Source: Candidatus Eiseniibacteriota bacterium | GTDB lineage: Bacteria; Eisenbacteria; RBG-16-71-46; CAIMUX01; VGJL01 | DNA length: 64,000 nt | Reading direction: 5' to 3' | NCBI GenBank assembly: GCA_963792585.1 | Contig: CAWBWI010000002.1 | Coordinates: 320,001 to 384,000, forward strand | Shown here: piece by piece, positions 1 to 64,000 of the stretch | Numbering within the stretch: position 1 is the first letter of the stretch | How the letters are laid out: every line of letters starts with the position of its first letter | The notes under the pieces: generated by a model | Database searches by the model: none | What the model saw: the letters and a program-made list of their open reading frames with translations, nothing else | What the model was told of the DNA's origin: nothing | Position numbers and translations under genes: made by a program

Positions 1-147
1 CAAGGAGCGGAAAACCATCAGCCAACCTCCCTGCGCATAGGATCGGTCCGCCCGACCCGGTAATCGACTCCTTTCTAGGATACCACCGATCCGGGGACCC
101 GGCAAGGGGCCTAGGCCCATGCTACGGTGACCCGGGGAGGAGTTTCG

Positions 148-570
148 ATGACGTTGCCTCAGGAGGTCACCCACCGTGTCCGCTACGCGGACACCGACGC
201 CATGGGGGTCGTATACAACGCCGTCTACCTGGTCTGGTTCGAGGCCGCCCGTACCGAGTGGCTTCGCGCCCGTGGGCTGCCTTACCGCGAGGTTTCCAAC
301 CGGGGAATCTCCTTGCCCGTGACCGAGGCGACGCTCCGCTTCCGTAACCCCGCCCGGTACGACGACCTTGTGACGGTCGAGGCGCTCGTAGATCGGGTTC
401 GCTCCCGGGGAGTGACCTTCTCCTACCTGGTTCGAACCGGCGGACGGATCCTCGCCGAGGGTTCCACGACCCATGTCGCGGTGGAAACGGTCTCGGGCCG
501 ATCGGTCCTGATGCCGGAGTGGCTGATCGAGCGGCTCCGGCCCGGCGGCACCCCCGGGGACCAGCCCTAG
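148..570 (+). CDS. Acyl-CoA thioesterase, YbgC/FadM (hot-dog) family
   Basis: RVRYADTDAMGVVYNAVYLVWFEAARTEW motif; GGAGG RBS before ATG at 148. Confidence 0.9.
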   Translation: MTLPQEVTHRVRYADTDAMGVVYNAVYLVWFEAARTEWLRARGLPYREVSNRGISLPVTEATLRFRNPARYDDLVTVEALVDRVRSRGVTFSYLVRTGGRILAEGSTTHVAVETVSGRSVLMPEWLIERLRPGGTPGDQP

Positions 571-635
571 ATCGCCGGACATCCGCGGGAGCCACTCTCG
601 GACACACAACATTATCGTTGACATTTTCAGCATCA

Positions 636-651
636 TGTGATGAAATTCACG
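636..651. promoter_or_regulatory. Near-palindromic TGTGA-N6-TCAC site (CRP/Rex-like operator)
   Basis: TGTGATGAAATTCACG in the AT-richer intergenic region upstream of the redox operon. Confidence 0.4.
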
Positions 652-827
652 ACGAGGCGAACTGCTTGGAATATCAACGAGTTCCGTTGATCTTGCCATC
701 CAGTGGGCCGCAGGGTGCATATGGACTCAACACATTTCCTCACACACCAAGTCAGAGCCGACGTGGCTCTCCACCCCAACTTACAGTCAGTTTGTCAGTT
801 ACCTCTGCTGTTGATTTTCTGCGCACT

Positions 828-844
828 TGGGCACGGACCATGCT
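828..844 (+). promoter_or_regulatory. Putative sigma54 (-24/-12) promoter
   Basis: GG-CACGGACCAT-GC spacing (GG 830-831, GC 842-843), ~45 bp before the operon, which encodes a sigma54 activator. Confidence 0.5.
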
Positions 845-887
845 CTAACCCGATACGTCCGGCCATGAGCCGGGCGAGGGGGATGTG

Positions 888-1634
888 ATGGAACCGCTTT
901 ACAAGTGTGTGTGGATGACGGCGGGAGTCCTGACATTCCGACTCTGCGACCGCGGGTACGACTGCGATCGCTGTCTCGTGAACCAGGCGCTCCGCGAGGG
1001 AAAGTCCCCCGCGGGAAGCTCTGCGCTCACGGCGACAGGTCTGCAGCGTCTCGGAGCCACAGGCTCAGAGACGGCATTCCATCTCTCCCGCCACGGTTTC
1101 TACGACCGCAACCACACATGGGCGCGGGTGGGGAACAGCGGAGCGGTGCGCGTGGGCCTCGATGACTTCGGAAGGCGGCTTCTTGGTCGTGTCGTCCGGG
1201 TCATCCTCCCCGAACCGGGTCGTGTCGTCCACGAGGGCGAGCAGGCCTGGACGTTTGTCGGGGAAGCCGGCGAGGTGAAGTTAGTTTCTCCCGTCGCCGG
1301 GCGGGTTCTTTCGCGCAACGAGGCGCTCATCGCCCGTCCGGAGCTCATGCGCGGAGATGCGCGAAAAGAAGTGTGGCTCGTGCGTGTTCGGCCGGCCCGT
1401 CTTCGCAAGGACCTCGAGCGGCTTCTGTTTGGGCGCCGCGCCGTCGCCTGGCTTCACGAGCAGGTGGCAGAGGTTCGAGATCGGTTGCTCGAGGAGCACG
1501 CCATCGGCGCCGGTATGGCGCCTGACGGGGGCGTTCTCGATCCCGCGTTGTTTCCTGAGTTGGGGGTTTCTCAACGGCGTTCCCTGGTCGAGGCGTTTCT
1601 CCTCGATGGGGGGGCGGGTAGGAAAGTGAGGTAA
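888..1634 (+). CDS. GcvH-like protein with N-terminal Cys cluster, no lipoyl lysine
   Basis: CVWMxAGV..LCDxxYDCDRC at the N-terminus; HTWARV..VRVGLDDF..SPVAGRV GcvH-fold motifs; Ala at the lipoyl-Lys position; C-terminal APDGG. Confidence 0.8.
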   Translation: MEPLYKCVWMTAGVLTFRLCDRGYDCDRCLVNQALREGKSPAGSSALTATGLQRLGATGSETAFHLSRHGFYDRNHTWARVGNSGAVRVGLDDFGRRLLGRVVRVILPEPGRVVHEGEQAWTFVGEAGEVKLVSPVAGRVLSRNEALIARPELMRGDARKEVWLVRVRPARLRKDLERLLFGRRAVAWLHEQVAEVRDRLLEEHAIGAGMAPDGGVLDPALFPELGVSQRRSLVEAFLLDGGAGRKVR

Positions 1635-1638
1635 GGCC

Positions 1639-2301
1639 ATGGTCGCCCTGTTCGTTCTCGCTACGATCGCAGTCTTCTTGATTGCGGATCTGATCGTTGT
1701 ACAAGCGCGCAAGAGGCATCCGGTGAGCGGGATCGTGCCCGGCGCGGCGGAGGCCCCCGTGCTTCAGCCCCACAGGGTTCCGGCGGGCGTCTTTCTGAGC
1801 CCGTCGCACCTCTGGCTCACGATCGAGCCATCGGGTCGTGTGAAGGTCGGTCTGGACGAACTGGCCCAGCGCCTCCTCGGACCGCTCGATGTGGTCCGGT
1901 TCCCGTCCGTCGGGAGGCGGGTCAGCCGCGGAGAGACCCTGTTCTCCGTGCAGATGGGTGAAGCCGAGCTTCCGATCGCCTCGCCGGTTTCCGGTGTGCT
2001 CCACGCCACCCAGGTGCCGAACGGCGGCATGGTTTCCGAGGGGACCGATCCGGATGCATGGCTGGTTTCCATCGAGCCCGAGAGGATGGGAGAAGAAATC
2101 CGACCGCTGAGGCTCGCTGAGGAAGCGGCCTCCTGGCTCGCGATCGAGTTCGCCCGCTTGAGGGACACCCTCCTCGGGCTTCAGTTGCGCCCCGCTGCGA
2201 CGTTGCCCGACGGAGGTGAGCCCGCCGAAGGACTGCTTCGGATTCTCGAGGCCAAAGATCGTGACGCGGTGCTCAAGGGATTCCTGCTCCGCGACTCCTG
2301 A
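1639..2301 (+). CDS. Membrane-anchored GcvH-like protein, no lipoyl lysine
   Basis: N-terminal TM helix; HLWL..VKVGLDE..SPVSG..WLV; Glu at the lipoyl-Lys position; LPDGG. Confidence 0.8.
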   Translation: MVALFVLATIAVFLIADLIVVQARKRHPVSGIVPGAAEAPVLQPHRVPAGVFLSPSHLWLTIEPSGRVKVGLDELAQRLLGPLDVVRFPSVGRRVSRGETLFSVQMGEAELPIASPVSGVLHATQVPNGGMVSEGTDPDAWLVSIEPERMGEEIRPLRLAEEAASWLAIEFARLRDTLLGLQLRPAATLPDGGEPAEGLLRILEAKDRDAVLKGFLLRDS

Positions 2302-2358
2302 GACTGAATCGAACACTCCTCCCGGGTCGGCCGCACCGGGCGGGGGGAGGTAAGGGAC

Positions 2359-3141
2359 GTGTCGAAGGGTTTGTTGATCGATGTCACCAAGTGCATCGGC
2401 TGCGGTTCTTGCAACGATGCCTGCCAGAAGGCCAACGACCTGCCGGACTCGCCGGACGGGGAGCTTTCCGACAAGAGATACACAGTCGTGCAGGAGGTGC
2501 AGGTATCGAAGGCCGAGCCGCACTACATCAGGCGGCTCTGCATGCACTGCCAGCATCCGACGTGTGAGTCGGTCTGCCCGGTGGGCGCCTTCAAGAAGAC
2601 TGCGGAAGGGCCCGTCCTCTACGAGGCGGGGAAGTGCATGGGCTGCCGATACTGCATGATGGCATGCCCCTACGGGGTGCCGCGGTACGAGTGGGCATCG
2701 ACGAACCCGCGGGTGCGCAAGTGCATCATGTGCGCGCCGCGGTTGAGGCAGGGACTGCCCACTGCATGCGCGGAGGCGTGTCCCACGGGCGCCACGATGT
2801 TCGGTGACCGGGATGAGCTGCTCCAGGAAGCCCACAATCGCGTCCGCGAGCAGCCCGACCTGTACGTCCAGTCGATCTTCGGCGAGGACGAAGGGGGTGG
2901 AACCTCGGTCCTCATCTTGGCGGACGTCCCCTTCACGGAGCTGGGCTTGCCGGGGAATCTCCCGAATCATCCGATGGGTGAGTTCACCGAAGCGGTACTT
3001 ACCAAGTTGCCAAGCGTGGTGGTGGTGGGTGGGAGTCTCCTCTCGGGCCTCTACTGGATCATCAATCGGAGGATGACGCTCGCAGAGGAGCGACGTGCCG
3101 GTGGCGCGGGTCGGTTCGCCGGTGAGGAGGCAAGGCGATGA
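2359..3141 (+). CDS. 4Fe-4S dicluster protein, HybA/HmcB/NrfC family
   Basis: CIGCGSCNDAC, CMHCQHPTCESVCP, CMGCRYCMMACP, KCIMC..PTACAEACP; C-terminal TM helix. Confidence 0.92.
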   Translation: MSKGLLIDVTKCIGCGSCNDACQKANDLPDSPDGELSDKRYTVVQEVQVSKAEPHYIRRLCMHCQHPTCESVCPVGAFKKTAEGPVLYEAGKCMGCRYCMMACPYGVPRYEWASTNPRVRKCIMCAPRLRQGLPTACAEACPTGATMFGDRDELLQEAHNRVREQPDLYVQSIFGEDEGGGTSVLILADVPFTELGLPGNLPNHPMGEFTEAVLTKLPSVVVVGGSLLSGLYWIINRRMTLAEERRAGGAGRFAGEEARR

Positions 3142-4355
3142 AACTCCCCATCAAGATCACCTTCTGGCGCGTCGTGTGGTTCGTGCTCGTCGCTGCGGGC
3201 CTCTACTCCACGGTTCTCCGGTTCACGAAGGGCCTCGGCGCGGCGACGCATCTGAGCGACCGGATGCCCTGGGGGATCTGGATCGGTTTCGATCTGCTCT
3301 GCGGCGTCGGGCTGGCCGCCGGCGGGTTCGCAATGGCCGCCGTGGTTCACATCTTCCGAATCGAAACCTACAAACCGGTGATCCGCCCGGCGATCTTGAC
3401 CGCGTTCCTCGGGTATCTGCTGGTGATCATGGCGCTTCTGATCGATCTCGGAAGGCCGTGGTTCATCTGGCACCCCATCGTCATGTGGAACCCTCGGTCG
3501 GTGATGTTCGAGGTCGCCTGGTGCGTGATGCTGTACACGACGGTCCTGGCCGTCGAGTTCAGCCCGTCGATCCTCGAGCGCTTGGGATGGACGAAGGCTC
3601 TGAAGATCGTCCGGGAGGCGTTGCCGGTCTTCGTGATTCTGGGCGTGCTCCTCTCGACACTCCACCAGTCCTCGCTCGGCTCCCTCTATTTGATCGTTCC
3701 GAACAAGCTCTACGCGCTCTGGTACTCGCCACTCCTGCCGGTGCTCTTCTTCCTCTCCGCTCTGGCAGTGGGGTGCAGTATGGTGACGCTCGAGTCATTC
3801 CTGAGCCAGCAGGCGTTCGGGCATCGACTCTCGAACCAGGTGCGCGAGGGGCTGGCGAGCATGACGCTCGTGCTGCTGATCCCCTATGGGGTCCTGCGGT
3901 TGCTCGACGTGATCCAGAGAGGGGCGCTGGGTCTCGCCTTCCTGCCAAACCTCGAGGGCCGGCTGTTTCTGCTGGAGATCCTCCTCGGATTGGTGGTACC
4001 CGTTGCATTGCTGGCGAACGGGAGGGTGCGGGCCAACCCCCGAGGACAGGTGCTTTCGGCGGTCTTCGTGATCTTCGGCTTCGTGCTGCACCGGCTCAAC
4101 GTCAGCGTCACCGGGATGGAGGCCACGCTCCACGCCGGGTACTTCCCGGCCTGGACGGAGGTCGCGATCACGATGATGATCGTCGCGATCGGATTCTCGG
4201 TGTTCGGGTTGGCGGGAAGGTTCCTGCCGGTCTTCGGAAGCGCCAAGGCCGGCGCGCATACAGGGGCGCCGAGCGGCGCCCTGGGTGAGGTGAGGACAAA
4301 GGACACATGGGGATCCCGGCCAGAGGGCTTGCCTTCCGGCTCTCACTCTATCTAG
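3138..4355 (+). CDS. NrfD/HybB-family integral membrane quinone-interacting subunit
   Basis: PWGIWIGFDLLCGVGLAAGGF, DLGRPW, SVMFEVAWC, LSTLHQSSLGSL; about 10 TM helices; ATGA overlap with the upstream gene. Confidence 0.92.
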   Translation: MKLPIKITFWRVVWFVLVAAGLYSTVLRFTKGLGAATHLSDRMPWGIWIGFDLLCGVGLAAGGFAMAAVVHIFRIETYKPVIRPAILTAFLGYLLVIMALLIDLGRPWFIWHPIVMWNPRSVMFEVAWCVMLYTTVLAVEFSPSILERLGWTKALKIVREALPVFVILGVLLSTLHQSSLGSLYLIVPNKLYALWYSPLLPVLFFLSALAVGCSMVTLESFLSQQAFGHRLSNQVREGLASMTLVLLIPYGVLRLLDVIQRGALGLAFLPNLEGRLFLLEILLGLVVPVALLANGRVRANPRGQVLSAVFVIFGFVLHRLNVSVTGMEATLHAGYFPAWTEVAITMMIVAIGFSVFGLAGRFLPVFGSAKAGAHTGAPSGALGEVRTKDTWGSRPEGLPSGSHSI

Positions 4356-5932
4356 CGGCCGCGGTCGCCGTCGTTCTCGGTCTGTTCGGGGTTTGGGCGG
4401 TTCGCGAGAGCCGCTCACACCTCGAACAGAGCGTTATCGACAGCGCCGACCGGGTCTGCGACCTGATCCGTCGCAGCACCCGGTCCTTCATGTTCCGGAA
4501 CGAGCGGCGGGAGGTCTTCGAGATCATCCAGGCGATCGGCGAACAGCCCAATTTCGACCGGATCCGCATCTACGACAAGGAAGGTCAGATCCAGTACTCG
4601 ACCGTGGCGAGCGAGGTTGCTACCCGCGCCGACACCACCGCTGAGGCCTGCATCAACTGCCACCGTGGCCACGCCCCAAAACCGACGATCGACCGCAATG
4701 AACGCTACCGGATCTTCCGCAATCCAGACGGCCATCGCACGCTTGGCGTGATTGCGCCGATCGAGAACGAGCCGGCCTGCTCGAACGCCGAGTGTCACGT
4801 CCACCCGCCGGGACAGAGGATCTTGGGGGTGCTTGACACGCAGATGTCCCTTGCGGACATCGACCGCCAGATGGCAGCCCTGACCATCCAGATGACGGTC
4901 TCCACGATTCTGGCGCTGATCGGGCTGTTGGCCCTCTTCTCGTTGATCCTCTATCGCCTTGTTCACAGGCCGGTCCGGCGCCTGATCCAGGGGACGAAAC
5001 GAATCGCGTCGGGTGATCTGTCCGGCCGCGTCCCTGTTCGGTCCCAGGACGAGATCCGGGAGTTGGCGCAGTCGTTCAACCAGATGACGGACGATCTGTC
5101 CCAGGCTCGTACCGAGCTGCAATCCTGGGCGCGGACCCTCGAGCAACGGGTCGAAGAGAAGACGCGGGCGCTCGAGAAGGTTCAGGAGGAGATCCTCCAG
5201 ATGGAGCGGATGGCCTCGATGGGCAAGCTCGCCGCCATCGTCGCCCACGAGATCAACAATCCTCTCGCCGGGATCCGGACCTACGCCCACCTGCTCGTCA
5301 AGAAGGCGCGTCGTCGTTTGGAGTCCGACTCCGCCAGCGCGGAACGGGATCGCGAGTCGGTGGAGATGCTGACGCAGATCGAGGAGGAGTCGGCGCGCTG
5401 CGGCGAGATCGTCAAGAACCTGCTTCAATTCTCGCGTCCATCGCGCACGCGGACGGAGCCGGTCGATGTCAATCAGCTCGCAGCCGGGTCCGTCCGCCTG
5501 GTGCAGCACCAGATCGATCTGCAGGGACTCACCAGCCGCCTGGAGTTGACGGAGAAGCTGGAGCCGATCGTCTGTGACGCTCAGCAGCTCCGTCAGGCGA
5601 TGGTCGCGGTGCTGATCAATGCGTGCGAGGCCATGGGCAACGAGGGGGTCCTCACCGTCCGCACCGCGCCGGCGCCGGGTGGCGGAGTGGAGATCGCGGT
5701 GAACGACACGGGAGTCGGGATTGATGAGGAGACGCGTAAGCACCTCTTCGAGCCGTTCTACACGACGAAGGAGAAGGGAGCCGGACTGGGGCTCGCGGTT
5801 GTCTATGGGATCGTCAGGAGTCACGGCGGCAGGATCGAGGTCGAATCGTCCCCGGGAAGGGGAACGACGATGAGGATCTTCCTGCCCGCGAAACCCCCGG
5901 CCCGCGAGCCGGAAGCGGAGATGGTTGGATGA
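4307..5932 (+). CDS. Sensor histidine kinase (periplasmic heme-motif domain, HAMP, HisKA, HATPase)
   Basis: Two TM helices around CINCH and CSNAECH; HAMP DEIRELAQSFNQM; AHEINNPL H-box; DTGVGI, FEPFYTTK, GAGLGL. Confidence 0.93.
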   Translation: MGIPARGLAFRLSLYLAAAVAVVLGLFGVWAVRESRSHLEQSVIDSADRVCDLIRRSTRSFMFRNERREVFEIIQAIGEQPNFDRIRIYDKEGQIQYSTVASEVATRADTTAEACINCHRGHAPKPTIDRNERYRIFRNPDGHRTLGVIAPIENEPACSNAECHVHPPGQRILGVLDTQMSLADIDRQMAALTIQMTVSTILALIGLLALFSLILYRLVHRPVRRLIQGTKRIASGDLSGRVPVRSQDEIRELAQSFNQMTDDLSQARTELQSWARTLEQRVEEKTRALEKVQEEILQMERMASMGKLAAIVAHEINNPLAGIRTYAHLLVKKARRRLESDSASAERDRESVEMLTQIEEESARCGEIVKNLLQFSRPSRTRTEPVDVNQLAAGSVRLVQHQIDLQGLTSRLELTEKLEPIVCDAQQLRQAMVAVLINACEAMGNEGVLTVRTAPAPGGGVEIAVNDTGVGIDEETRKHLFEPFYTTKEKGAGLGLAVVYGIVRSHGGRIEVESSPGRGTTMRIFLPAKPPAREPEAEMVG

Positions 5933-7282
5933 GTGGAGAATCCGAATCCTGATCGTTGATGACGAACCGATCGTGCGCAGTTCGCTGGAGCACTGGTTCG
6001 CCGAGGAGGGATGCGTCGTGGACACCGCGGCGAGCGGGAAGGAGGCTCTCACCAAGCTGGCGGAAGCGTGAGTGGGACATCTTCCTGCTGGACATCCGGA
6101 TGCCGGGGATGGACGGCCTCGAGCTGCAGGCGCGCATCCGCGAGTCCCACCCCGACGCGATCATCATCATCATGACGGCCTACGCATCGGTCGAGACGGC
6201 CGTGCAGGCGATGAAGCAGGGAGCGCACGATTACATCACGAAGCCGTTCGATCCCGAGTCGCTCGAGCGGATGGTTCGCTCCGCCGTCGGATCGACGGCG
6301 GCTGCAGAAGGAGAACCTCCAGCTCAAGCGCAGCCTCGACGAGACTGGAGCAGTTCTCCGAAGATCGTCGGAGCGTCCCCCGCGATCCGACAGGTCCACG
6401 AGATGATCCAGACCGTCGCGGCGACCGACGCGACGGTCCTGATCCGCGGCGAGAGCGGCACCGGGCAAGGAACTCGTCGCCCGTGCGATCCACGCGCACA
6501 GCGCACCGGCGCTACATGCCGATCGTCGTCGTCAACTGCGGCGCCCTGCCGGAAGGGGTTCTCGAGAGCGAGCTCTTCGGCCATGAGAAGGGGGCGTTCA
6601 CCGGGGCGCAGTATCGTCGCAAGGGGAAGTTCGAGCTCGCCGACGGCGGGACGCTTTTCCTCGACGAGATCGGCGATGTGAGTTTGAAGACGCAGATGGA
6701 CATGTTGCGCGTTCTCGAGGAGAAGGCGATCTACCGGGTCGGGGGGAACTCGCGAATCGCGGTCGACTTCCGAGTGATTGCGGCCACGAACCGCGATCTG
6801 GAACTGGCGGTCGCCGACAAGAGCTTCCGCGAGGACCTCTATTACCGGCTGAACGTATTCACGATCCGCATCCCCCCGCTGCGGGAGCGCCGCGAGGACA
6901 TCCCTGTGCTCGCTAACCATTTCCTCCACAAGCTCGTGCAGGAGCATGAATCGCGCGATCGACGGCTTCTCTCCGGAAGCGATGAGGGTCGCTGACGGGC
7001 CGCGACTGGCCCGGCAACGTGCGGGAGCTTCAGAACGCCATCGAGACGGGCGGCGGTCGTCCGGGCGCAGGGGCTGATCGAGCCCGAGGACTTTCCGTTC
7101 ACCGAGCACGCGAACGCCGATGAGGAACCGAATGGCAAGAGCCTTGCCGAGCTCGAGAAGATCCACATCGCCAAGGTCCTGCGAGGACCGGGTGGAACAT
7201 CAGCCAGGCGGCCCGGCTCCTGGAGATCGATCGCGTGACTCTGTACAACAAGATGCGCAAGTACGGGATCGAGAGGCCGTAG
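5925..7282 (+). CDS. Sigma54-dependent response regulator (NtrC family), split by several frameshifts
   Basis: [59 protein letters not shown] and a C-terminal HTH ([11 protein letters not shown]) spread over different frames; TTG start inferred. Confidence 0.85.
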
Positions 7283-7286
7283 GGGG

Positions 7287-7829
7287 TTGGGAAGCATCTG
7301 TCTCGTCTCGGTGGGGGCCGCCGATCCGCCCCTGCTGGATTACCTCGCCCTGATCCTCGGCGAGATTCTCCACTGTGATGTCAGGATCGAGCCACGCCGC
7401 CTGCCCCCCGATCCGTTCTATGATCCGATGCGCCGCCAGCATTATTCCACTCGGATCGTCGAGAGCCTTGCTGCGGAATTCGGCGGGCCGAAGGAGAAGG
7501 TCTTCGGTATTGCGGAGATCGACCTCTACATCCCGATTCTGACCTTTGTGTTCGGCGAGGCGCAGCTCAACGGCCGGGCGGCGATTCTATCCATCGCCCG
7601 TCTCCGGCAGGCATTCTACGGGCTGCCCGAGGAACCCGAGCGGCTCTACCATCGGACAGAGAAGGAGGCGCTCCACGAGGTGGGACACACGCTGGGCTTG
7701 CTCCACTGCCCGGACTATGCGTGCGTGATGCACTTCTCCAACTCCATCGAGGAGGTCGACCTGAAGGGAGATCGCTTTTGCGGCAAATGCGCGGGGAATG
7801 TCCGGGCATGGCGCGATTCCGGGGCATGA
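7287..7829 (+). CDS. Archaemetzincin-family Zn metalloprotease
   Basis: FVFGEA; HEVGHTLGLLHC..CVMHFSNS..D.K...FC..C signature. Confidence 0.92.
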   Translation: MGSICLVSVGAADPPLLDYLALILGEILHCDVRIEPRRLPPDPFYDPMRRQHYSTRIVESLAAEFGGPKEKVFGIAEIDLYIPILTFVFGEAQLNGRAAILSIARLRQAFYGLPEEPERLYHRTEKEALHEVGHTLGLLHCPDYACVMHFSNSIEEVDLKGDRFCGKCAGNVRAWRDSGA

Positions 7830-8446
7830 AGCGGCCATCGGCGTTGCCCGCTTGGGGCATCCTCCTGGGCGCTGCCCTCATCTTCGTCTCGGTTCCGGCC
7901 CTGGCAGACTCGGCCGTCTGGGGGACGTGGATGGGGAGGACCGATTGCGGTCTCGAGGACGTCTACAAGGCCCTACACCAAGCGTGGCGAGGTCCGGGGC
8001 ACATGATCTCATCGCGGGAGATGGCATCGGCGTACTTGAGGGGGGAGTGGGAAGGGCTCGAGCCCGCCCGCCCGGGCGAGGCGCTCGTGGAGACCTTGGT
8101 GATCGGTTCCCCCTTTCTGCGGTTGAACCTGCGCCCCTTTCGCGATGCCGGCGGGTCTGCCGATTCCCTGCTCGAGGCCTTCTTGCGCTCCGCTGAAGCG
8201 CCGACCGACTCCGCGTCCTTCGCGCGGGCGTGGCTGGCGGTGGGAATGGGCTGCGGGCGCGGGGAGTTCCCCTTCTCACGGGCGACGTTTGATTCGATCG
8301 ACGCACTCGTGAGGCCGCCGGGCTATCCGGCGATCCACCACTCGGCCGCCTATACGTCGCGGTACCGTCCCGCCTACCGAGTGCTGACCAGCTCCGAGGC
8401 GGATCGACTCGTGAATGGGTTGGCCCGCCGTCCGAGTCCGGATTAG
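7826..8446 (+). CDS. Secreted hypothetical protein
   Basis: Signal peptide (..VPALA); DVYKALHQ..GPGH and HHSAAY..YRPAYRV motifs; ATGA overlap. Confidence 0.7.
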   Translation: MKRPSALPAWGILLGAALIFVSVPALADSAVWGTWMGRTDCGLEDVYKALHQAWRGPGHMISSREMASAYLRGEWEGLEPARPGEALVETLVIGSPFLRLNLRPFRDAGGSADSLLEAFLRSAEAPTDSASFARAWLAVGMGCGRGEFPFSRATFDSIDALVRPPGYPAIHHSAAYTSRYRPAYRVLTSSEADRLVNGLARRPSPD

Positions 8447-8750
8447 CACACCCGATCGGCAGGGTGCGTCATCGAGAGGCGCCCGCGGCGGAGTTCCGGG
8501 CGGGCTTCCCGAAGTCGTCCCCGGACTCTCACTCAGTGTCCGGAAATAAGTAAGATTGTCTAATAATTAGCATTGTCTTGTTTTAGGTAATATTGTTCCC
8601 GGATACCTCTAGAATCTCATGACAGATGGCTGCAGAGCTTGCCAGACACACAGAATGGATGAGGTTTCAGTGGGGAGTACGCATCCCGGTTCCCGCAAGC
8701 AGACACCGATCCACGGTCAGACGGACTCTGATGCCCCAAGGCGGAGCCAT

Positions 8751-11709
8751 GTGTCCCGATCGACCCCCTTCACCCTTCTCGTCTACCTAGCATTCTTTGC
8801 ATCCGGTGCCGCGAGTCTGACAGCGGAGGTGACGTGGAATCGGATGCTGATCGTGGTCGTGGGCAACTCGATCAGCGCGGCAGCCTTGATCATCGTGGTT
8901 TTCATGGGGGGGTTGGGTCTCGGTAGCCACATCGGGGGGAGGGTCCTGGGCCTCCGGCGTCCATCGCTCGTCCCCTACCTGCTCCTGGAAGCGGCTATCG
9001 GGGCCTACGTCGTTCTTTTCCCCGCCATCTTTGGCGTTCTGTCGGATGTCTTCACTTCAACGGCTCACAGCGTGGCGAACCGAACCGCTCTGAGCTTGAT
9101 CCGGCTGATCGTGACAATGGCAGCCCTGGTGATCCCGGCCGTCCTGATGGGCGCGACGTTTCCTGCGATGATCAACGGATCTGCGCCCGAGAAGCCGGGA
9201 CGCGGCGGCGCGCGCATCGGCTATCTGTACAGCGTGAACACCCTGGGCGCCGCGACCGGCTGCTTCGCGGCCGGTTACCACCTCCTGCTCGAGTTCGGGG
9301 TCCAGACAGCCCTGTATTGCGCCCTGGGCCTCTACATCTTCGCCGCCTCCTGCGCGCTGTTAGCCAATGCCCTCCGTTCCCGCGGAGCTGGCGATCGGCC
9401 TGCCGTTCCTGCAGGCGCCATCGACCCTCCGGCTGACGACCGCGGCCTTCGGCGCTTTCTCTATGGGGCCACCTTTGGCATCGGCTTCGTCTCCTTGGCC
9501 TACGAGGTGCTACTGACCCGGTTGAGCATCTTGTACCTCGGCAACAGCGTCTCCGTGTTTCCGCTCGTCCTGACAGCCTTTCTGCTTGGGACCGGAATCA
9601 GCGCGGTTGCAGGGACCTGGTTGTACGGGCGGCTTCAGCGGGGGGGTGGTGGGGCGAATTGGCTCTTCGGCGTCACGGCGTTGCTTGCGGGCGTGTTCGT
9701 CCTCTTCACGCCTCGGCTGCTCCTGGGCAGCGTCAGCGCCGAGCGTTTTACCCGGCTCGCGGATGCCGCCCCAGGCAGCCCCTGGCCGATCCTGGGGATC
9801 ATCGTTCTCCCCACTTTCTTCATCGGAGGGTTGTTGCCGGTGGCCATCCGAATGCTCCGGGGGAGGGAGCAGGGCCGGGCGACCCGCGGAGCGGCGTCCC
9901 TCTACGCCTTGAATACCGCGGGCGGGCTGCTCGGGGCTGGGATCGCCAACCACTTCTTGGTCCCGTCGATTGGAGTCCACGGCGTCCTCCTTCTGCTTGC
10001 GGCGATTTGCCTCGCCACGGGGTTCGTGCAGCTGTGTTCGCCGGGGCGAAGCGCCCTTCGGTGGGTCACGGTCGGTGGCGGCATCGCCCTCGTGACGGTG
10101 GCCCTCTGGGCAGGTCTTCCCAGGATGGAGGACCTCTATGCGCGCAAGGTCGTGCAGTCCACGGGCGCGGAGTCCGCGCAGGCTCTGCTCGTTCGGGAGG
10201 GTCGCGCAGCGACCGTGACCGTGATCGATCAGACGGATGCTCGACTGGGAAGCTATCGTGACATGTATCTGAACGGCGTTGAGGAGGCCTCCACGCGGTA
10301 CTGGCACACCCAGCTCTTCAAGCTGCTCGGTGTTCTTCCCGTACTCACGCACGAGTCCGACCGGCCCAAAGACGCGCTGGTCATCGCCTTCGGAGCCGGA
10401 ATCACAGCCGGCTCCGTGCTCGCCTCCGACGAGGTCGCGTCCCTCGACGTGGTAGACCTCAACCCGGACATCGAGGGCATCAACGGCTTCTTCACCGAGG
10501 TCAACGGCGACGTCTTCCATCAGCCGCGGTTCCACTTCTGCAATGACGACGGCCGGAACTACCTCGTCACGAGCGGCAAGGAATACGACCTGATCATCGG
10601 CGACTCCACACATCCGAGGGCCTATGACAGTTGGATCCTGTACACGGACGAATTCTACCGTGCGGTGCGGAAGCGGCTGCGCCCGGACGGAGTCTTCGCT
10701 CAGTGGGTGCCCGTACTCGGATCGATGCAGGGCGACCTGTTCCGCATCCACCTGAATACGTTTCGCCGGTCCTTCCCCCATTCGACCCTCTGGTACGTGT
10801 ACGGTTCCGACCAGGCATTCCTCATGGCGACTCCACAGGGGTATCTCCCTGGATACGGGCGGCATCCAGAAGAAACTGGACGCCCTGCCGGCCTGGTTCC
10901 AGGCCGACAAGTATCAGATCGATTCTGTCGCCCGGGTGGCCGGGTTCTTCTGGCTGGATGACGAAGCGATGCAGAGGATGATCGGGGATGAGACCCGCAT
11001 CAATCGCGACGGAGCCCATTATTTCGACAAGCAATCGACCGTGGTGCCGTCCCCTCCCCAGCGGCGACTGCCGGCGTACCAGACGAGCATCCTTCCTCAC
11101 CTGATCGGACCGGGAGACGAGTTGCGGGTGGCGGTGGGCGGCCAGCAGGCCGTGGCCCAGCTTCTCGCACGCTACGGGTTCTACCGGAGCCAGGAGGATC
11201 TGTATAGCGCGTACTGCCTCATGCCGGATAACGGGAACGTGCGCTATTTCATGGATCGCGAGTTTTCCGAGCGACTCCCTGATTGGAAGGATTTCTGCAG
11301 GGAGCGAGAGATCGTCCAGTTCCGCGCCGCCGTCGCGCATCTGCCGAACGATGCGCTCGCCCTGAATGCGCTCGCCGACCGACTGATCGAGGCTGGGAAC
11401 CTGGAGGAGGCCATGCCGCTGATTGAACGCGCCGTGGCGCTGGATCCCGAAAACGGAATGATCCTCGATACGTATGGTTGGGGGCTCCTCCAGCGTGGCG
11501 AGAGCCGGAAGGCGCTCGGGGTGATGCGGAAATCGGCTTCCGTACTGCCGACGCACCCCATCGTTCTCTACCATCTCGGCGCAGCCTATCGAGCCAACGG
11601 GGATGCGCGATCCGCAAGGAAGTACATCGAAGCGGCTCTGAACAGCGGGAGCGGCTTCGCGGGGGCGGAAGCGGAACAGGCTCGGCGGCTGCTTCAGGAG
11701 ATCGATTGA
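8751..11709 (+). CDS. Fused membrane domain/spermidine synthase-like methyltransferase with C-terminal TPR; one frameshift near 10841
   Basis: FASGAASLTAEVTWNR, LMGATFP, LYSVNTLGA TM repeats; SAM-type IAFGAGITAG..VVDL, DDGRNY, YDLIIGD; TPR with DTYGW; 2959 bp = 3n+1. Confidence 0.85.
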
Positions 11710-13916
11710 GCCGGCGATTCCGATCGGCGTGCGGTTCGTCCCGCGGTTTCCGAGGCCGAGGGCAACGGCTTGCTCGGTGCGGAGCTTTGTCGATCGCGCT
11801 CCTCTGCTGGTTGCCGGCCTCACGCGCCCTCGCGATCGACGGTGTCGTCGACATTCGCACCACCAGTCAGGAAGGTCGCGCGGGCGCCGATAAGTACACT
11901 CAGAGGTCGACGACATCTCAACTGAGGGCGAACCAGCACGTATCCTTCATGCGACACTTCGGTCTTCGATTCGACGGCGGCCTTACTCGGGAGACGTTCC
12001 GAAGCAGATTCGGACTCACTCGCAGCGATTTCAACAAACGAACGGGCACAGGCGGACTCTCCCTGGATCTCACGGGAAGGGGCGGACGCCTGATGCTGGA
12101 CGGCCAGACCTTCGATCAGAAGACGGACGGGAACGAAACGGACAGCCCGAGCCTGCGGCGGAATCAACTCAATGGTGCGGCGCAATTCAGGCACGACTGG
12201 ATCGAACTGGGCAGCGGCGGCTCATTCATCTCCTCGCGACGCGTGAGCGAATCCGCAGGGGCGCAGCGAAACGAGGAGTGGACCGGCACGATCTCGTCGC
12301 GATTGAAGATCCCCAAACTCGGGGAGGCGCGGTACAAGTTCGCGTCCTTGACGGGCCGTGACCTGAATCTCCACACAAGAGTGGATCAGACCACTCACAC
12401 GGTCAATTTCTCCAGCGCGACCCGATTCGCGGGGGGGCGTGGATACATCTCGACAAAGGAGACCTCGAGCTTCTTTACCCAGACGCAGACGCGGCCGGCC
12501 GCAGGGTCGGGAATGCGCCTGATGCTGCCCGACGCCGGAGGCTACCTCCTCGACGACACCCCGGACCTGCACGACCCACTGGAGATGGATCTCGTGTCCG
12601 TTCCCGAGCTCTATGACGGGAATCGGCAGACCTCCACCGATGTCCAGATCGGGGATTCCGCGCCGGCGGTCCGGCAGTTCGGCGGCGACTACCGGAACAT
12701 CGTGTTCGATTTCGGAGATGCGGCCGATGTGGAGTCCATCACCATCTACATCGACAAGACCCTTCCTGTCCCTGGGATGATCCAGTGGAGAGTATTCACC
12801 AGCAACGACCCGGATGGCCGCATCTGGGAGGAGTCGACAAGCGCCCAATTCGCCTACGCGGAGTGGGGCGTCGGTCTCCAGGGATGGACGGCGACCTTCC
12901 CCCAGGACGCGGCCGCGCGGTTCATCAAGGTCGTCGATGTGAAACTGGGACCGACCGTTGCGGACCTCTCGATGACGGAGCTGGAGGTGTTCTCACGGGG
13001 CGAGGACGCGAAACGGGAGCGATCCGAAACGGTGAACCATCGATTGGGGCTGTCGATGGAATACAAACTCACCCCCGGCCTTCGCGCGGGGTACGATCTC
13101 ACCTATCGGCGCCGGACCTTGACCGGGGGAATCGGCGCCCTGCAGAGCCAGGGGCACGGTCTAACGGCAAGCTGGACGAAGAGCATCTGGTCCGTATCGG
13201 GGCGCCATGAGATCCGCAGAACGGACGGCCAGCGATCGCGAGATGCAAACGTCAACGCTCAGAGCCTCACGGTGAAGCGGGGTCGGGACGGCGCTCTTGT
13301 GTCGACGCTGTCCTGGTCCAGGGTCGATGACAGGAGCGGTGAGAACGACAAGCTGTCGAACAGCATCTCCCTGGGCTACTCACTCCCCGCCGCTCCCTCC
13401 CTGCGAATCGACCAGAGGATCACGACCGGCCGGTTGCTCGATTACGCAGCGGACAGGACCTCGACGTCGCTCACCGCCGTGACCTCGATCACCGGCGCAC
13501 CGGTGCCGAGCATCACCCTGGATTTGCAGCAGAGTGAACGCTGGGTCTCACAGGAGGCGGGCACCGGCTTTTCTCGTTTCGATGACACTTCTTTGACCTT
13601 AGGATGGCGACCGGTGCCGCTGATCGTGCTCCAGAGCGCGATCCGCTACCAATTGCGGGACCGTGGGGATTGGCTGGTCCAGAGTTCAGCGACCTGGGAG
13701 CCGCTCTCGGAGGGGACCCTGAGCATGGGTCTGAGCGCGAACCACCTGCGGGACACACGTGCCAACGAGACACAGCGTGGGGGAGGCGTCCACCTGGAGT
13801 GGCGTCTCCGGCCGAACTTGACGCTGCAGGGCAATCTGGAAGCAGTGGGGCTGAAAAAGGCCAACCAGCACGACTCCCCGCTGAATACGGATCTCAGGGG
13901 AATCTTGCGGTTCTAG
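11706..13916 (+). CDS. Outer-membrane beta-barrel protein with an inserted discoidin-like domain
   Basis: Signal peptide (..SRALA); alternating amphipathic beta strands; terminal Phe (GILRF); central FDFG..WRVFTSND..ARFIKVV..TELEVF segment; start uncertain. Confidence 0.7.
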   Translation: MSRRFRSACGSSRGFRGRGQRLARCGALSIALLCWLPASRALAIDGVVDIRTTSQEGRAGADKYTQRSTTSQLRANQHVSFMRHFGLRFDGGLTRETFRSRFGLTRSDFNKRTGTGGLSLDLTGRGGRLMLDGQTFDQKTDGNETDSPSLRRNQLNGAAQFRHDWIELGSGGSFISSRRVSESAGAQRNEEWTGTISSRLKIPKLGEARYKFASLTGRDLNLHTRVDQTTHTVNFSSATRFAGGRGYISTKETSSFFTQTQTRPAAGSGMRLMLPDAGGYLLDDTPDLHDPLEMDLVSVPELYDGNRQTSTDVQIGDSAPAVRQFGGDYRNIVFDFGDAADVESITIYIDKTLPVPGMIQWRVFTSNDPDGRIWEESTSAQFAYAEWGVGLQGWTATFPQDAAARFIKVVDVKLGPTVADLSMTELEVFSRGEDAKRERSETVNHRLGLSMEYKLTPGLRAGYDLTYRRRTLTGGIGALQSQGHGLTASWTKSIWSVSGRHEIRRTDGQRSRDANVNAQSLTVKRGRDGALVSTLSWSRVDDRSGENDKLSNSISLGYSLPAAPSLRIDQRITTGRLLDYAADRTSTSLTAVTSITGAPVPSITLDLQQSERWVSQEAGTGFSRFDDTSLTLGWRPVPLIVLQSAIRYQLRDRGDWLVQSSATWEPLSEGTLSMGLSANHLRDTRANETQRGGGVHLEWRLRPNLTLQGNLEAVGLKKANQHDSPLNTDLRGILRF

Positions 13917-13964
13917 GACGATGGATCGAAGGCGTCGATGAGGGTTCGGAAAGGGAAGGACGGA

Positions 13965-14543
13965 ATGCGAGGTCGCCGGGTTAGAAACTTGCTGGAACCT
14001 GCCGGCATCTTGATGCTCCTGCCGCTGCTTGCGGGATGTGCCGGGAGCGATGCCTTCATCCAGCCGAATGTCGATTTCAGCCACATTCACCGCTGCGCCA
14101 TCCTGCCGTTCCAGAATCTCACGAACGACGGCTTCGCGGATGAACGACTGGAATCGATCTTCCTGATGGAGGTGCTCCAAGACGGCTCCCTTGCGATTGT
14201 CGATCCCGAGGAAACTGTGAGCGCGATGAATGCGCAACACGTGACCCCCGGCGTCGCCCCGACCCCCGAGCAGATCATCTCGCTTGGAAAGACTCTATCG
14301 GTCGACGCGGTCTTCCTGGGCAGCGTCGAGGAATACGGGCTACAGAGCCAATCACGCCAGCAGACCTATGGGGTCACGGCCGTGTTCAGCATGGCGGAGA
14401 CCGAAACGGGGAACCTGATCTGGAGATCTCAGATCCATGTCGACGGATCGTCGATCTGGAAGCGGATCTTCGGCGGCGAATCGGCGAGCCTCTATGACAT
14501 CTCGAAGACTGCAGTGCGTCGAGCCCTGGCGGACCTCCTTTGA
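13965..14543 (+). CDS. Lipoprotein, CsgG/DUF799-like fold
   Basis: Lipobox LLAGC; AILPFQNLT, LGKTLSVDAVFLGSVEEY, ETETGNLIW. Confidence 0.8.
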   Translation: MRGRRVRNLLEPAGILMLLPLLAGCAGSDAFIQPNVDFSHIHRCAILPFQNLTNDGFADERLESIFLMEVLQDGSLAIVDPEETVSAMNAQHVTPGVAPTPEQIISLGKTLSVDAVFLGSVEEYGLQSQSRQQTYGVTAVFSMAETETGNLIWRSQIHVDGSSIWKRIFGGESASLYDISKTAVRRALADLL

Positions 14544-15619
14544 GCCGTTGGTCATTCGGATCTTGGGTGTTCCCGGCTCTGGCCGTTGCCCTATTCGTCG
14601 AGATGTCGGTTCCCATGTACGCGGCGGCGCAGGAGTCCGGATCGGGCTCGCGCGTCGCCGTGATCCTATTCCTCTCCTACGAGGCTGTGGGCCAGCCCCC
14701 CCCGGATCTCGGGAACCTACAGGGGGAGTGCTGGGATCGCCTCGCGACCGGGGTGCACGAGCTGGGGCACAGCGAGGTCTCCCGATCCGAGATCGGGCCC
14801 TCCGTACGGCGCTGGGCAGTCCGGACGGATCTGAGCGTGAGCGGGGCGTTTCTCGAAGAGATCGCAACGGAACTGGACGCAGGCGTCCTTCTCGTCTGCA
14901 ATCTCACGATCTATGGGGACCGGCTGCTCCTGTGCGGACGCAGCGTGGTGACGGCCACGGGCAAGATCACATGGGCGGACATCCAGGAGCTGCGACTCCC
15001 TCCGGGGTCCGGATCCGGGCAAGACAGCCTCGAATCCCGATGGCGCGATCTGGCCACAAGCGCGTCGCACCGACTGCTCGGCAGCTGGGATGCCTATGTC
15101 TCGCCCGATGATTTCTCTGGAGATCTCTTTGTCGTGCCAGTCAGGACTGTCGGCATGGAACTGATGGCGGGACGTCTGGTCCAATCCTGCCTTCTCCGGT
15201 CCCTGATGAGGTCGCGTTGGCGCATCGAGGAGCCGGGCGTCACCTTCTCGCGGCTCCAGGAGGCCGGGGTGGATCCACGTCGACTCGATCGGACCTCCCG
15301 CCCCGCCCTGATCGCCGCGGGCGTCCACGGTGCGGTTCTCGTGTGCGATCTCGTGGCCGGCGATAACGCATCACCTGCCAGGACGGCGCCGTCCCCGGAA
15401 GGAAGCAGTCCCGTGCAGCCCCAGTCGACCTTCCCGCCGTCCACGCTCTCCATGAGGCTCCTGAATGTCGAAACCGGGGTCGTGGTGTTCGCCGCCACCG
15501 AGTGGCTCGAGATGCGGCAATCATATGGTCTCTTCGGAACACTCAAAGACGCGTCGCCCATGAGGCGTGTCCAGCCGGTGGCCGACCGGTTGGTGCGCGC
15601 GGCGACACGGAAAGGATAG
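14540..15619 (+). CDS. Secreted protein, possibly two tandem CsgG/TolB-N-like domains
   Basis: Signal peptide; two repeats ending VVTATGKITWA and LLNVETGVVVFA; overlaps upstream stop. Confidence 0.6.
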   Translation: MSRWSFGSWVFPALAVALFVEMSVPMYAAAQESGSGSRVAVILFLSYEAVGQPPPDLGNLQGECWDRLATGVHELGHSEVSRSEIGPSVRRWAVRTDLSVSGAFLEEIATELDAGVLLVCNLTIYGDRLLLCGRSVVTATGKITWADIQELRLPPGSGSGQDSLESRWRDLATSASHRLLGSWDAYVSPDDFSGDLFVVPVRTVGMELMAGRLVQSCLLRSLMRSRWRIEEPGVTFSRLQEAGVDPRRLDRTSRPALIAAGVHGAVLVCDLVAGDNASPARTAPSPEGSSPVQPQSTFPPSTLSMRLLNVETGVVVFAATEWLEMRQSYGLFGTLKDASPMRRVQPVADRLVRAATRKG

Positions 15620-15629
15620 GACCTTCCCG

Positions 15630-17318
15630 ATGTCACGAACTGCCGGCATGCTTTTGCCGCTCCTTGCGCTGGTTCTGGGTACTGCACCGCTTCCCACTGC
15701 AAGCGCATCTGGCGTGGCAGGGGGAACACGCCGGTTGGCCACGGTCGGTTCCGACACGCTGACCATCGCCGACTTGGACACCGAGGTCCTGGCCTCGCTC
15801 TCGAAGGCAAAGCAGCAGATTCTGCCGGATCTGAATCCGGAAGATGTTCTGAGACGGCTGATCCAGAACAGGCTCTTGGAGCAAGAGGGCTATCGGATCG
15901 GCGCCGATCAGGCTCCCGCCGTGCGCAACCAGGTTCACGAGCTCATTCGCCTGAAGAGCGTCACCGCGCTCCTCGATTCGATATCGGCTCCACCCGCGGG
16001 CATGGCCATGGCGAGCCCGGACAGCATGGTTGGTATGGCCGGCACGTTGCGGCGCTACTCGCACATTCTTGTCAAGGAGGAGGCGCTTGCAGGGTCCCTC
16101 CGGGACAGCGTCACGAACGGGGTCCCATTCGCGGATCTCGCCAGACGGCACTCCCTGGATGGAGCGGCCGCGGCCGGCGGGGATCTCGGCTATGCCGCGG
16201 AGGGCACTTACCTCGACGACTTCGAGAAGGCCGCCGGGCAACTCGCTCTCGATCAGATCAGCGGGCCGGTCCACACCCAGTTCGGCTGGCACCTGATCAA
16301 GTTGACCGGGAGCAAGGCGGATACTCTGAAGTCGAGGGCGATGGCCGAGGCGATCATCCAGGCGCGCGAGGGCGAAAGGCGCACCGCCGCCGTGGGGCGC
16401 TACGTCGATTCCTTGAAGACGGGCTACGGGGTGACGATCAACGACTCCCTTCTCGCGAGTCTCGACTACGCGTCGAAGGACCCGGTCGTGCAGAAACAGC
16501 TCCAGTCCAGCCAGGCGGTTCTCACAGTCCTCCCGACGGGGAAACTCACAGTCCGCGGGCTCACCAGGAATATCCGTTTCAAGTACTTCCACGGCCTCGA
16601 GGATCGGGACGACGCCCAAGCCATCCGGGATCAGATGTTTCACGAGTGGGTCACCGAGGCGCTCTTGAGCCACGAGGCGGAGAAGCTCGGCTTCGATCAC
16701 GAGCCGGGGATTCTCGCTGCCGCGCGTATGGAAGAGCGTGTCCGGATCCGCGAAGAGGTCTTGGACAGCATCTTACGGTTCGAGTTCAAGCCCTCCGAAG
16801 ACGAAGTCCGCGCCTACTACGCAGATCACATCAGTGAATTCGTGCCCGAACCGCGGGTGAAGGTGCAGAGCGTCCTCACCAAGGACGCCGAGACCGCCAA
16901 GAGGTTTCGCGATGAGATGGATCGGGGCGCGGGGCTCAAGTGGTTGGTCGATCGGTCGCCGGGCGAGGTCGACTCCGTCGCCCCTTTCCCCACGGGTTGG
17001 ATCGATGCGGATGCGATCGGTCTGAAGGTCCGGCAGCCGGTCAAGGGTACGGCGGTCGGCCCGATGGAGCTTCCAGGAGGCTGGGCTCTTGCCGAAATCC
17101 TCGCAGTGGAGCAGCCCGAACCGACCAAGTTCGATGACTGCAAGGACAAGGTTGTTCAGGCCATGAAAGGGCTTCGCGTTCGCCAGGCACTCCAGGACGC
17201 ACTGTCGCGTCTGGAGTCGGGGACCGAAATTCGAGTCGAACAGGGCGCAAAGGACGCGATCGCGGAACGAATCAAGCAGTTCCAGGATTCGCTATCGGAA
17301 GGAGGCGAGAGCAGATGA
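15630..17318 (+). CDS. PpiC/SurA-type peptidyl-prolyl isomerase
   Basis: SHILV..FADLARRHSLD..GGDLG..ISGPVHTQFGWHLIK rotamase signature plus a second degenerate domain; signal peptide. Confidence 0.9.
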   Translation: MSRTAGMLLPLLALVLGTAPLPTASASGVAGGTRRLATVGSDTLTIADLDTEVLASLSKAKQQILPDLNPEDVLRRLIQNRLLEQEGYRIGADQAPAVRNQVHELIRLKSVTALLDSISAPPAGMAMASPDSMVGMAGTLRRYSHILVKEEALAGSLRDSVTNGVPFADLARRHSLDGAAAAGGDLGYAAEGTYLDDFEKAAGQLALDQISGPVHTQFGWHLIKLTGSKADTLKSRAMAEAIIQAREGERRTAAVGRYVDSLKTGYGVTINDSLLASLDYASKDPVVQKQLQSSQAVLTVLPTGKLTVRGLTRNIRFKYFHGLEDRDDAQAIRDQMFHEWVTEALLSHEAEKLGFDHEPGILAAARMEERVRIREEVLDSILRFEFKPSEDEVRAYYADHISEFVPEPRVKVQSVLTKDAETAKRFRDEMDRGAGLKWLVDRSPGEVDSVAPFPTGWIDADAIGLKVRQPVKGTAVGPMELPGGWALAEILAVEQPEPTKFDDCKDKVVQAMKGLRVRQALQDALSRLESGTEIRVEQGAKDAIAERIKQFQDSLSEGGESR

Positions 17319-20300
17319 CCTGCGTGTACCGCATCCGGGCCTTGTTGCCGTTGGTCGCGGTCTCGATCCTGGTTGCGCTACTCGTACCCGCATCCGCTCT
17401 GTCATCGGATCGATTCAAGCAGAAGGAGTGCTTGGACTGCCATAAGGACATGTCCAAGCAGCTATCCGCCTCCAGTGCGCATGAGCCGTTCAAACGAAAG
17501 GAGTGCGAGAGCTGCCACAAGCCGCACGGAATCCTCGGTAAGTTGCTGCTGAAGGCGGAGGGCGCCGATCTTTGCACCCCCTGCCATCAGGGGATCGGCG
17601 CGGAGATGTCCGCCAAAGTGGTGCATGAGCCGCTAAAGGCCGGTGCCTGTACGACGTGCCACAACCCGCACGGCACGGGCAAGCGAGCGATGCTGACCGC
17701 TGACGGCGACAAGGCCTGCTTCGCATGTCATGACCAATCGTCCTTCGAGCGGCCGTACGTTCACGCGCCGCTGACGCAGGACGGGTGCCGGGCCTGTCAC
17801 TCGCCTCACGGCTCGGATCACGAGGGACTCCTGCTGCGAGATGCCCGTGAGCTGTGTATTTCCTGCCACAAGGCCGGATCCGAAGCTCCGCTCGAGCCAT
17901 GGGAATGTGGATGTGTCCACCGCAGATTGCGCCGGGTGCCACGATCCCCATAGCTCGACAAGCCCGAAGCTTCTGCGCGCCTCCGTCCACGCCCCGGTGG
18001 CCGGCCTGGAATGCGGTAATTGTCACACGATCGAGCCGTCGGGCAAGGCCACGCTTCTAGAGACGGGGCAATCGCTCTGTGAAACCTGCCATGACGTTCG
18101 CTCGGCGACGCCAAAGGTGGGCCATCCCCCGTTTGCCGAGGGAGCATGCACGGATTGTCATGCCGCCCACGGGAGCCCTTATCCAATGCTTCTGAAGCAG
18201 AGTGAGGAACAGCTCTGCTCCGGTTGCCACGACAAGGTGACGGCCGGGGCCGAGCACCCTCATCCTCCTGTGGCCGAGGGGAGATGCTCCGCGTGCCATG
18301 ACGCGCATGGGTCCGACCACCCTGCCATTCTCAAGGCGGAAGAGCAGGAACTCTGCTCCACCTGCCACTCGGACATGTCGCCGCAGTCGCACGCGAACCA
18401 ACAGACGCATGCGCCCTTCGTCAAGCAACCGTGCACGACCTGTCACGCCGCCCACGGATCGCGGCAGGCGTTTCTGCTGATCAAAGATCCCGGAGATCTA
18501 TGTCTATCCTGTCACAAGAGCATCCAGTTGCTCATGGCCTCATCCCATCCGCACACCGTGGTCGCGCAAGGAGAGTGTCTCTCCTGCCACGCCCCCCACT
18601 TCGCCGACAAGCCCGGGCTGCTGAAAGCTGAGAGCGGAGATCTCTGCGTGGGATGCCACAAGGGGCTCGCGGGCGAGCCCGGGGCGCCCGGCGTGCACTC
18701 CCCCGCGGCCGAGAAGGCGTGCCTGGACTGCCACGTCCCGCACGGGGGAGAGCAAGAGGCCCTTCTGAAGGCGCCGGTCAAACAGACTTGCGGGGACTGT
18801 CATGCGGATGTGAGTGATCCGTCCACCCGGCCCTACACGCACGCGCCCGTTGCCGATGGCAACTGCACAGAGTGCCATGACGCGCACCGTTCCGAACGCC
18901 CCGCGCTGCTCACGGCCGCGTCACCTGAGATCTGCCTGACCTGTCATTCGGATGTGATGCGGACCGACGGAGCGGTCTCGGTTCACTCTCCGAGCCAGGA
19001 TGACTGCCTGGTCTGCCATCAACCTCACGGCGGCAGCGATCCGACGTTCCTGCGCTCGGCTTCACCCGACCTGTGCCTGAAGTGCCATGATGAGGGCAAT
19101 CAGGAGTTCCGGCAGAAGCACCTCCAAATGGAGGGTCGGAAGATCGACTGCCTCCAGTGCCACGAAGGTCATCGGTCCGCAGAAGCCGGCCGTTCTTCAC
19201 GCCTACAGCCATCCTCCGTTCGATGATCGGACCTGCGACGTGTGTCATGCTGCCGACGGGTCCCCGATGCCTGCGAGCGAGACCTGCCTCAACTGCCATG
19301 GCGACCTCTCGGCGGCGAGCACGGGCGACAAGGTGCAACATCAACCATTCGCCTCCGGCGAGTGCACCGCATGCCACAATCCCCACGCCTCGAAGGCGGA
19401 GCACCTTCTTGCCGGGAGCGTCGGCCAGACATGTGAGTCCTGCCATGCGACCGCCGATCTCTATCCTGAACAGTCCCTGGCGCACACCCCTGTCCGGCAA
19501 GGCAGGTGCAATGACTGCCATTCCGGCCACAGCTCCAATCAAGCTGCCCTCCTGAAGCGCCCTGAGGGGCAACTCTGCACAGGCTGCCACGAGGACATTC
19601 GTGCCATCGTGGAGCAGGGAGTCGCTCACCAGCCAGTCTCCAAGGGCAAGTGCGATGCCTGCCATGATCCCCACGGCACGGCCCAGAGCGCGATGCTGAA
19701 GAACTCGGTGCCCGCTTTGTGCACAAGCTGCCACAATCCAAAGGAGGCGGCTCTTCTCGCCAGGCATGGCGGAATTCCCATGGAGGGGACCGATTGCCTC
19801 AGCTGCCACGATCCGCACAGGAACATCAAGAGCGCGAGGGCGACTGGGAGCGTCCACGCGCCGTTTGCCGGCGGGAGGTGCGGCGACTGCCACAAGGGGG
19901 CGACGACCGCGCTCCGTGCCACGGAGAAGACGCTCTGTCTCGGGTGTCACGCGGGCCTGGAGCAGGATCTCCTTCGCGACAAGACCCACAGTGCGCTCAA
20001 TGGTGACAAGCCGTGCACATCCTGCCACCGCCCTCATGCTTCTCCTGTGGCGAAACTGCTCGTCAAGCCCAACGAGTCCCTGTGCGCCTCCTGCCATCCT
20101 GATGAGGCCTCCGTGATCGCAAGTGCGGAGTACGCGCACCCCTCCCAGAACAAGGGCCGGTGCCTCGTGTGCCACCAGCCGCATACCCAGCCCCCGTCGG
20201 CGAGTTCGGGCGGGGGAGCGACCGAGGTCTGCTCCCAGTGTCATGACTTCACCAAGCATGTCAGCCACCCCATGGGGCCGGAGACGTTGGATCCCCGAAC

Positions 20301-20442
20301 CAAGCAGCCGGTGAAGTGCATTAGCTGCCATGCGCAGCATGGCTCCGGTTTCAAGTACTTCATGCGGGATGATCCATCGGGTCGCCTCTGTGTTCAGTGC
20401 CACACGGAGAAGATCCGGCAGGCCCGGCCACTAGGGAAGTAA
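17315..20442 (+). CDS. Very large multiheme cytochrome c (42 CxxCH), two +1 frameshifts near 17873 and 19190
   Basis: Signal peptide; 7+18+17 CxxCH motifs counted in three consecutive frames; repeating HxP..CxxCHxPH..LL..LCxxCH unit; 3128 bp = 3n+2 (~1041 aa). Confidence 0.88.
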
Positions 20443-20520
20443 CGGCCGGTCGCGGAATGTTCTGCATTGTCGATCGAGGGGGGCACGATCGCACCGGTCC
20501 GCCGAGCGGGGTGATCCCGA

Positions 20521-20912
20521 TCACCGATTCCAGTCACTCCGATCACTCATCGGAGCGGAGCGACGATCTTCGTGTCCTGGACCTTCAACACCGGGCGGGC
20601 GACTCGGGCGGGGATCACGACCGCGTCGTGGCGTTCCGCCATCTCCTCGAGGGATCGACGGGAAGTCCGGGAGGGGGCGGGGACCGGCTGAATCCGGCGA
20701 TGGAGGGTCGTGGAGGGCTTCCAGGGCGCAATCGTCCGAATTCTCGGGCAAGGGCCAGCTCAGGCTCGCCCGCTGTGCCAGCGTCTGGTACTCCGTTACT
20801 GTTGCGATCCCCACGGAACAGGCCCGCGCGATCGCCCGAGTCGATAGCCGCGCTCGAGCCGCAGCCGCAACACTTGTCGGATCTGCCTCATCGATAGGCT
20901 CCTCATGGCCAT
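20521..20912 (-). pseudogene. istA: IS21-family IstA transposase N-terminal fragment
   Basis: SMRQIRQVLRLRLE..IARACSVGIATVTEY..ASLSWPLPE..DDCALEAL; GAGGAGG RBS; frameshifted and truncated. Confidence 0.75.
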
Positions 20913-21002
20913 TCTGGGAGCCCTCCTCGGACAGGAGGACCCCTTGAGATGGCGAGCGCTATCGATGGGTTTTCGGGATGGCTGGAATCAGCGTTCGGGA
21001 TG

Positions 21003-22374
21003 GGTTGTGGTTCTTAGATTGGTGTTTGGTCGCACTGCCGGCAGGGCGGTGCTCCGTGGTGTGGCACGCCCTTGGCCTCTCCTTCGCCTCGTGTCCAGAC
21101 GACGTACATCCCTCCACCAGGTCCATGGGACCTGCCGCCCACCCCATTGCCCCAACTCCGCCTGCAATTTCTACACACCCCGTCCCGATTGGCGCCCGGC
21201 CTACGACGGTTTCTTCCGTCGGCCTTCCGACGGGCGCCTCTTCCAACGCTTCCGATGCCCCCATTGCGGCCGCCGATTCTCGTCTCGAACCTTCGCCGCT
21301 GACTACTGGCTCAAACACAGGAGTCTCTTCTGCGACATCGCCCGACTTTCTGCCGAAGGACCCGGTCTCCGTCAGATCGCGCGTCTCCTCGGCGTCTCCC
21401 ACACGACCGTCCTGCGCCACATCGCCCGTGCCGGCCGTCACTGCATGCTCTTCCACCGTCAGATGCTGGTCGAGTACCGGACCGCAGAGCCCATCGTCAT
21501 CGACGGATTCGAGTCCTTCGAGTTCTCCCAGTACTTTCCCTTTCACATCAACCTCGCCGTCGATGCCCGGAGTTGGTTCATCTTCCACTTCACCGACAGC
21601 CCATTGCGACGCAAGGGGACCATGAGACCCGAGCAACGGCTTCGCAGGGAGCATCTGGAAGCCCAACTGGGCCGCCCCGATCCCAAGGCGATCGAGAAAG
21701 GCGTCTTCGACCTACTCCGGTCCGTTCTGGAGGATCCATCCTCGAGGAGCGACAGGGAGCAACTCATCCACAGCGATGACCATCCCGCCTATCGCCGCGC
21801 GCTCCTTCGCCTCCGCAGACTTCCGGAGTTCCCACAAGTGCGGCATCAGATCACTCCGTCGACCGAGCGTCGAACCACGCGCAATCCGCTCTTCCCCGTC
21901 AACCTGACCGACCTGCTCCTTCGACATGGTCAGGCCAACCACCGCCGGGAGACCATCGCATTCAGCAAGCGGCGGCAGGCGGCGATCGAGCGGCTGGCGA
22001 TTTTCACGGTGTGGCGCAATGCCATCAAGAGCCGGAGAGAGAAGGCACCGGGGGAGACCGCTGCCATGGCCGTTGGGATCCTATCGAGGCCTTTGAGGTG
22101 GGCAGAGGTCTTTGCGGATCGGACATTCCCCAGGAAAGAAGTCCTACCCGGGCCCTGGTGGTCCTACTACTGGAGGCGGGTCCGAACGGTGGCGCTGGGT
22201 CCAAGTCAAAGGGGACACCAGCTCAAGTATGCATTCTGAGAAGAACTGGAGTGGTTCGGCACGGGCGAAGCCGGACCACTCTCCGCTCAACTTCCTGTCA
22301 CGGTCGTTTCCGCAAGAGCCGAAGGGGTGGCCGTTGCTTCGTCAACTGCATCCACCAATCTCCGCACCACAACC
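21003..22374 (+). mobile_element. IS1-like insertion sequence, 1372 bp, 9-bp target duplication
   Basis: Terminal IRs GGTTGTGGTTCTTAGATTGGTG / GGTTGTGGTGCGGAGATTGGTG; TTCGGGATG at 20994-21002 and 22375-22383. Confidence 0.88.
21061..22239 (+). CDS. Transposase (Zn-ribbon, HTH, DDE-like)
   Basis: CPNSAC..QRFRCPHCGRRFS; GLRQIARLLGVSHTTV; DGFE, SDDHPAY, HRRETIAFSK; start uncertain. Confidence 0.8.
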   Translation: MARPWPLLRLVSRRRTSLHQVHGTCRPPHCPNSACNFYTPRPDWRPAYDGFFRRPSDGRLFQRFRCPHCGRRFSSRTFAADYWLKHRSLFCDIARLSAEGPGLRQIARLLGVSHTTVLRHIARAGRHCMLFHRQMLVEYRTAEPIVIDGFESFEFSQYFPFHINLAVDARSWFIFHFTDSPLRRKGTMRPEQRLRREHLEAQLGRPDPKAIEKGVFDLLRSVLEDPSSRSDREQLIHSDDHPAYRRALLRLRRLPEFPQVRHQITPSTERRTTRNPLFPVNLTDLLLRHGQANHRRETIAFSKRRQAAIERLAIFTVWRNAIKSRREKAPGETAAMAVGILSRPLRWAEVFADRTFPRKEVLPGPWWSYYWRRVRTVALGPSQRGHQLKYAF

Positions 22375-22608
22375 TTCGGGATGCCCGGAATCGGTGTTCG
22401 GGATGTCCGGAATCACCGTTCGGCATGCCCGGAATCTGCGTTCGGGATGGTCCGGAATCCCCAGAGGGAGATGGCCGAGTGTAGGACCTTCCGCTCGAAC
22501 TCCGCCGTAGATCGTTGACGCCCGGCCTCGGTCAATGCATCGTTTCCGTTTCCAGAGGGAAACTCACAGGTCCGAACGCCGCGACCGCACCCTTGCCGAC
22601 AACCGAGT

Positions 22609-22640
22609 GAAAAGAAGGAGGGGGCCTCGGGGCCCCCTCC
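22609..22640 (-). terminator. Rho-independent terminator after the omcS-like gene
   Basis: Perfect 10-bp stem GGAGGGGGCC/GGCCCCCTCC, 4-nt loop, then TTCTTTTC on the minus strand. Confidence 0.85.
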
Positions 22641-22706
22641 TGAACGCACACTCAGGGAGACGATTCGGCTGGAGGAGTTACATCTCCTCCACGGAACTCG
22701 TCTCGC

Positions 22707-23811
22707 CTACGGGTTTGGGTTGCCCTCGTCTCCGAGGTCCTTCGCGTGGCACTTGTTGCAGAGCGACCTCTGATTGTGGACGAAGGTGTACTGATAGTAC
22801 TTGTTCGTTGCGTCGTTGGCGCCGACTCCGCCGTCCGTGGACTTCGGGTGGGATTCGGACATGAAGTCCGTGTCGAAGTCCCAGCGGCCGACGTCGTCGA
22901 ACGCCGAGGCGTGGGCCCTGTGGCAGCTGACGCACATGACTTGATCGACGCCCGTCGGACCGGTCGTGTAGTTCGTGGCGTCGACGGTCTCGAGGTCGAC
23001 GTTGACGGCCTCGAACGGAACCAGACCCCAGTATGCCGTCGACACATCGCCGCCAGTGGGATCGTCCGTGCTGACGTACGCATTGTAGTTGGCCGCGATC
23101 GTCGATCCCATGTCGCCCTCGGGATGGACGAAGTTGTTCGTGTTGTCCGAGTGGAAGTTCGCGTGGCAGTTTGCGCACCATTCGGACATTCCGTTCTTGT
23201 AGACCGTGTGCTCGGCGTTGGTCTCGTTCCCGCCGCCACCCACCATCGTCCGCCGGGAGTTGCCCTTGGCGAGAGGCTGATCGCTCGCGAAGTCGTAGCG
23301 CGTGCCGTCATAGACCGGTCCGAATTCACTGCCGTACAGGAGGCGGAAAGCGGTCGTTTCCGTGCGGATCGTGGCAGCTGGTGCAGGACAGCCTGGACGA
23401 GAGGAAGTCGCCGCCGGGTGCGTGGGTCAGGGTGGCGTCCGCGGCCAGGTCGTTGGCCGGCGAGATGATGTTGTGACCGTGGCTGTCGCCGGTGCTGGTC
23501 TTGGTGCCGTGTTCATTCCACGTGTAGGTCTTGGTCAGCCAGTAGAAGTCGCCGCCGGGCCCGTAGCCGGCACCGCCGTAGAACTGCCCGTAGGCGGCAT
23601 GGCAGTTGAGACACGTGTCGCTGCTGTTGCCGTACTTCAGCAGGTACGCATGACCCTCGGGGTGGTTAGGGTCGACGGGCTGGCCGTTCTGGCTGTTGTG
23701 CATGGTATGGCATCCCTGGCAATAGGCCACGCCCCCGTCGTGGAAGGCGCTGGCGGAGCCGGCGTAGAATGCCAGCATCAGCAGTGCCAGGAACAAACCG
23801 AAGAACCTCAT
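22707..23811 (-). CDS. omcS: OmcS-family hexaheme cytochrome c (nanowire-type), one +1 frameshift near 23350
   Basis: Signal peptide then FHDGGVAYCQGCHTMHNS; CLNCH; PGGDFYWLTKTYTW; GHNI; APGG..CTSCHDPHG; GMSEWCANCH; CVSCHRAHAS; QRSLCNKCHAKD; GGAGG RBS; 1105 bp = 3n+1. Confidence 0.92.
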
Positions 23812-23880
23812 TAGTAACCTCCATTTCGCAGGACCTGATCGATCAGTGACGGAGATCTGTCTTGCACTCTCGCTGCGTTT

Positions 23881-24895
23881 CTACGGACTCGGTTGCGCCG
23901 CGACCACCCCCTCCCTCCCGGAACGGATCTCCCGTTCCACCTTGCCGGCGACAACCGGCCGGAAACGATCGTTGTTGGGTTCTGCCGACCCAGTGGTTGT
24001 GAATCGAAGCTGCTGGATTCTGCCTTCAAGCCCCTGGGCAACGTAGATCAGTCCGTCGGACGAGGAAGCGATGGCCGCCGGATAGTAGAGGTCTTGTGGA
24101 CCCTTGCCGAACGTCCCGAATTCCGAAACGAACCCGAAGTGCTCGTCATAGAGCAGAATGACGTGTCTCATCCGGTCCAGCACGGCGATCGACCCATCCG
24201 GGCAGAAGGCCACGCCGACTGGAAAACCGAGACGCCCCCTGGCTCCGCCCGGCGTGCCGAACTCCATCTCATGCTCCCCTTCGGCGGACAGGACCTGGAT
24301 CTGCCGAAGCCCAGGGAAGGGCAGCAGTAGTCCGTCCGTCGGGGGCCTCCCCGGGTTTGCCGAGTGCGATCAGCTCTCCGGATGGAGAGTCCTTCAGGTC
24401 GCGCTTCCAGAGAAGAACCCCGGTCTCCGCATCGTGCTTTGCGAGATATCCGTTCGTAGGATCCGTCGTCACGTAGTCGCCATCACGGGTCACCAGCAGG
24501 TGCTCCGGTGTCCACAGATCCGTTACCGGTTCGGGAGCAAATGGGAGCAGCTGGCCGAAGAAATCCAGCTTGCGAATCGTCCGGCCGCCCGCCGGCCTGC
24601 TATCCGTGCAGACGAATCCGCCAGACGCTTCAACGCAGATGTCGAGAGGGTCGGCAAGCCCTGCGGCCTGCTCGGTGCTGAATAGATGCACGTTTCCTCT
24701 GTCGAGCAGGTGCCCTGCGTTGCCCGTCGCGTCCGTCACGCAGACGATGCCGTCGGTCCCGACCGTCACGGAAACGGGGAGCGCGATCCGGGAACCTTCA
24801 CACGGAAGGCTCAGCGTGGAGCTGTACTCAAGACTGGGAGTCGCCTGAGCGCTCACCAGGGCACACCATGCGAACGTGCCGTAGAGCACCGCCAT
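23881..24895 (-). CDS. NHL-repeat beta-propeller protein, one frameshift near 24331
   Basis: Signal peptide; PVSVTVGTDGIVCVTD, FPVGVAFCPDGSIAVLD, FGTFGKGPQDLYYPAAIA repeats. Confidence 0.82.
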
Positions 24896-25444
24896 GCGCG
24901 CGAGGTGGACGAACGTGTGCCCGCTACAAGAAAGTTTCCTCGAGGGTATTCCCATGAAGGATGGCACCGGGCCGCTCGAGCACACCTTCAACCGAGAACC
25001 CCTCGAGGAAATCTGATGCGTCCGACGCTGGCGGGGCGCTCCGTATCGAAGAGACGAACCTGTCGCCCTCGTGCGCGAGGGCAACCCACCTTCCGACTCT
25101 GAGACGGACCAACCCGACCGTCGGGACATGAATACTCCCCACAAGATGCGCAACACGGACCTTGGTCTTCAGGACCCCAGAACGGCCGACCGAGATCTCA
25201 AACTGCTCATATCAGAGTCTAGATATTGTGAAGATTTTCGTCAATCGTTTTATGAATGCAACAGTCCTATGTTTAGTTTTTCAACGACATGTGTAAATCG
25301 TAAGCATGATATAGGGTTAGACGACTCAGAGGGGTCTTCACCTAATCCACGGGGCCCCGAGAACCTCGATATGCCTCATCGAAATATCGATGGAGGCGAG
25401 GAAGGCGCCATCCGAGGTCCTTCGAGGGGACGTAACTGGGCGGA

Positions 25445-26437
25445 CTATCTCGGTCGAGGAATCGGTCGCAAAGCGATCACCGCGGCGCCCCACAGACCTA
25501 CCCGCGGGTTGCGGACAACGCGGACGGGGATCCTCTCCAAGATTGCCGCGTGCCGGCCCTTGTCGCGAAAGGCTTGGATAAATGCACCTTCCGCGAGCTT
25601 GGGGAGAATCCTGGGCGCAATACCGCCGGCTACGTATACGCCGCCGGTCGAGAGGAGTTTGAGCGCGAGGTTGCCGGTCTCCGCCCCGTAGATCGAGACG
25701 AAGAGATCCAGAACCATGCGACACGCAGGATCATCGCCCGCAAGGGCGTGTCGCGTGACGACGGCGGCCGGGTCCTCGCTGGCCGCCTCGACATGCACGA
25801 TCCCGCCCGCTCGGGCGATTCCCGCCTCTTCAACGTATGCGAGGAGATTCGCAAGACCCGGGCCGGACAGGATCCGTTCGTACGACACGTGACCGTAGCG
25901 TGCAGTCAGAAATCGCTGGAGGCCGATCTCGACCTCATTGCGCGGGGCGAAGTCGGTGTGCCCCCCTTCCGATGCGTGGACCTCGTAGGAGTTCCCGGTG
26001 CTCGTGAGATAACCCTCGCCGAGTCCGGTCCCGGCGCCGATCACCGCGATCGGCTTGCCCCGCTCGCCGCGGCCCCGCTGGAGCGACAGGAGATCCCTGC
26101 GGCCCATCTGGACGAGCCCATGTCCGACCGCTTGAAAATCATTGACGATTGTGGTGTCCGGGACCGCAATCGCGCGCGCCACCGTCTCGCCGTCGATGGT
26201 CCAAGGGAGGTTCACGGCGCGGCATGCCCTCCCGGATACCGGGCCGGCCACGGCAAAGCATGCCCGCCGAATCTTCTCCCCGCCTCGAGCCAGGAAGTCC
26301 TGGGCCATCCTCGACAGGGAGGGGAACCTCGCGGTTTCCAGCCGTTCTTCACGAAGCGATAGAACGCGATTCCCCCTACGTTCGAAGACAGCGAGGTATG
26401 ATTTCGTGCCACCAATGTCCGCGGCCAGGACCCTCAC
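25445..26437 (-). CDS. glk: Glucokinase
   Basis: AADIGGTK, NLPW, NDF, GAGTGLG, SEGGH, ERILSGPGL, GGVYVAGGIAP. Confidence 0.95.
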   Translation of the reverse strand: MRVLAADIGGTKSYLAVFERRGNRVLSLREERLETARFPSLSRMAQDFLARGGEKIRRACFAVAGPVSGRACRAVNLPWTIDGETVARAIAVPDTTIVNDFQAVGHGLVQMGRRDLLSLQRGRGERGKPIAVIGAGTGLGEGYLTSTGNSYEVHASEGGHTDFAPRNEVEIGLQRFLTARYGHVSYERILSGPGLANLLAYVEEAGIARAGGIVHVEAASEDPAAVVTRHALAGDDPACRMVLDLFVSIYGAETGNLALKLLSTGGVYVAGGIAPRILPKLAEGAFIQAFRDKGRHAAILERIPVRVVRNPRVGLWGAAVIALRPIPRPR

Positions 26438-26447
26438 CGGCTTCCTC

Positions 26448-27149
26448 CTATGGGAGATCGAAGAACAGAATCTCCGCCGGAGCGTCGAGCGTGTGCACGC
26501 CGACTTTCGGCTCTTCCTCGATCGCAGCGGCGTCTCCGGCACGGAGCTCCGTCTCACCGACCTGGCATCGTCCACGGGCCACGTGCAGCCATCCATGTCG
26601 ACCCGAGCGGAGCGACAGATCGAGAGTCGACTCCGCGTCGAGCAGGGATGCATAGACGTCGGCATCCTGGTGGATCGTCACCGACCCGTCCTTGCCGCCG
26701 CCGGAGGCGACCAATCGCATCCGTCCGCGCTTGTCGTCGTCGGAAAAGCGCTTCTGCTCGTACTCCGGTGCAAGCCCCTTCCGGTCGGGGAAGAGCCAGA
26801 TCTGCAGGAAGTGAACCTGCTCCGATTGCGAAGGATTGAACTCGCTGTGGAGCACGCCGGTCCCGGCGGACATCCTCTGCACGTCGCCGGGGCGGATGAT
26901 CGAGCCGTTTCCCATGCTGTCCTTGTGCTCGAGCGCCCCTTCAAGGACGTAGGAGATGATCTCCATGTCGCGGTGTGGATGTGTGCCGAACCCCCGGCCC
27001 GGCTGGACCCGGTCCTCGTTGATCACGCGGAGCACGCGATACCCCATATGTTCGGGGTCGTGATAATCAGCGAATGAGAAGGTGTGATACGTGTTGAGCC
27101 AGCCGTGATCGAAATGGCCACGATCTTCTCCGCGTCGAATGCGGATCAT
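26448..27149 (-). CDS. Pirin family protein (YhhW-like)
   Basis: HGWL..HTFSF..LRVINED..GFGTHPHRDMEI..MSAGTGVLHSEFN..LQIW. Confidence 0.95.
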   Translation of the reverse strand: MIRIRRGEDRGHFDHGWLNTYHTFSFADYHDPEHMGYRVLRVINEDRVQPGRGFGTHPHRDMEIISYVLEGALEHKDSMGNGSIIRPGDVQRMSAGTGVLHSEFNPSQSEQVHFLQIWLFPDRKGLAPEYEQKRFSDDDKRGRMRLVASGGGKDGSVTIHQDADVYASLLDAESTLDLSLRSGRHGWLHVARGRCQVGETELRAGDAAAIEEEPKVGVHTLDAPAEILFFDLP

Positions 27150-29290
27150 CAGTACCTCCGTATCTCTCGCGCCGCTGCGAGGATCTTCCCGGTATCGGGG
27201 AGGATCGCATCCTCGAGCGGCGGGCTGTACGCATAGTGGGTGTCTGGAGTCGTCACCCGTACGATCGGCGCATCGAGGGCGTCGAACAACTCCTCCGCGA
27301 CGCGCGCCGCGATCTCGGCGCCGAGGCCCGAGAATCGGCGGTCCTCGTGGACGATCAGCAGCCGGCCGGTCTTGCGGACGGAGTTGCGGATCGCCTCCAT
27401 GTCGAGCGGCTTGAGGGTCCTCAGGTCGACGACCTCAGCATCGATTCCCTCCGCCGCGAGCGTCTCCGCCGCCTCCATGCAAAAGGAGAGGGTCGGGCCG
27501 TAGGTGACAATGGAGAGGTGAACCCCTGGGCGCCGAATCGCTGCGACCCCGATCGGCACCACGTCCTCCACGGCAGAGAGGTCGGCCCGCTCCCGTCGGT
27601 AGAGATACTTGTACTCGAGGAAGATGACCGGATTGTCGTCCCGGATCGCAGACTTGAGGAGGCCTCTGGCGTCGGCCGCGGTCCCGGGCGCGAGGATCTT
27701 GAGTCCGGGGGTCGAGAGGAAGAACGACTCGACGTTCTGGGAATGGAAGAGCCCGCCATGGATCCGCGCTCCTGACGGTGCCCGGATGACGAGACGGGGG
27801 GCGACCCGTCCAGAGTGACGGTAGCTCATCGTCGCCGCGGTATTCACGATCTGATCGAATCCGCACGTGATGAAGTCGGCGAACTGCATCTCCGCGACCG
27901 CGCGCATCCCGACGATCCCGGCGCCGACGGCGGCGCCGACGATCAGGGACTCGCTGATCGGGGTGTCGATCACCCTTTCCTCGCCGTACTTCTCGATCAG
28001 CCCCTTGGTCACTCCGAAGGCGCCGCCGAGGGCCCCGATGTCCTCGCCCAACAGGATCACGTTCTCGTCGCGTTCCATCTCCTCGTCCAGGGCGCGACGG
28101 AGCGCTTCGATGTAGGTCGTACCCTCCTTCGCGCGGATCGCCGGATCGGCCCCGGCCGTTTGATCCCAGTGCATCGTTCCGTCGGGGATCTCCGCGCGCA
28201 CGGGGAGGCCTCCTGCGGACTCGGTCGGACCGCTCGTCCGGCGCGGTGGGATCGGATCGACCGGCGGACCGGCGGGGACCGTGTTCGGGTTGCACCAGAT
28301 CGCCTCGAGAGCCTCCTGTGGGTCGGGGAACGGGCTCGCCTCTGCAAAGGTGATGGCCCGATCGGCGATCTCTCGGGACTTCGCGCGCGTCTCTTCCCGC
28401 ATGGCGGGGACGTCGTGGCCGCGCTTGGCGAGGTGCAGTTCGAAGAGCTCGATCGGATCGCGGCCCTCCCACTCGACGAGTTCTTCTTGCTCTCGATAGC
28501 GGGCTGGATCATGTTCTGAGTGACCGTGGATCCGGTAGGTGAGGCACTCGATCAGCGTGGGCCCCTCGCCGGCGCGCGCGCGCCGGGCCGCCTCCTCGGT
28601 CACGCTGAGGACGCGGAGCAGATCGTTGCCATTGACCCGAACGCCCTTCATTCCATATGCCTCTGCGCGCTCAGCCACGGTCTCGACCGGCATCTGGAGC
28701 CGGGTCGGGGTCGAGTAGGCGTAGAAGTTGTTCTCGCAGAGGAAGAGGACCGGCAGCTTGTGGATGCCAGCGAAGTTCAGCGCCTCGTGGAAGTCGCCGC
28801 GACTCGAGGCCCCCTCGCCGAAGAGGGCCACGGATACATTCGGGCGTCGCCGGATCTTGAACGCGAGCGCCACGCCGGTCGCGACCGGAAGGGTTGCTCC
28901 GAGCATGCTGGTCGCGCCGATCACCCCTTTGCCGGGATCTCCCGTGTGCAGGAACGAGTCTCGGCCGCCGGAGAGCCCGTCCCGCCGGCCCAGCAGGCCG
29001 GCCATCAGAATGCCGGGATCGATGCCGCGTAGGATCGGTACGCCGAGATCACGGTGGAGCGGAAAGATGAGATCGCCGTCCTGCAGAACGTGACAGATCC
29101 CAACCTGGATCGCCTCCTGCCCTCGTCCGGAATAGGCGCCGCCGACGATCTTCCCCTGCTTGTGCAGGATCGAGACCCGGTCATCGAACTCGCGCACGAG
29201 GCAGAGCGCCTCATACAGCTCGCGATCGGGGCGGGGTGCGGACGTTCGGGGAGCGCCGGTGGTCCTGCCCGCCTTGCCTCTCGATGCCAT
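27149..29290 (-). CDS. 2-oxoacid dehydrogenase E1, fused alpha/beta subunits
   Basis: GQEA; TPP motif GEGA..ENN; YRIHGHS; LGEDIG, DTPISE, EMQFADF, DLRTLKPLD. Confidence 0.93.
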   Translation of the reverse strand: MASRGKAGRTTGAPRTSAPRPDRELYEALCLVREFDDRVSILHKQGKIVGGAYSGRGQEAIQVGICHVLQDGDLIFPLHRDLGVPILRGIDPGILMAGLLGRRDGLSGGRDSFLHTGDPGKGVIGATSMLGATLPVATGVALAFKIRRRPNVSVALFGEGASSRGDFHEALNFAGIHKLPVLFLCENNFYAYSTPTRLQMPVETVAERAEAYGMKGVRVNGNDLLRVLSVTEEAARRARAGEGPTLIECLTYRIHGHSEHDPARYREQEELVEWEGRDPIELFELHLAKRGHDVPAMREETRAKSREIADRAITFAEASPFPDPQEALEAIWCNPNTVPAGPPVDPIPPRRTSGPTESAGGLPVRAEIPDGTMHWDQTAGADPAIRAKEGTTYIEALRRALDEEMERDENVILLGEDIGALGGAFGVTKGLIEKYGEERVIDTPISESLIVGAAVGAGIVGMRAVAEMQFADFITCGFDQIVNTAATMSYRHSGRVAPRLVIRAPSGARIHGGLFHSQNVESFFLSTPGLKILAPGTAADARGLLKSAIRDDNPVIFLEYKYLYRRERADLSAVEDVVPIGVAAIRRPGVHLSIVTYGPTLSFCMEAAETLAAEGIDAEVVDLRTLKPLDMEAIRNSVRKTGRLLIVHEDRRFSGLGAEIAARVAEELFDALDAPIVRVTTPDTHYAYSPPLEDAILPDTGKILAAAREIRRY

Positions 29291-29448
29291 CGATTGACCT
29301 CTCTTTCGTCGGCGGCCCATCCGCTGGACTTGGAAGTCTAACGTCCGCGCCCCCGACTTGCATCCTCCCGGTCATCGGGCGCAAAGCCGAAGTCATGGGG
29401 GTAGGCGGTCTTGCCGATCATACGTCCGGGGGGTACGATCCGGCGCGA

Positions 29449-32400
29449 ATGACCACTGAAGAAGCCTGCCGCGCCATCGAATCCGAGTTCTCCGTCGCGC
29501 TCGGGAATCCGGATCGCGTTGCCGTGGCTTGTGGAATCCTGCGGGAGGGGCTCCGTGGCGGGCTGGAGCCCGAGTCCCTCGTCCGCCTGACCCCTTTGCT
29601 CGAAAGGCGCTCCGGCGCGATCCTTCGACCACTCTTCGAGCTCTTCGAGGATGCGGTCCGAAGGGCATCGGATCCAGACCCGATCCTGATCGGCATGCTG
29701 GGAGTGAGGGACGGGGACCTGAGCCGCAGAGTCCTCGATCGGACCCTCGAGCTGGGGGAAACGGGTCGTGCCGAAGTCGGGGAGGACTTCGCCTCCAGGC
29801 TTGCCGAGACGGTCGAGAGGGAGGGAAGTCCCCTCGTCGACGCGAATTCCCTCGCGAAGATCGGTCGAATCCTGCGAATCGCCTCCTGGGTGGAGCCCCG
29901 GCCCGGCCTCGAGCCGTGTGTGGACCTGTACCTTCATGCCTCCACGCGCTCCGTGCGCCGACTTGCCGCGCGGCTACTCGACAACGAGGCTGCGCCGCCG
30001 CCGAAGCGGGTCGAGGCGATGCTCGGGCGCGAGGCGTACCGGTTCCTGGCCCCCTATCTGGCCTACGCGCAGGCAACCCATCTGGATCTCCTCGAACTCG
30101 CGGGAAACGGGCGTCTTTCCGATCATCTCCTTGAGGACTTGGCCTCTGCGGAGGTGATTCTCGGTGAGCGGCTCCTGCGTGAGGTGATCGTGGCGGCCGG
30201 CTGGGCCCGGCTGAATCTAGGCATCGAGGTGCGCGAACGGGTCGGGCTCAGCGTGGACGGCTCGTTCCCTTTGGCCCTCTCTCCTTCCGAAGCGAAGCTG
30301 ATCGAGTCTTGCGCGGGGGTTCGGCGGACCTGGCGGCGTTTCCTCGTCCTCGTCCATGGAGGTGGTGTCGGGGGAGAGACGCCCGGCGTTTCTGCGGACA
30401 GTCCCGTGCGCCGCTTTCGGGCCTACAACCTGGCGCATGCCGAGGCCCTAGGCGAGATCCTGAGTGTGGAGCCCCTTTCCAAGGAACGGATCGAGCGAAT
30501 CGTCACCCTGTCGGATCGCCTCGTGGAGGACTTCGTTTCCCTCTTCTCCGGATTCGACGAGGAGGCGGCAGACCTGCCGAGTGCCTACGCGCCGATGCGC
30601 CGGGCCGTGCTCGAGTCGGTCGCCGCGTACTCAGGCGGCGCGCCTCCGTCCAAACTGACCCGGCTCGTGCAGATGTTCGAGGACCCGCGATCGCTTACCG
30701 AGGTCCACACCCTGCACGGTTTGAAGCGCTACCTTCACCAGAAGGGACTGAAGCTCGGCTTTCGTCTCGTCGAGACGGGGCGCGCGACGAATCGGACCGT
30801 CGATCTCCTGCTCGTCGGATCCGAGAAGATCCAATCGATCGTACGGAAGATCCAGTACGTCGACTTCGAGCCGGATGAGGACGATGGAAACGAGGGGGCG
30901 CGTGTTCCGTATCCAGTCCAGATCGTCGCAGAGGGAATGGGACGACACATTCTCCACGACGCCACCTCCTTTCCGGACGTGAAGATCTTCTGCTATGGCA
31001 ATGAGGTCCACTACTACGCCTCCTACGGCACCCACCCCGCGTTCCTTCGGATTGACTTCGCTCCACCGGTTCGGGGAGGGATGATCGACCTTGAGTACTA
31101 CGGCGTGAGCAAGAATGACCTCGATCACCATCCGGCTCCTCAGCTCGATGCGATCCGGCTCTTCTTCCGGGGAATGGAATTCGACTGCACGGTTGCCCGC
31201 ACCCGGATCCATGCGCGCTACGACAAGGAGCGGGCGGGCGACCTCGGCGATCTCTGCGCGAAAGCCGAAGGACTCTTCCGACTCCTTCCCCTTCTCATGG
31301 ATATCGATTGGGTCATCGGCTCCCTCCATCTCGATGAGGAGGCGCGGGGAAAGGTGGCGGCCTCGTGGTGCGACTTCTTCCTTCGCTGGGGGGTCCTTCC
31401 GATCGAGCAGTTCCTGACAGCGGATCGACTCGGAATTCTCACGGGAGTCGCGCCCGATCCCGCCGGCGGGAATCCAATTGCCTGGTCGGGACGGGGAGCC
31501 TATCAGGACCGATTCTCATCGACCGCGCCCGCGCGTCTGGCGCTCGAGATGGTGAACGCTCTCGGGCGACATGGACTCTCCGAGGTCGTGCCGTTCGTGG
31601 ACACCGCCCCGCGATCCTTCGGCCAACTGACGCTTGAGAGGGACGTCCTTCGCCCGCTCCGGGATGCGGTCGCCCGCGGAGAGCTGCTCGAGGGGCCGGG
31701 CGGGCTCGAACCCGCCACGGGACGTTTCCGGCGCGACCATGAGGCCGAGAGGTTCGCGGCGCTCCTGCAGGAAGGCGGAGAGGGAATCGTCCTGGCAGCG
31801 GAACTCGCGCGGCTCATCGGAAGTATCGAACGGTCGATTCGGTTTCGTGCGACGGGAAATGTGAACGGGTACGAGGTCGCACGGGCTTGCCTGGAGCTTC
31901 GCGGCGAGACGGCGGCCGCCTATGTGCTGCGCGACCGAAGCGGGATGGCGCGGCTGGCCATCTTTGCCCGAGAGGGGCGGCTGTTCTCGTCGCGCGCATC
32001 CGACGGCGGCCTGTGGCGGTCCAATGGAACCATCGATGCTGTGCGGGTTGTCTCCCACCTCAGACGGGCGACCTACCTCTCCGCAGGGACCACAGTCGCG
32101 TCGCCGGAAGACGTCGACGCGCTGCGGGATCTCTTCGCGTCTCCGAACCCAATCCGCAGCGCCTCCCCGGTGCCGGGCGAACGCGTGCTCGCAGGGGTGC
32201 GAGCTGCGCCGGGGAGAGCCTCTGGACCGGCGGTCCTCGGGACGCTGGGCCGCACTCCCGCGGATCTCGAGGGGGCGATTCTCGTCTCCGCAAGCGTTCG
32301 TACCGATGACAACGCCTTCATCTATCACTCGGCCGGAATCGTCTCCACGGGCGGCGGAATCCTCAGCCACGCCGGTTTGCTCGCGCTGCAGTTCCAGAAA

Positions 32401-34437
32401 CCGGCACTCCTGATCGACGCGGGCTGGGATGAGGCAGGGCGCGCCCTGGTCTACCGCTCGGGGGAGTACGAAGAGGAGCGCTCCAGCAGGGGAGCATTCT
32501 CGTTTGCGGCGAGAAGGAACCTGCGCGAGCGGGAGGAGCGAATCGTCGACGGGGACATCCTCGAACTCGATGTCGAAGAGGGATTGCTCCGCAATCTGGG
32601 CAGGGAACCCGACGCCCTCGCCCTCCACGAGGGACTTCGTCAGATGAACCTGGCGGGTCGCTCGCAGTCCCAGGCGACCGGAGACGCGCAGTTGCTGGCC
32701 CTGCGCGGCCAACGCCTGCGGGCCCGTCATCAACTCGAGCGTCTCTTCCGCCGCCTGCGGGATCCGAATCTCGCCCGTCATGCCGTTCGCGAGCTGTTCA
32801 CCGGGTCGGCCTCGACGGGCGGCGCGCGCGGCGAGTGCGCGGCCCTGGTCGTGCTGCTGCTGGAGAATCGATCCGTGGCCGACGCGGCAAAGGACTGTGT
32901 GGCGGGCGTCCTTCGGGATCTGGAGGGGCGAGATCGGACATGTGTCGAAGAGGCCCGCACGCGCATCCCGATGACGACCGACCCCCATGAGGTCCTATCG
33001 CTCCGCCTCGATGCGACGCGTGCCCGAGAGCGTCTACGGGAGGCGCTCTCGATGGCGGCCGCGAGCGGGCTCGAGCAGGCATGGATTGGGGCCGGGGGAG
33101 AACCGTCGTCGGTGGATGCGATCGACGCTCTCGCGCGGGGCAGGTTGGATGCGATTCGGGAAGGTCTAATTCACGAGCTCAAGGCCGCGACCCTCGGACA
33201 TCTACGCAGGCACCTGCTGCGCAGGATCGGAACCCTCGACTCCGTGCTGGATGTTCCCGCGGCGGATGTGGGAGGACTCCTCGTCACCGCCCGTGAACTC
33301 CAAGCTGAAGAGAATCTGATGAAGGCCCGAATGGGAGACCGCGTGGTCCTAAGTGCCGGAGATGCGGGGCTCGAACTCGCGCCCCTGATCGGAATGAAGG
33401 CAGCGAACCTCTCCGAGATCGGCCGTGTCCTCGGTCCCGATGCGGTGCCCGACTGGTTCGTCGTCACGGATGCGGCGCTCGAGGCAATCCTCGATGTTCC
33501 GGTCGAAACAGAGGGGGGATCTCCTCGGCTGCGGGACGCGATCGACGAGATCCTCAGTCTCCCCGGGGCGAATGAGGTGCAAAAAGCCTCCCTGATACAC
33601 AAACTGTGGTCGAGCATCAAGATTCCGGAGCGGATCGAGAGGGCCGTCGCCGATGCCTACCGCCTCCTCGGGGCGCAGGATCCGCCGGAATCCGAGGAGG
33701 GCGCGGGCAGAACGCCGGTCGCCGTTCGCTCCTCCGGGCGGGAGGAGGACACGGAGAGAGTCGCGGGCGCAGGGGAGTTCGACACATTCCTCTTCGTGCG
33801 CGGGGAACGGGAGGTCCTCGACACCATACGGCGGGTCTGGAGCGGGCTCTGGAGCGAGCGCGCGATCCACAACCGCGCCGTCCTCGGGGCCACCGCGTTT
33901 GGATCGGGAGGTGGCGTTCTCGTGCAGAGGATCTGCTGGTCGAGGGTCTCGGGAGTTCTGACGACCATCAACGTGGGGGAGGGCCGGATGCGGGAGATGG
34001 TCGTCAACGGGGGGCTCGGACTCGGCGAGGGAATCGTCTCGGGAGAGGTTGGCGCTGATCAGGTCATCGTCGCGAAGGTAGAGGAGCCCGATGAGAGTCC
34101 CTTGCGCTTCCGCTATCTCACGAACGACAAACGGGAGAAAGTCGTTTTCGATCGCAGACGCGGACAGGGGACCGTTCGGGTCGAGACCCTGTACCATGAA
34201 CGCTTCCGGCCCGCCCTCGAGTACGTCGAGCTTTGCGAACTCGTCCGCGCCGCGACACGCCTCGAGCGCGTCTACGGCCATCCGCTCGACATCGAATTCG
34301 GAATCGAGGGTGACCGACTGCGGCTCCTACAGGCCCGCCCCGTGACCCGAACGGCGGCGATTCTGCGGGAGACGATCGACCGCCACCCCCTGTCCGCCCC
34401 CCGCACGGAGCGAGGCGAAGGGAAGGAGACACGATGA
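29449..34437 (+). CDS. Large dikinase-like protein: uncharacterised N-terminal region, phosphohistidine domain, C-terminal PPDK-type ATP-binding domain
   Basis: TGGGILSHAGLLA; IGMKAANL, VAVRSSGREED..AGEFDTFL, GLGEGIVSG, DIEFG..LLQARP; no pyruvate-binding barrel seen. Confidence 0.82.
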   Translation: MTTEEACRAIESEFSVALGNPDRVAVACGILREGLRGGLEPESLVRLTPLLERRSGAILRPLFELFEDAVRRASDPDPILIGMLGVRDGDLSRRVLDRTLELGETGRAEVGEDFASRLAETVEREGSPLVDANSLAKIGRILRIASWVEPRPGLEPCVDLYLHASTRSVRRLAARLLDNEAAPPPKRVEAMLGREAYRFLAPYLAYAQATHLDLLELAGNGRLSDHLLEDLASAEVILGERLLREVIVAAGWARLNLGIEVRERVGLSVDGSFPLALSPSEAKLIESCAGVRRTWRRFLVLVHGGGVGGETPGVSADSPVRRFRAYNLAHAEALGEILSVEPLSKERIERIVTLSDRLVEDFVSLFSGFDEEAADLPSAYAPMRRAVLESVAAYSGGAPPSKLTRLVQMFEDPRSLTEVHTLHGLKRYLHQKGLKLGFRLVETGRATNRTVDLLLVGSEKIQSIVRKIQYVDFEPDEDDGNEGARVPYPVQIVAEGMGRHILHDATSFPDVKIFCYGNEVHYYASYGTHPAFLRIDFAPPVRGGMIDLEYYGVSKNDLDHHPAPQLDAIRLFFRGMEFDCTVARTRIHARYDKERAGDLGDLCAKAEGLFRLLPLLMDIDWVIGSLHLDEEARGKVAASWCDFFLRWGVLPIEQFLTADRLGILTGVAPDPAGGNPIAWSGRGAYQDRFSSTAPARLALEMVNALGRHGLSEVVPFVDTAPRSFGQLTLERDVLRPLRDAVARGELLEGPGGLEPATGRFRRDHEAERFAALLQEGGEGIVLAAELARLIGSIERSIRFRATGNVNGYEVARACLELRGETAAAYVLRDRSGMARLAIFAREGRLFSSRASDGGLWRSNGTIDAVRVVSHLRRATYLSAGTTVASPEDVDALRDLFASPNPIRSASPVPGERVLAGVRAAPGRASGPAVLGTLGRTPADLEGAILVSASVRTDDNAFIYHSAGIVSTGGGILSHAGLLALQFQKPALLIDAGWDEAGRALVYRSGEYEEERSSRGAFSFAARRNLREREERIVDGDILELDVEEGLLRNLGREPDALALHEGLRQMNLAGRSQSQATGDAQLLALRGQRLRARHQLERLFRRLRDPNLARHAVRELFTGSASTGGARGECAALVVLLLENRSVADAAKDCVAGVLRDLEGRDRTCVEEARTRIPMTTDPHEVLSLRLDATRARERLREALSMAAASGLEQAWIGAGGEPSSVDAIDALARGRLDAIREGLIHELKAATLGHLRRHLLRRIGTLDSVLDVPAADVGGLLVTARELQAEENLMKARMGDRVVLSAGDAGLELAPLIGMKAANLSEIGRVLGPDAVPDWFVVTDAALEAILDVPVETEGGSPRLRDAIDEILSLPGANEVQKASLIHKLWSSIKIPERIERAVADAYRLLGAQDPPESEEGAGRTPVAVRSSGREEDTERVAGAGEFDTFLFVRGEREVLDTIRRVWSGLWSERAIHNRAVLGATAFGSGGGVLVQRICWSRVSGVLTTINVGEGRMREMVVNGGLGLGEGIVSGEVGADQVIVAKVEEPDESPLRFRYLTNDKREKVVFDRRRGQGTVRVETLYHERFRPALEYVELCELVRAATRLERVYGHPLDIEFGIEGDRLRLLQARPVTRTAAILRETIDRHPLSAPRTERGEGKETR

Positions 34438-36703
34438 TCCGTCGAGAGGAGTCGCTCGAGTACCATGGCGGCCTGCGTCCCGGGAAGATCGAGCTTCGCG
34501 CGATCAAGCCGTGCCTCTCCCCGCGAGAGATGCGCCTGGCATATCTTCCGGGTGCGGCGATTCCCGTCCGCCGCAGATCGCGGCCGACCCGAGAGCGGCC
34601 TTCCTCTACACGTCGCGCGGCAACCTCGTCGGGGTCGTGACGAACGGCTCGGCCGTTCCGGGCCTGGGAGATGTCGGGCCGATCGCGGCCAAGCCGATGC
34701 AGGAGGGGATCGCGATCCTCTTCAAGCGGCTCGCCGACATCGACGTCTTCGACCTGGAGCTCGACACGCGCGACCCCGACGCGCTTCGTGGAGACAGTCC
34801 GGATGCTGCGCCCCGACGTTCGGGGGGATCAACCTGAAGGACCTCGCGCGCCCCGGACGGGCTCCTGGCATCTACGACCGTCTCCGCGATGCGCTCGACA
34901 TCCCCGTCTTCCACGAGAACCTCTACAGCACGGCCGTCGTGGCGGCGGCGGCCCTCTCGAACGCGCTCGGAGCTGGTGGAGAAGGAGATCTGCCGCCGTC
35001 CGCGTGGTCATCTGCGGGGCCGGAACGGTCGGGATCGGCTGCGCCCGTTTGCTCCTTCGACTCGGCGTCGATCCGAGAACCTCCTCGTCTACGACGTACG
35101 CGGGCTCATCCATCCCGCAGCGGACGACCTCACCGAGTACCAGCGCGCCTTCGCCGCGGGGAGCGAGCGCGCGCGCGTTGGGCGAGGGTCTGCGGGGCGC
35201 GGACGTCTTCCTCGGCGCCTCCGCCGGCGGGGTCCTCACCCAGGAGATGGTCCGGCTCGATGGCCCGCTTCCCGATCGTCTTCGCGCTCGCGACGCCGGA
35301 GCCGGAGATCGGCTACGAGGAGGCGCGCGCGAGCCGTCGCGACGTGATCGTGGCGACGAGCCTCGGGGAGCACCCGAACGCGGTCGTCCGATCTTCTGAG
35401 CTTCCCCTACGTCTTCCGTGGCGCGCTCGACGTCCAGGCGACCCGGATCACCGAGGGAATGCTGCTGGCCGCGGCCCGCTCGCTCGCGGACCTTGCCCGC
35501 GAGGATGTCGTCGAGGAGGTGAGCCGCGCCTACGGCGACGAGCGTTTCAGCTTCGGTCCGGAGTACCTCCTCCCCAAACCCGATCGATCCGAGGATCCTC
35601 GTGCGGGAGTCAGCGGCCGTCGCGGCACAGGCGATCGCCGAAGGGGTGGCCCGGCGACCCCTGGAGATCGAGGCCTACCAGGAGAGCCTCGCGCGTCCGT
35701 CTCGGGACCGGCCGCGAGACGCATGCGTCAGCTGATCCTCAAGGCGCGGCAAGAGCGCAAGCGCGTCGTCTTCCCCGAGGGAACCAACGAGGACGATCCT
35801 GCGCGCCTGTCACATCCTCGAGGACGAGGGAATCGCGACCCCGATCCTGCTCGGGAGCGAGGACGAGGTCCGGTCCGAGATCGCAGCGGCTCGGCGTCGA
35901 CCTGGGCGGCATCACGATCGTCGATCCCGCCCGGAGCCCCCGTTACGAGGCCTATGTCGACGAGTACTTTCGACCTGCGGCGCCGCCGCGGGGTCACCGC
36001 CGCGTCGGCGCGGACTCACGCGGCTGCGGCCGGAGCACTTCGGCGCGCTGATGCTGCGCGGAGGAGACGCCGACATGATGATCTCCGGAGTCACGGCCCA
36101 CTACGTCGACTCGCTCCGGACGGTCCTCGAATGTGATCGGCACGGCGCCCGGTACCCGGCGCGTCTCGAGCCACTACATGGTCCTCCTCCCCAAGGAGGT
36201 CTACTTCCTCGCCGACTGCGCGGTGAACATCGATCCGGACGCGGAGGACCTCGCGGAGATCGCTTTGCTCGCGTCGCGGATGGTCCGTTCGCTGGGCATC
36301 GAGCCGCGGATCGCGATGCTCTCCTTCTCGAACTTCGGGAGCGTCGACCACCCGCATCGCCGTGCAGCGTCCGCCGGGCCACGGAGCGCGTGAAGGAGCG
36401 AGCCCCGGAACTCGTCGTCGATGGCGAGATGCAGCTCGCGACGGCCGTCGACGGCGACGATCCGGCAGCGCTTACTTCCCGTTCTCGGATCTGAAGAAGG
36501 ACGCCAACGTTCTCATCTTCCCCGACCTGCAGTCGGGAAACCTCGCCCTGCACCTGCTGCAGCACATGGGGGAGGCGGTGCTGGTCGGGCCCGTCCTGAT
36601 GGGGACCGCCCACCCCGTTCACCTGCTCCAGTACGGCAGCTCGGTCGAGAGCATCGTCAATCTGACGACGATGGGGATCGTCCAGGCCGCGGCGAAACGA
36701 TAG
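34434..36703 (+). CDS. maeB: NADP-dependent malic enzyme with PTA-like domain, many frameshifts
   Basis: [89 protein letters not shown] across frames. Confidence 0.85.
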
Positions 36704-36709
36704 TCCGGT

Positions 36710-36930
36710 GGGGTTCGCATAGACAAAGGCGGAGTTGCCGTCCGTCAGCTCCGTGCAGGTGGGGCTCGGCTCATAGGTGGCATTGTCCGAGAGCGTGATG
36801 CCGTCGGTGCCCCAATCGCGGACTCCGTCGGGGCCGATTCGGCATGCGTAGACGTCGAGATCGTCCCCCGCGCGGGTATCGGTGAAGATGATGACCGCAT
36901 GTCCCCGCGCGGACAACGCAACGCGTGCAG
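36710..36930 (-). pseudogene. Fragment of a secreted repeat protein
   Basis: IIFTDTRAGDDLDVYACRIGPDGVRDWGTDGI resembles the W.D.R.G..DIYAQR...G...W repeat; no complete gene. Confidence 0.45.
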
Positions 36931-36938
36931 GGAGCGCG

Positions 36939-38006
36939 TCAGCAGATGCGGGGCAGCTGTTCTCCGCTGAGCATCTCGATGATGCGGGAAGCTCCGATCC
37001 GGCTGCGCAGGACCGCTCGCCCGGAGGGGTTCGACTCGACCGTTCCGATCACCTCCGCCCCGGACGAGACCGGGACGGATCGGAGTGCGGTTATCGCACG
37101 TTCGGCGGCATCCTGGGGAACGAAACAGATGAAACGCCCTTCGTTCGCGACGAACATCGGGTCGAAGCCCAGGATTTCGCACGCCCCCCGCACCTCTTCC
37201 GGAATGGCGATCCGATCCTCGTCGACGCGGATCTGGAAGCGCGCCGTGCCCGCAATCTCCACCAGGGCGCTGGCGAGCCCGCCTCGCGTCAGGTCGCGCA
37301 TGCAGTGGACTTCGACCTTCTCCGCGAAGAGGCGCTCGACGCTTCGCGTGAGCGGAGCGCAGTCGGTCTCGAGCGTGCTCTCGAATGCCAGCCCCTCGCG
37401 GGCGGCCATGATCGCGATCCCGTGACGGCCGATGTCCCCACTCAGGATCACCGCGTCACCCGGTCGGACCCGATCGGGACCGACCGCACGATCGCGCGGC
37501 ACAACGCCGATCCCGGCGGTGTTGATGTACATACTATCCGCCTTGCCCCGATCGACGACCTTCGTGTCCCCCGTGACGATCGAGATGTCCGCCTCGGCAG
37601 CTGCCCCACGCATCGACTCGACCACCCTCCAGAGAGTCTCCATCGAGAGCCCCTCCTCGAGGATGAAGCCGGCGCTGAGGTAGCGCGGTCGCGCGCCGCA
37701 CATCGCGAGATCGTTGACGGTCCCGTGAACGGCGAGGGAACCGATATCGCCGCCGGGGAAGAACAGCGGCTGCACGACGTAGGAGTCGGTCGTGAAGGCC
37801 ATCCGCACCCCGTCCGCTTCGACCACGGCGCCGTCGTGTCGAGCCTCGAGTGCTGGATTGCGGAAGCTGGGGAGAAACATCCGCTCGATCAGCTGGTGGG
37901 TGAGTCTGCCCCCTCCGCCATGGGCCAGGAGAATCTGGGGATACTGTGCGATGGGGATCGGGCAGCCGAATCCCGAACCGGTGCCCTCGGGCCGCTCAAT
38001 GTTCAT
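36939..38006 (-). CDS. hypE: Hydrogenase maturation protein HypE
   Basis: [40 protein letters not shown]-terminal EQLPRIC. Confidence 0.97.
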
Positions 38007-39116
38007 GGGATCCCACCTCTCCCGATTCCGACTCGAGTCGACGATATCGGTAGTACGCCGCGCAGGCTCCCTCGGTCGAGACCATCGTCGCGCCAAGCGG
38101 CTGCTCGGGGGTGCATCGGGTTCCGAAGGCGGCGCATTCGAGCGGCTTGCGCACACCCCGAAGGATCTGGCCGCTGATGCACTCGGATGATTCCGCCTCC
38201 ACGATGCCCGCCACGCCGAATCGAGTCTCCGCATCGAGGTCTGCGTATTCCCCGCGCAGGCCGAGGCCGCTTTGGGCAATCTCCCCAACGCCACGCCACT
38301 TCCGCGGCACGACCCGGAAAACGCGGCGGATCGCTGCCTGGGCGGGAAGGTTGCCGTCACGACGTACGGCGCGCGCGTACTGGTTCTCCACCTCGGCGCG
38401 GCCTTCTTCGAGTTGCCGCAGACACATCAGGATCCCCTGCAGGATGTCCAGAGGTTCGAAGCCGGTCACAACGATTGGGATCGAATAGCGGCGCGCGATC
38501 GGTTCATATTCCTCGGTCCCCATGACCGTGCAGACGTGCCCGGCCGCCAGGAAACCCTGCACGCGATTGTCGGGGGAGGAGAGGATCGCCTCCATGGCGG
38601 GGGGACGAGCACGTGCGACACGAGGATAGAGAAGTTTGCCAGTCCCAGGCGGCGTGCCTGCTCGACCGCCATGGCGTTCGCCGGCGCCGTCGTCTCGAAG
38701 CCGACGGCAAAGAAGACGACTTCCCGCGCAGGGTTCTCCTGAGCCGTACGGACGGCGTCGAGCGGGGAGTAGACGATCCGCACGTCCCCACCTCCCGCCT
38801 TCACGCTGAGCAGATCGCGCCGGAGTCCGGGCACGCGCAGCATGTCTCCGAAGGAGCAGAAGATCACGTCGGGCCTAGAGGCGATTTCGAGCGCCTTCTC
38901 GATCGTCTCGAGAGGGGTGACGCAGACCGGGCAACCGGGGCCGTGGACGAGGGTCACGCGCGGCGGGAGCAGCTCGTCGATGCCGTACTTGACGATCGCG
39001 TGGGTCTGACCGCCGCAGATCTCCATCAGGGTCCAGTCACGGGTGACGAGCCCGCGGATTGCCTCCGCGAACCTCCGGGCGATCTCCGGATCGCGATACT
39101 CATCGATGAATTTCAT
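37996..39116 (-). CDS. hypD: Hydrogenase maturation protein HypD, frameshift in a homopolymer near 38600
   Basis: [53 protein letters not shown]. Confidence 0.95.
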
Positions 39117-39370
39117 GCGTCGGGGTCTGGCTCGAGATCCGCCAAATCCCCCATCTGCTGGAGGTAGCGGAACACCTCTTCCGCCTCTCTCTCATCGATG
39201 GTGCTCAGCGCGACCCCGACGTGAACCAGTACGTAATCCCCGACCTTCGCCTCCGGCACGCAGCCGAGGTGGACCGTCTTGGTGATCCCGCCGAAGCTGA
39301 CCTTTCCGGTCCGAAGTAGGGGATCATCGCCCTGGAGACTTTCGATCCTTCCCGGAACCGCCAAACACAT
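39113..39370 (-). CDS. hypC: Hydrogenase chaperone HypC
   Basis: [17 protein letters not shown]. Confidence 0.96.
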
Positions 39371-39549
39371 CCCAACCGTCTCCTCTCTCCCGCCCATGCC
39401 GCGCATCCCCGAGCCGATCATCGCGCATTTCAGGCCCGGATCATAGCCTGGGGGCGAGGTTCTCGCGGGGGGGGGGGGCCAGAGCCGACACAGAAGAATC
39501 CGGTCGGCCCCCGAGGCGATGGGAGCGTGCAACTCGGCGTACTCAAGAC

Positions 39550-39584
39550 AAAAAGAAGCGGACGGCCAGCGATGGCCGTCCGCT
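39550..39584 (-). terminator. Rho-independent terminator after the PEP-CTERM gene
   Basis: 12-bp stem AGCGGACGGCCA/TGGCCGTCCGCT followed by TCTTTTT on the minus strand. Confidence 0.85.
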
Positions 39585-39610
39585 CAGGAGAGTGATCGCG
39601 ATCGACGGTA

Positions 39611-40240
39611 TTAGGCGGAGGCCTTCTTCTTGCGCCTCGCGATTCCCGCACCCAGGAGCCCAACTCCGAGGAGGAGCATCGAGGCCGGCTCGGGAATAGG
39701 GGTCGTGAGCAAAATCTGGTTGTCGAGGTCATTGTTGGGATTGAGCAGCAATCCGCTGTCCGTGCCGGCATCGCCGAGCAACGCGTTGACGTCGTTGACA
39801 AGCGCCCCAGTGTACTGGAAGTTGCCGCTGGCCAGATTGTTCACGTTGTCGTAAATCGACTCCCACAACGCCAGGTTCAATGCGGTCGCCTTGTTGGCGG
39901 TATCCGCGACGGGCGCGTACTTGTTGTAGAGGTAAGCCGCGCGGTCGGCATTGGTGACGCCCCACGTGTTCCCGTTCGTACCCTGGGTCGCGAAGTCATA
40001 CTGTCCGGGAACCGTGATGAGGCCCGGGATGTCGACGCAATAGAGGGTATTCCAGGGGGCCCCATTCTGGTCAGGGGACTTGCTGTTGATGGCCCCTGTG
40101 AAACTCGTGTGCTGGACGTTGTAAAGGATGAACCCGGTCTCTTGGCCCAGACCCCAGTCAATATAAAGGGGCAATGCGGATGCCGGCTGGGCTGAAACCA
40201 GCAGTCCAAGTGCTATCACGACTAGTGCAATACGCTTCAT
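39611..40240 (-). CDS. PEP-CTERM sorting-domain protein
   Basis: Signal peptide; YCVD; ALWE; C-terminal IPEPASMLLLGVGLLGAGIARRKK. Confidence 0.93.
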   Translation of the reverse strand: MKRIALVVIALGLLVSAQPASALPLYIDWGLGQETGFILYNVQHTSFTGAINSKSPDQNGAPWNTLYCVDIPGLITVPGQYDFATQGTNGNTWGVTNADRAAYLYNKYAPVADTANKATALNLALWESIYDNVNNLASGNFQYTGALVNDVNALLGDAGTDSGLLLNPNNDLDNQILLTTPIPEPASMLLLGVGLLGAGIARRKKKASA

Positions 40241-40652
40241 GGCGATCTCTCCTCGCGAAGTAACAACAGACTAACTTTGGCTATGCATGCCATGCTCTCG
40301 TGGCATATATCCATTCTACATCAGCCCGGGGCTATGGCCAAGGGAAAATACGAATGGTGATCCGAGTCTGGAATGAACGAAACTTATGGTCCATACAGGA
40401 AATCGCCCATATCTTCATGCATCGCAATATGTTACGGCATTCAACATAATGTTGGACCAAAGTCCCATAGAAGGTGGGCTTTTTGACCCAACAAACACCC
40501 AGATCGACGTATTTCGTTCGTTTTCATGGATCAACTCGCTGGTCATCGGTATCGATGGAGTCTGTGCGGATTCGAGGGAACCTCCGCCCTCGGCCTTGCG
40601 TCTTCGCCTGCGAGGATGGAGCTTCGGGATGCATGGGGGAGATCGTCATTTC

Positions 40653-41237
40653 GTGGAATTGACCGACCTGATCGAGCGCTGCCGTAGCGGTGACGACCTA
40701 GCCTGGGAGGCCCTCGTTCGACGCTTCCAGGGTCGCGTCTACGGTCTGTCCCTCTTCTACCTTGGGAATGCGGAGGAGGCCCGGGACCTGGCCCAGGATG
40801 TCTTCATCCGGCTATATCGGCGATTGGACCGATGCACGAATGACGAGACGTTCGTTCCCTGGATGCTTCAGATCACACGGAACGCTGCCATCGACCGCCT
40901 GCGACGGATCAAGGCACGACCGGCGACCGTCTCCGTTCCCGTCGACGAGATGCTCGATCTCGCCTCTTCCGACCTCCACCCGGACGAGGAGTGGCGGCGC
41001 AACCGGAAGCGGGATCTCGTCCACCGAGCCCTGGACCGGCTGAGCAGGATCAACCGGGAGATTGTCATCTTGAAGGAAATCCAGGGGCAGAGCCTTGAGA
41101 CCATCGCCTCGTTCCTCAACCTCCCGCTTGGAACGGTCAAATCTCGATCGCATCGCGCGCGAATCGAACTTGCCCGCGAGGTTCGCGCCCTCACCGAAGA
41201 GGAGCCGGCACCCCCGGGAGGAGGCTTCCAACCATGA
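40653..41237 (+). CDS. ECF sigma-70 factor
   Basis: AWEALVRRFQ, EARDLAQDVF, WMLQITRN..ID, IASFLNLPLGTVKSR. Confidence 0.93.
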   Translation: MELTDLIERCRSGDDLAWEALVRRFQGRVYGLSLFYLGNAEEARDLAQDVFIRLYRRLDRCTNDETFVPWMLQITRNAAIDRLRRIKARPATVSVPVDEMLDLASSDLHPDEEWRRNRKRDLVHRALDRLSRINREIVILKEIQGQSLETIASFLNLPLGTVKSRSHRARIELAREVRALTEEEPAPPGGGFQP

Positions 41238-42253
41238 ACTGCAGCCAGTTCGACGAGAAGCTGCACCTGCTGGCCGACCCCGCCGCGCCGGAGTTCTTGA
41301 GGTGGGCTGGATCCGCGCACGCGGCCGGTTGCGATCGGTGCCGGCGCCTGCTCGAGATCGCATCCGGGGAAGGCGACAGCCTCGATCCGGCGGTTGAGGA
41401 GGATCTGACGACCAAGATTCTGCAGGGTACCACCGGCGCCATCTGCGATCGAATCGACGCACAGCTGTGTGACTGGGTGGACGGGCTGCTACCGGCCGAG
41501 GACGCCGAACTGCTCCGCCAACACCTGGACAGGTGTCCCGGGTGCAGGAATCTCGTCGCGGACATGAGGGAACTTGGGGGGATGCTGCCCCAGTTTGCCG
41601 AGATTGCGCCCGACCCGCGCTTCGTCCGAGACGTCCTTGACCGGACCACCCGCGCCGGGAGTCTCCGCTCGAGGCCCGCGAGCGCGCTGGAGCGATGGCT
41701 TTCCGGGCTCGTGCGGCGCCCCCGTCTACCGCAGGAGGTCGCCTACGTGGCCGCGATGCTCCTGTTCCTGGCCATCGGCGCGTCCCCCGGCCCCTTCGTG
41801 CGATCCGGCACAGGAAACAACCTCCCTCTGATGGACGCGCCCCTGATCGCCGCGGGCGGGTTCGGTCAAGGAATCGAGAGCGTCTCCCTCTTTGCAAGGG
41901 ACATCGGCGCCGGGATCGAGGAACTCACCGGCCGACACTGGCTACCCGAGTTCCACACGTACGCCCCGGCACTTGCTCGGACCGGCGCCCGCATCGATGC
42001 GAGCGCAGGATGGCTTGCGCGAGACGGGTCCAGGGCGGCCGCCGCGCTGATCCGGCTTGATACGGTGGAGATCTGGAGCGCTTTCGTGGAATGTCGCGAT
42101 GGGATCCGGCTGTGCTGGAAGAACCCGCAGTCAACCGAACCTTCCGGCGCCCCACTGCGTAATCCCGGCCAAGCCGACCAACCGCAGAACGAACGGCGGC
42201 TCGAGAAGGAGGAGAATCATGGCAACGACGATCGAGACGCTGGCGCAAAGTGA
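41234..42253 (+). CDS. Anti-sigma factor with two zf-HC2 motifs and a TM helix
   Basis: HAAGCDRC and HLDRCPGC; hydrophobic VAYVAAMLLFLAIGA; ATGA overlap with the sigma gene. Confidence 0.85.
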   Translation: MNCSQFDEKLHLLADPAAPEFLRWAGSAHAAGCDRCRRLLEIASGEGDSLDPAVEEDLTTKILQGTTGAICDRIDAQLCDWVDGLLPAEDAELLRQHLDRCPGCRNLVADMRELGGMLPQFAEIAPDPRFVRDVLDRTTRAGSLRSRPASALERWLSGLVRRPRLPQEVAYVAAMLLFLAIGASPGPFVRSGTGNNLPLMDAPLIAAGGFGQGIESVSLFARDIGAGIEELTGRHWLPEFHTYAPALARTGARIDASAGWLARDGSRAAAALIRLDTVEIWSAFVECRDGIRLCWKNPQSTEPSGAPLRNPGQADQPQNERRLEKEENHGNDDRDAGAK

Positions 42254-42797
42254 GGAGGGGATTTCCATGAACCCAGTCCAGAATCAGCAGCCTGCCGCAT
42301 ATGGGGAGCGCAGGAAACTCCCGTTGCTCGCGGGGTTCCTGTCGCTGATGCCGGGGCTCGGCCTTATCTACGTCGGCTACTACCGGCGCGGCTTCACGAA
42401 CATCCTGGTCGTGGCGGGGGTGATTGCGCTGGTGGCCTCGAACGACCCGGGCATGAGAGCGCTCAAGCCTTTCCTCGCGTTGTTCCTCGCGTTCTTCTGG
42501 CTCTACAACATCCTCGACGCGGTCCGGACCGCGGGCCTCTACAACGATGCGGTGGCGGGGATGGCGCCAGAGGATCTGCGGCGCGAGCTGGTTCTGACCG
42601 GTCGGGGAGGCTCGATCGCCGGCGGCCTCGGCCTCATCGCGCTCGGCGTGCTCTTCTTCCTGAACACGATGTTCGATGTTCCGCTCACCTGGCTGAAGGA
42701 CTGGTGGCCCCTCGCGCCGGTCATCTTCGGCGCTTACCTCCTCGTTCGCGGCATCCAGGACCGTCGCGAGAAGGCGGGAGCGGGCAACAGCCGATAG
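42219..42797 (+). CDS. Membrane protein (TM2-like N-terminus, LiaF/DUF5668-like C-terminus)
   Basis: LSLMPGLGLIYVG; GLGLIALGVLFFL..WWPL; strong RBS. Confidence 0.75.
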   Translation: MATTIETLAQSEEGISMNPVQNQQPAAYGERRKLPLLAGFLSLMPGLGLIYVGYYRRGFTNILVVAGVIALVASNDPGMRALKPFLALFLAFFWLYNILDAVRTAGLYNDAVAGMAPEDLRRELVLTGRGGSIAGGLGLIALGVLFFLNTMFDVPLTWLKDWWPLAPVIFGAYLLVRGIQDRREKAGAGNSR

Positions 42798-43052
42798 GGT
42801 GAAGGGATCCGCACGGAGGTCGTCCCGGGAAGCCCGTGGACGGCCTCCTGCATTCCTGCAGGCGGCACGGTCTTCGTGCCCCCGAGTCCGACGCGATCCG
42901 TGCCGAGGTTGCCCCGGCCGTCAAGATTGCTACAATCCCTACGGTGCGAGTTGCCCCCGGTTCCGGCGCGGCCCGTTTGCGACCGATGAACGGAATCGCC
43001 CGGATACCGCGTCCAATCTATATAGGATGGTTCCGATCCATAGGAGGATCCG

Positions 43053-43799
43053 ATGTCCCTCGCTGCGTCAGCTGGAGCCTCACGCCCTTCCGTCCGGCGA
43101 TTGTTGATCATCGGTCTTGGACTCATCTCCACCTGCATCGCCTACTCCGCGGCGCAGGGTCAGGCCGCCCCAACGCCGGCCGAGGCGGACGAGTCGAGTA
43201 GGATGGCCGTGGAGATCCTGGGCTTCGATACGGTGGAGGCGCGCGAGCGCGATGCGATTTCTCGGGATCTGGACGCCGTACGCGAGGAGATCTCCGATCT
43301 CGAATCGCGCTTGAACTCCGCCCGACCGATCGAGTCCGCGGCCAAATGGCGGATGGAGCCGAAGAAGAAGATCATCGACGCGATCAAGTCGAACCTGGAT
43401 CTCGCGAAGAAGGAGAGACGGGAGTCGGACGTGCTGCGGCTCGAATCGCTCAAGAAGCGAGCTGAAGCCGAGCTGAAGTTCCTCGAGCGAGTCGCCGGGA
43501 TGCGGACAGCAGACGTCAAGCGCTTGGAGAAGGGCAAGGAATACGCCGATGCCCGCAAGAAGGCGCTCGATCTCGAGTTGATGCTCAATGAGAGAAGGGC
43601 GGCGTTCAAGGCGCTCCCCGAAGGGGATCCGACCGCTCCGACGAGGCAGGCGGAACTCTACGAGTTCGAGAAGCAGGCCCTCGCCGCGCTCAGCGACGCC
43701 GCGGAGAAGGGGAGTGACGCTGCGGGGAGGGCGAAGGAGTTCGCGGAGAAGCGAAACGAAGTGTACGAGGCGATCGTGGAGTACCGGAAGCTGCCCTAA
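43053..43799 (+). CDS. Secreted coiled-coil hypothetical protein
   Basis: Signal peptide; E/K/A/L-rich helical sequence. Confidence 0.7.
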   Translation: MSLAASAGASRPSVRRLLIIGLGLISTCIAYSAAQGQAAPTPAEADESSRMAVEILGFDTVEARERDAISRDLDAVREEISDLESRLNSARPIESAAKWRMEPKKKIIDAIKSNLDLAKKERRESDVLRLESLKKRAEAELKFLERVAGMRTADVKRLEKGKEYADARKKALDLELMLNERRAAFKALPEGDPTAPTRQAELYEFEKQALAALSDAAEKGSDAAGRAKEFAEKRNEVYEAIVEYRKLP

Positions 43800-43886
43800 C
43801 GAGGGCTCCGTCGGCGGGGGAGACAGGGACCTCCAACACGCACGCGGTACGCGCTCACCATGCCGCGCGCAGGGGGATCCAGATTC

Positions 43887-46040
43887 ATGATGCTCAAGTC
43901 GCTCGGTCACTACGAGATTCTCGAGAAGATCGGGTCCGGCGGGATGGGAGAGGTCTATCGGGCGCGCGATACCCGGCTCGAACGGATCGTCGCCCTGAAG
44001 GTGCTGAGCCCGGAAACGGCGATACAGCCTGGGATGCGAAAGCGGTTCGAGCGCGAGGGCCAGGCGGTTGCCTCGCTGCAGCATCCCAATATCTTGACGA
44101 TCTACTCGGTCGAAGAGACCGACGGCGAGCTCTTCCTCACGATGGAACTGATCGAGGGTCAGAACCTCTCCGACGCGATTCCGGTCGGAGGGTATCCGCT
44201 GGGCCGGTTTCTCGACCTGGCGATCCAACTCGTCGATGCCGTGAGTTGCGCCCACCGGACGGGAATCACCCACCGCGATCTGAAGCCGAGCAACGTCATG
44301 GTCAATGCCGACGGGCACCTCAAGGTCCTGGACTTCGGGCTGGCCAAGCTCGTCGAGCCCGAAGGCGGGCCGTTCACGGACCTCGGAACAATCACCTTGG
44401 GCGTGACCGAGGAAGGGGCGATCCTGGGAACGATCGCCTACATGTCCCCTGAGCAACTGCGCGGGCTATCGGCAGACTACCGGTCGGATATCTTCTCGCT
44501 CGGGATCGTCCTCTACGAGATGCTGACCGGAACGAACCCGTTTGGGAAGGACACGTCCGCGGACCTCATCTCCTCGATCCTCCGCGACCGTCCAAAGCTT
44601 GCCTCGGCCATGCGGCCGGACATTCCTCGGCGGTTGGCGCAGGTGATCGACCGCTGCCTGGAAAAGGATCCGAACGTGCGCCTGCAGTCGGCTCTTGCCC
44701 TCCGCAACGACCTCGAGGAGCTCAAGAGACACATGGAGTCGGGGGAGGCGGAGCGCATCCGCTCGATCGCCGTGCTTCCGCCGGTGGACCTGAGTCTGGA
44801 GGGGGACCAGGAGTACTTCTGCGATGGCCTCGCCGACGAGCTGATCCAGGATCTGGTACGGATCCGCACGCTCCGCGTCGCCCCTTCGACCTCCACGATG
44901 CTGATGCGGAGAGCCGTCGCCAATGCCCTGGAAATCGGCCGGCGCCTCGACGTCGAGGTCGTTCTGCAGGGAGGGGTCCGCAGGATTGGAGACAGTCTTC
45001 GCATCCAGGTGGAACTCCTCGAAGTGGCGACCGGCCGCCTCCTTTGGTCGGAGCAATACGATCGCGCGCTCAAGGATGTCTTCGTGATCCGGGCCGAGAT
45101 CGCGAGAAGCATCGTGGAGGCGCTTCAGGTCACGATGACGATGGGGGAGAAGCGATCCCTCGAGACGAAACCGACCGCCGATATCGAGGCATACGACTAT
45201 TACCTGCGGGGACGTCGGTGCTTCTATCAATATCGCCGAAAGGGGATCGAACTCGCCCTTCAGATGTTCCGTCTCGCGACCAAGCATGACCCGGGTTACG
45301 CGCGGGCCTATGCCGGGATCTCCGACTGCTTCTGCTTCCTCTACCTGTACGCCGATCGGAGCCGAACGAGCCTCGATGAAGCGGATCGCGCGAGCCATAC
45401 GGCGCTCGAACTCAACCCCGACCTTGCGGAGGCCCACGTGTCCCGCGGGCAGGTCCTTTCGCTCAGCGGACTACACAGCGAGTCGGAGGCCGAGTTCGAG
45501 ACGGCGATCCGGCTCGGGCCGAAGCTGTTCGAGGCGCATTACCTGTACGCCCGGGACTGCTTTGCCCAGGGGAAACTCGAGAAGGCCGCCAACCTCTTCG
45601 AACTTGCCTCGAGCGCGCGGCCCGATGACTACCAGGCATCGCTTCTCGTCGCGCAGGTCTATGAACGGCTGGAACGAACTGCCGACGCGCGTTCTGCGCA
45701 AGCTCGCGGCGTTCGCATCGCCGAGGAGCGGCTGAAGCTCGACCCGGACGATGTGCGCGCTCTCTACATGGGGGCGAATGGGCTGATCTCGCTCGGAGAG
45801 CGGGAGCGAGCGTTGGAGTGGGCGACGCTCGCGCTGGAGATGGAGCCGGACGAGCCGATGGTGCTCTACAATGTGGCCTGCATCTTTTCCCTGGCGGGCA
45901 ACCTCGACGAAGCCATCGACTACCTGGAGAGGGCCGTTCGCTTGGGTCTGCGGCAAGTGGGATGGTTTCAGAACGATTCCAACCTCGATCCGCTGCGCAC
46001 GCTTCCCCGCTTCGCGCAACTGATGAAGGAAATGCTCTAG
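43887..46040 (+). CDS. Ser/Thr protein kinase with TolB-N-like and TPR domains
   Basis: IGSGGMGEVY, ALKVL, HRDLKPSN, DFGLAK, YMSPEQ; SIAVLP..EYFCDG; TPRs; YNVAC. Confidence 0.95.
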   Translation: MMLKSLGHYEILEKIGSGGMGEVYRARDTRLERIVALKVLSPETAIQPGMRKRFEREGQAVASLQHPNILTIYSVEETDGELFLTMELIEGQNLSDAIPVGGYPLGRFLDLAIQLVDAVSCAHRTGITHRDLKPSNVMVNADGHLKVLDFGLAKLVEPEGGPFTDLGTITLGVTEEGAILGTIAYMSPEQLRGLSADYRSDIFSLGIVLYEMLTGTNPFGKDTSADLISSILRDRPKLASAMRPDIPRRLAQVIDRCLEKDPNVRLQSALALRNDLEELKRHMESGEAERIRSIAVLPPVDLSLEGDQEYFCDGLADELIQDLVRIRTLRVAPSTSTMLMRRAVANALEIGRRLDVEVVLQGGVRRIGDSLRIQVELLEVATGRLLWSEQYDRALKDVFVIRAEIARSIVEALQVTMTMGEKRSLETKPTADIEAYDYYLRGRRCFYQYRRKGIELALQMFRLATKHDPGYARAYAGISDCFCFLYLYADRSRTSLDEADRASHTALELNPDLAEAHVSRGQVLSLSGLHSESEAEFETAIRLGPKLFEAHYLYARDCFAQGKLEKAANLFELASSARPDDYQASLLVAQVYERLERTADARSAQARGVRIAEERLKLDPDDVRALYMGANGLISLGERERALEWATLALEMEPDEPMVLYNVACIFSLAGNLDEAIDYLERAVRLGLRQVGWFQNDSNLDPLRTLPRFAQLMKEML

Positions 46041-46067
46041 ATCCAGTATGCGGAGGACAAGAACGAA

Positions 46068-46094
46068 GGGCCCCGGCGAATCGCCGGGGCCCTT
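46068..46094. terminator. GC-rich hairpin after the kinase gene
   Basis: AGGGCCCCGGCGA-A-TCGCCGGGGCCCT. Confidence 0.6.
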
Positions 46095-46099
46095 GAAGT

Positions 46100-46116
46100 T
46101 GGTAGCGGGGGTCCGG
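46100..46116 (-). other. tRNA-Met-like 3'-end remnant, possible att site
   Basis: Minus strand CCGGACCCCCGCTACCA; no complete tRNA; lies at the switch from core genes to phage/defence genes. Confidence 0.4.
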
Positions 46117-46304
46117 TACGAGGCCCAACAGAGGAATCGGGGGAGGGAGATCGAGGTCGTAGATCTGGCGTTCGAGGCGCGGGGGACGGCGCTGCTGCCG
46201 GTGGGAGCAGCCGGGGCATAATGCCCAGCCGTGGCACATCGGTTCCTTTGGGCGCCAGGCCCTCGGGTGGCCGGCGACCGCACGTCTCGTAACGTGGGAG
46301 AGCC

Positions 46305-46892
46305 GTGAAACAAGCTACCACCCGTACCAGCTCACCACGTGGGCGGCGGCCCGAACGGGTTTCCCTGCGGGAGTACGCCCGCAGGATCGGGGTCTCCCAC
46401 GTCTCGGTGATCCGCGCGATCCGCTCGGGGCGGATCTCCACGGTCGGCGGCAAGATCGATCCTGCCGTGGCCGACCGGGAGTGGCGGGAAAACACGGATC
46501 AGAGCAAGCCGCTGAACCGGATCACCGGCCGGCCGAGGCGCCGGCGCGCACCCGATCAGCCGGCGATGCCCATGGAACTTGCCGGCGGCGGATTCGGCGT
46601 CGGAGATGGCGACGCCACTACAGCCGGCTACGCCCGGGCGCGCGCCGCCCGGGAACTGTTTCTAGCGCAGCTCGCCAAGATCGTGCTCGATGAGAGGCGC
46701 GGTATCCTCGTCCGCGCCGATGAGGTTCGGCTAGGAGCGTTCACCATGGCGCGCAAGGCCCGGGACCAGCTGATCGCGCTCCCCGAGCGCGTGGCCGCCA
46801 TCCTTGCCGCCACCCAGGACCCGGCGGAGGTGCAGTGCATCCTCGAAGAGGAGATCGAGCGGGTCTGTCAGGAGATCGCGGAGGTTGGATGA
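46305..46892 (+). CDS. Phage terminase small subunit-like protein (Nu1-type), orphan
   Basis: SLREYARRIGVSHVSVIRAI HTH; GKID...ADREW; YARARAARE..A.L..I..DE.RG.LV.ADEV. Confidence 0.7.
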   Translation: MKQATTRTSSPRGRRPERVSLREYARRIGVSHVSVIRAIRSGRISTVGGKIDPAVADREWRENTDQSKPLNRITGRPRRRRAPDQPAMPMELAGGGFGVGDGDATTAGYARARAARELFLAQLAKIVLDERRGILVRADEVRLGAFTMARKARDQLIALPERVAAILAATQDPAEVQCILEEEIERVCQEIAEVG

Positions 46893-46949
46893 TAGGGGCC
46901 CCTCTGGAGCAGACGGGACCGGGCCTGGCACCGGGCAGGCGCCGAGGCT

Positions 46950-48599
46950 CTACCCTTTGTGCTCACCGGGACCATCGCGATCGGGTAGCTCGAGATCCTG
47001 CTCAACCGACACCTCGTGGCGGATCACGTGCTTCGGGTTTGTTCCCGAACGCCTCCGCTCCTCAGCGCTGACGAGAACTGCCACGGAGAACAGGGCGGAC
47101 TTCACAATCCGGAGTAGGCGTAGCGTCTCCCAGACCATGGACTTGTATTCAATACGCATCACACCTTCCGGATCGGTTCCATGCAGCGCTTTCTTGCTGA
47201 GGACAAGGCAGCGGTGGGTATGGGCGTTCCTTATGTCCGAGATCCTCTTGTACCGTTCGTGTTCCAGGTCCAGGGCCAGATCTACCAGCGACACGACCCC
47301 GTAGTCGTCGCGGTCGCGGAGGCTTATTCGGACACGAGTTGCGGACGCAGGCACCTTTGCCTTCAGATCTTCGTCGTCCCGCCAAAGGACTCTGAAGCCA
47401 GTCCGCCTCGATGGGATACCAAGCCCGAGATACTCGTTCACCAGGAAGGCGATCTTGTCGAGAACGTCGAACGCCTGGCCGAATGCCGCTTTGAGAAGCC
47501 CCCCATACAGATGAGACACCGCTCCATCACGGAGATCTGCAAAGAGGGTGGTGCGGCTCACGGCATCCCTATCGGGGTCGCGGTCGAGCGACAGAAACGT
47601 GAGGTAACGCGCGACCGCGTAGTCTTCCTTGATCTGATTGAAACGGATCGCCAAAGCCGGGAACCGAGAGGGCTCGCTCTTCCCTTCCAGTGTCTCGACG
47701 AATACATCATCGCGGAGTGCCGCCGAAGCCTCCTCGTCACATAGGTGGTACGTAAGGAAGAGCCGCTCGTCCCTGCTGAACGCCAGGAAACGCCTCATGA
47801 GCGGTGAGAGCGCCGCGAGGTCTGCGGGCCTATGCGTTCGAGGCTCGTCGGCCCGGATGGCTTTCCCGAGAATTCCCTCGATTCTCTTGAGGTCGCTGCC
47901 CCAGTGCTCACGGACCTGTGCACCTCCTGTCCCAGCGAGTCTCGGGTCGCTCGTGGCTTGAGCAAGAAGCCGGCCTGCCTCGTGAAGGGCCTCGACCCGG
48001 GACACGCCGAGCCTCGGCGCGATCGCTTCCAGTGCCTCTCCCTTGTTTCCCTTCGCCATGGGATGTCCGGGATTCAGATGTAGGGCTTGGTCGTATGCGT
48101 ACAAGGCTTCGAGCTTCCGGCCGACGAGGGAAAGGCGGTTTCCGTAGTTGACCCAATGCTCGGGAGAGGTCCCGGTCTTCTCGTCCTCCAAGAGCTCGGC
48201 GAAGAGATGCTTCGCTCGACGACAGCTTTCGTTTTCCTGCAGGTTCCAGTAGGTCCATGCCTGGGCCATCACCTGAAGCCGACCCAGGCCGTCCAGACCG
48301 TTTGCGAGGTTGTATTGAATGATCCTCCGTGTTTTAGGGGGGAGCTTGATCTCTAGAAGCCCGTCCAGAATGGCGACCCCGCGCTCAATCAGCGTGGACT
48401 CCTCCGAATGCGAGCCGATGTCGATCAAGAATCCGGCGCAGCTCCCCAGAACACTCTCGTTTGCCCCCGGCTTCGCCAGAAGGCTCTCAGTCTTAGCGAG
48501 CGCCTCGGACAATTGCCCCTGGCTGATCAGGGCGTGAGCAGCCCTGAGGGCGTCCTCCCACTCGGCCGGCGTTAGCTGGCTGTCGTTGTCGGATGTCAT
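46950..48599 (-). CDS. TPR plus LA2681-like HEPN protein
   Basis: TPRs; FNQIKEDYAVAR, LKAAF..AFDVLDKIA, RNAHTH (Rx4H). Confidence 0.8.
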   Translation of the reverse strand: MTSDNDSQLTPAEWEDALRAAHALISQGQLSEALAKTESLLAKPGANESVLGSCAGFLIDIGSHSEESTLIERGVAILDGLLEIKLPPKTRRIIQYNLANGLDGLGRLQVMAQAWTYWNLQENESCRRAKHLFAELLEDEKTGTSPEHWVNYGNRLSLVGRKLEALYAYDQALHLNPGHPMAKGNKGEALEAIAPRLGVSRVEALHEAGRLLAQATSDPRLAGTGGAQVREHWGSDLKRIEGILGKAIRADEPRTHRPADLAALSPLMRRFLAFSRDERLFLTYHLCDEEASAALRDDVFVETLEGKSEPSRFPALAIRFNQIKEDYAVARYLTFLSLDRDPDRDAVSRTTLFADLRDGAVSHLYGGLLKAAFGQAFDVLDKIAFLVNEYLGLGIPSRRTGFRVLWRDDEDLKAKVPASATRVRISLRDRDDYGVVSLVDLALDLEHERYKRISDIRNAHTHRCLVLSKKALHGTDPEGVMRIEYKSMVWETLRLLRIVKSALFSVAVLVSAEERRRSGTNPKHVIRHEVSVEQDLELPDRDGPGEHKG

Positions 48600-49426
48600 C
48601 GAATGGACCCCCGGTGAGTGGCCGGTTGAGGAGGTCGGCTAACGCTGATGCGGAACTCGGTCGCGGAGCAGATGAGCCAGAACTTGCACTGCCGTTTGTG
48701 GGAGAGGCCATGGCCGACCAACTCCGCTTCGATCTCGTAGGTACCCGCCGGCAGGACCCAATCCGGATTCCTCCAGCCGGGTCCATAGAGGTAGGAGCGG
48801 TCATTGAAGTGGTAGAACTCGGCCTCGTCCTTCCGCTTCATAGCAAACGCGATGTGCCAAGGTCGTTCCGGATCTTGGAGATCGGACGGGTAAAGTCGCG
48901 GAAGCCGGTGATTCGTCTCAACGGCCCGGAGATCGATCTTCCCAGCGGTATCAAGAGGTTGGATCACGTCCCCCCATCGTCCAAACCTCCACTCGGTCCA
49001 ATGGTCGCCCGTCCCATCGCCACAGTAACGAAACCGGACAGCCGCGCCCCCGACCGGAGTTCTGGATCCGAACGCGCGTATCCACCGTGGTGCGTCCTGA
49101 TGTTCGATTGTCGTCCCAAGTATCAGGAAGCCCCGCAGCCAGTTCTGATGCCGGGCCAGATCGAGAGCTTCACCTTCGAGTCCCTCCTCTGGTGAAGGTT
49201 CAGGGTGTCCCAGTGGGTGGGCCGCTGCGTCTACCAGGCGGAACTTCGGATCGGGCAGCAGAGCGTAACGGAGGACCAGCTGGAGAAAGGCATGCGCGGC
49301 GAATGAGAGCCCGATGAACTTCAGCCAGTCATCGACCCGAGTGGGGGCGCCGAGCATCGCAAGTGCGATGAGCGCCGCCACGCCGATTACAGCCATGCGG
49401 ATCACAATGTCGAGCAGTTTCCCGGA
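48596..49426 (-). CDS. Hypothetical membrane protein
   Basis: Two N-terminal TM helices; ATGA overlap with the HEPN gene; start uncertain. Confidence 0.6.
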   Translation of the reverse strand, partial: SGKLLDIVIRMAVIGVAALIALAMLGAPTRVDDWLKFIGLSFAAHAFLQLVLRYALLPDPKFRLVDAAAHPLGHPEPSPEEGLEGEALDLARHQNWLRGFLILGTTIEHQDAPRWIRAFGSRTPVGGAAVRFRYCGDGTGDHWTEWRFGRWGDVIQPLDTAGKIDLRAVETNHRLPRLYPSDLQDPERPWHIAFAMKRKDEAEFYHFNDRSYLYGPGWRNPDWVLPAGTYEIEAELVGHGLSHKRQCKFWLICSATEFRISVSRPPQPATHRGSIR

Positions 49427-49646
49427 CATCGGACCTCCGTCCCCCATCGTCCAGGCGTACCCCCACAGGATTCGGCTGGAAAGTCATCGGGCGGGTGCAG
49501 CCATCGGACGCAGCCAGACGGAGCATAACGGAGCCTGTGGCCTGCGCCCACCATCGATCCAAACCGGCTCCTCTTTGGTCTAGCCGACGGAAACCGGCTC
49601 GCACTAGGCTCCAACACCGCTGGTGTCAACGGGTCGGGGGGGCGAC

Positions 49647-49830
49647 ATGACCAGGCGGGCCGATCCACGCGAGCCTTGGGTGCCCGTCGATGACGTCGTC
49701 GCGTATCTCGGCGAGGCCAAGGACAGGGTCCACCGATTGATTGGATCCAAGGCCTGCCTGCCCGCTGGCTCGGCCGCCTCTGGAAGTTCAATCTGAGCGA
49801 TGTGGACGCCTGGGTGCGAGTCCGCTCGGA
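49647..49830 (+). pseudogene. Excisionase-like HTH (HTH_17) pseudogene
   Basis: EPWVPVDDVVAYLG..KD.V.R then, in another frame, GLPA..LGRLWKF.LSDVDAWVR. Confidence 0.7.
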
Positions 49831-49879
49831 GCGCGATTGCGGTCCCGACGCCCATCCGCCCGGAAGGGCAGATGCGTAC

Positions 49880-50990
49880 CTTGCTCGCGGGAACGCAGGT
49901 CAAGGGTCAGTGCTGCCCTGGGAGGTCGTTCACCCCGAGCGGCGGGGGGAGCAGTACCTGTTCCGGCTGCGCTGCGGGCAGGACGTTCTCCAGGGAATGG
50001 AGATCGACCTGTTCCACCCCTTCGAGGCGATTCATCGGATCACGACCCGATTTGACCCGCGCCGCGTAGAGCGGCTGCGTGAATGGCTGCTCGACCACGA
50101 CACTTTTCTCCTGGGGCAGGCCCTCGGTCCTTCGGCGGTTCTCACAGTTCAGCCCGGTCGCCTCGACATCGGGCCTTGCCAGCTGGTCCAAGTCATGGGC
50201 GCCGAGTGGATGAGCCGGCGCGGCTGTTGCTCGCGGATGGCGTCGAGCTGGGCAAGACCGTCGAGGCGGGCGTGGTCATGGCCGAGCTGATCGCCGGGCG
50301 GTGCGCGCACCGAATCCTGATCTTTTCGCCGGCTGGGCCGCTCCTCGATCTGTGGCACCGCGAGATGCGCGACAGCTTCGGCCTCCGGTCCGCGGCGATC
50401 CGGGGCGCGGGGGGAGCTGCAGGAAATCCGGCGGCCCCTCGTCCTCGGAGCCAGTCCCTTCGACCATGTCTCCTCCTGCCTGACCTCCGTGGACTGCGCC
50501 AAGCAGGAGAAGGTCCTTCAAGAGCTCGAGCGGAGCGTGTGGGCCCCAGTCATCATCGATGAGGCGCATCACTGCATGCGTCTGGGGTCGGCGGGGGACT
50601 GGGAGGACTCGCGCCGCCGTCGGCCGGTCGAGGTCCTCGCGCCTGAGCCGGATGGTCTACTGCAGCCTCACGGCTACTCCTCATGACGGCTACGACCCGC
50701 ACGTCGCATCGATCGTGGATCCGCTTGAGCCGAGCCAAGTGGAAGAGCGTGGAGTACTCCGAGGCGAGCGATACCGTGGCACGTGGTCCACCGCCTGAAG
50801 CAGCACATCAAGGACCCAGAGACCGGGCAGCCGCTCTTCAAGACCCGACAGGTCACGCCGTGCCCAGTCCCATTCGACTGGGTCTCGAGGCCTGCGTTCC
50901 CGGCCCACCAACAGGCATTCCTCACCGGCCTCGCGCCGCGCTTGCGACAGGCCGTGCGCGAGCGCCATGGAGAATTTCCTCCACCTGGCA
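49880..50990 (+). pseudogene. SNF2-family helicase (DrmD-like) pseudogene, truncated
   Basis: [42 protein letters not shown] fragments in several frames; degenerate Walker A; C-terminal half absent. Confidence 0.75.
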
Positions 50991-51040
50991 CGTCAGGGCG
51001 CCAGAGTCTCGTATTCCGGCACCCGGACGAGCGAGTGCTG

Positions 51041-51380
51041 CTCGACTACCCCAACGTCCGGTTCGTGCCGCTGCCGCTGGGGGAGTGCCTGCTCGAGGTG
51101 CCGATAACGCGCTCGAGCTGGCTGCCCGATCATGGGAGCGACGCCACGGGGATTGCGCCCGACCGCCCGCTCCCGCAGGATGTGGACGGCACGGAGTTCA
51201 CGGACGCTGTGCGCGCTGGCCTCGTGATTGCTTATTGATCGGTGGCGCCGCGCCCCATCGTCGGTGGATCGGATGCGCCCACATCGGCCTTCGCTTCGCG
51301 ACGGGCACGCTGTCTGGTTGGACGGGATTCTCTGCCTCTGTCTACATACCCGGCGGGAGCTCGAAGTGTCGGACTGGGCA
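51041..51380 (+). repeat. Diverged ~340-bp direct repeat, copy 1
   Basis: Aligns by eye with 52257-52592 (shared CTCGACTAC.CCAACGT, GACGCCACGGGGATTGCGCCCGA, TGTCTACATACCCGGC). Confidence 0.85.
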
Positions 51381-51467
51381 TCCACCCAGCGGGCACCGGC
51401 CTGTTCGGTGCCGAGCGAGGACTGCACCCGGGATCTGCTGGCGCGGCCGCACGAAAGCGAGGGGGCG

Positions 51468-52454
51468 ATGAACGGATTGGCGGATTTCGAGGCGCTGCGG
51501 GCCTGCGTCGAGAGCGACTACGCCGGCTGGGCGGACAAGACAGCCGGACGGTTGGCAGAGTTGGCCGCCCTGACCGAGCGCATCCGCGGCGAGCTGCGCG
51601 CGCCGCGCGAGCCAGCCGAGGCCACAGCGCTGCTGCGTGAGTGGGTCGCCTTCTTCGACGACCGGCACCTGACCGTCAAGGAGACGGCGAAGATGGCCGC
51701 CTGGCGGGCGTCGCTCGAGCGCCGGGAGCAGGCGCCGTGCCTCTGCGAAGCGCGGGCAGACACGCTCCTGCTCGTGATCCGGTCGTTCGCGTCGGAGTAC
51801 CAGGAACCGCTTGAGATGCTCCTGCATGCCTGGGCGGAACGGCTGGCCGCGGCGCGCTTCCTGATCATCGACGTGCGCCACTGCGAGGGGGGGAGCGACG
51901 CGACCGGCTGGCCGCTCGTCCCCTGGCTCTACTCGGGCCCGATCGCGCGGGTGGGCTGCGACGTGCGCGTCAGCCCAGGGAACGTCGACGCGCTCCGTGA
52001 GTACGCGGGCAGCCCCGCGCTGGCGGCGGAGGCACGCACAGCGTGCGGGCAGATCGTGGCACGGATGGAGGCGGTCGGGGGAGGCTTCGTCTGCCTCGCC
52101 CCGGACGACGAGATCCGCCTGGAGGAGGTCCGGCCGCGCCCCGAGCGCGTCGCGGTCCTGATCGGCGAACGGTGCGCCAGCGCCACTGAGGAGTTCCTCC
52201 TCCTGGCTCGTCAGAGTGCCAAGGTCTCGCTCTTCGGCACCCGCACGAGCGGCTGCCTCGACTACTCCAACGTGCGCCTCGTGCCACTCCCGTCGGGGGA
52301 GCGTCTTCTCGGGGTGCCGATAACGCGTTCGCGCCGAATGCCCGATCACGGGATCGACGCCACGGGGATTGCGCCCGATCGCCCGCTCCCGCCGGATGCG
52401 GACGACACGGAGTTCACGGACGCCGTGCGCGCTGCGCTCGCGATTCCTTGTTGA
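51468..52454 (+). CDS. S41-family peptidase
   Basis: FFDDRHL; IIDVRHCEGGSD; CASATEEF; FGTRTSG.LDY; GIAPD. Confidence 0.8.
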   Translation: MNGLADFEALRACVESDYAGWADKTAGRLAELAALTERIRGELRAPREPAEATALLREWVAFFDDRHLTVKETAKMAAWRASLERREQAPCLCEARADTLLLVIRSFASEYQEPLEMLLHAWAERLAAARFLIIDVRHCEGGSDATGWPLVPWLYSGPIARVGCDVRVSPGNVDALREYAGSPALAAEARTACGQIVARMEAVGGGFVCLAPDDEIRLEEVRPRPERVAVLIGERCASATEEFLLLARQSAKVSLFGTRTSGCLDYSNVRLVPLPSGERLLGVPITRSRRMPDHGIDATGIAPDRPLPPDADDTEFTDAVRAALAIPC

Positions 52455-52592
52455 CCTGGGGGGCCGCGTCCATCGTCCGGAGATCGGGTGCGCCCACAAC
52501 TGCCTTCGCTTTGCGACCGGCTCGCAGACTGGCTAGACGGGGTGCTTTAGTTGTGTCTACATACCCGGCTGAAGTTCGAGATGTCGGCTTGG
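52257..52592 (+). repeat. Diverged ~340-bp direct repeat, copy 2
   Basis: 3' end of the S41 gene plus ~140 bp downstream; matches 51041-51380. Confidence 0.85.
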
Positions 52593-52830
52593 CGAACAAT
52601 ACGTTTCTGGATGCCACTTGCAAGTGCCCAGGCCCTGGCGGGCTAGACCTGAATGGACGCACACCGTCCGCCGGTCTAGACTCATTGCGGCGATGTCCAG
52701 GAGACGATGCTTCGGGAGTGCCGGGCAAGATGGTCGGGTAATCGCACCGCTGCTTACGAGGCGTTCGTTGGGCGACGTCTTTCTGTCCCACCGCCAAGGT
52801 GGTTATCGACACACGAGGAGCAATTGGCGA

Positions 52831-53934
52831 ATGAGCCTTCAAGAAGAACTCGACAGGGCACGGTCCGAGATTCGCACGGATGGGTATCCAGTATCCGTCG
52901 GTGAGTGGATCAGCATCTACGAAAAGCAGGAACTCGATATCCATCCAGAGTTCCAACGTTTCTTCCGTTGGACATCCAGGCAGAAGTCGCGCCTGATCGA
53001 GTCAATCTTGCTTGGCATTCCGATTCCCCAGGTTTTTGTCGCGCAGAGACCCGATGGCGTGTGGGACGTCGTAGATGGACTGCAACGCCTTTCTACGATC
53101 TTTCAGTTCGTCGGAATCCTCCGTGACGAAAACAGCGCGACGCTTCAGCCGCTAACGCTGGAGCGCACGACATATTTGCCGTCTCTCGAGGGCCTTCGAT
53201 GGCAGGATGACGATCACCCAGATCAATCGTTGAGCAACGCCCAACGGCTTCTCATCAAGCGCGCGAAAATAGATGTGAGCATCATCCTCCGGGAAAGTGA
53301 CGAGCAGACCAAATTCGAATTGTTCCAGCGCCTGAATACTGGGGGCTCCCCACTTTCCGATCAGGAGATGCGCAACAGTCTGCTGGTCATGTTGAACCGC
53401 GACTTGTTCCGCTGGATGAAGGACCTGTCAGACGACCCACATTTCTTGGAGTGTACCGCCCTATCGGACCGGGCCGCCGATGAGCAGTACGACATGGAAC
53501 TGGTCCTGCGCTTCTTGGCACTTCGCAGCGCCGCAGAGAATCAGCTGACAAGTCTAGGTGATCTCGGTGAGTTCCTGACCGAGAAGGCACGGTCTATAGC
53601 GCTCGACAAGAGCTTCGATCGAAGAGGAGAAGAGCTCGCCTTCCGCGAGACCTTTGCGATGCTAGATAGCCAATTGGGTAACCAGAGTTTCAGACGATAT
53701 GACGCGGCATCGAGTCGTTTCTTGGGCGGCTTTTCGATTTCCGCCTTTGAGGTTGTTGCGCTCGGAGTGGGGTACAACTACAGGAGGCTTCAGGCTGCAC
53801 CTGAGGTGCTGATGGACAAGGTGAAGAGCATCTGGGGCGAGCGCGAGTTCGTTGAGAATTCCGGAGCCGGAGTCCGTGCCAGTTCCCGAATCCCCAAGAT
53901 AGTGCCATTCGGTAGGCAGCACTTCGCGGCATGA
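52831..53934 (+). CDS. DUF262 (ParB-like/GmrS) protein
   Basis: PEFQRFFRW, SRLIESILLGIPIP, VDGLQRL, LFQRLNTGG. Confidence 0.9.
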   Translation: MSLQEELDRARSEIRTDGYPVSVGEWISIYEKQELDIHPEFQRFFRWTSRQKSRLIESILLGIPIPQVFVAQRPDGVWDVVDGLQRLSTIFQFVGILRDENSATLQPLTLERTTYLPSLEGLRWQDDDHPDQSLSNAQRLLIKRAKIDVSIILRESDEQTKFELFQRLNTGGSPLSDQEMRNSLLVMLNRDLFRWMKDLSDDPHFLECTALSDRAADEQYDMELVLRFLALRSAAENQLTSLGDLGEFLTEKARSIALDKSFDRRGEELAFRETFAMLDSQLGNQSFRRYDAASSRFLGGFSISAFEVVALGVGYNYRRLQAAPEVLMDKVKSIWGEREFVENSGAGVRASSRIPKIVPFGRQHFAA

Positions 53935-54044
53935 AGATTCGGACCGAGACGATACTATGCGATATCATCGACTCCGATCTGATCTGGCGCAAGAAGGAAC
54001 TCACCCAGATCGGGTTTCTTCTCGAGGGGAGCTGTAGTCGCGAC

Positions 54045-55469
54045 GAAGGTGTGCCAAACTTAGTTGGTAAATTGAAGCGGCTCCAACCCTGTGGTTTGAT
54101 GGGGATTGCAAAGTCTCTCATCACCACAGAAGAAAGGAGCCGTCGATGGGCAGTGTCCTGCGTCGGGTTCGGAAGCGCAAGCGGTCCTTCGGGGAAGTCA
54201 CGGTGCTGCGGCGCGAGGAGTACGAGGAGCTGGAGTTGGACGCCAAGGTGGAAGCCATCCGAGGCTTGATTCCATTGGGGTTGATGCACGTCCAGGAACT
54301 GCTGGATCAGGAAGTTATGGTCCTTGCCGGCCCGCGGCGGGCGCGGGAGGACGGGGCTCCGGGGATGCGCTACGGGAGCAACCCCGGCTCGGTCCGGCTG
54401 GGCGGACAGCGGGTGCCGATCCGGGTGCCGCGCGTTCGCACCGACCGCGGCGAGATTCCCCTTCGGGGCTACCAGGCAATGCATGATTCGGGCGAAGTGA
54501 ATGACCAGTTGCTCAGGCGAGTGCTCTACGGGATTTCGTGCCGGAACTACGGGGTGGCGGCCGAGTCGATTCCGGGAGCTCTGGGCCTGTCGAGTTCCTC
54601 TGTGTCGCGGGCCTTCGTGGAGGCGAGCGCTGCGAAGCTCAAGGAGTTCCAGGAACGGGATCTGTCGAAGGATCACTACGTGGCGCTGTTCCTGGACGGC
54701 AAGAGCTTCTCCGACTCGACGCTGGTGATCGCCCTGGGAGTGACGAGCCGCGGGGAGAAGCGATTCCTGGGGTTCGTGGAGACGGACACCGAGAACGAGA
54801 AGGTTCTCACGCCTTTCCTGCGCACGCTGCTGGAGCGTGGGCTCGACATCTCCGCGGGACTGCTGGTGGTCCTGGACGGAGCCAAGGGGCTGCGGGCCGC
54901 GGTGAACCAGGCCTTCAAGAAGAAGTCTGTGGTCCATCGCTGCATGTGGCACAAGCGGGAAAACGTCGTCAGCTACCTTCCCAAGGGGGAGCAGGCGAGC
55001 TGGCGCCGGCGCCTGCAACGCGCCTACGACCGGCCGACCTACGCGGAGGCGAAGGCGGAGCTGATGAAGCTGCTCCGGGAGTTGGAGCAGCGTAACCAAT
55101 CGGCCGCTGCGAGCCTCGCGGAAGGCATGGAGGAGACGCTCACCCTGCATCGGCTCGGGGTGTTCGCGCTTCTGGGTATGTCCTTCAAGACGACGAACTG
55201 TCTGGAGTCGGCGAACGCACTGATCGAGGAGCGGTGTGCCAAGGTGGATGCCTGGAAGAACTCGAGTCAACGGCATCGGTGGCTTGCAGCGGCGTTGCTG
55301 GACATCGAGCCCCGGTGGCGACGGGTGCGAGGCTACCAGCATCTGCCGAAGCTCGAGGCCGCGATCGCACGAGCACTCAAGATCAAGGTCGCACCCCTCC
55401 GTGAGAAGAGGGCCGCATGAATGTTCAACACGAGCCGCCATGTTTATCAACTAAGAATGGGCTTGACTC
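54045..55469 (+). mobile_element. IS256-family element, 1425 bp, 8-bp target duplication
   Basis: GTCGCGAC at 54037-54044 and 55470-55477; imperfect IRs sharing GA..CTTAGTTG.TAAA. Confidence 0.92.
54146..55420 (+). CDS. IS256-family transposase
   Basis: VPRVR, LFLDG, LDGAKGL, RCMWHKREN, TTNCLES. Confidence 0.95.
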   Translation: MGSVLRRVRKRKRSFGEVTVLRREEYEELELDAKVEAIRGLIPLGLMHVQELLDQEVMVLAGPRRAREDGAPGMRYGSNPGSVRLGGQRVPIRVPRVRTDRGEIPLRGYQAMHDSGEVNDQLLRRVLYGISCRNYGVAAESIPGALGLSSSSVSRAFVEASAAKLKEFQERDLSKDHYVALFLDGKSFSDSTLVIALGVTSRGEKRFLGFVETDTENEKVLTPFLRTLLERGLDISAGLLVVLDGAKGLRAAVNQAFKKKSVVHRCMWHKRENVVSYLPKGEQASWRRRLQRAYDRPTYAEAKAELMKLLRELEQRNQSAAASLAEGMEETLTLHRLGVFALLGMSFKTTNCLESANALIEERCAKVDAWKNSSQRHRWLAAALLDIEPRWRRVRGYQHLPKLEAAIARALKIKVAPLREKRAA

Positions 55470-56610
55470 GTCGCGACGATCGGCGGGCGGCCTTGCTTCG
55501 GGCAGCGATGGCGCTTCTTTATGCACATTGGGAGGGGTTTATCAAGACGGCCGGGACTGCGTACGTGGAATTCGTCGCGGCCCAGCGGCTTCGGCTCGAC
55601 GAGCTTGCGCCAAACTTCCTCGCGCTCGCGAGCCGGAGGGCGCTAATGGCGGCCACAGGTGCGAGGCGAATTCACGCACACATAGAGCTGACTAAACTGT
55701 TTCGCTGTGGTTTGCACGAAGTAAGTTCCATGCCTCATCAGCACGCTGTCAATACACGAGCAAACCTCTCGTCCGAAGCGCTTCGGGATGTTATGGACAC
55801 GCTGGGTCTCGATTACAGCCCGTTTGCAACAAAGGGCCAGTTGATAGACGAGACTCTACTGGCTTCAAGAAACACCATCGCGCACGGGGAGTACCTTACG
55901 ATCACGGAGTCCACGTACCGCGATACTCACAAGGAGGTGCTCCGGATGATGGAGACGTTTCGGACCCTCGTTCAGAATGCCGCCAATTCCGGCGGGTATA
56001 GGGGCCCGACTCCTGCAACGAGTGGCTGAGCGGAGACTAATGACGAGGTGGGCCGGCTGGGCGTGCCAGTCCGCGGTCGGCGCCTTCAGAGAATTGGTGC
56101 GTTGACGCTCCCCCGGAACTGTTCGAAGCGTGGGATCGGGTCGCGGTAGGAACCGTTGCGTTAACCGCGAGAGTTGTGTTGAGGAGAGAATCCGAGAGTT
56201 TTCGGACCTCTCTTTGGGGCTCGGGGGGAACCATGACGTTTCCCACGGGACCCCGGTCGCTCTCGCTCGAACTAGAGTCTCCGGGCCGCCCGGCCCGACC
56301 GGCGCAGGCGCCCGCGCCAACAGGCGCTTAGCGAGAAACCCCGCGACTTCTCGGCCCCGAGGTTCTCCACTAGCAAGAACGCCGCGATGAGTTCGCGGCG
56401 TTCGATTGGCTCCCCATAGGGAACCCTCTTCGGAACGAGCAGAAAAGCGTCGCCGCATGTTTGGCCTAGGGTCTAGGGTTCTGCCCGCATTAGAAGGTCT
56501 GGTTCCAAGAGATGATCGGCCGAATCCCTCGGGCCTCTCCAGGTTCAAGCCTATGCCCTGCCAGGATCCACATCACACCAAAAGTCCACACCAAATCTTG
56601 GTGTCCAAGG

Positions 56611-57039
56611 CTAGCTGGGCACAGTCAATGTGATATGAGTACCTGACACCAACAAGACCACCCACACTCCAACAATCAATAATCCAAACGCCGCTGCGGT
56701 TCCCCCCAGGTCCGACTTCTTCCGCCCAATCTCGGAAATCTGCACGAGCGGAATTCGAGTCGTCGTATCCGGCACCGACACGGAACGAACATGACGAAAT
56801 GCACCAGACACAACGATGATAGGATCTGGACGACATTCAATTCCCTCGAAGAGACACTCCAGTCGCTCGCCATCTATCAGCGAGATTCTGATGCGGTCCT
56901 TACGCACGAGACCATTGATCTTGCACTTGCTATCACTGGGCTGTTCATGGCCAGGGCCATACAGCGTTCGCTCTCCAGTGCAATCAACGGCCCCGCAAAA
57001 CACCAGCCCCAATATGGCCATGAGTATTACACGCATCCG
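56611..57039 (-). CDS. Small hypothetical exported/membrane protein
   Basis: Hydrophobic N- and C-terminal segments; RIPLVQISEI; start uncertain. Confidence 0.5.
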   Translation of the reverse strand, partial: RMRVILMAILGLVFCGAVDCTGERTLYGPGHEQPSDSKCKINGLVRKDRIRISLIDGERLECLFEGIECRPDPIIVVSGAFRHVRSVSVPDTTTRIPLVQISEIGRKKSDLGGTAAAFGLLIVGVWVVLLVSGTHITLTVPS

Positions 57040-57229
57040 AAGCCCGGGCGAGTAAGCTTGCTCACTCACTGCCAACGAGGATCACCCTTGGCTTCCCCAC
57101 ATCCATGCGGCTCCGTCACCATGAGAATATGCCCTTCCGAACGGATTCACTCCCTTGCTTCTCTACCCCTTCTCAAGGCTTTCCAATGTCGTCACAGTCC
57201 AAGGCTGCCATTGTTGATAGCGTACATTC

Positions 57230-57919
57230 CTAACGATATAACAGACGAAGTCGTCCCCAAGAAAGTGGCATCAGGGGAGTTGGAGATTCGAACGAACTCA
57301 GTTGATACGTGTCCGAGGTTATATACTGCACGCGTCCGATACCGTCCGTCCACCAATCCGTGCTCGCGTCAGGTCTCCGGGAGCGAGCATCTCGAACCAC
57401 ACCATCGAAGCTCACGGATTCAAACCCAGACGGAAGGTCCGGCCCCACATCAGGTAGTCCGATACCAAATGCCTCGTACGTCCCCGCCGGAACCGTCACG
57501 ACGCCATCCTGATAAACTTCGAAACCAGCCCGATAATGGCCAACATAGGTCGTGCCTGGAAGAGCGTACAAGTCGAACTCCGAACTCCATGTCATGCCGA
57601 CATGCAGCGGGGGAGCAACCAGGGTAATGGGAGGGTAGTAAAGATACCCAAATCCTTCGACAGATCTGAAGAATCCCCAAATCATGACTGAGCCATCCGA
57701 ATCCGTGGTGTAGTAACTTGCAAGCCCCTCGTTTTGGGTGCTGTCATGATACTCGAGCACAGAGGTTTCCACGCCCCACCACGCCATTAGCCCTGCGACT
57801 AGCACCGTCTCATTCTCTCCGGCCAACCCACTATACGCCCAAGTCGTTCCAGCATCCAGCGGGAGATAGGTCTCGCCCCTTGAACGAGATGACAAACCAA
57901 ACACGCAATTCAACAGCAT
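57230..57919 (-). CDS. Secreted protein with C-terminal SWGRLRLLYR motif
   Basis: YLPLDAGTTWAY, VTVPAGTY, WWTDGIGRV; terminal SWG motif; start uncertain. Confidence 0.7.
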   Translation of the reverse strand: MLLNCVFGLSSRSRGETYLPLDAGTTWAYSGLAGENETVLVAGLMAWWGVETSVLEYHDSTQNEGLASYYTTDSDGSVMIWGFFRSVEGFGYLYYPPITLVAPPLHVGMTWSSEFDLYALPGTTYVGHYRAGFEVYQDGVVTVPAGTYEAFGIGLPDVGPDLPSGFESVSFDGVVRDARSRRPDASTDWWTDGIGRVQYITSDTYQLSSFESPTPLMPLSWGRLRLLYR

Positions 57920-58273
57920 CCACACCGCAAGGACGAATTGACCGCACCAACCCCTAGATGGCCAGGGACAACCTAGGACACGATCCAGCCTCCTATCAGA
58001 TTGGGTCACGCTCAGATGAAACCACAGGAGACCGCGACATCGGCGCACAGGTAGTGAGCATTCCATGACGCAAGTCATCCTCTCGTCAATCCAAAATCCG
58101 TGTGGGCCTTCGCCCCTCTCTCGGATGTCCACAGAGAGTATATCACAGCCGACGGCAAACGCTCCAACACCCAGTTGTCGTTCAGCAGTGCGCACGGCCG
58201 GCCAGATGGGATTCGGAAATCTCATGGGGCCAGGAGGTCCGGCAGGCCAGCCATCCGCTCAGCTGGGCATCCC

Positions 58274-61045
58274 TTATCTAACGAGCACCACACGCCGCGC
58301 CATCCGCCCCGTCCCCTTCCCCTCAATTGCAGCGTAGTAGATTCCAGATCCCACTCTCATCCCCCTATCATCACGGCAATCCCAATCAAATGACCACACC
58401 CCGGGCTCAAGATCGACGCGACGCACTAACCTCCCGGCCACATCGTAGATGGCAAGGCCAGCATTCGTCTCTCTCGCTACCCATCCCTCCATCCGAACGC
58501 CGCCACCATTAACAACCGATCCGAATACGCGAAAAGACGGAATACCCGTCAGGGTGGCCTCCTCAGCCGATGCGGATTGGCAATCCCCAGATATGTCTGC
58601 GTGGAGGTCGAATGCATCCGGCGCATTCTCGTGTCCGCCCCCGTAAACAGCTAGGCGGATCGATCCAGATCCGCTTATCCGGCTGTAGCTGAAGACGTAC
58701 TTCCCGTTCACCGGCATACCTAGGTTAATCGCATAGCAACCGTCACCGCAACTCGTCGATCCTTCAACCACAACGTTTCCGCTCACCCTGATCACTTTCG
58801 CCATGCCTGACTCCCCAAATTGCGCAGGAACATTAAACGCAATCGCCTCTCGGCTACCATCCCCGCACATCCTGAACCGCCCAAGGTAGTCGCCCCAAAG
58901 GGGGGTGTCGAAGAACCCTATCGAAACGGTGGCAGGGGGCTCATTTCCCCAGCGCTGCTCCTGCGGATCCAAATGACATAGCATCCAATTGTGCTCCGTT
59001 TCTTCGTTCGTCGGAGCGGTTGGTGAACTCGTATGCGTATTGCCAATCCCGGTCGCTCCCAAAATGCCGCAGATCTGGCTCGGACAACCTTCCGGACATT
59101 CATCTCGCCCCTTCCCGAAATGACCTACAAATCTCAAGAACTCCTGTGGTCCCTCATTGTGGCCAGCCCAGTCACATCCATGCGCATCAAGTGCCGTGAC
59201 ATACTCGCCCATCGGCGTCAGCGTGTTGTAGTTGAAGAATGCGTGACTCCCAATCGGATTTCCAGTAATGTTATAGTCCACAAAGTCCCACCGTCTGAAG
59301 TCGCAATCTCCGCCAGGGGGGTCCGCAATAATCTTGTATCGTTCAGCGTAGCGGTTGTAGCTCGCATGTGAATTCGCGGCGAGCCACACATGAAGGTGCG
59401 TATGTCCCTCATCGAAACCCTGCTGCATCTGCCAGTAGGTCGACTCATTCGTTGTAGACCACCAGCAGTCGTCACTTCCTATAACCTCGCCACCATTGTG
59501 CTGGTAGAAGTTGACCACGGTTGGAACCCACTTATTGTTGCTCTGAACGGCGTAGAGGGAAACATGTTCCCAGTCGCCTTCGTGGTAACCGAGACCCCAT
59601 TGGTCACTGGTGTCGTTTGAGTTGAACCAATACCAGTACTGCACAACGACACCCTCTGCATAGGGGTAGACGTGGTAATAGATCGGCTGAACTGTTGAAC
59701 CAGATGCGTGAATGTAATTGTTGTCGACATTCAGTACCCAGAAGAACACCGCGTCATCCCGGTACCCGAAGCTGTCATAAGCACAGTTGTTGCCAGTCAC
59801 ATGGAGTGGTACGGCCGGATAATCAGGGCCATAGATGCGTTGACCACCGATGTTGAAGGCTTCAAGACTCGCATGCTCCGTGATCGTCTCTTCCACATCG
59901 CCCAGTCCTTGTTGACTTTCCAAGTACCCATGTTTGTGCAAGACGGGCGAGAAGCGGCTGGCGAGTTGCGACTCCCGCGTAGCGTAGATGACATGCGTAA
60001 TATCGCCGGTGCCAGGTTGCCACCGCACGATTATGGCGCCGTCGGCGGTCTCTGGGGCGAGCCAGCCAGCGTGGGTATGTTCCCACCAGCAGGGTGGGTC
60101 ATCTCCATCAAAGTAGCAGGGTACATAATCGCGCACGGTCATTTGCGCTAGTCCGCTTCCGTCTGTGGTGAGGTGCCAAGGCTGATTGACGACCGATTCT
60201 TGGCATGGTTCGGTACAACCCGGCTCAGCGTTGCAGCATCGTGTCTCATTTCTTTGCTGTGTGATTGTCAGGCCGACTCCGGCCAGAGCGGCACCGGTTT
60301 CGGAATCTAGGACCCTGGCCTTATACGTAATCCACAGGGGTGGGTAGGCTGGCGAGTCGTCTGAGCCGCCCTCTCCTCCATCTGTTGAGGAGTCGCCGCC
60401 GTCCTGATCCATCACCGCATTTGCGGGGCAACTGTTCTGACCCGAAGCACCCCAGCGGGCAGTTCCGAATCCCGCCACGGGATCCTCTTCGGGCGGATCA
60501 CCACCGTCCACAAACACCGCAATGTCAGTTGTGGGATACGTCCTCGTCCCGATGTACGCCCCCTCAAACCCATATGCGGCGAACCATTAGAAGGGGAAGA
60601 GCAGATCCGTCTTCGCTGTCGACCCGAATGACAGTAGGTTCCCGAAACCCGTCTCCGGCCATCCGGTGTCAGGCAGTTCCAACCCTCCGCACTTTTCGTA
60701 CCGCTCGAAATACCCCTCGTTCGCCGGCAGGTTGTGCTCGATCCCGAACTGGATCGCTGTGACGGCTGGCGACGAGGTGTCGGGGAATGCCGCTAGCAGC
60801 CAGATCACAGCCGGCGTGTCCTCGTCCTTGTCGGTCCTCGTGATTGCGGCCTCGCACGACGCGGGCAAGAAGCTGGTGGCGCAGTAGTCGTCAGTTCCAG
60901 TGTAGGTCACGGTGTCGTCCGTGTGAACGATCAGAGCGCCGTTGGCGTTCCGGCCGGCAATCGCGAGATGGGTGCTCATCAGCGACAAAAGCACGATCGG
61001 GACCAGAATTCTCAACGGGTCTGGGTACGACGGTACGGGTCTCAT
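58274..61045 (-). pseudogene. Large secreted protein (GxNAxGxLIVH N-domain, Vps62/NPP1-like domain, FlgD-Ig-type tail) with an in-frame TAA at 60587-60589
   Basis: Two ORFs in the same frame separated by one stop (FPF*WFAAY); QYWYWF..HEGDWE..SHASY; IYDVAGRLVR..WDCRDDRG..GSGIYY. Confidence 0.75.
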
Positions 61046-61508
61046 GCGGGCGGCCTCCTTCATTCCACGACATGGTAGGTGCGCCGGGTTGTCCCCGGGA
61101 TCGCAGGAGCGAGGTTTGCTTGGATGATGATCGACCGTTTCTGCGGGGGTGGCTTGAAGGCACTGCGAGATATGAACGCGCCTTCGTCCTCTCGGACGAG
61201 GGGCGCACCCCGCGGCATAGCCATGTTTGCGGCTTTCATTGCGGCCCCAGGTTCTCAACCTCGCATCTTCGCGTATTCGGTGATCGCCGTAGCCCCACAG
61301 CGACCAGCTCTGGAGAAGTCGCGAGTAGGATAGGTCAGATCAGGTGGGTCGTCCAACGGGATGTCGGAATGCCAGGGATACGGGGATCTTATGGGGTATC
61401 GCGTGCAGGCGAATGCGACGCCGGTCGTCGCTTCGGGAGCTGAGAGAGAAGGAAATCCGAGTTACCGCACGCGTGCACAATTTCAGGGCATTCGGCCACT
61501 GCGTTGCC

Positions 61509-61680
61509 CTATTCCTGAATCTCCAGCACCCCCCGCCCGTTCTCCTTCGTCCCGATGCCGCTCAGGATCGTGCGCAGCGCGTGGAGCGTCTTCCCCCGCT
61601 TCCCGATGACCTTGCCGAGATCGCTCTCGCCAACTCGCAGCTCGCAGACCCGTCGTGGAGCAACCACGCCGTTGGCCCAG
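61509..61680 (-). pseudogene. KhpA-like KH-domain fragment
   Basis: ELRVGESDLGKVIGKRGKTLHALRTIL..VLEIQE; N-terminus not recognisable. Confidence 0.65.
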
Positions 61681-62318
61681 ACCTGGCCGAGGGCTCGACG
61701 AAGCGCTGGGCGCATCGGCCCCATCGGCCCACTCCCAGTCTGGTGAGTGTCCGTCGCTACGGGGTCCGATGATCAGATGGCGGAAGTCCGTTTCGAAGGA
61801 AAGATGTCGGCTCATGCATGAGGGTTCACATGTCCCAAGCCGGTCTGGATTTCGGGGCCACCCGAAACGCCTCCGAGTCTTGGGCATTTCGGATGCCAAT
61901 ATATACTGACCCCGGATGTCCGGTATATGGATTCGGAGCGATCATAGACCACGCGTTCCGAGAGCTCACCCTCACGATGCCAAGCCGATGAGTGCAGACT
62001 GTCCCAAACTCCTGCCATTCAGAGGCATCTCTGGTGTCATACGCAGCACTCGGCTCACCTTCCTCCGATGGGGAAGTGCCGCCGCCATCTCTTGTCACCG
62101 AAGAAAGTTCCGGAAATAGCCACTCTCCGAGTGTCAATAGTTGCGCGCGCGTGAGACCTCGCAGGGTGTAGCCGGGCATGGGACGGCATCGGGTAGGCTT
62201 CCCAATCCGCCTCTCGGCCGCCTAGGTTGATCTGAGTCGGTGAGACCGCTCATGTTGACCACGTCCACTGCTGGGAATCGGACCTGATGGCCCCCCATTG
62301 ACGATCTCCGCGACGGCG

Positions 62319-63824
62319 CTATCTCTCATAAAACACTTGCGACACAGCCAGGTCACACCTCGGATCGAGTTCAGTCACCGGCCAGCCCAGCGTGTGAAGT
62401 AGTAGCCGTTCAGTAAGCGCACGAATTCGAACCCCAGCAACGTGCATCGCATCAGAGTCCGTAACCAACGCACTGTGGACAAGGGCGTTCCGTATCTTGG
62501 TCGCCCGTCCGATGATCTCTTCAAATGGAAACGAGGAAATGTTGCCTACCTCGATCTTCAACACCTCGACCGTGCTGATAATCCTCTCCGCAATTGGTCG
62601 CCGCAACAGTTCGCCCAGTTTCTTCCTGGCCACGTCCGCGGCTTGTCCACATCCAGGTATCGCCGCCAGCTCGCCCAGGAACTCATCGATCTTCCGTTTG
62701 ATCTTCGGCGTGAGTCGCTTCTTCCGGTCATGATCACATAGTTCGATCGTCAACTCGAGCGCTGCGAACGCAAGAATGAAGCTCGCCTCGAGCAAGTCTT
62801 CGGTATATGAGGTCGAGAGGAAGGAAACGGCTCTCGACATTCGATCATCATCATTTGCGGTGGTCCATGCATCCAGAAGGCGCTGGAAGCCGCCTCCCAT
62901 GAGGTGTCTAAGATCAATGAGCGGTCTGTCCCACTCCCCGAGTTCCCGAGTTGGACGTCGGAATCTGACGCATGCATTCAATGGTGGCCGATCCATGGAC
63001 TCGGTCCACTCCTCGGAGTACCGAATGTCGTAGAACTGGACAGGAAGCCGAAAACACATGGACAGGATTCTGCAAGCTACGGTGAGCTCCGCGACGAGCC
63101 GCCCGTGCGCCTCCGTCAGCGTCGAACCCGGTGCTAGCGCGATCTCTCCGGAAATAGCTGTGCCTTGTGTAGAGACCCTGATGTCGTTTCCGAACTTACG
63201 GTCGCTATGGTACTGGAACGCTTCCGCGATCTCTCGCCCTCCAAATCCGCTTTCAAACTCCACGACCCCACTCCCTGCGCCCTTGACCTCGATCGCCCCG
63301 TTTGGGTGAGGGGAAACTATGCATGGTCTGGTCGCAATGCCACTCGGCGTCAATTGCGCATTGAACCAGTACCGCGTCGGAGTGGTGGGTGGTGGAACCT
63401 GAAAGTCGATTCGAACTTCGTCCACAACGAAGATAGCCCGGGAGCCATCCATCTGATGCCAGAATGCCCTCGGAAACTGGATGGATCTTGCTCCATTCTC
63501 AAGATCTCGGATCAGCAGTTCATCGCCCTGATGCGCTTTGAGATATTCCTCTGTCGCACAGACCTCGTTTGAATCTCCTAGAAGCTCGCACTCCGCCAGG
63601 ATCTCACTAGGGTTGCTCTGATCCCACGCAACGTGGGCAATCACCCTGTGCGCTACCTTGCCATCGGCGATTGCGCCCTGAACCCGGTGTCGAACTCTCT
63701 CCGGATCTAGCATGACATTCCCCGCGGCCTCCCAATTCTCATCGCTGAATGCGGCGTCCCTCTCCCACTCGATGAAGTCCTCGCCATCCGCTAGGCGTAC
63801 CGCGGGCGGCTGCGAGTCGCACAT
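62319..63824 (-). CDS. ApeA-like protein with C-terminal HEPN domain
   Basis: FILAFAALE..IRNALVH (Rx4H)..LTERLLL..LGW. Confidence 0.65.
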   Translation of the reverse strand: MCDSQPPAVRLADGEDFIEWERDAAFSDENWEAAGNVMLDPERVRHRVQGAIADGKVAHRVIAHVAWDQSNPSEILAECELLGDSNEVCATEEYLKAHQGDELLIRDLENGARSIQFPRAFWHQMDGSRAIFVVDEVRIDFQVPPPTTPTRYWFNAQLTPSGIATRPCIVSPHPNGAIEVKGAGSGVVEFESGFGGREIAEAFQYHSDRKFGNDIRVSTQGTAISGEIALAPGSTLTEAHGRLVAELTVACRILSMCFRLPVQFYDIRYSEEWTESMDRPPLNACVRFRRPTRELGEWDRPLIDLRHLMGGGFQRLLDAWTTANDDDRMSRAVSFLSTSYTEDLLEASFILAFAALELTIELCDHDRKKRLTPKIKRKIDEFLGELAAIPGCGQAADVARKKLGELLRRPIAERIISTVEVLKIEVGNISSFPFEEIIGRATKIRNALVHSALVTDSDAMHVAGVRIRALTERLLLHTLGWPVTELDPRCDLAVSQVFYER

Positions 63825-64000
63825 AGCATTGCGACAGTCGATAGACTCGCTCGTAGATTGAAAAGGTGCTCAGTTCCCCTTCCTGCTCCTCCCCTCAAAC
63901 AGGTCCATCGTCTCCCCACCGGTTCGCGTATCGCCCATCGAATCGACCCCTTTCAAGCAGTAGGAGATTCCGGCATTTGAACGAATACTGCGAATCTAAT

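Follow-up and report, generated by a model that had tools for sequence, protein, structure and literature searches.

In the window, a stretch of 64,000 nucleotides from a Candidatus Eiseniibacteriota bacterium (contig CAWBWI010000002.1, positions 320,001 to 384,000), three open reading frames on the forward strand carry CxxCH haem motifs at high density. The locus raises the question whether one cytochrome or several are encoded here, and what role such a protein could have. The initial annotation had proposed a single protein of about 1,040 residues and 42 haems, hidden by two frameshifts and possibly equivalent to a fusion of the two adjacent large cytochromes of the Geobacter cluster.

Reconstruction of the reading frame

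Motifs were recounted in all three frames, with the same 7 + 18 + 17 split as first described: seven (17429-17855) in the frame of ORF 17315-17953, 18 (17928-19149) in that of ORF 17841-19226 and 17 (19234-20389) in that of ORF 19087-20442. In 200 base shuffles of the region, the mean was 0.055 motifs and the maximum one. After deletion of bases 17872 and 19179, the region was translated into 1,041 aa with 42 CxxCH motifs and no internal stop, i.e. 24.8 aa per haem (about 25 had been estimated). With a polypeptide of about 110 kDa and 42 haems, the mature product would have an estimated mass of about 135 kDa. The first join site, placed near 17873, was retained (it maps to 17872-17874); the second, placed near 19190, was relocated to 19177-19179. 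The reconstructed protein was 66-67% identical over its full length to P0001, the intact protein of G003. A hydrophobic leader was found in the first segment only, in line with the signal peptide claimed there: the best 15-residue stretch before the first motif had a hydropathy of 3.02 in segment 1 vs 0.66 and 0.22 in segments 2 and 3. The leader was called by hydropathy scan and sequence inspection, not by a signal-peptide predictor. Features of the locus are listed in Table 1.

Table 1. Features of the cytochrome locus (positions within the window; X numbers denote compared runs, L092 a compared locus).
Feature	Position	Strand	Remarks
Fe-S and NrfD pair	2359-4352		within window
Membrane spermidine-synthase-like and TPR protein, GSU2502-like	8619..11709	+	one +1 shift at ~10845
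Outer-membrane beta-barrel, OscE/OetI homologue	11478..13916	+	24% identity to L092, E 8e-30
Lipoprotein (LAGC lipobox), OscF (GSU2498) homologue	13938..14543	+	30% identity to L092, E 1.3e-30
Secreted protein, OscG position	14540..15619	+	position only
PpiC-type peptidyl-prolyl isomerase (PPIase), OscH (GSU2496) homologue	15567..17318	+	Pfam Rotamase; 25% identity to L092, E 1.5e-27
Doubled-CXXCH cytochrome c gene, fused OscI-OscJ / OetB-OetA form	17315..20442	+	1,041 aa, 42 CxxCH; three ORFs in assembly as given
Predicted Sec/SPI signal peptide	17315..17398	+	basic n-region, hydrophobic core, A-S-A end, without lipobox
Haems 1-26, OscI (GSU2495)-equivalent half	17429..19248	+	modules 1-9, 10-17, 18-26; 26 conserved distal His
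Extra base 1 (+1), after haem 7	17872..17874	+	missing from contigs of X4, X8, X5, X9, X11
Extra base 2 (+1), after haem 25	19177..19179	+	missing from contigs of X2, X4, X8, X5, X9, X11, X19
Haems 27-42, OscJ (GSU2494)-equivalent half	19285..20442	+	modules 27-35, 36-42; 16 conserved distal His
Insertion sequence	21003..22375	+	22-nt inverted ends; 3 more genome copies, at least 98.8% identity
OmcS/OscC-like hexahaem cytochrome	22707..23868	-	split by +1 error at ~23352-23355; base missing in X9, X11, X19
NHL-repeat beta-propeller	23881..24870	-	split by +1 error at 24331

Origin of the two extra bases

Both extra bases are very probably assembly errors, because contigs of relatives lack them and because 31 housekeeping genes of the same assembly (~26 kb) contained 60 frameshifts. 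The compared contigs come from relatives at ~94-99%. Contigs with at least 31 letters to either side were available at site 1 from five of eight runs and at site 2 from seven of eight, and all of them were without the extra base; the remaining runs did not reach across. Of the housekeeping frameshifts, 51 were +1 and 24 fell in rpoB alone; the frameshift control gave 1 in 10.9 kb. The frameshifts as such are ordinary artefacts.

Were they real in the strain, the gene would be a recent pseudogene, and both the insertion sequence just downstream and the restriction of the comparison to relatives would fit. This is very improbable, given that the assembly also breaks rpoB, rpoC, fusA and secY, for which a pseudogene state is out of the question, that the frame is read through without in-frame stops, and that the nearby shifts at 23355 and 24331 are likewise missing in relatives. 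The +1 sense of both junctions and the smooth read-through would also suit programmed ribosomal frameshifting with 7-, 25- and 42-haem products, but the extra bases are not present in relatives, and other broken copies shift elsewhere, at no site common to relatives (G025 after haems 1, 7 and 24, all -1; G046 after haem 6); its probability is close to nil. Both readings were rejected on the relatives' contigs and the breakage of housekeeping genes. A single gene hidden by two frameshifts, as initially proposed, is supported by the near-identical contigs of relatives, the assembly error rate and 94 full-length homologues with 42 motifs.

RNA contigs of X11 and X19 cover the cytochrome gene and also its flanks; because the flanks are covered too and the contigs may include DNA, they were not taken as evidence of expression.

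Comparison with the osc and Oet clusters

The osc genes form the omcS-companion cluster of Geobacter sulfurreducens, where the names OscI and OscJ/PccJ denote GSU2495 and GSU2494 (PMC13194489), with 26 and 16 haem sites, respectively (PMC3495685). The two halves were aligned to these cytochromes, a check suggested in the initial annotation. All 42 motifs lay in register with the pair, haem for haem, with OscI placed best at haem 1 and OscJ at haem 27, and the proposed fusion of two adjacent large cytochromes was thereby borne out. Owing to paralogy among the modules, OscJ scored only slightly lower at haem 1 (606) than at haem 27 (629). Identity to OscI of L092 was 33% over residues 1-644 and 32% in the in-register comparison of the halves, where OscJ of L092 gave 35%. 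The junction between haems 26 and 27 measures 17 aa and is similar to those between internal modules. In G392, oscJ itself is frameshifted.

The window shares with the osc cluster the gene order barrel, lipoprotein, secreted protein, PPIase, 26 haems, 16 haems, with OmcS-family, NHL and spermidine-synthase-like genes nearby. In contrast to the two genes of Geobacter, it encodes one polypeptide with one leader. For the protein in OscG position, similarity to OscG was not detected (BLASTP E 0.22), and the YVTN beta-propeller OscD was not found in the 84%-complete host genome with the query used, which gave two short weak matches elsewhere. Homologues of the host's relatives appear to group with Ca. 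Eisenbacteria records, not with Desulfobacterota. The window has one omcS-like gene, inverted behind the insertion sequence. Its product is 77% identical to the G003 orthologue, which matched OmcS (6ef8) with E 5.6e-56; the identity of that orthologue to OmcS, OmcT and OscC was 35-37%. The gene is inverted relative to G003 and not co-directional with the 42-haem gene. An invertible switch was considered and rejected, as the inverted block is without matching inverted arms and relatives share the window's glucokinase-side join. Four Cytochrom_C_asm genes are present in the host genome.

The OetABI conduit, with its 26+16-haem four-gene core, is described from sulfate-reducing partners of ANME (PMC5539420, PMC10553843). 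Its cytochrome pair, its PPIase, a beta-propeller and a barrel in the outer membrane recur in the window. Unlike in OetABI, a single chain combines OetB, proposed to be an extracellular lipoprotein and probably the 26-haem member, with periplasmic OetA, and fused forms are mostly without a lipobox.

Conservation and origin of the fused form

A search for full-length homologues, also suggested initially, yielded 101 proteins of at least 950 aa, 94 of them with exactly 42 motifs; a single 42-motif ORF was found at 11 of 18 relative loci. All 42 motifs were in register in 110/110 fused proteins and 39/42 split sets. Separate genes with a leader each, the arrangement that the initial annotation had set against its single protein, were not found at the window locus, where the 42-haem protein has a single leader; elsewhere many homologues are two such genes, and these belong to this family in split form. 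The full-length 42-motif form is a widespread family. The Oet/osc-type conduit is thereby extended to records that bear the labels Eisenbacteria, Zixibacteria, Krumholzibacteria, Latescibacterota and Gemmatimonadaceae. The 94 sequences share exactly 42 conserved non-motif His columns and no conserved Met besides the start and one 54% column; all 42 haems are predicted to be bis-His ligated.

For the origin of the fusion, 45 of 152 rows were used in an unrooted tree (LG+G4 quick search; composition warnings on 27 rows). L027, L031, L034, L038, L046 and L088 were kept out as cut or frameshifted, and one duplicate was dropped. The fused protein P0039 was nested among split Desulfobacterota-type pairs (starred support of 99). 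A single fused clade was rejected with P0039 (p-AU 2e-47) and not rejected without it (p 0.32). Repeated origins were not adopted, as the tree supports one extra event only. P0113, an apparent PPIase-OscI fusion, was discarded as support for a periplasmic N-terminus, since a complete leader peptide, and sequence that seems to be out of frame, lie at its junction.

A literature search that did not cover Shen et al. 2025, which reportedly treats the Geobacter sulfurreducens osc cluster, returned no account of the fused form. In a word search, "fused" and "fusion" were absent from the main texts of Skennerton 2017 (PMC5539420) and Murali 2023 (PMC10553843). The cytochrome pair and the gene-cluster type were already known. 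The largest solved multihaem chain is reported to hold 16 haems, and 42 is no record because more than 100 motifs per chain are known from genome mining (bioRxiv 2025.05.29.656830).

Structure prediction

An AF2 model of the G003 orthologue (pLDDT 86.3, pTM 0.56) was searched with Foldseek, and MtrA was the only significant match (E 3e-6). Among family profiles, PF09699 was matched and TIGR03508 was passed by summed repeats. MtrA/DmsE (PDB 6R2Q), the best match in structure and sequence, is likewise a doubled-CXXCH bis-His chain (the ligation being predicted here), but has 10 haems vs 42 in the window protein. The adjacent plug-less barrel modestly resembles MtrB. It has ~28 predicted strands, an inserted beta domain and a mature part from ~11835 (model pLDDT 80.7); among the matches listed, the highest TM was that of MtrB (6r2q_B, TM 0.41) at only 7% identity, the inserted domain being a further difference, and by E-value TonB receptors rank above MtrB. 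No MtrC homologue was seen in the window cluster.

Proposed role and alternatives

The locus probably holds one gene, a fused OscI-OscJ, whose product would conduct electrons along an unbroken chain of haems through the periplasm, as far as the outer-membrane barrel and the OmcS-like cytochrome. The earlier suggestion of a periplasm-spanning wire is plausible on the predicted model, and a periplasm-to-barrel wire is likely because of the 42 conserved extra His and the MtrA-like predicted fold. The protein would be exported by Sec and its leader cleaved, haems would be attached through the cytochrome c maturation genes of the host, and the adjacent PPIase may aid folding of the chain. All haems would be bis-His ligated and of low potential, within an MtrA-like repeat fold. 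One end would dock at the ~28-strand barrel. Extrapolated from MtrA (80 A for 10 haems) to 41 steps, the wire would measure about 36 nm if straight. Inner-membrane carriers at one end and the outer OmcS-like protein at the other could exchange electrons with it, in either direction of flow. Several observations weigh against this reading: the wild-type phenotype listed for a GSU2494 mutant, the frameshift in oscJ of G392, the failure to find OscD, the inverted omcS-like gene, the low pTM of the chain model and the modest likeness of the barrel to MtrB.

Two other roles were weighed against this wire. The protein could mainly serve OmcS-filament assembly, keeping subunits reduced in secretion, or store electrons as a charge buffer, and not be the main respiratory wire. 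The reported folding and secretion factors among its gene neighbours, OscH and OscEFG (PMC13194489), agree with this, as does the GSU2494 mutant, listed with wild-type phenotype in a table citing Aklujkar 2013 (PMC9248073). We consider it unlikely, as exactly 42 haems across distant phyla and self-contained 26+16 ligand sets suggest a fixed span, not a capacity, and some 26+16 loci (e.g. L094-L096) have no OmcS-like match in the stretch examined. Alternatively, the single chain could be threaded through the barrel, so that the first 26 haems (N-terminal) lie outside and the last 16 (C-terminal) inside, as in the published topology with OetB outside and OetA inside. OetB is described as an extracellular-facing lipoprotein (PMC10553843) and is likely the 26-haem protein because of the gene order in the supplement of Murali 2023 and the lipobox counts: a lipobox-like Cys was found in 36/43 split 26-haem proteins vs 1/43 16-haem proteins. 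The window barrel is also predicted to be larger than MtrB (~28 vs 26 strands). Against threading, 81/90 fused proteins have no lipobox-like Cys (about five of the nine flagged look real on inspection), MtrA is held trapped by MtrB, which tapers to about 15 A on the outside, and has its N-terminus in the periplasm (PMC7198977), and Skennerton 2017 describes both cytochromes as periplasmic (PMC5539420). Threading is therefore improbable, more so than an accessory or storage role.

The fusion challenges the published model, in which the outer membrane separates the two halves. A more far-reaching version is offered tentatively and may well not hold: a single-molecule wire of fixed length (about 35 nm) would cross the whole periplasm from inner-membrane quinol enzymes to a barrel by which an OmcS-type filament is exported or charged. 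Such a wire would perhaps represent the ancestral form before the OscI/OscJ split. It would imply that OscI and OscJ dock head-to-tail on one side of the outer membrane, so that the model with OetB outside and OetA inside would need correction, and it would provide uncultured FCB-related phyla with a widely used conduit without diffusing shuttles.

The natural fusion and the near-invariant count of 42 fix the order and polarity of OscI and OscJ, with haem 26 adjoining haem 27. In genetically tractable Geobacter, a fused oscI-oscJ gene would be expected to take the place of the separate pair. The finding bears on the passage of electrons across the periplasm to OmcS-type filaments and on the roles of OscI and OscJ.

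Reading frame and frameshifts

In a six-frame scan, 7, 18 and 17 CxxCH motifs were found in three successive plus-strand frames (17429-20389), reproducing the split described in the initial annotation; 200 shuffles of the same DNA gave a mean of 0.055 motifs. Dropping bases 17872 and 19179 yielded 1,041 aa with 42 motifs and zero internal stops, so that the proposed smooth join after removal of one base at each of two sites was obtained. The first site had been located correctly, the second about 11 bases too far right. A hydrophobic leader was confined to the first segment, as had been described (score 3.02 vs 0.66 and 0.22 for segments 2 and 3).

Both shift sites were compared with contigs of close relatives, as distinct from source reads, from 8 of 21 listed sequencing runs. 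Every spanning contig had one base fewer, at site 1 (X4, X5, X8, X9, X11) and at site 2 (X2, X4, X5, X8, X9, X11, X19); X1 spans neither site, and site 1 lies outside the X2 and X19 contigs. A single X4 contig over 17000-20499 carried 202 substitutions, and its gaps were exactly the two sites. The assembly comprises 5.4 Mb in 7 contigs and is 84% complete. Frameshift-aware alignment of 31 housekeeping genes (~26 kb) detected 60 shifts spread over 11 of the genes (rpoB 24, rpoC 12, fusA 6), of which 51 were +1, vs 1 shift in 10.9 kb for a control genome pair. Three cluster neighbours of the cytochrome gene were broken likewise; the extra bases of two are also missing from relatives, and the third is without contig coverage. 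Given this high rate and the neighbours broken alike, two shifts in 3.1 kb are unremarkable. By far the best reading, held with high confidence, is that both are assembly errors. With shifts missing from all spanning relatives' contigs, an error-rich assembly and intact 42-motif homologues, the claim of one gene stands: the protein is real, its frameshifts are artefactual and the initial observation is confirmed.

Features of the window, its genome (G000) and the Geobacter-type osc locus (L092)
Feature	Location	Remarks
Possible inner-membrane partner module	885-6992 (+)	Two GcvH-like proteins, 4Fe-4S protein, NrfD membrane subunit, histidine kinase with one CxxCH (4649), sigma-54 activator; all upstream of cytochrome
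Membrane spermidine-synthase-like gene	8619-11709; L092:14059-17166	With the cluster in both; 27% identity
42-motif cytochrome	17315-20442 (+)	Extra bases at 17872-17874 (site 1) and 19177-19179 (site 2)
22-nt repeat family	20965-22449	Surrounds insertion sequence
Insertion sequence	21003-22375	Four near-identical genome copies; weak IS1/ISL3 transposase matches
hypCDE genes	36942-39532	
PEP-CTERM protein	39614-40240	
HEPN, GmrSD-like, Mutator transposase genes	46953-56026	Suggest a defence island
rpoBC/ribosomal-protein region	G000:C3:1189065-1220461	~1 frameshift per 430 bases (60 in 31 genes, 85% insertions); split ORFs anywhere in G000 are therefore to be distrusted
Large multihaem ORFs	G000:C6:583247-588752	30 and 15 motifs
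Multihaem cluster	G000:C6:879840-889293	9, 13 and 11 motifs
oscJ/GSU2494 of genome G392	L092:2190-3530	Frameshifted, +1, giving 10+6 haems

Comparison with the Geobacter osc cluster

The omcS-companion (osc) locus of G392, a Geobacter-type genome, encodes a protein identical to the solved OmcS (407/407), followed by the osc genes. PMC13194489 uses the names oscI for GSU2495 and oscJ for GSU2494; the former has 26 haem sites and the latter 16 (PMC3495685 supplement). The window protein was aligned with OscI over residues 1-644 (33% identity). All 42 motifs were in register with OscI plus OscJ, the top-scoring start being haem 1 for OscI and haem 27 for OscJ; the suggested equivalence to a fusion of the two adjacent Geobacter cytochromes was supported. 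The window's upstream genes match OscE, OscF and OscH in the same order, and GSU2502-like and OmcS-like genes are also present, whereas OscG has a counterpart by position only. OscD was not found in the 84%-complete genome. Compared with G003, which holds an intact orthologue, the omcS-like and NHL block beyond the insertion sequence is inverted.

An oscJ frameshift between strains, at position 868, is given in the available part of PMC13194489. If the G392 frameshift is a true lesion and not an error of the reference, the 'mutant like wild type' result for GSU2494 would be weakened.

Distribution and evolution

Matches were present in 38 of 61 genomes searched. Among 18 relative loci fetched, 11 have one ORF with exactly 42 motifs, three a 26(25)+16 pair with two leaders, two are frameshifted at different places and two are cut by contig ends. 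Two protein searches were run, and counts were taken from the best 120 matches listed of each. Among these, exactly 42 motifs occurred in 94 of 101 proteins of at least 950 aa, and 26 in 45 of 49 proteins of 600-800 aa. Among the source labels attached to the long proteins are Zixibacteria, Krumholzibacteria, Latescibacterota, Gemmatimonadaceae and Eisenbacteria. In the phylum of genome G061 (matches in 58/301 genomes) and the class of genome G291 (90/401), the 38 loci inspected (L055-L088, L093-L096) have a 26-motif gene followed by a 16-motif gene; one locus is a duplicate, and the second protein has 15 motifs in one and is cut at 14 in another.

Fused 42-haem loci of a second sub-lineage (L027, L029-L037, L042, L044) carry a divergent hexahaem cytochrome and a 6- or 9-haem partner; PPIase and OscE-like matches were not detected in the stretches fetched. 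Related long cytochromes P0094, P0098, P0144 and P0046 (three with 38 motifs, one with 52) differ in module spacing and are possibly separate families from the same module.

All 42 motifs were invariant among 94 aligned full-length sequences. These also share exactly 42 conserved non-motif His columns, of which 40 reach at least 99% and the other two 86-88%. The first half contains 26 of these columns and the second half 16, so each half would hold its own distal ligands. This arrangement is consistent with all-bis-His haems, and likewise with halves acting as separate proteins. Three modules of the chain, each with nine haems (1-9, 18-26, 27-35), are paralogous; a linker of eight haems and an end of seven complete it. 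The haem 26-27 junction resembles the internal 9-10 and 35-36 junctions, which hints that the array arose in one gene. The tree of fused and split forms, which has no root, requires at least two state changes, with P0039 a re-fusion nested within the split group; with P0039 left out, a single fused clade was not rejected.

Predicted structure and topology

AlphaFold2 modelling of the G003 orthologue (66% identical) gave a regular repeat (pLDDT 86.3, pTM 0.56), with MtrA as the sole significant PDB match. MtrA holds ten haems over 80 A within a 26-strand barrel (PMC7198977, available text); extrapolated at that pitch, 42 haems would span ~36 nm if straight. The cluster barrel was modelled with ~28 strands and an inserted domain. 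TonB-dependent receptors came first by E-value, and MtrB had the highest TM-score among the matches listed (0.41). On the MtrA-like model and MtrB-like barrel, we lean towards a periplasmic wire: the chain would be Sec-exported into the periplasm, dock at the outer-membrane barrel and exchange electrons with the OmcS-like protein. Against this, GSU2494 loss is listed as silent (table in PMC9248073), and oscJ is itself frameshifted in G392.

Earlier work has described both the 26+16 pair and its cluster, and OmcS-like genes have been published for Krumholzibacteria (PMC7914226). A literature search for 42-haem cytochromes found no paper, and a broader one gave no such match among the 20 of 47 papers listed; the primary osc paper, Shen et al. 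2025, may show fused forms.

For the same pair in ANME-partner sulfate reducers (OetA/OetB), the accessible text of Skennerton 2017 places both cytochromes in the periplasm (PMC5539420), and that of Murali 2023 models OetA as periplasmic and OetB as a lipoprotein that faces the cell exterior (PMC10553843). Among split proteins, a lipobox occurred in 36/43 of the 26-haem vs 1/43 of the 16-haem forms. From these counts and the gene order in the Murali 2023 supplement, the 26-haem form is probably OetB. The fused chain was without a lipobox in 81 of 90 checked. Being one chain and mostly lipobox-less, it must either stay on a single side of the outer membrane or pass through the barrel. Of what follows from the finding, this constraint is the most useful.

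Follow-up and report, generated by a model that had tools for sequence, protein, structure and literature searches.

A gene for a hexaheme c-type cytochrome of the OmcS family lies on the minus strand at positions 22707 to 23811 of the window, that is, of the whole 64-kb stretch of DNA that was analysed. It starts with an ATG at 23811, 6 nt behind the Shine-Dalgarno sequence GGAGG (23818 to 23822, minus strand), and ends with a stop codon at 22707, which is followed by an intrinsic terminator-like hairpin of 11 pairs, 9 of which are G-C, with a T-rich tail (22616 to 22641, minus strand). A ribosome binding site and a strong terminator of its own had been described for this gene in a first-pass annotation, and both are found. 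The terminator scan yielded 5 sites with 3.6 expected, and the weight of the hairpin lies in its position and strength, not in the count. A promoter-like site at 25244 to 25216 was discarded, as one such site was found where 1.1 were expected, which is chance level.

The reading frame of the ATG at 23811 contains three CxxCH motifs (Cys codons at 23721, 23613 and 23385) and ends at 23326; three further motifs (Cys codons at 23177, 22934 and 22760) are located in the next frame, which runs to the stop codon at 22707. When read through with an X at the break, the gene encodes 367 aa, comprising a putative signal peptide of about 22 aa and a mature chain of 345 aa. It had been claimed that removal of one extra base near 23350 gives a protein of about 367 aa with six CxxCH motifs; length and motif number are both seen, and the extra base, which lies between heme motifs 3 and 4, is now placed at 23355 (minus strand). 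Third codon positions are of the coding type in both halves of the gene (GC3 of 0.88 and 0.86), and the CxxCH DNA pattern occurs 54 times on both strands of the entire window, with 2.25 occurrences expected and none of 100 shuffles reaching 54. The putative signal peptide, a hydrophobic 22-mer ending in A-S-A that was read by eye, precedes FHDGG, and the alignment to mature OmcS begins at residue 23.

Among 177635 PDB sequences, the read-through protein matched only OmcS (6EF8/6NEF; E 4e-55, 43% identity), whereby window residues 23-358 were aligned to OmcS residues 1-407, i.e. over the full length. A PDB search with each half of the gene product on its own likewise found no protein other than OmcS (E 1.9e-27 and 7e-27). 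The six CxxCH motifs follow the OmcS order after read-through, and five sequence motifs that had been quoted as typical of OmcS are all present and all align to OmcS. Searches of Pfam and NCBIfam gave no OmcS-specific match for the hexaheme protein, only models of paired CxxCH motifs. The OmcS fold was seen for a stand-in, the 82%-identical intact homologue P0005, and not for the window protein itself: the P0005 model (pLDDT 70, pTM 0.68) has a single PDB match at E<=0.001, namely 6EF8 (E 1.6e-18, TM 0.69); its confidence is low over residues 18-44, where His16 is located. The window hexaheme protein is a member of the OmcS family, as had been proposed from its motifs.

The neighbouring osc-type cluster and insertion sequence

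Positions 8619 to 20442 contain homologues of GSU2502, oscE, oscF, oscG, oscH, oscI and oscJ in the gene order of Geobacter. The osc block has been linked to folding and secretion of OmcS in the available text of PMC13194489 and PMC12977616, and it was proposed that OscH folds the protein, OscE, OscF and OscG secrete it and OscD shapes the wire (Shen et al. 2025, as cited in PMC13194489). The names oscE to oscH were put on GSU2499-2496 by gene order, starting from the named genes oscC, oscI and oscJ. All genes of the cluster lie on the plus strand. The first one (8619 to 11709), which contains one frameshift near 10900, encodes a membrane protein with spermidine-synthase-like and TPR domains and is homologous to GSU2502 (31%, E 5e-69). 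The OscE (GSU2499) homologue at 11754 to 13916 (24% over 747 columns, E 1e-22; start approximate) matches no Pfam or NCBIfam model and is a probable outer-membrane beta-barrel, judging from its sequence and from the available part of PMC13712944. It is followed by a probable lipoprotein homologous to OscF (GSU2498; 13938 to 14543; 30%, E 1e-26), by an OscG (GSU2497) homologue at 14540 to 15619, which was recognised by hhalign (probability 99.3, E 4e-20) and has no single-sequence match, and by a peptidyl-prolyl isomerase homologous to OscH (GSU2496; 15567 to 17318; 25%, E 6e-22). The last gene, 17315 to 20442, encodes a cytochrome with 42 hemes, in which OscI (26 hemes) and OscJ (16 hemes) are combined and which matches GSU2495/2494 at 31-34%. 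Its 42 CxxCH motifs (17429 to 20403) are assigned to a single gene, interrupted by frameshifts near 17880 and 19190, because a 42-heme ORF is found undivided at 8 of the 23 related loci. At 8 further loci (7 distinct clusters), the 26- and 16-heme genes are separate, one contains 25 and 16 hemes, and six have none in the DNA examined; the 26- and 16-heme proteins map to opposite ends of the fused protein.

Barrel, OscF, OscG, isomerase and the two large cytochromes are thus present in order, with the cytochromes fused, and the full eight-gene block GSU2500-2493 behind a GSU2501-type gene is not. OscC, OscD and the second NHL gene (OscK position) are absent from the cluster; a profile match to OscD on contig C6 was rejected, as it consists of short beta-propeller repeats outside any cytochrome cluster. 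A family profile search of the assembly retrieved no OmcS-like gene besides 22707 to 23811, and genes for cytochrome c assembly are present in the genome (4 matches over the cut-off).

Upstream of the hexaheme gene on the minus strand, an NHL beta-propeller gene homologous to GSU2505 (36%, E 5e-12) extends from 23881 to 25156; it has a frameshift at 24331, and its start is uncertain, probably near 24980. Between this NHL-omcS block and the 42-heme cytochrome gene lies an insertion sequence (21003 to 22374, plus strand) with 22-nt terminal inverted repeats, of which three further near-identical copies exist in the genome. The segment 22612 to 25352, which holds the block, is inverted relative to genome G003, and the match of a relative that is about 94% identical stops at both block edges. 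At 22612, the loose end of this relative is similar to the insertion sequence's terminal repeat, and an end of this element may abut the terminator there, too. A repeat with a 22-nt period is found on both sides of the insertion sequence (20965 to 21002 and 22368 to 22449) and recurs at 158.6 kb of contig C2 and 793.3 kb of C3; it may be the site into which the element inserts.

Positions 885 to 4355, immediately upstream of the osc-type cluster, hold two GcvH-like genes and genes for a 4Fe-4S protein resembling HmcB/HybA and a membrane protein resembling HmcC/NrfD; next come a kinase whose sensor part contains one CxxCH and a regulator of the sigma-54 type. This set is a candidate quinol-oxidising entry point; the gene order at 885 to 4355 is the same in G003, and it was not seen within the DNA examined for G015, G008 and G017. 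The sensor kinase and response regulator at 4307 to 7210 are not supported as orthologues of GSU2507/2506, since other genes in the genome match better. The region 27149 to 34437 encodes a fused E1 alpha-beta dehydrogenase subunit of 723 aa on the minus strand and includes a 1733-aa ORF (29236 to 34437), whose C-terminus looks PEP-synthase-like by eye. Other multiheme runs are located at 583-589 kb and 880-888 kb of C6, 860 kb of C3 and 209-211 kb of C2 (30, 15, 19, 16 and 13 CxxCH), and given these extra clusters, the genome may have further electron-transfer routes.

The break in the reading frame and the host genome

The break at 23355 is probably an artefact, because the ~94%-identical relative lacks this base and the assembly is prone to indels. 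One base is missing at 23355, and another at 24331 in the upstream NHL gene, in contigs spanning the hexaheme gene from three sequencing runs that hold the relative (X2, X9 and X16; 3 of 4 runs compared, possibly representing one campaign and one organism), and the relative is in frame at both sites. Without base 23355, the protein reads H-G-N-T-A-F-R, which is also what the intact homologue P0005 has, and HDPH and RLL are five residues apart, the same spacing as in all 83 close homologues that match this pattern. Slippage in the homopolymer of T near 23348 was rejected as the error, as the relative lacks base 23355 instead, and residues 153-155 of the 367-aa read-through (P0003) are therefore placeholders. 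In a search for reads of the same strain, no run contained half of the sampled words, and the closest one, X1, has a hole at 23278 to 23478, over the break. Contigs of the relative from RNA libraries (X9 and X16) were rejected as evidence of expression because genes and spacers are spanned alike.

The assembly comprises 5.4 Mb in 7 contigs and is 84% complete. With 199 queries from two relatives, of which 102 passed an identity and coverage filter, 17 of the 102 orthologues were found to be frame-shifted, amounting to 23 frame changes in 125 kb or 0.18 per kb; this value is a lower bound, as RecA, which is shifted at least twice here, scored zero. The RecA gene is broken in the assembly, and a 99%-identical RecA elsewhere is whole. 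The error rate is uneven, which counts against the artefact reading: all 23 frame changes fall into 84 kb of C1 and C2 (18 in 69 kb of C1; 5 on C2, all in the cluster that includes the hexaheme gene), and 0 into the 41 kb tested on C3-C6. Multiheme runs on C3 and C6 also change frame, despite 0 shifts among the tested orthologues. Neither half of the hexaheme gene shows an in-frame stop or a missing ligand, and the gene is very probably intact in the living organism. That the frameshift is a probable error had also been the view of the first-pass annotation, which further assumed that the gene would be hidden from automated annotation as two three-heme fragments; each frame indeed holds three motifs, but the family is not hidden, with a single six-heme ORF in 119 of 120 close homologues.

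Judged by RecA, the host genome belongs to Ca. Eisenbacteria, in agreement with the earlier suggestion of a non-Geobacter candidate phylum. Among the 120 RecA matches listed, 13 are named, and 12 of these are Ca. Eisenbacteria, the best named one being 91% identical and one additionally bearing a truncated label that begins 'Candidatus Late'; the remaining named match is from Rickettsiales at 79%. In GTDB genomes, the top cytochrome locus with an organism name is from Ca. Eisenbacteria as well. Of 201 genomes examined from the phylum, 10 carry the hexaheme gene; nine of these are from the window's own order, and the gene is present as a single copy in 6 of the 10. In the Geobacterales sample, 42 of 201 genomes carry it. 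Zixiibacteriota, Delongbacteria, Krumholzibacteriota, Ignavibacteria, Gemmatimonadota and Thermoanaerobaculia are among the sources of 34 related loci. The OmcS family is large and broadly distributed: of 7999 candidates that were scored, 5871 proved homologous, and matches at E<=1e-30 extend to 192 clusters built at 50% identity.

That an OmcS homologue occurs outside Geobacter is no novelty as such, and the novelty claimed for the gene had been overstated. Homologues have been described in Anaeromyxobacter and others (PMC10954620) and in Thermodesulfovibrionia (PMC8478452), the OmcS-like protein DA_402 of Desulfurivibrio alkaliphilus is supported by expression data and predicted to polymerise (PMC12545173), and an OmcS match at the level of a marker gene was reported for a Krumholzibacteria MAG (PMC7914226), each according to the available text of these papers; the accessible parts of two reviews also call OmcS homologues widespread (PMC12307469, PMC12954529). 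Among the papers listed by a literature search whose terms did not name the fusion, none came up with an omcS-osc locus in Eisenbacteria or a 42-heme fusion; Shen 2025 and Baquero 2023 may cover these. The window locus is a further member of a known, widespread family, located in a streamlined cluster.

Heme ligands and relation to the Geobacter paralogues

The omcS region of G217 served as OmcS reference: its 407-residue mature protein has the same two ends as the chain in 6EF8, and its genes are arranged like GSU2507-2493. Thirteen histidines of OmcS align with histidines of the window protein, namely the six proximal and six distal ligands and His247. The distal ligands of OmcS are His2, 16, 110, 147, 257 and 335; the window residues aligned to the twelve OmcS ligands are His2, 13, 16, 49, 91, 125, 128, 194, 207, 275, 278 and 333. 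The alignment, which was inspected for missing distal ligands, thus revealed that all 12 are kept, and the twelve are invariant in 106 close homologues. The inter-subunit ligand in OmcS was reportedly identified as His16 by Wang et al. 2019. In the window, mature His16, a candidate for the inter-subunit ligand, is encoded at 23698 to 23700 (minus strand); it aligns to OmcS His16 and carries the identical mature number, so that the earlier statement on its conservation is borne out. His16 is present in 72 of 89 family rows, in 119 of 119 close homologues and in 95 of 102 distant six-heme proteins, and seven rows of the ligand alignment miss His2 merely through trimming. All 12 Geobacterales genomes with a copy lacking His16 also hold a copy with His16 in the stretches fetched. 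As judged from these alignments, His16 is under selection and not automatic.

His16 is common to OmcS, OmcT, OscC and OmcJ, and its presence was rejected as proof of a filament, since none of the latter three is a known wire former. Many Geobacterales omcS clusters (L109-L124) contain a further hexaheme protein without His16; such a subunit is unable to provide the link and could serve as the cap or the anchor of a wire. Homologues from Zixiibacteriota (L019) and Ignavibacteria (L022) also have no His16, and no osc-type neighbours in the DNA examined, which suggests another use of the fold.

The window protein is 43% identical to OmcS, 42% to OscC, 42% to OmcT and 39% to OmcJ, and the alignment scores for OmcS and OscC are barely apart (575 and 555). 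In the best tree (88 rows, support 100), it groups with the other non-Geobacterales rows, outside all 57 Geobacterales rows. A constrained tree that joins the non-Geobacterales rows to the OmcS clade was not rejected (AU p 0.21, 35 rows). Both trees are quick searches, the first with one truncated row of 89 dropped and the second with 35 hand-picked rows. Because the best trees place it outside all Geobacterales paralogues, the window protein appears to be their co-orthologue rather than a demonstrated orthologue of OmcS. The C-terminal end CNKCHAKD is of the OmcS/T/J type and not of the OscC type, and an NHL gene of the GSU2505 type immediately precedes the hexaheme gene, which is also the arrangement of omcS in Geobacter; the hexaheme gene therefore holds the omcS position and not the oscC position.

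Proposed filament formation, alternatives and known systems

The best overall explanation, to which we lean, is that the window gene encodes an exported hexaheme cytochrome of the OmcS family that forms a filament. The precursor would cross the inner membrane, and six c-type hemes would then be attached in the periplasm; folding would be aided by the OscH-type isomerase, and the protein would exit through an OscE/F/G barrel complex. In OmcS, 11 of the 12 ligands come from the own subunit and one, that of heme 505, from the neighbour, according to the available text of PMC6584659. Likewise, eleven histidines of the window protein would ligate hemes within the subunit and His16 would reach heme 5 of the next one, giving a head-to-tail filament of identical subunits with one continuous heme chain; electrons would be brought to it through the periplasm by the fused 42-heme cytochrome. 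Since the genome has no second OmcS-like gene, the simplest partner of His16 would be a further molecule of this protein. The osc route is the likely way of export, and polymerisation is favoured with less assurance; conduction is predicted, and by analogy the default assumption is that electrons would pass outwards to minerals or to partner cells. A wire is best supported by the osc-type cluster next to the gene and by the gene's presence in one copy in this assembly, both of which the first-pass annotation had overlooked.

The main alternative, which we regard as rather unlikely, is that the exported protein, instead of building a long filament, acts on the OscE barrel as a lone subunit with a terminal or adaptor function or as a short oligomer, a role that is also open for OscC (GSU2501); His16 would then ligate a heme of the partner or close the short oligomer. 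This would fit the available text of PMC12977616, according to which OmcS is the only one of the four Geobacter paralogues known to polymerise and whose authors consider that the gene block may have served secretion before wires arose. Several points count against a wire: His16 occurs in the three paralogues not known to form wires; OmcS and OscC are nearly equally close to the window protein, which is positioned outside the Geobacter radiation; the protein lacks two OmcS segments and has a C-terminal tail, which may bear on the subunit contact; the P0005 model is of low confidence around His16; and OscD, the proposed wire shaper, is missing from the cluster along with OscC and the second NHL gene. 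However, the OmcS-type end and the omcS-type position behind the NHL gene speak against a mere adaptor, as do the lack of any other OmcS-like subunit in the assembly to take His16 and the outcome of the AU test, which does not reject a link to the OmcS clade.

Next in rank comes a real frameshift in a cluster that is decaying in this strain, which is improbable. It would account for the five shifts in four cluster genes, the insertion sequence inside the cluster and the inverted NHL-omcS block with its gene order altered compared to G003, and no reads of the same strain were found over the break. A natural frameshift is known from oscJ of one Geobacter genome: the oscJ gene of G217 (locus L105) is out of frame near residue 290 with 10 motifs left, which fits the frameshift at base 868 of oscJ listed in the accessible part of PMC13194489. 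Shifts are, however, equally common outside the cluster on C1 and affect even RecA, both gene halves are free of stops and lost ligands, and the relative is in frame at 23355 and 24331. A mis-binned contig or a recent transfer of the locus from Desulfuromonadia, for which the patchy occurrence in the phylum as compared to the Geobacterales sample could be cited, is highly improbable and largely refuted: RecA points to Ca. Eisenbacteria, a long branch separates all Geobacterales rows, and G003, which belongs to the same family as the window genome, has the nearest orthologue (81%) and the same cluster with a flanking glucokinase gene. The check for a Desulfuromonadia origin of the contig hence came out against it.

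Returning to the filament, it is conceivable, if a little short of probable, that some Eisenbacteria make OmcS-type wires with a minimal kit consisting of a compact hexaheme subunit and a fused 42-heme feeder, without OscC, OscD and OscK. If a filament is formed here, polymerisation would be the old state of the family, because the subunit branches outside the OmcS/OmcT/OmcJ/OscC split, and OscC and OscD would be dispensable for it. A single protein of the OmcS family is known as a wire former. Which paralogues form wires and what the first role of the companion cluster was are questions raised in the available text of PMC12977616, and a genome that has just one OmcS-like gene, and whose companion cluster is reduced, would be a clean test case for them. 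The short subunit and the smaller number of helper genes would also be convenient for heterologous expression, and an uncultured lineage from sediments and bioreactors would be added to the candidates for long-range electron transfer.

Among the homologues outside Geobacter, DA_402 and the Krumholzibacteria match were proposed to act in iron-oxide respiration, according to the available text of the respective papers; as far as their descriptions go, they differ from the window gene in coming from other phyla and, in the case of DA_402, in having expression data. OmcT, OscC and OmcJ have the same ligand set including His16 at 39-42% identity, and none is known as a filament former (PMC12977616, in the accessible text). 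In contrast to Geobacter, these paralogues are absent from the window genome; OscC furthermore differs by its C-terminus and by its place before oscD. OmcS of G. sulfurreducens (GSU2504, 6EF8/6NEF) shares with the window protein the six ordered CxxCH motifs, the 12 His ligands with His16, the CNKCHAKD end and the NHL gene directly upstream, and its fold recurs in the model of the relative (TM 0.69). Mature OmcS has 407 residues and a span of 396 from the first to the last motif, compared to 345 and 325 in the window protein, which lacks two segments of about 17 and 34 residues and has an additional C-terminal tail of 9 residues; the short length was rejected as a special feature, as it equals the median of 31 non-Geobacterales rows (span 306-343). 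The cluster has the same order of homologues as the Geobacter osc cluster GSU2502-GSU2493, plus that of GSU2505, but OscI and OscJ are fused, OscC, OscD and the second NHL gene are missing, and the NHL-omcS block follows the osc cluster in inverted orientation, beyond the insertion sequence.
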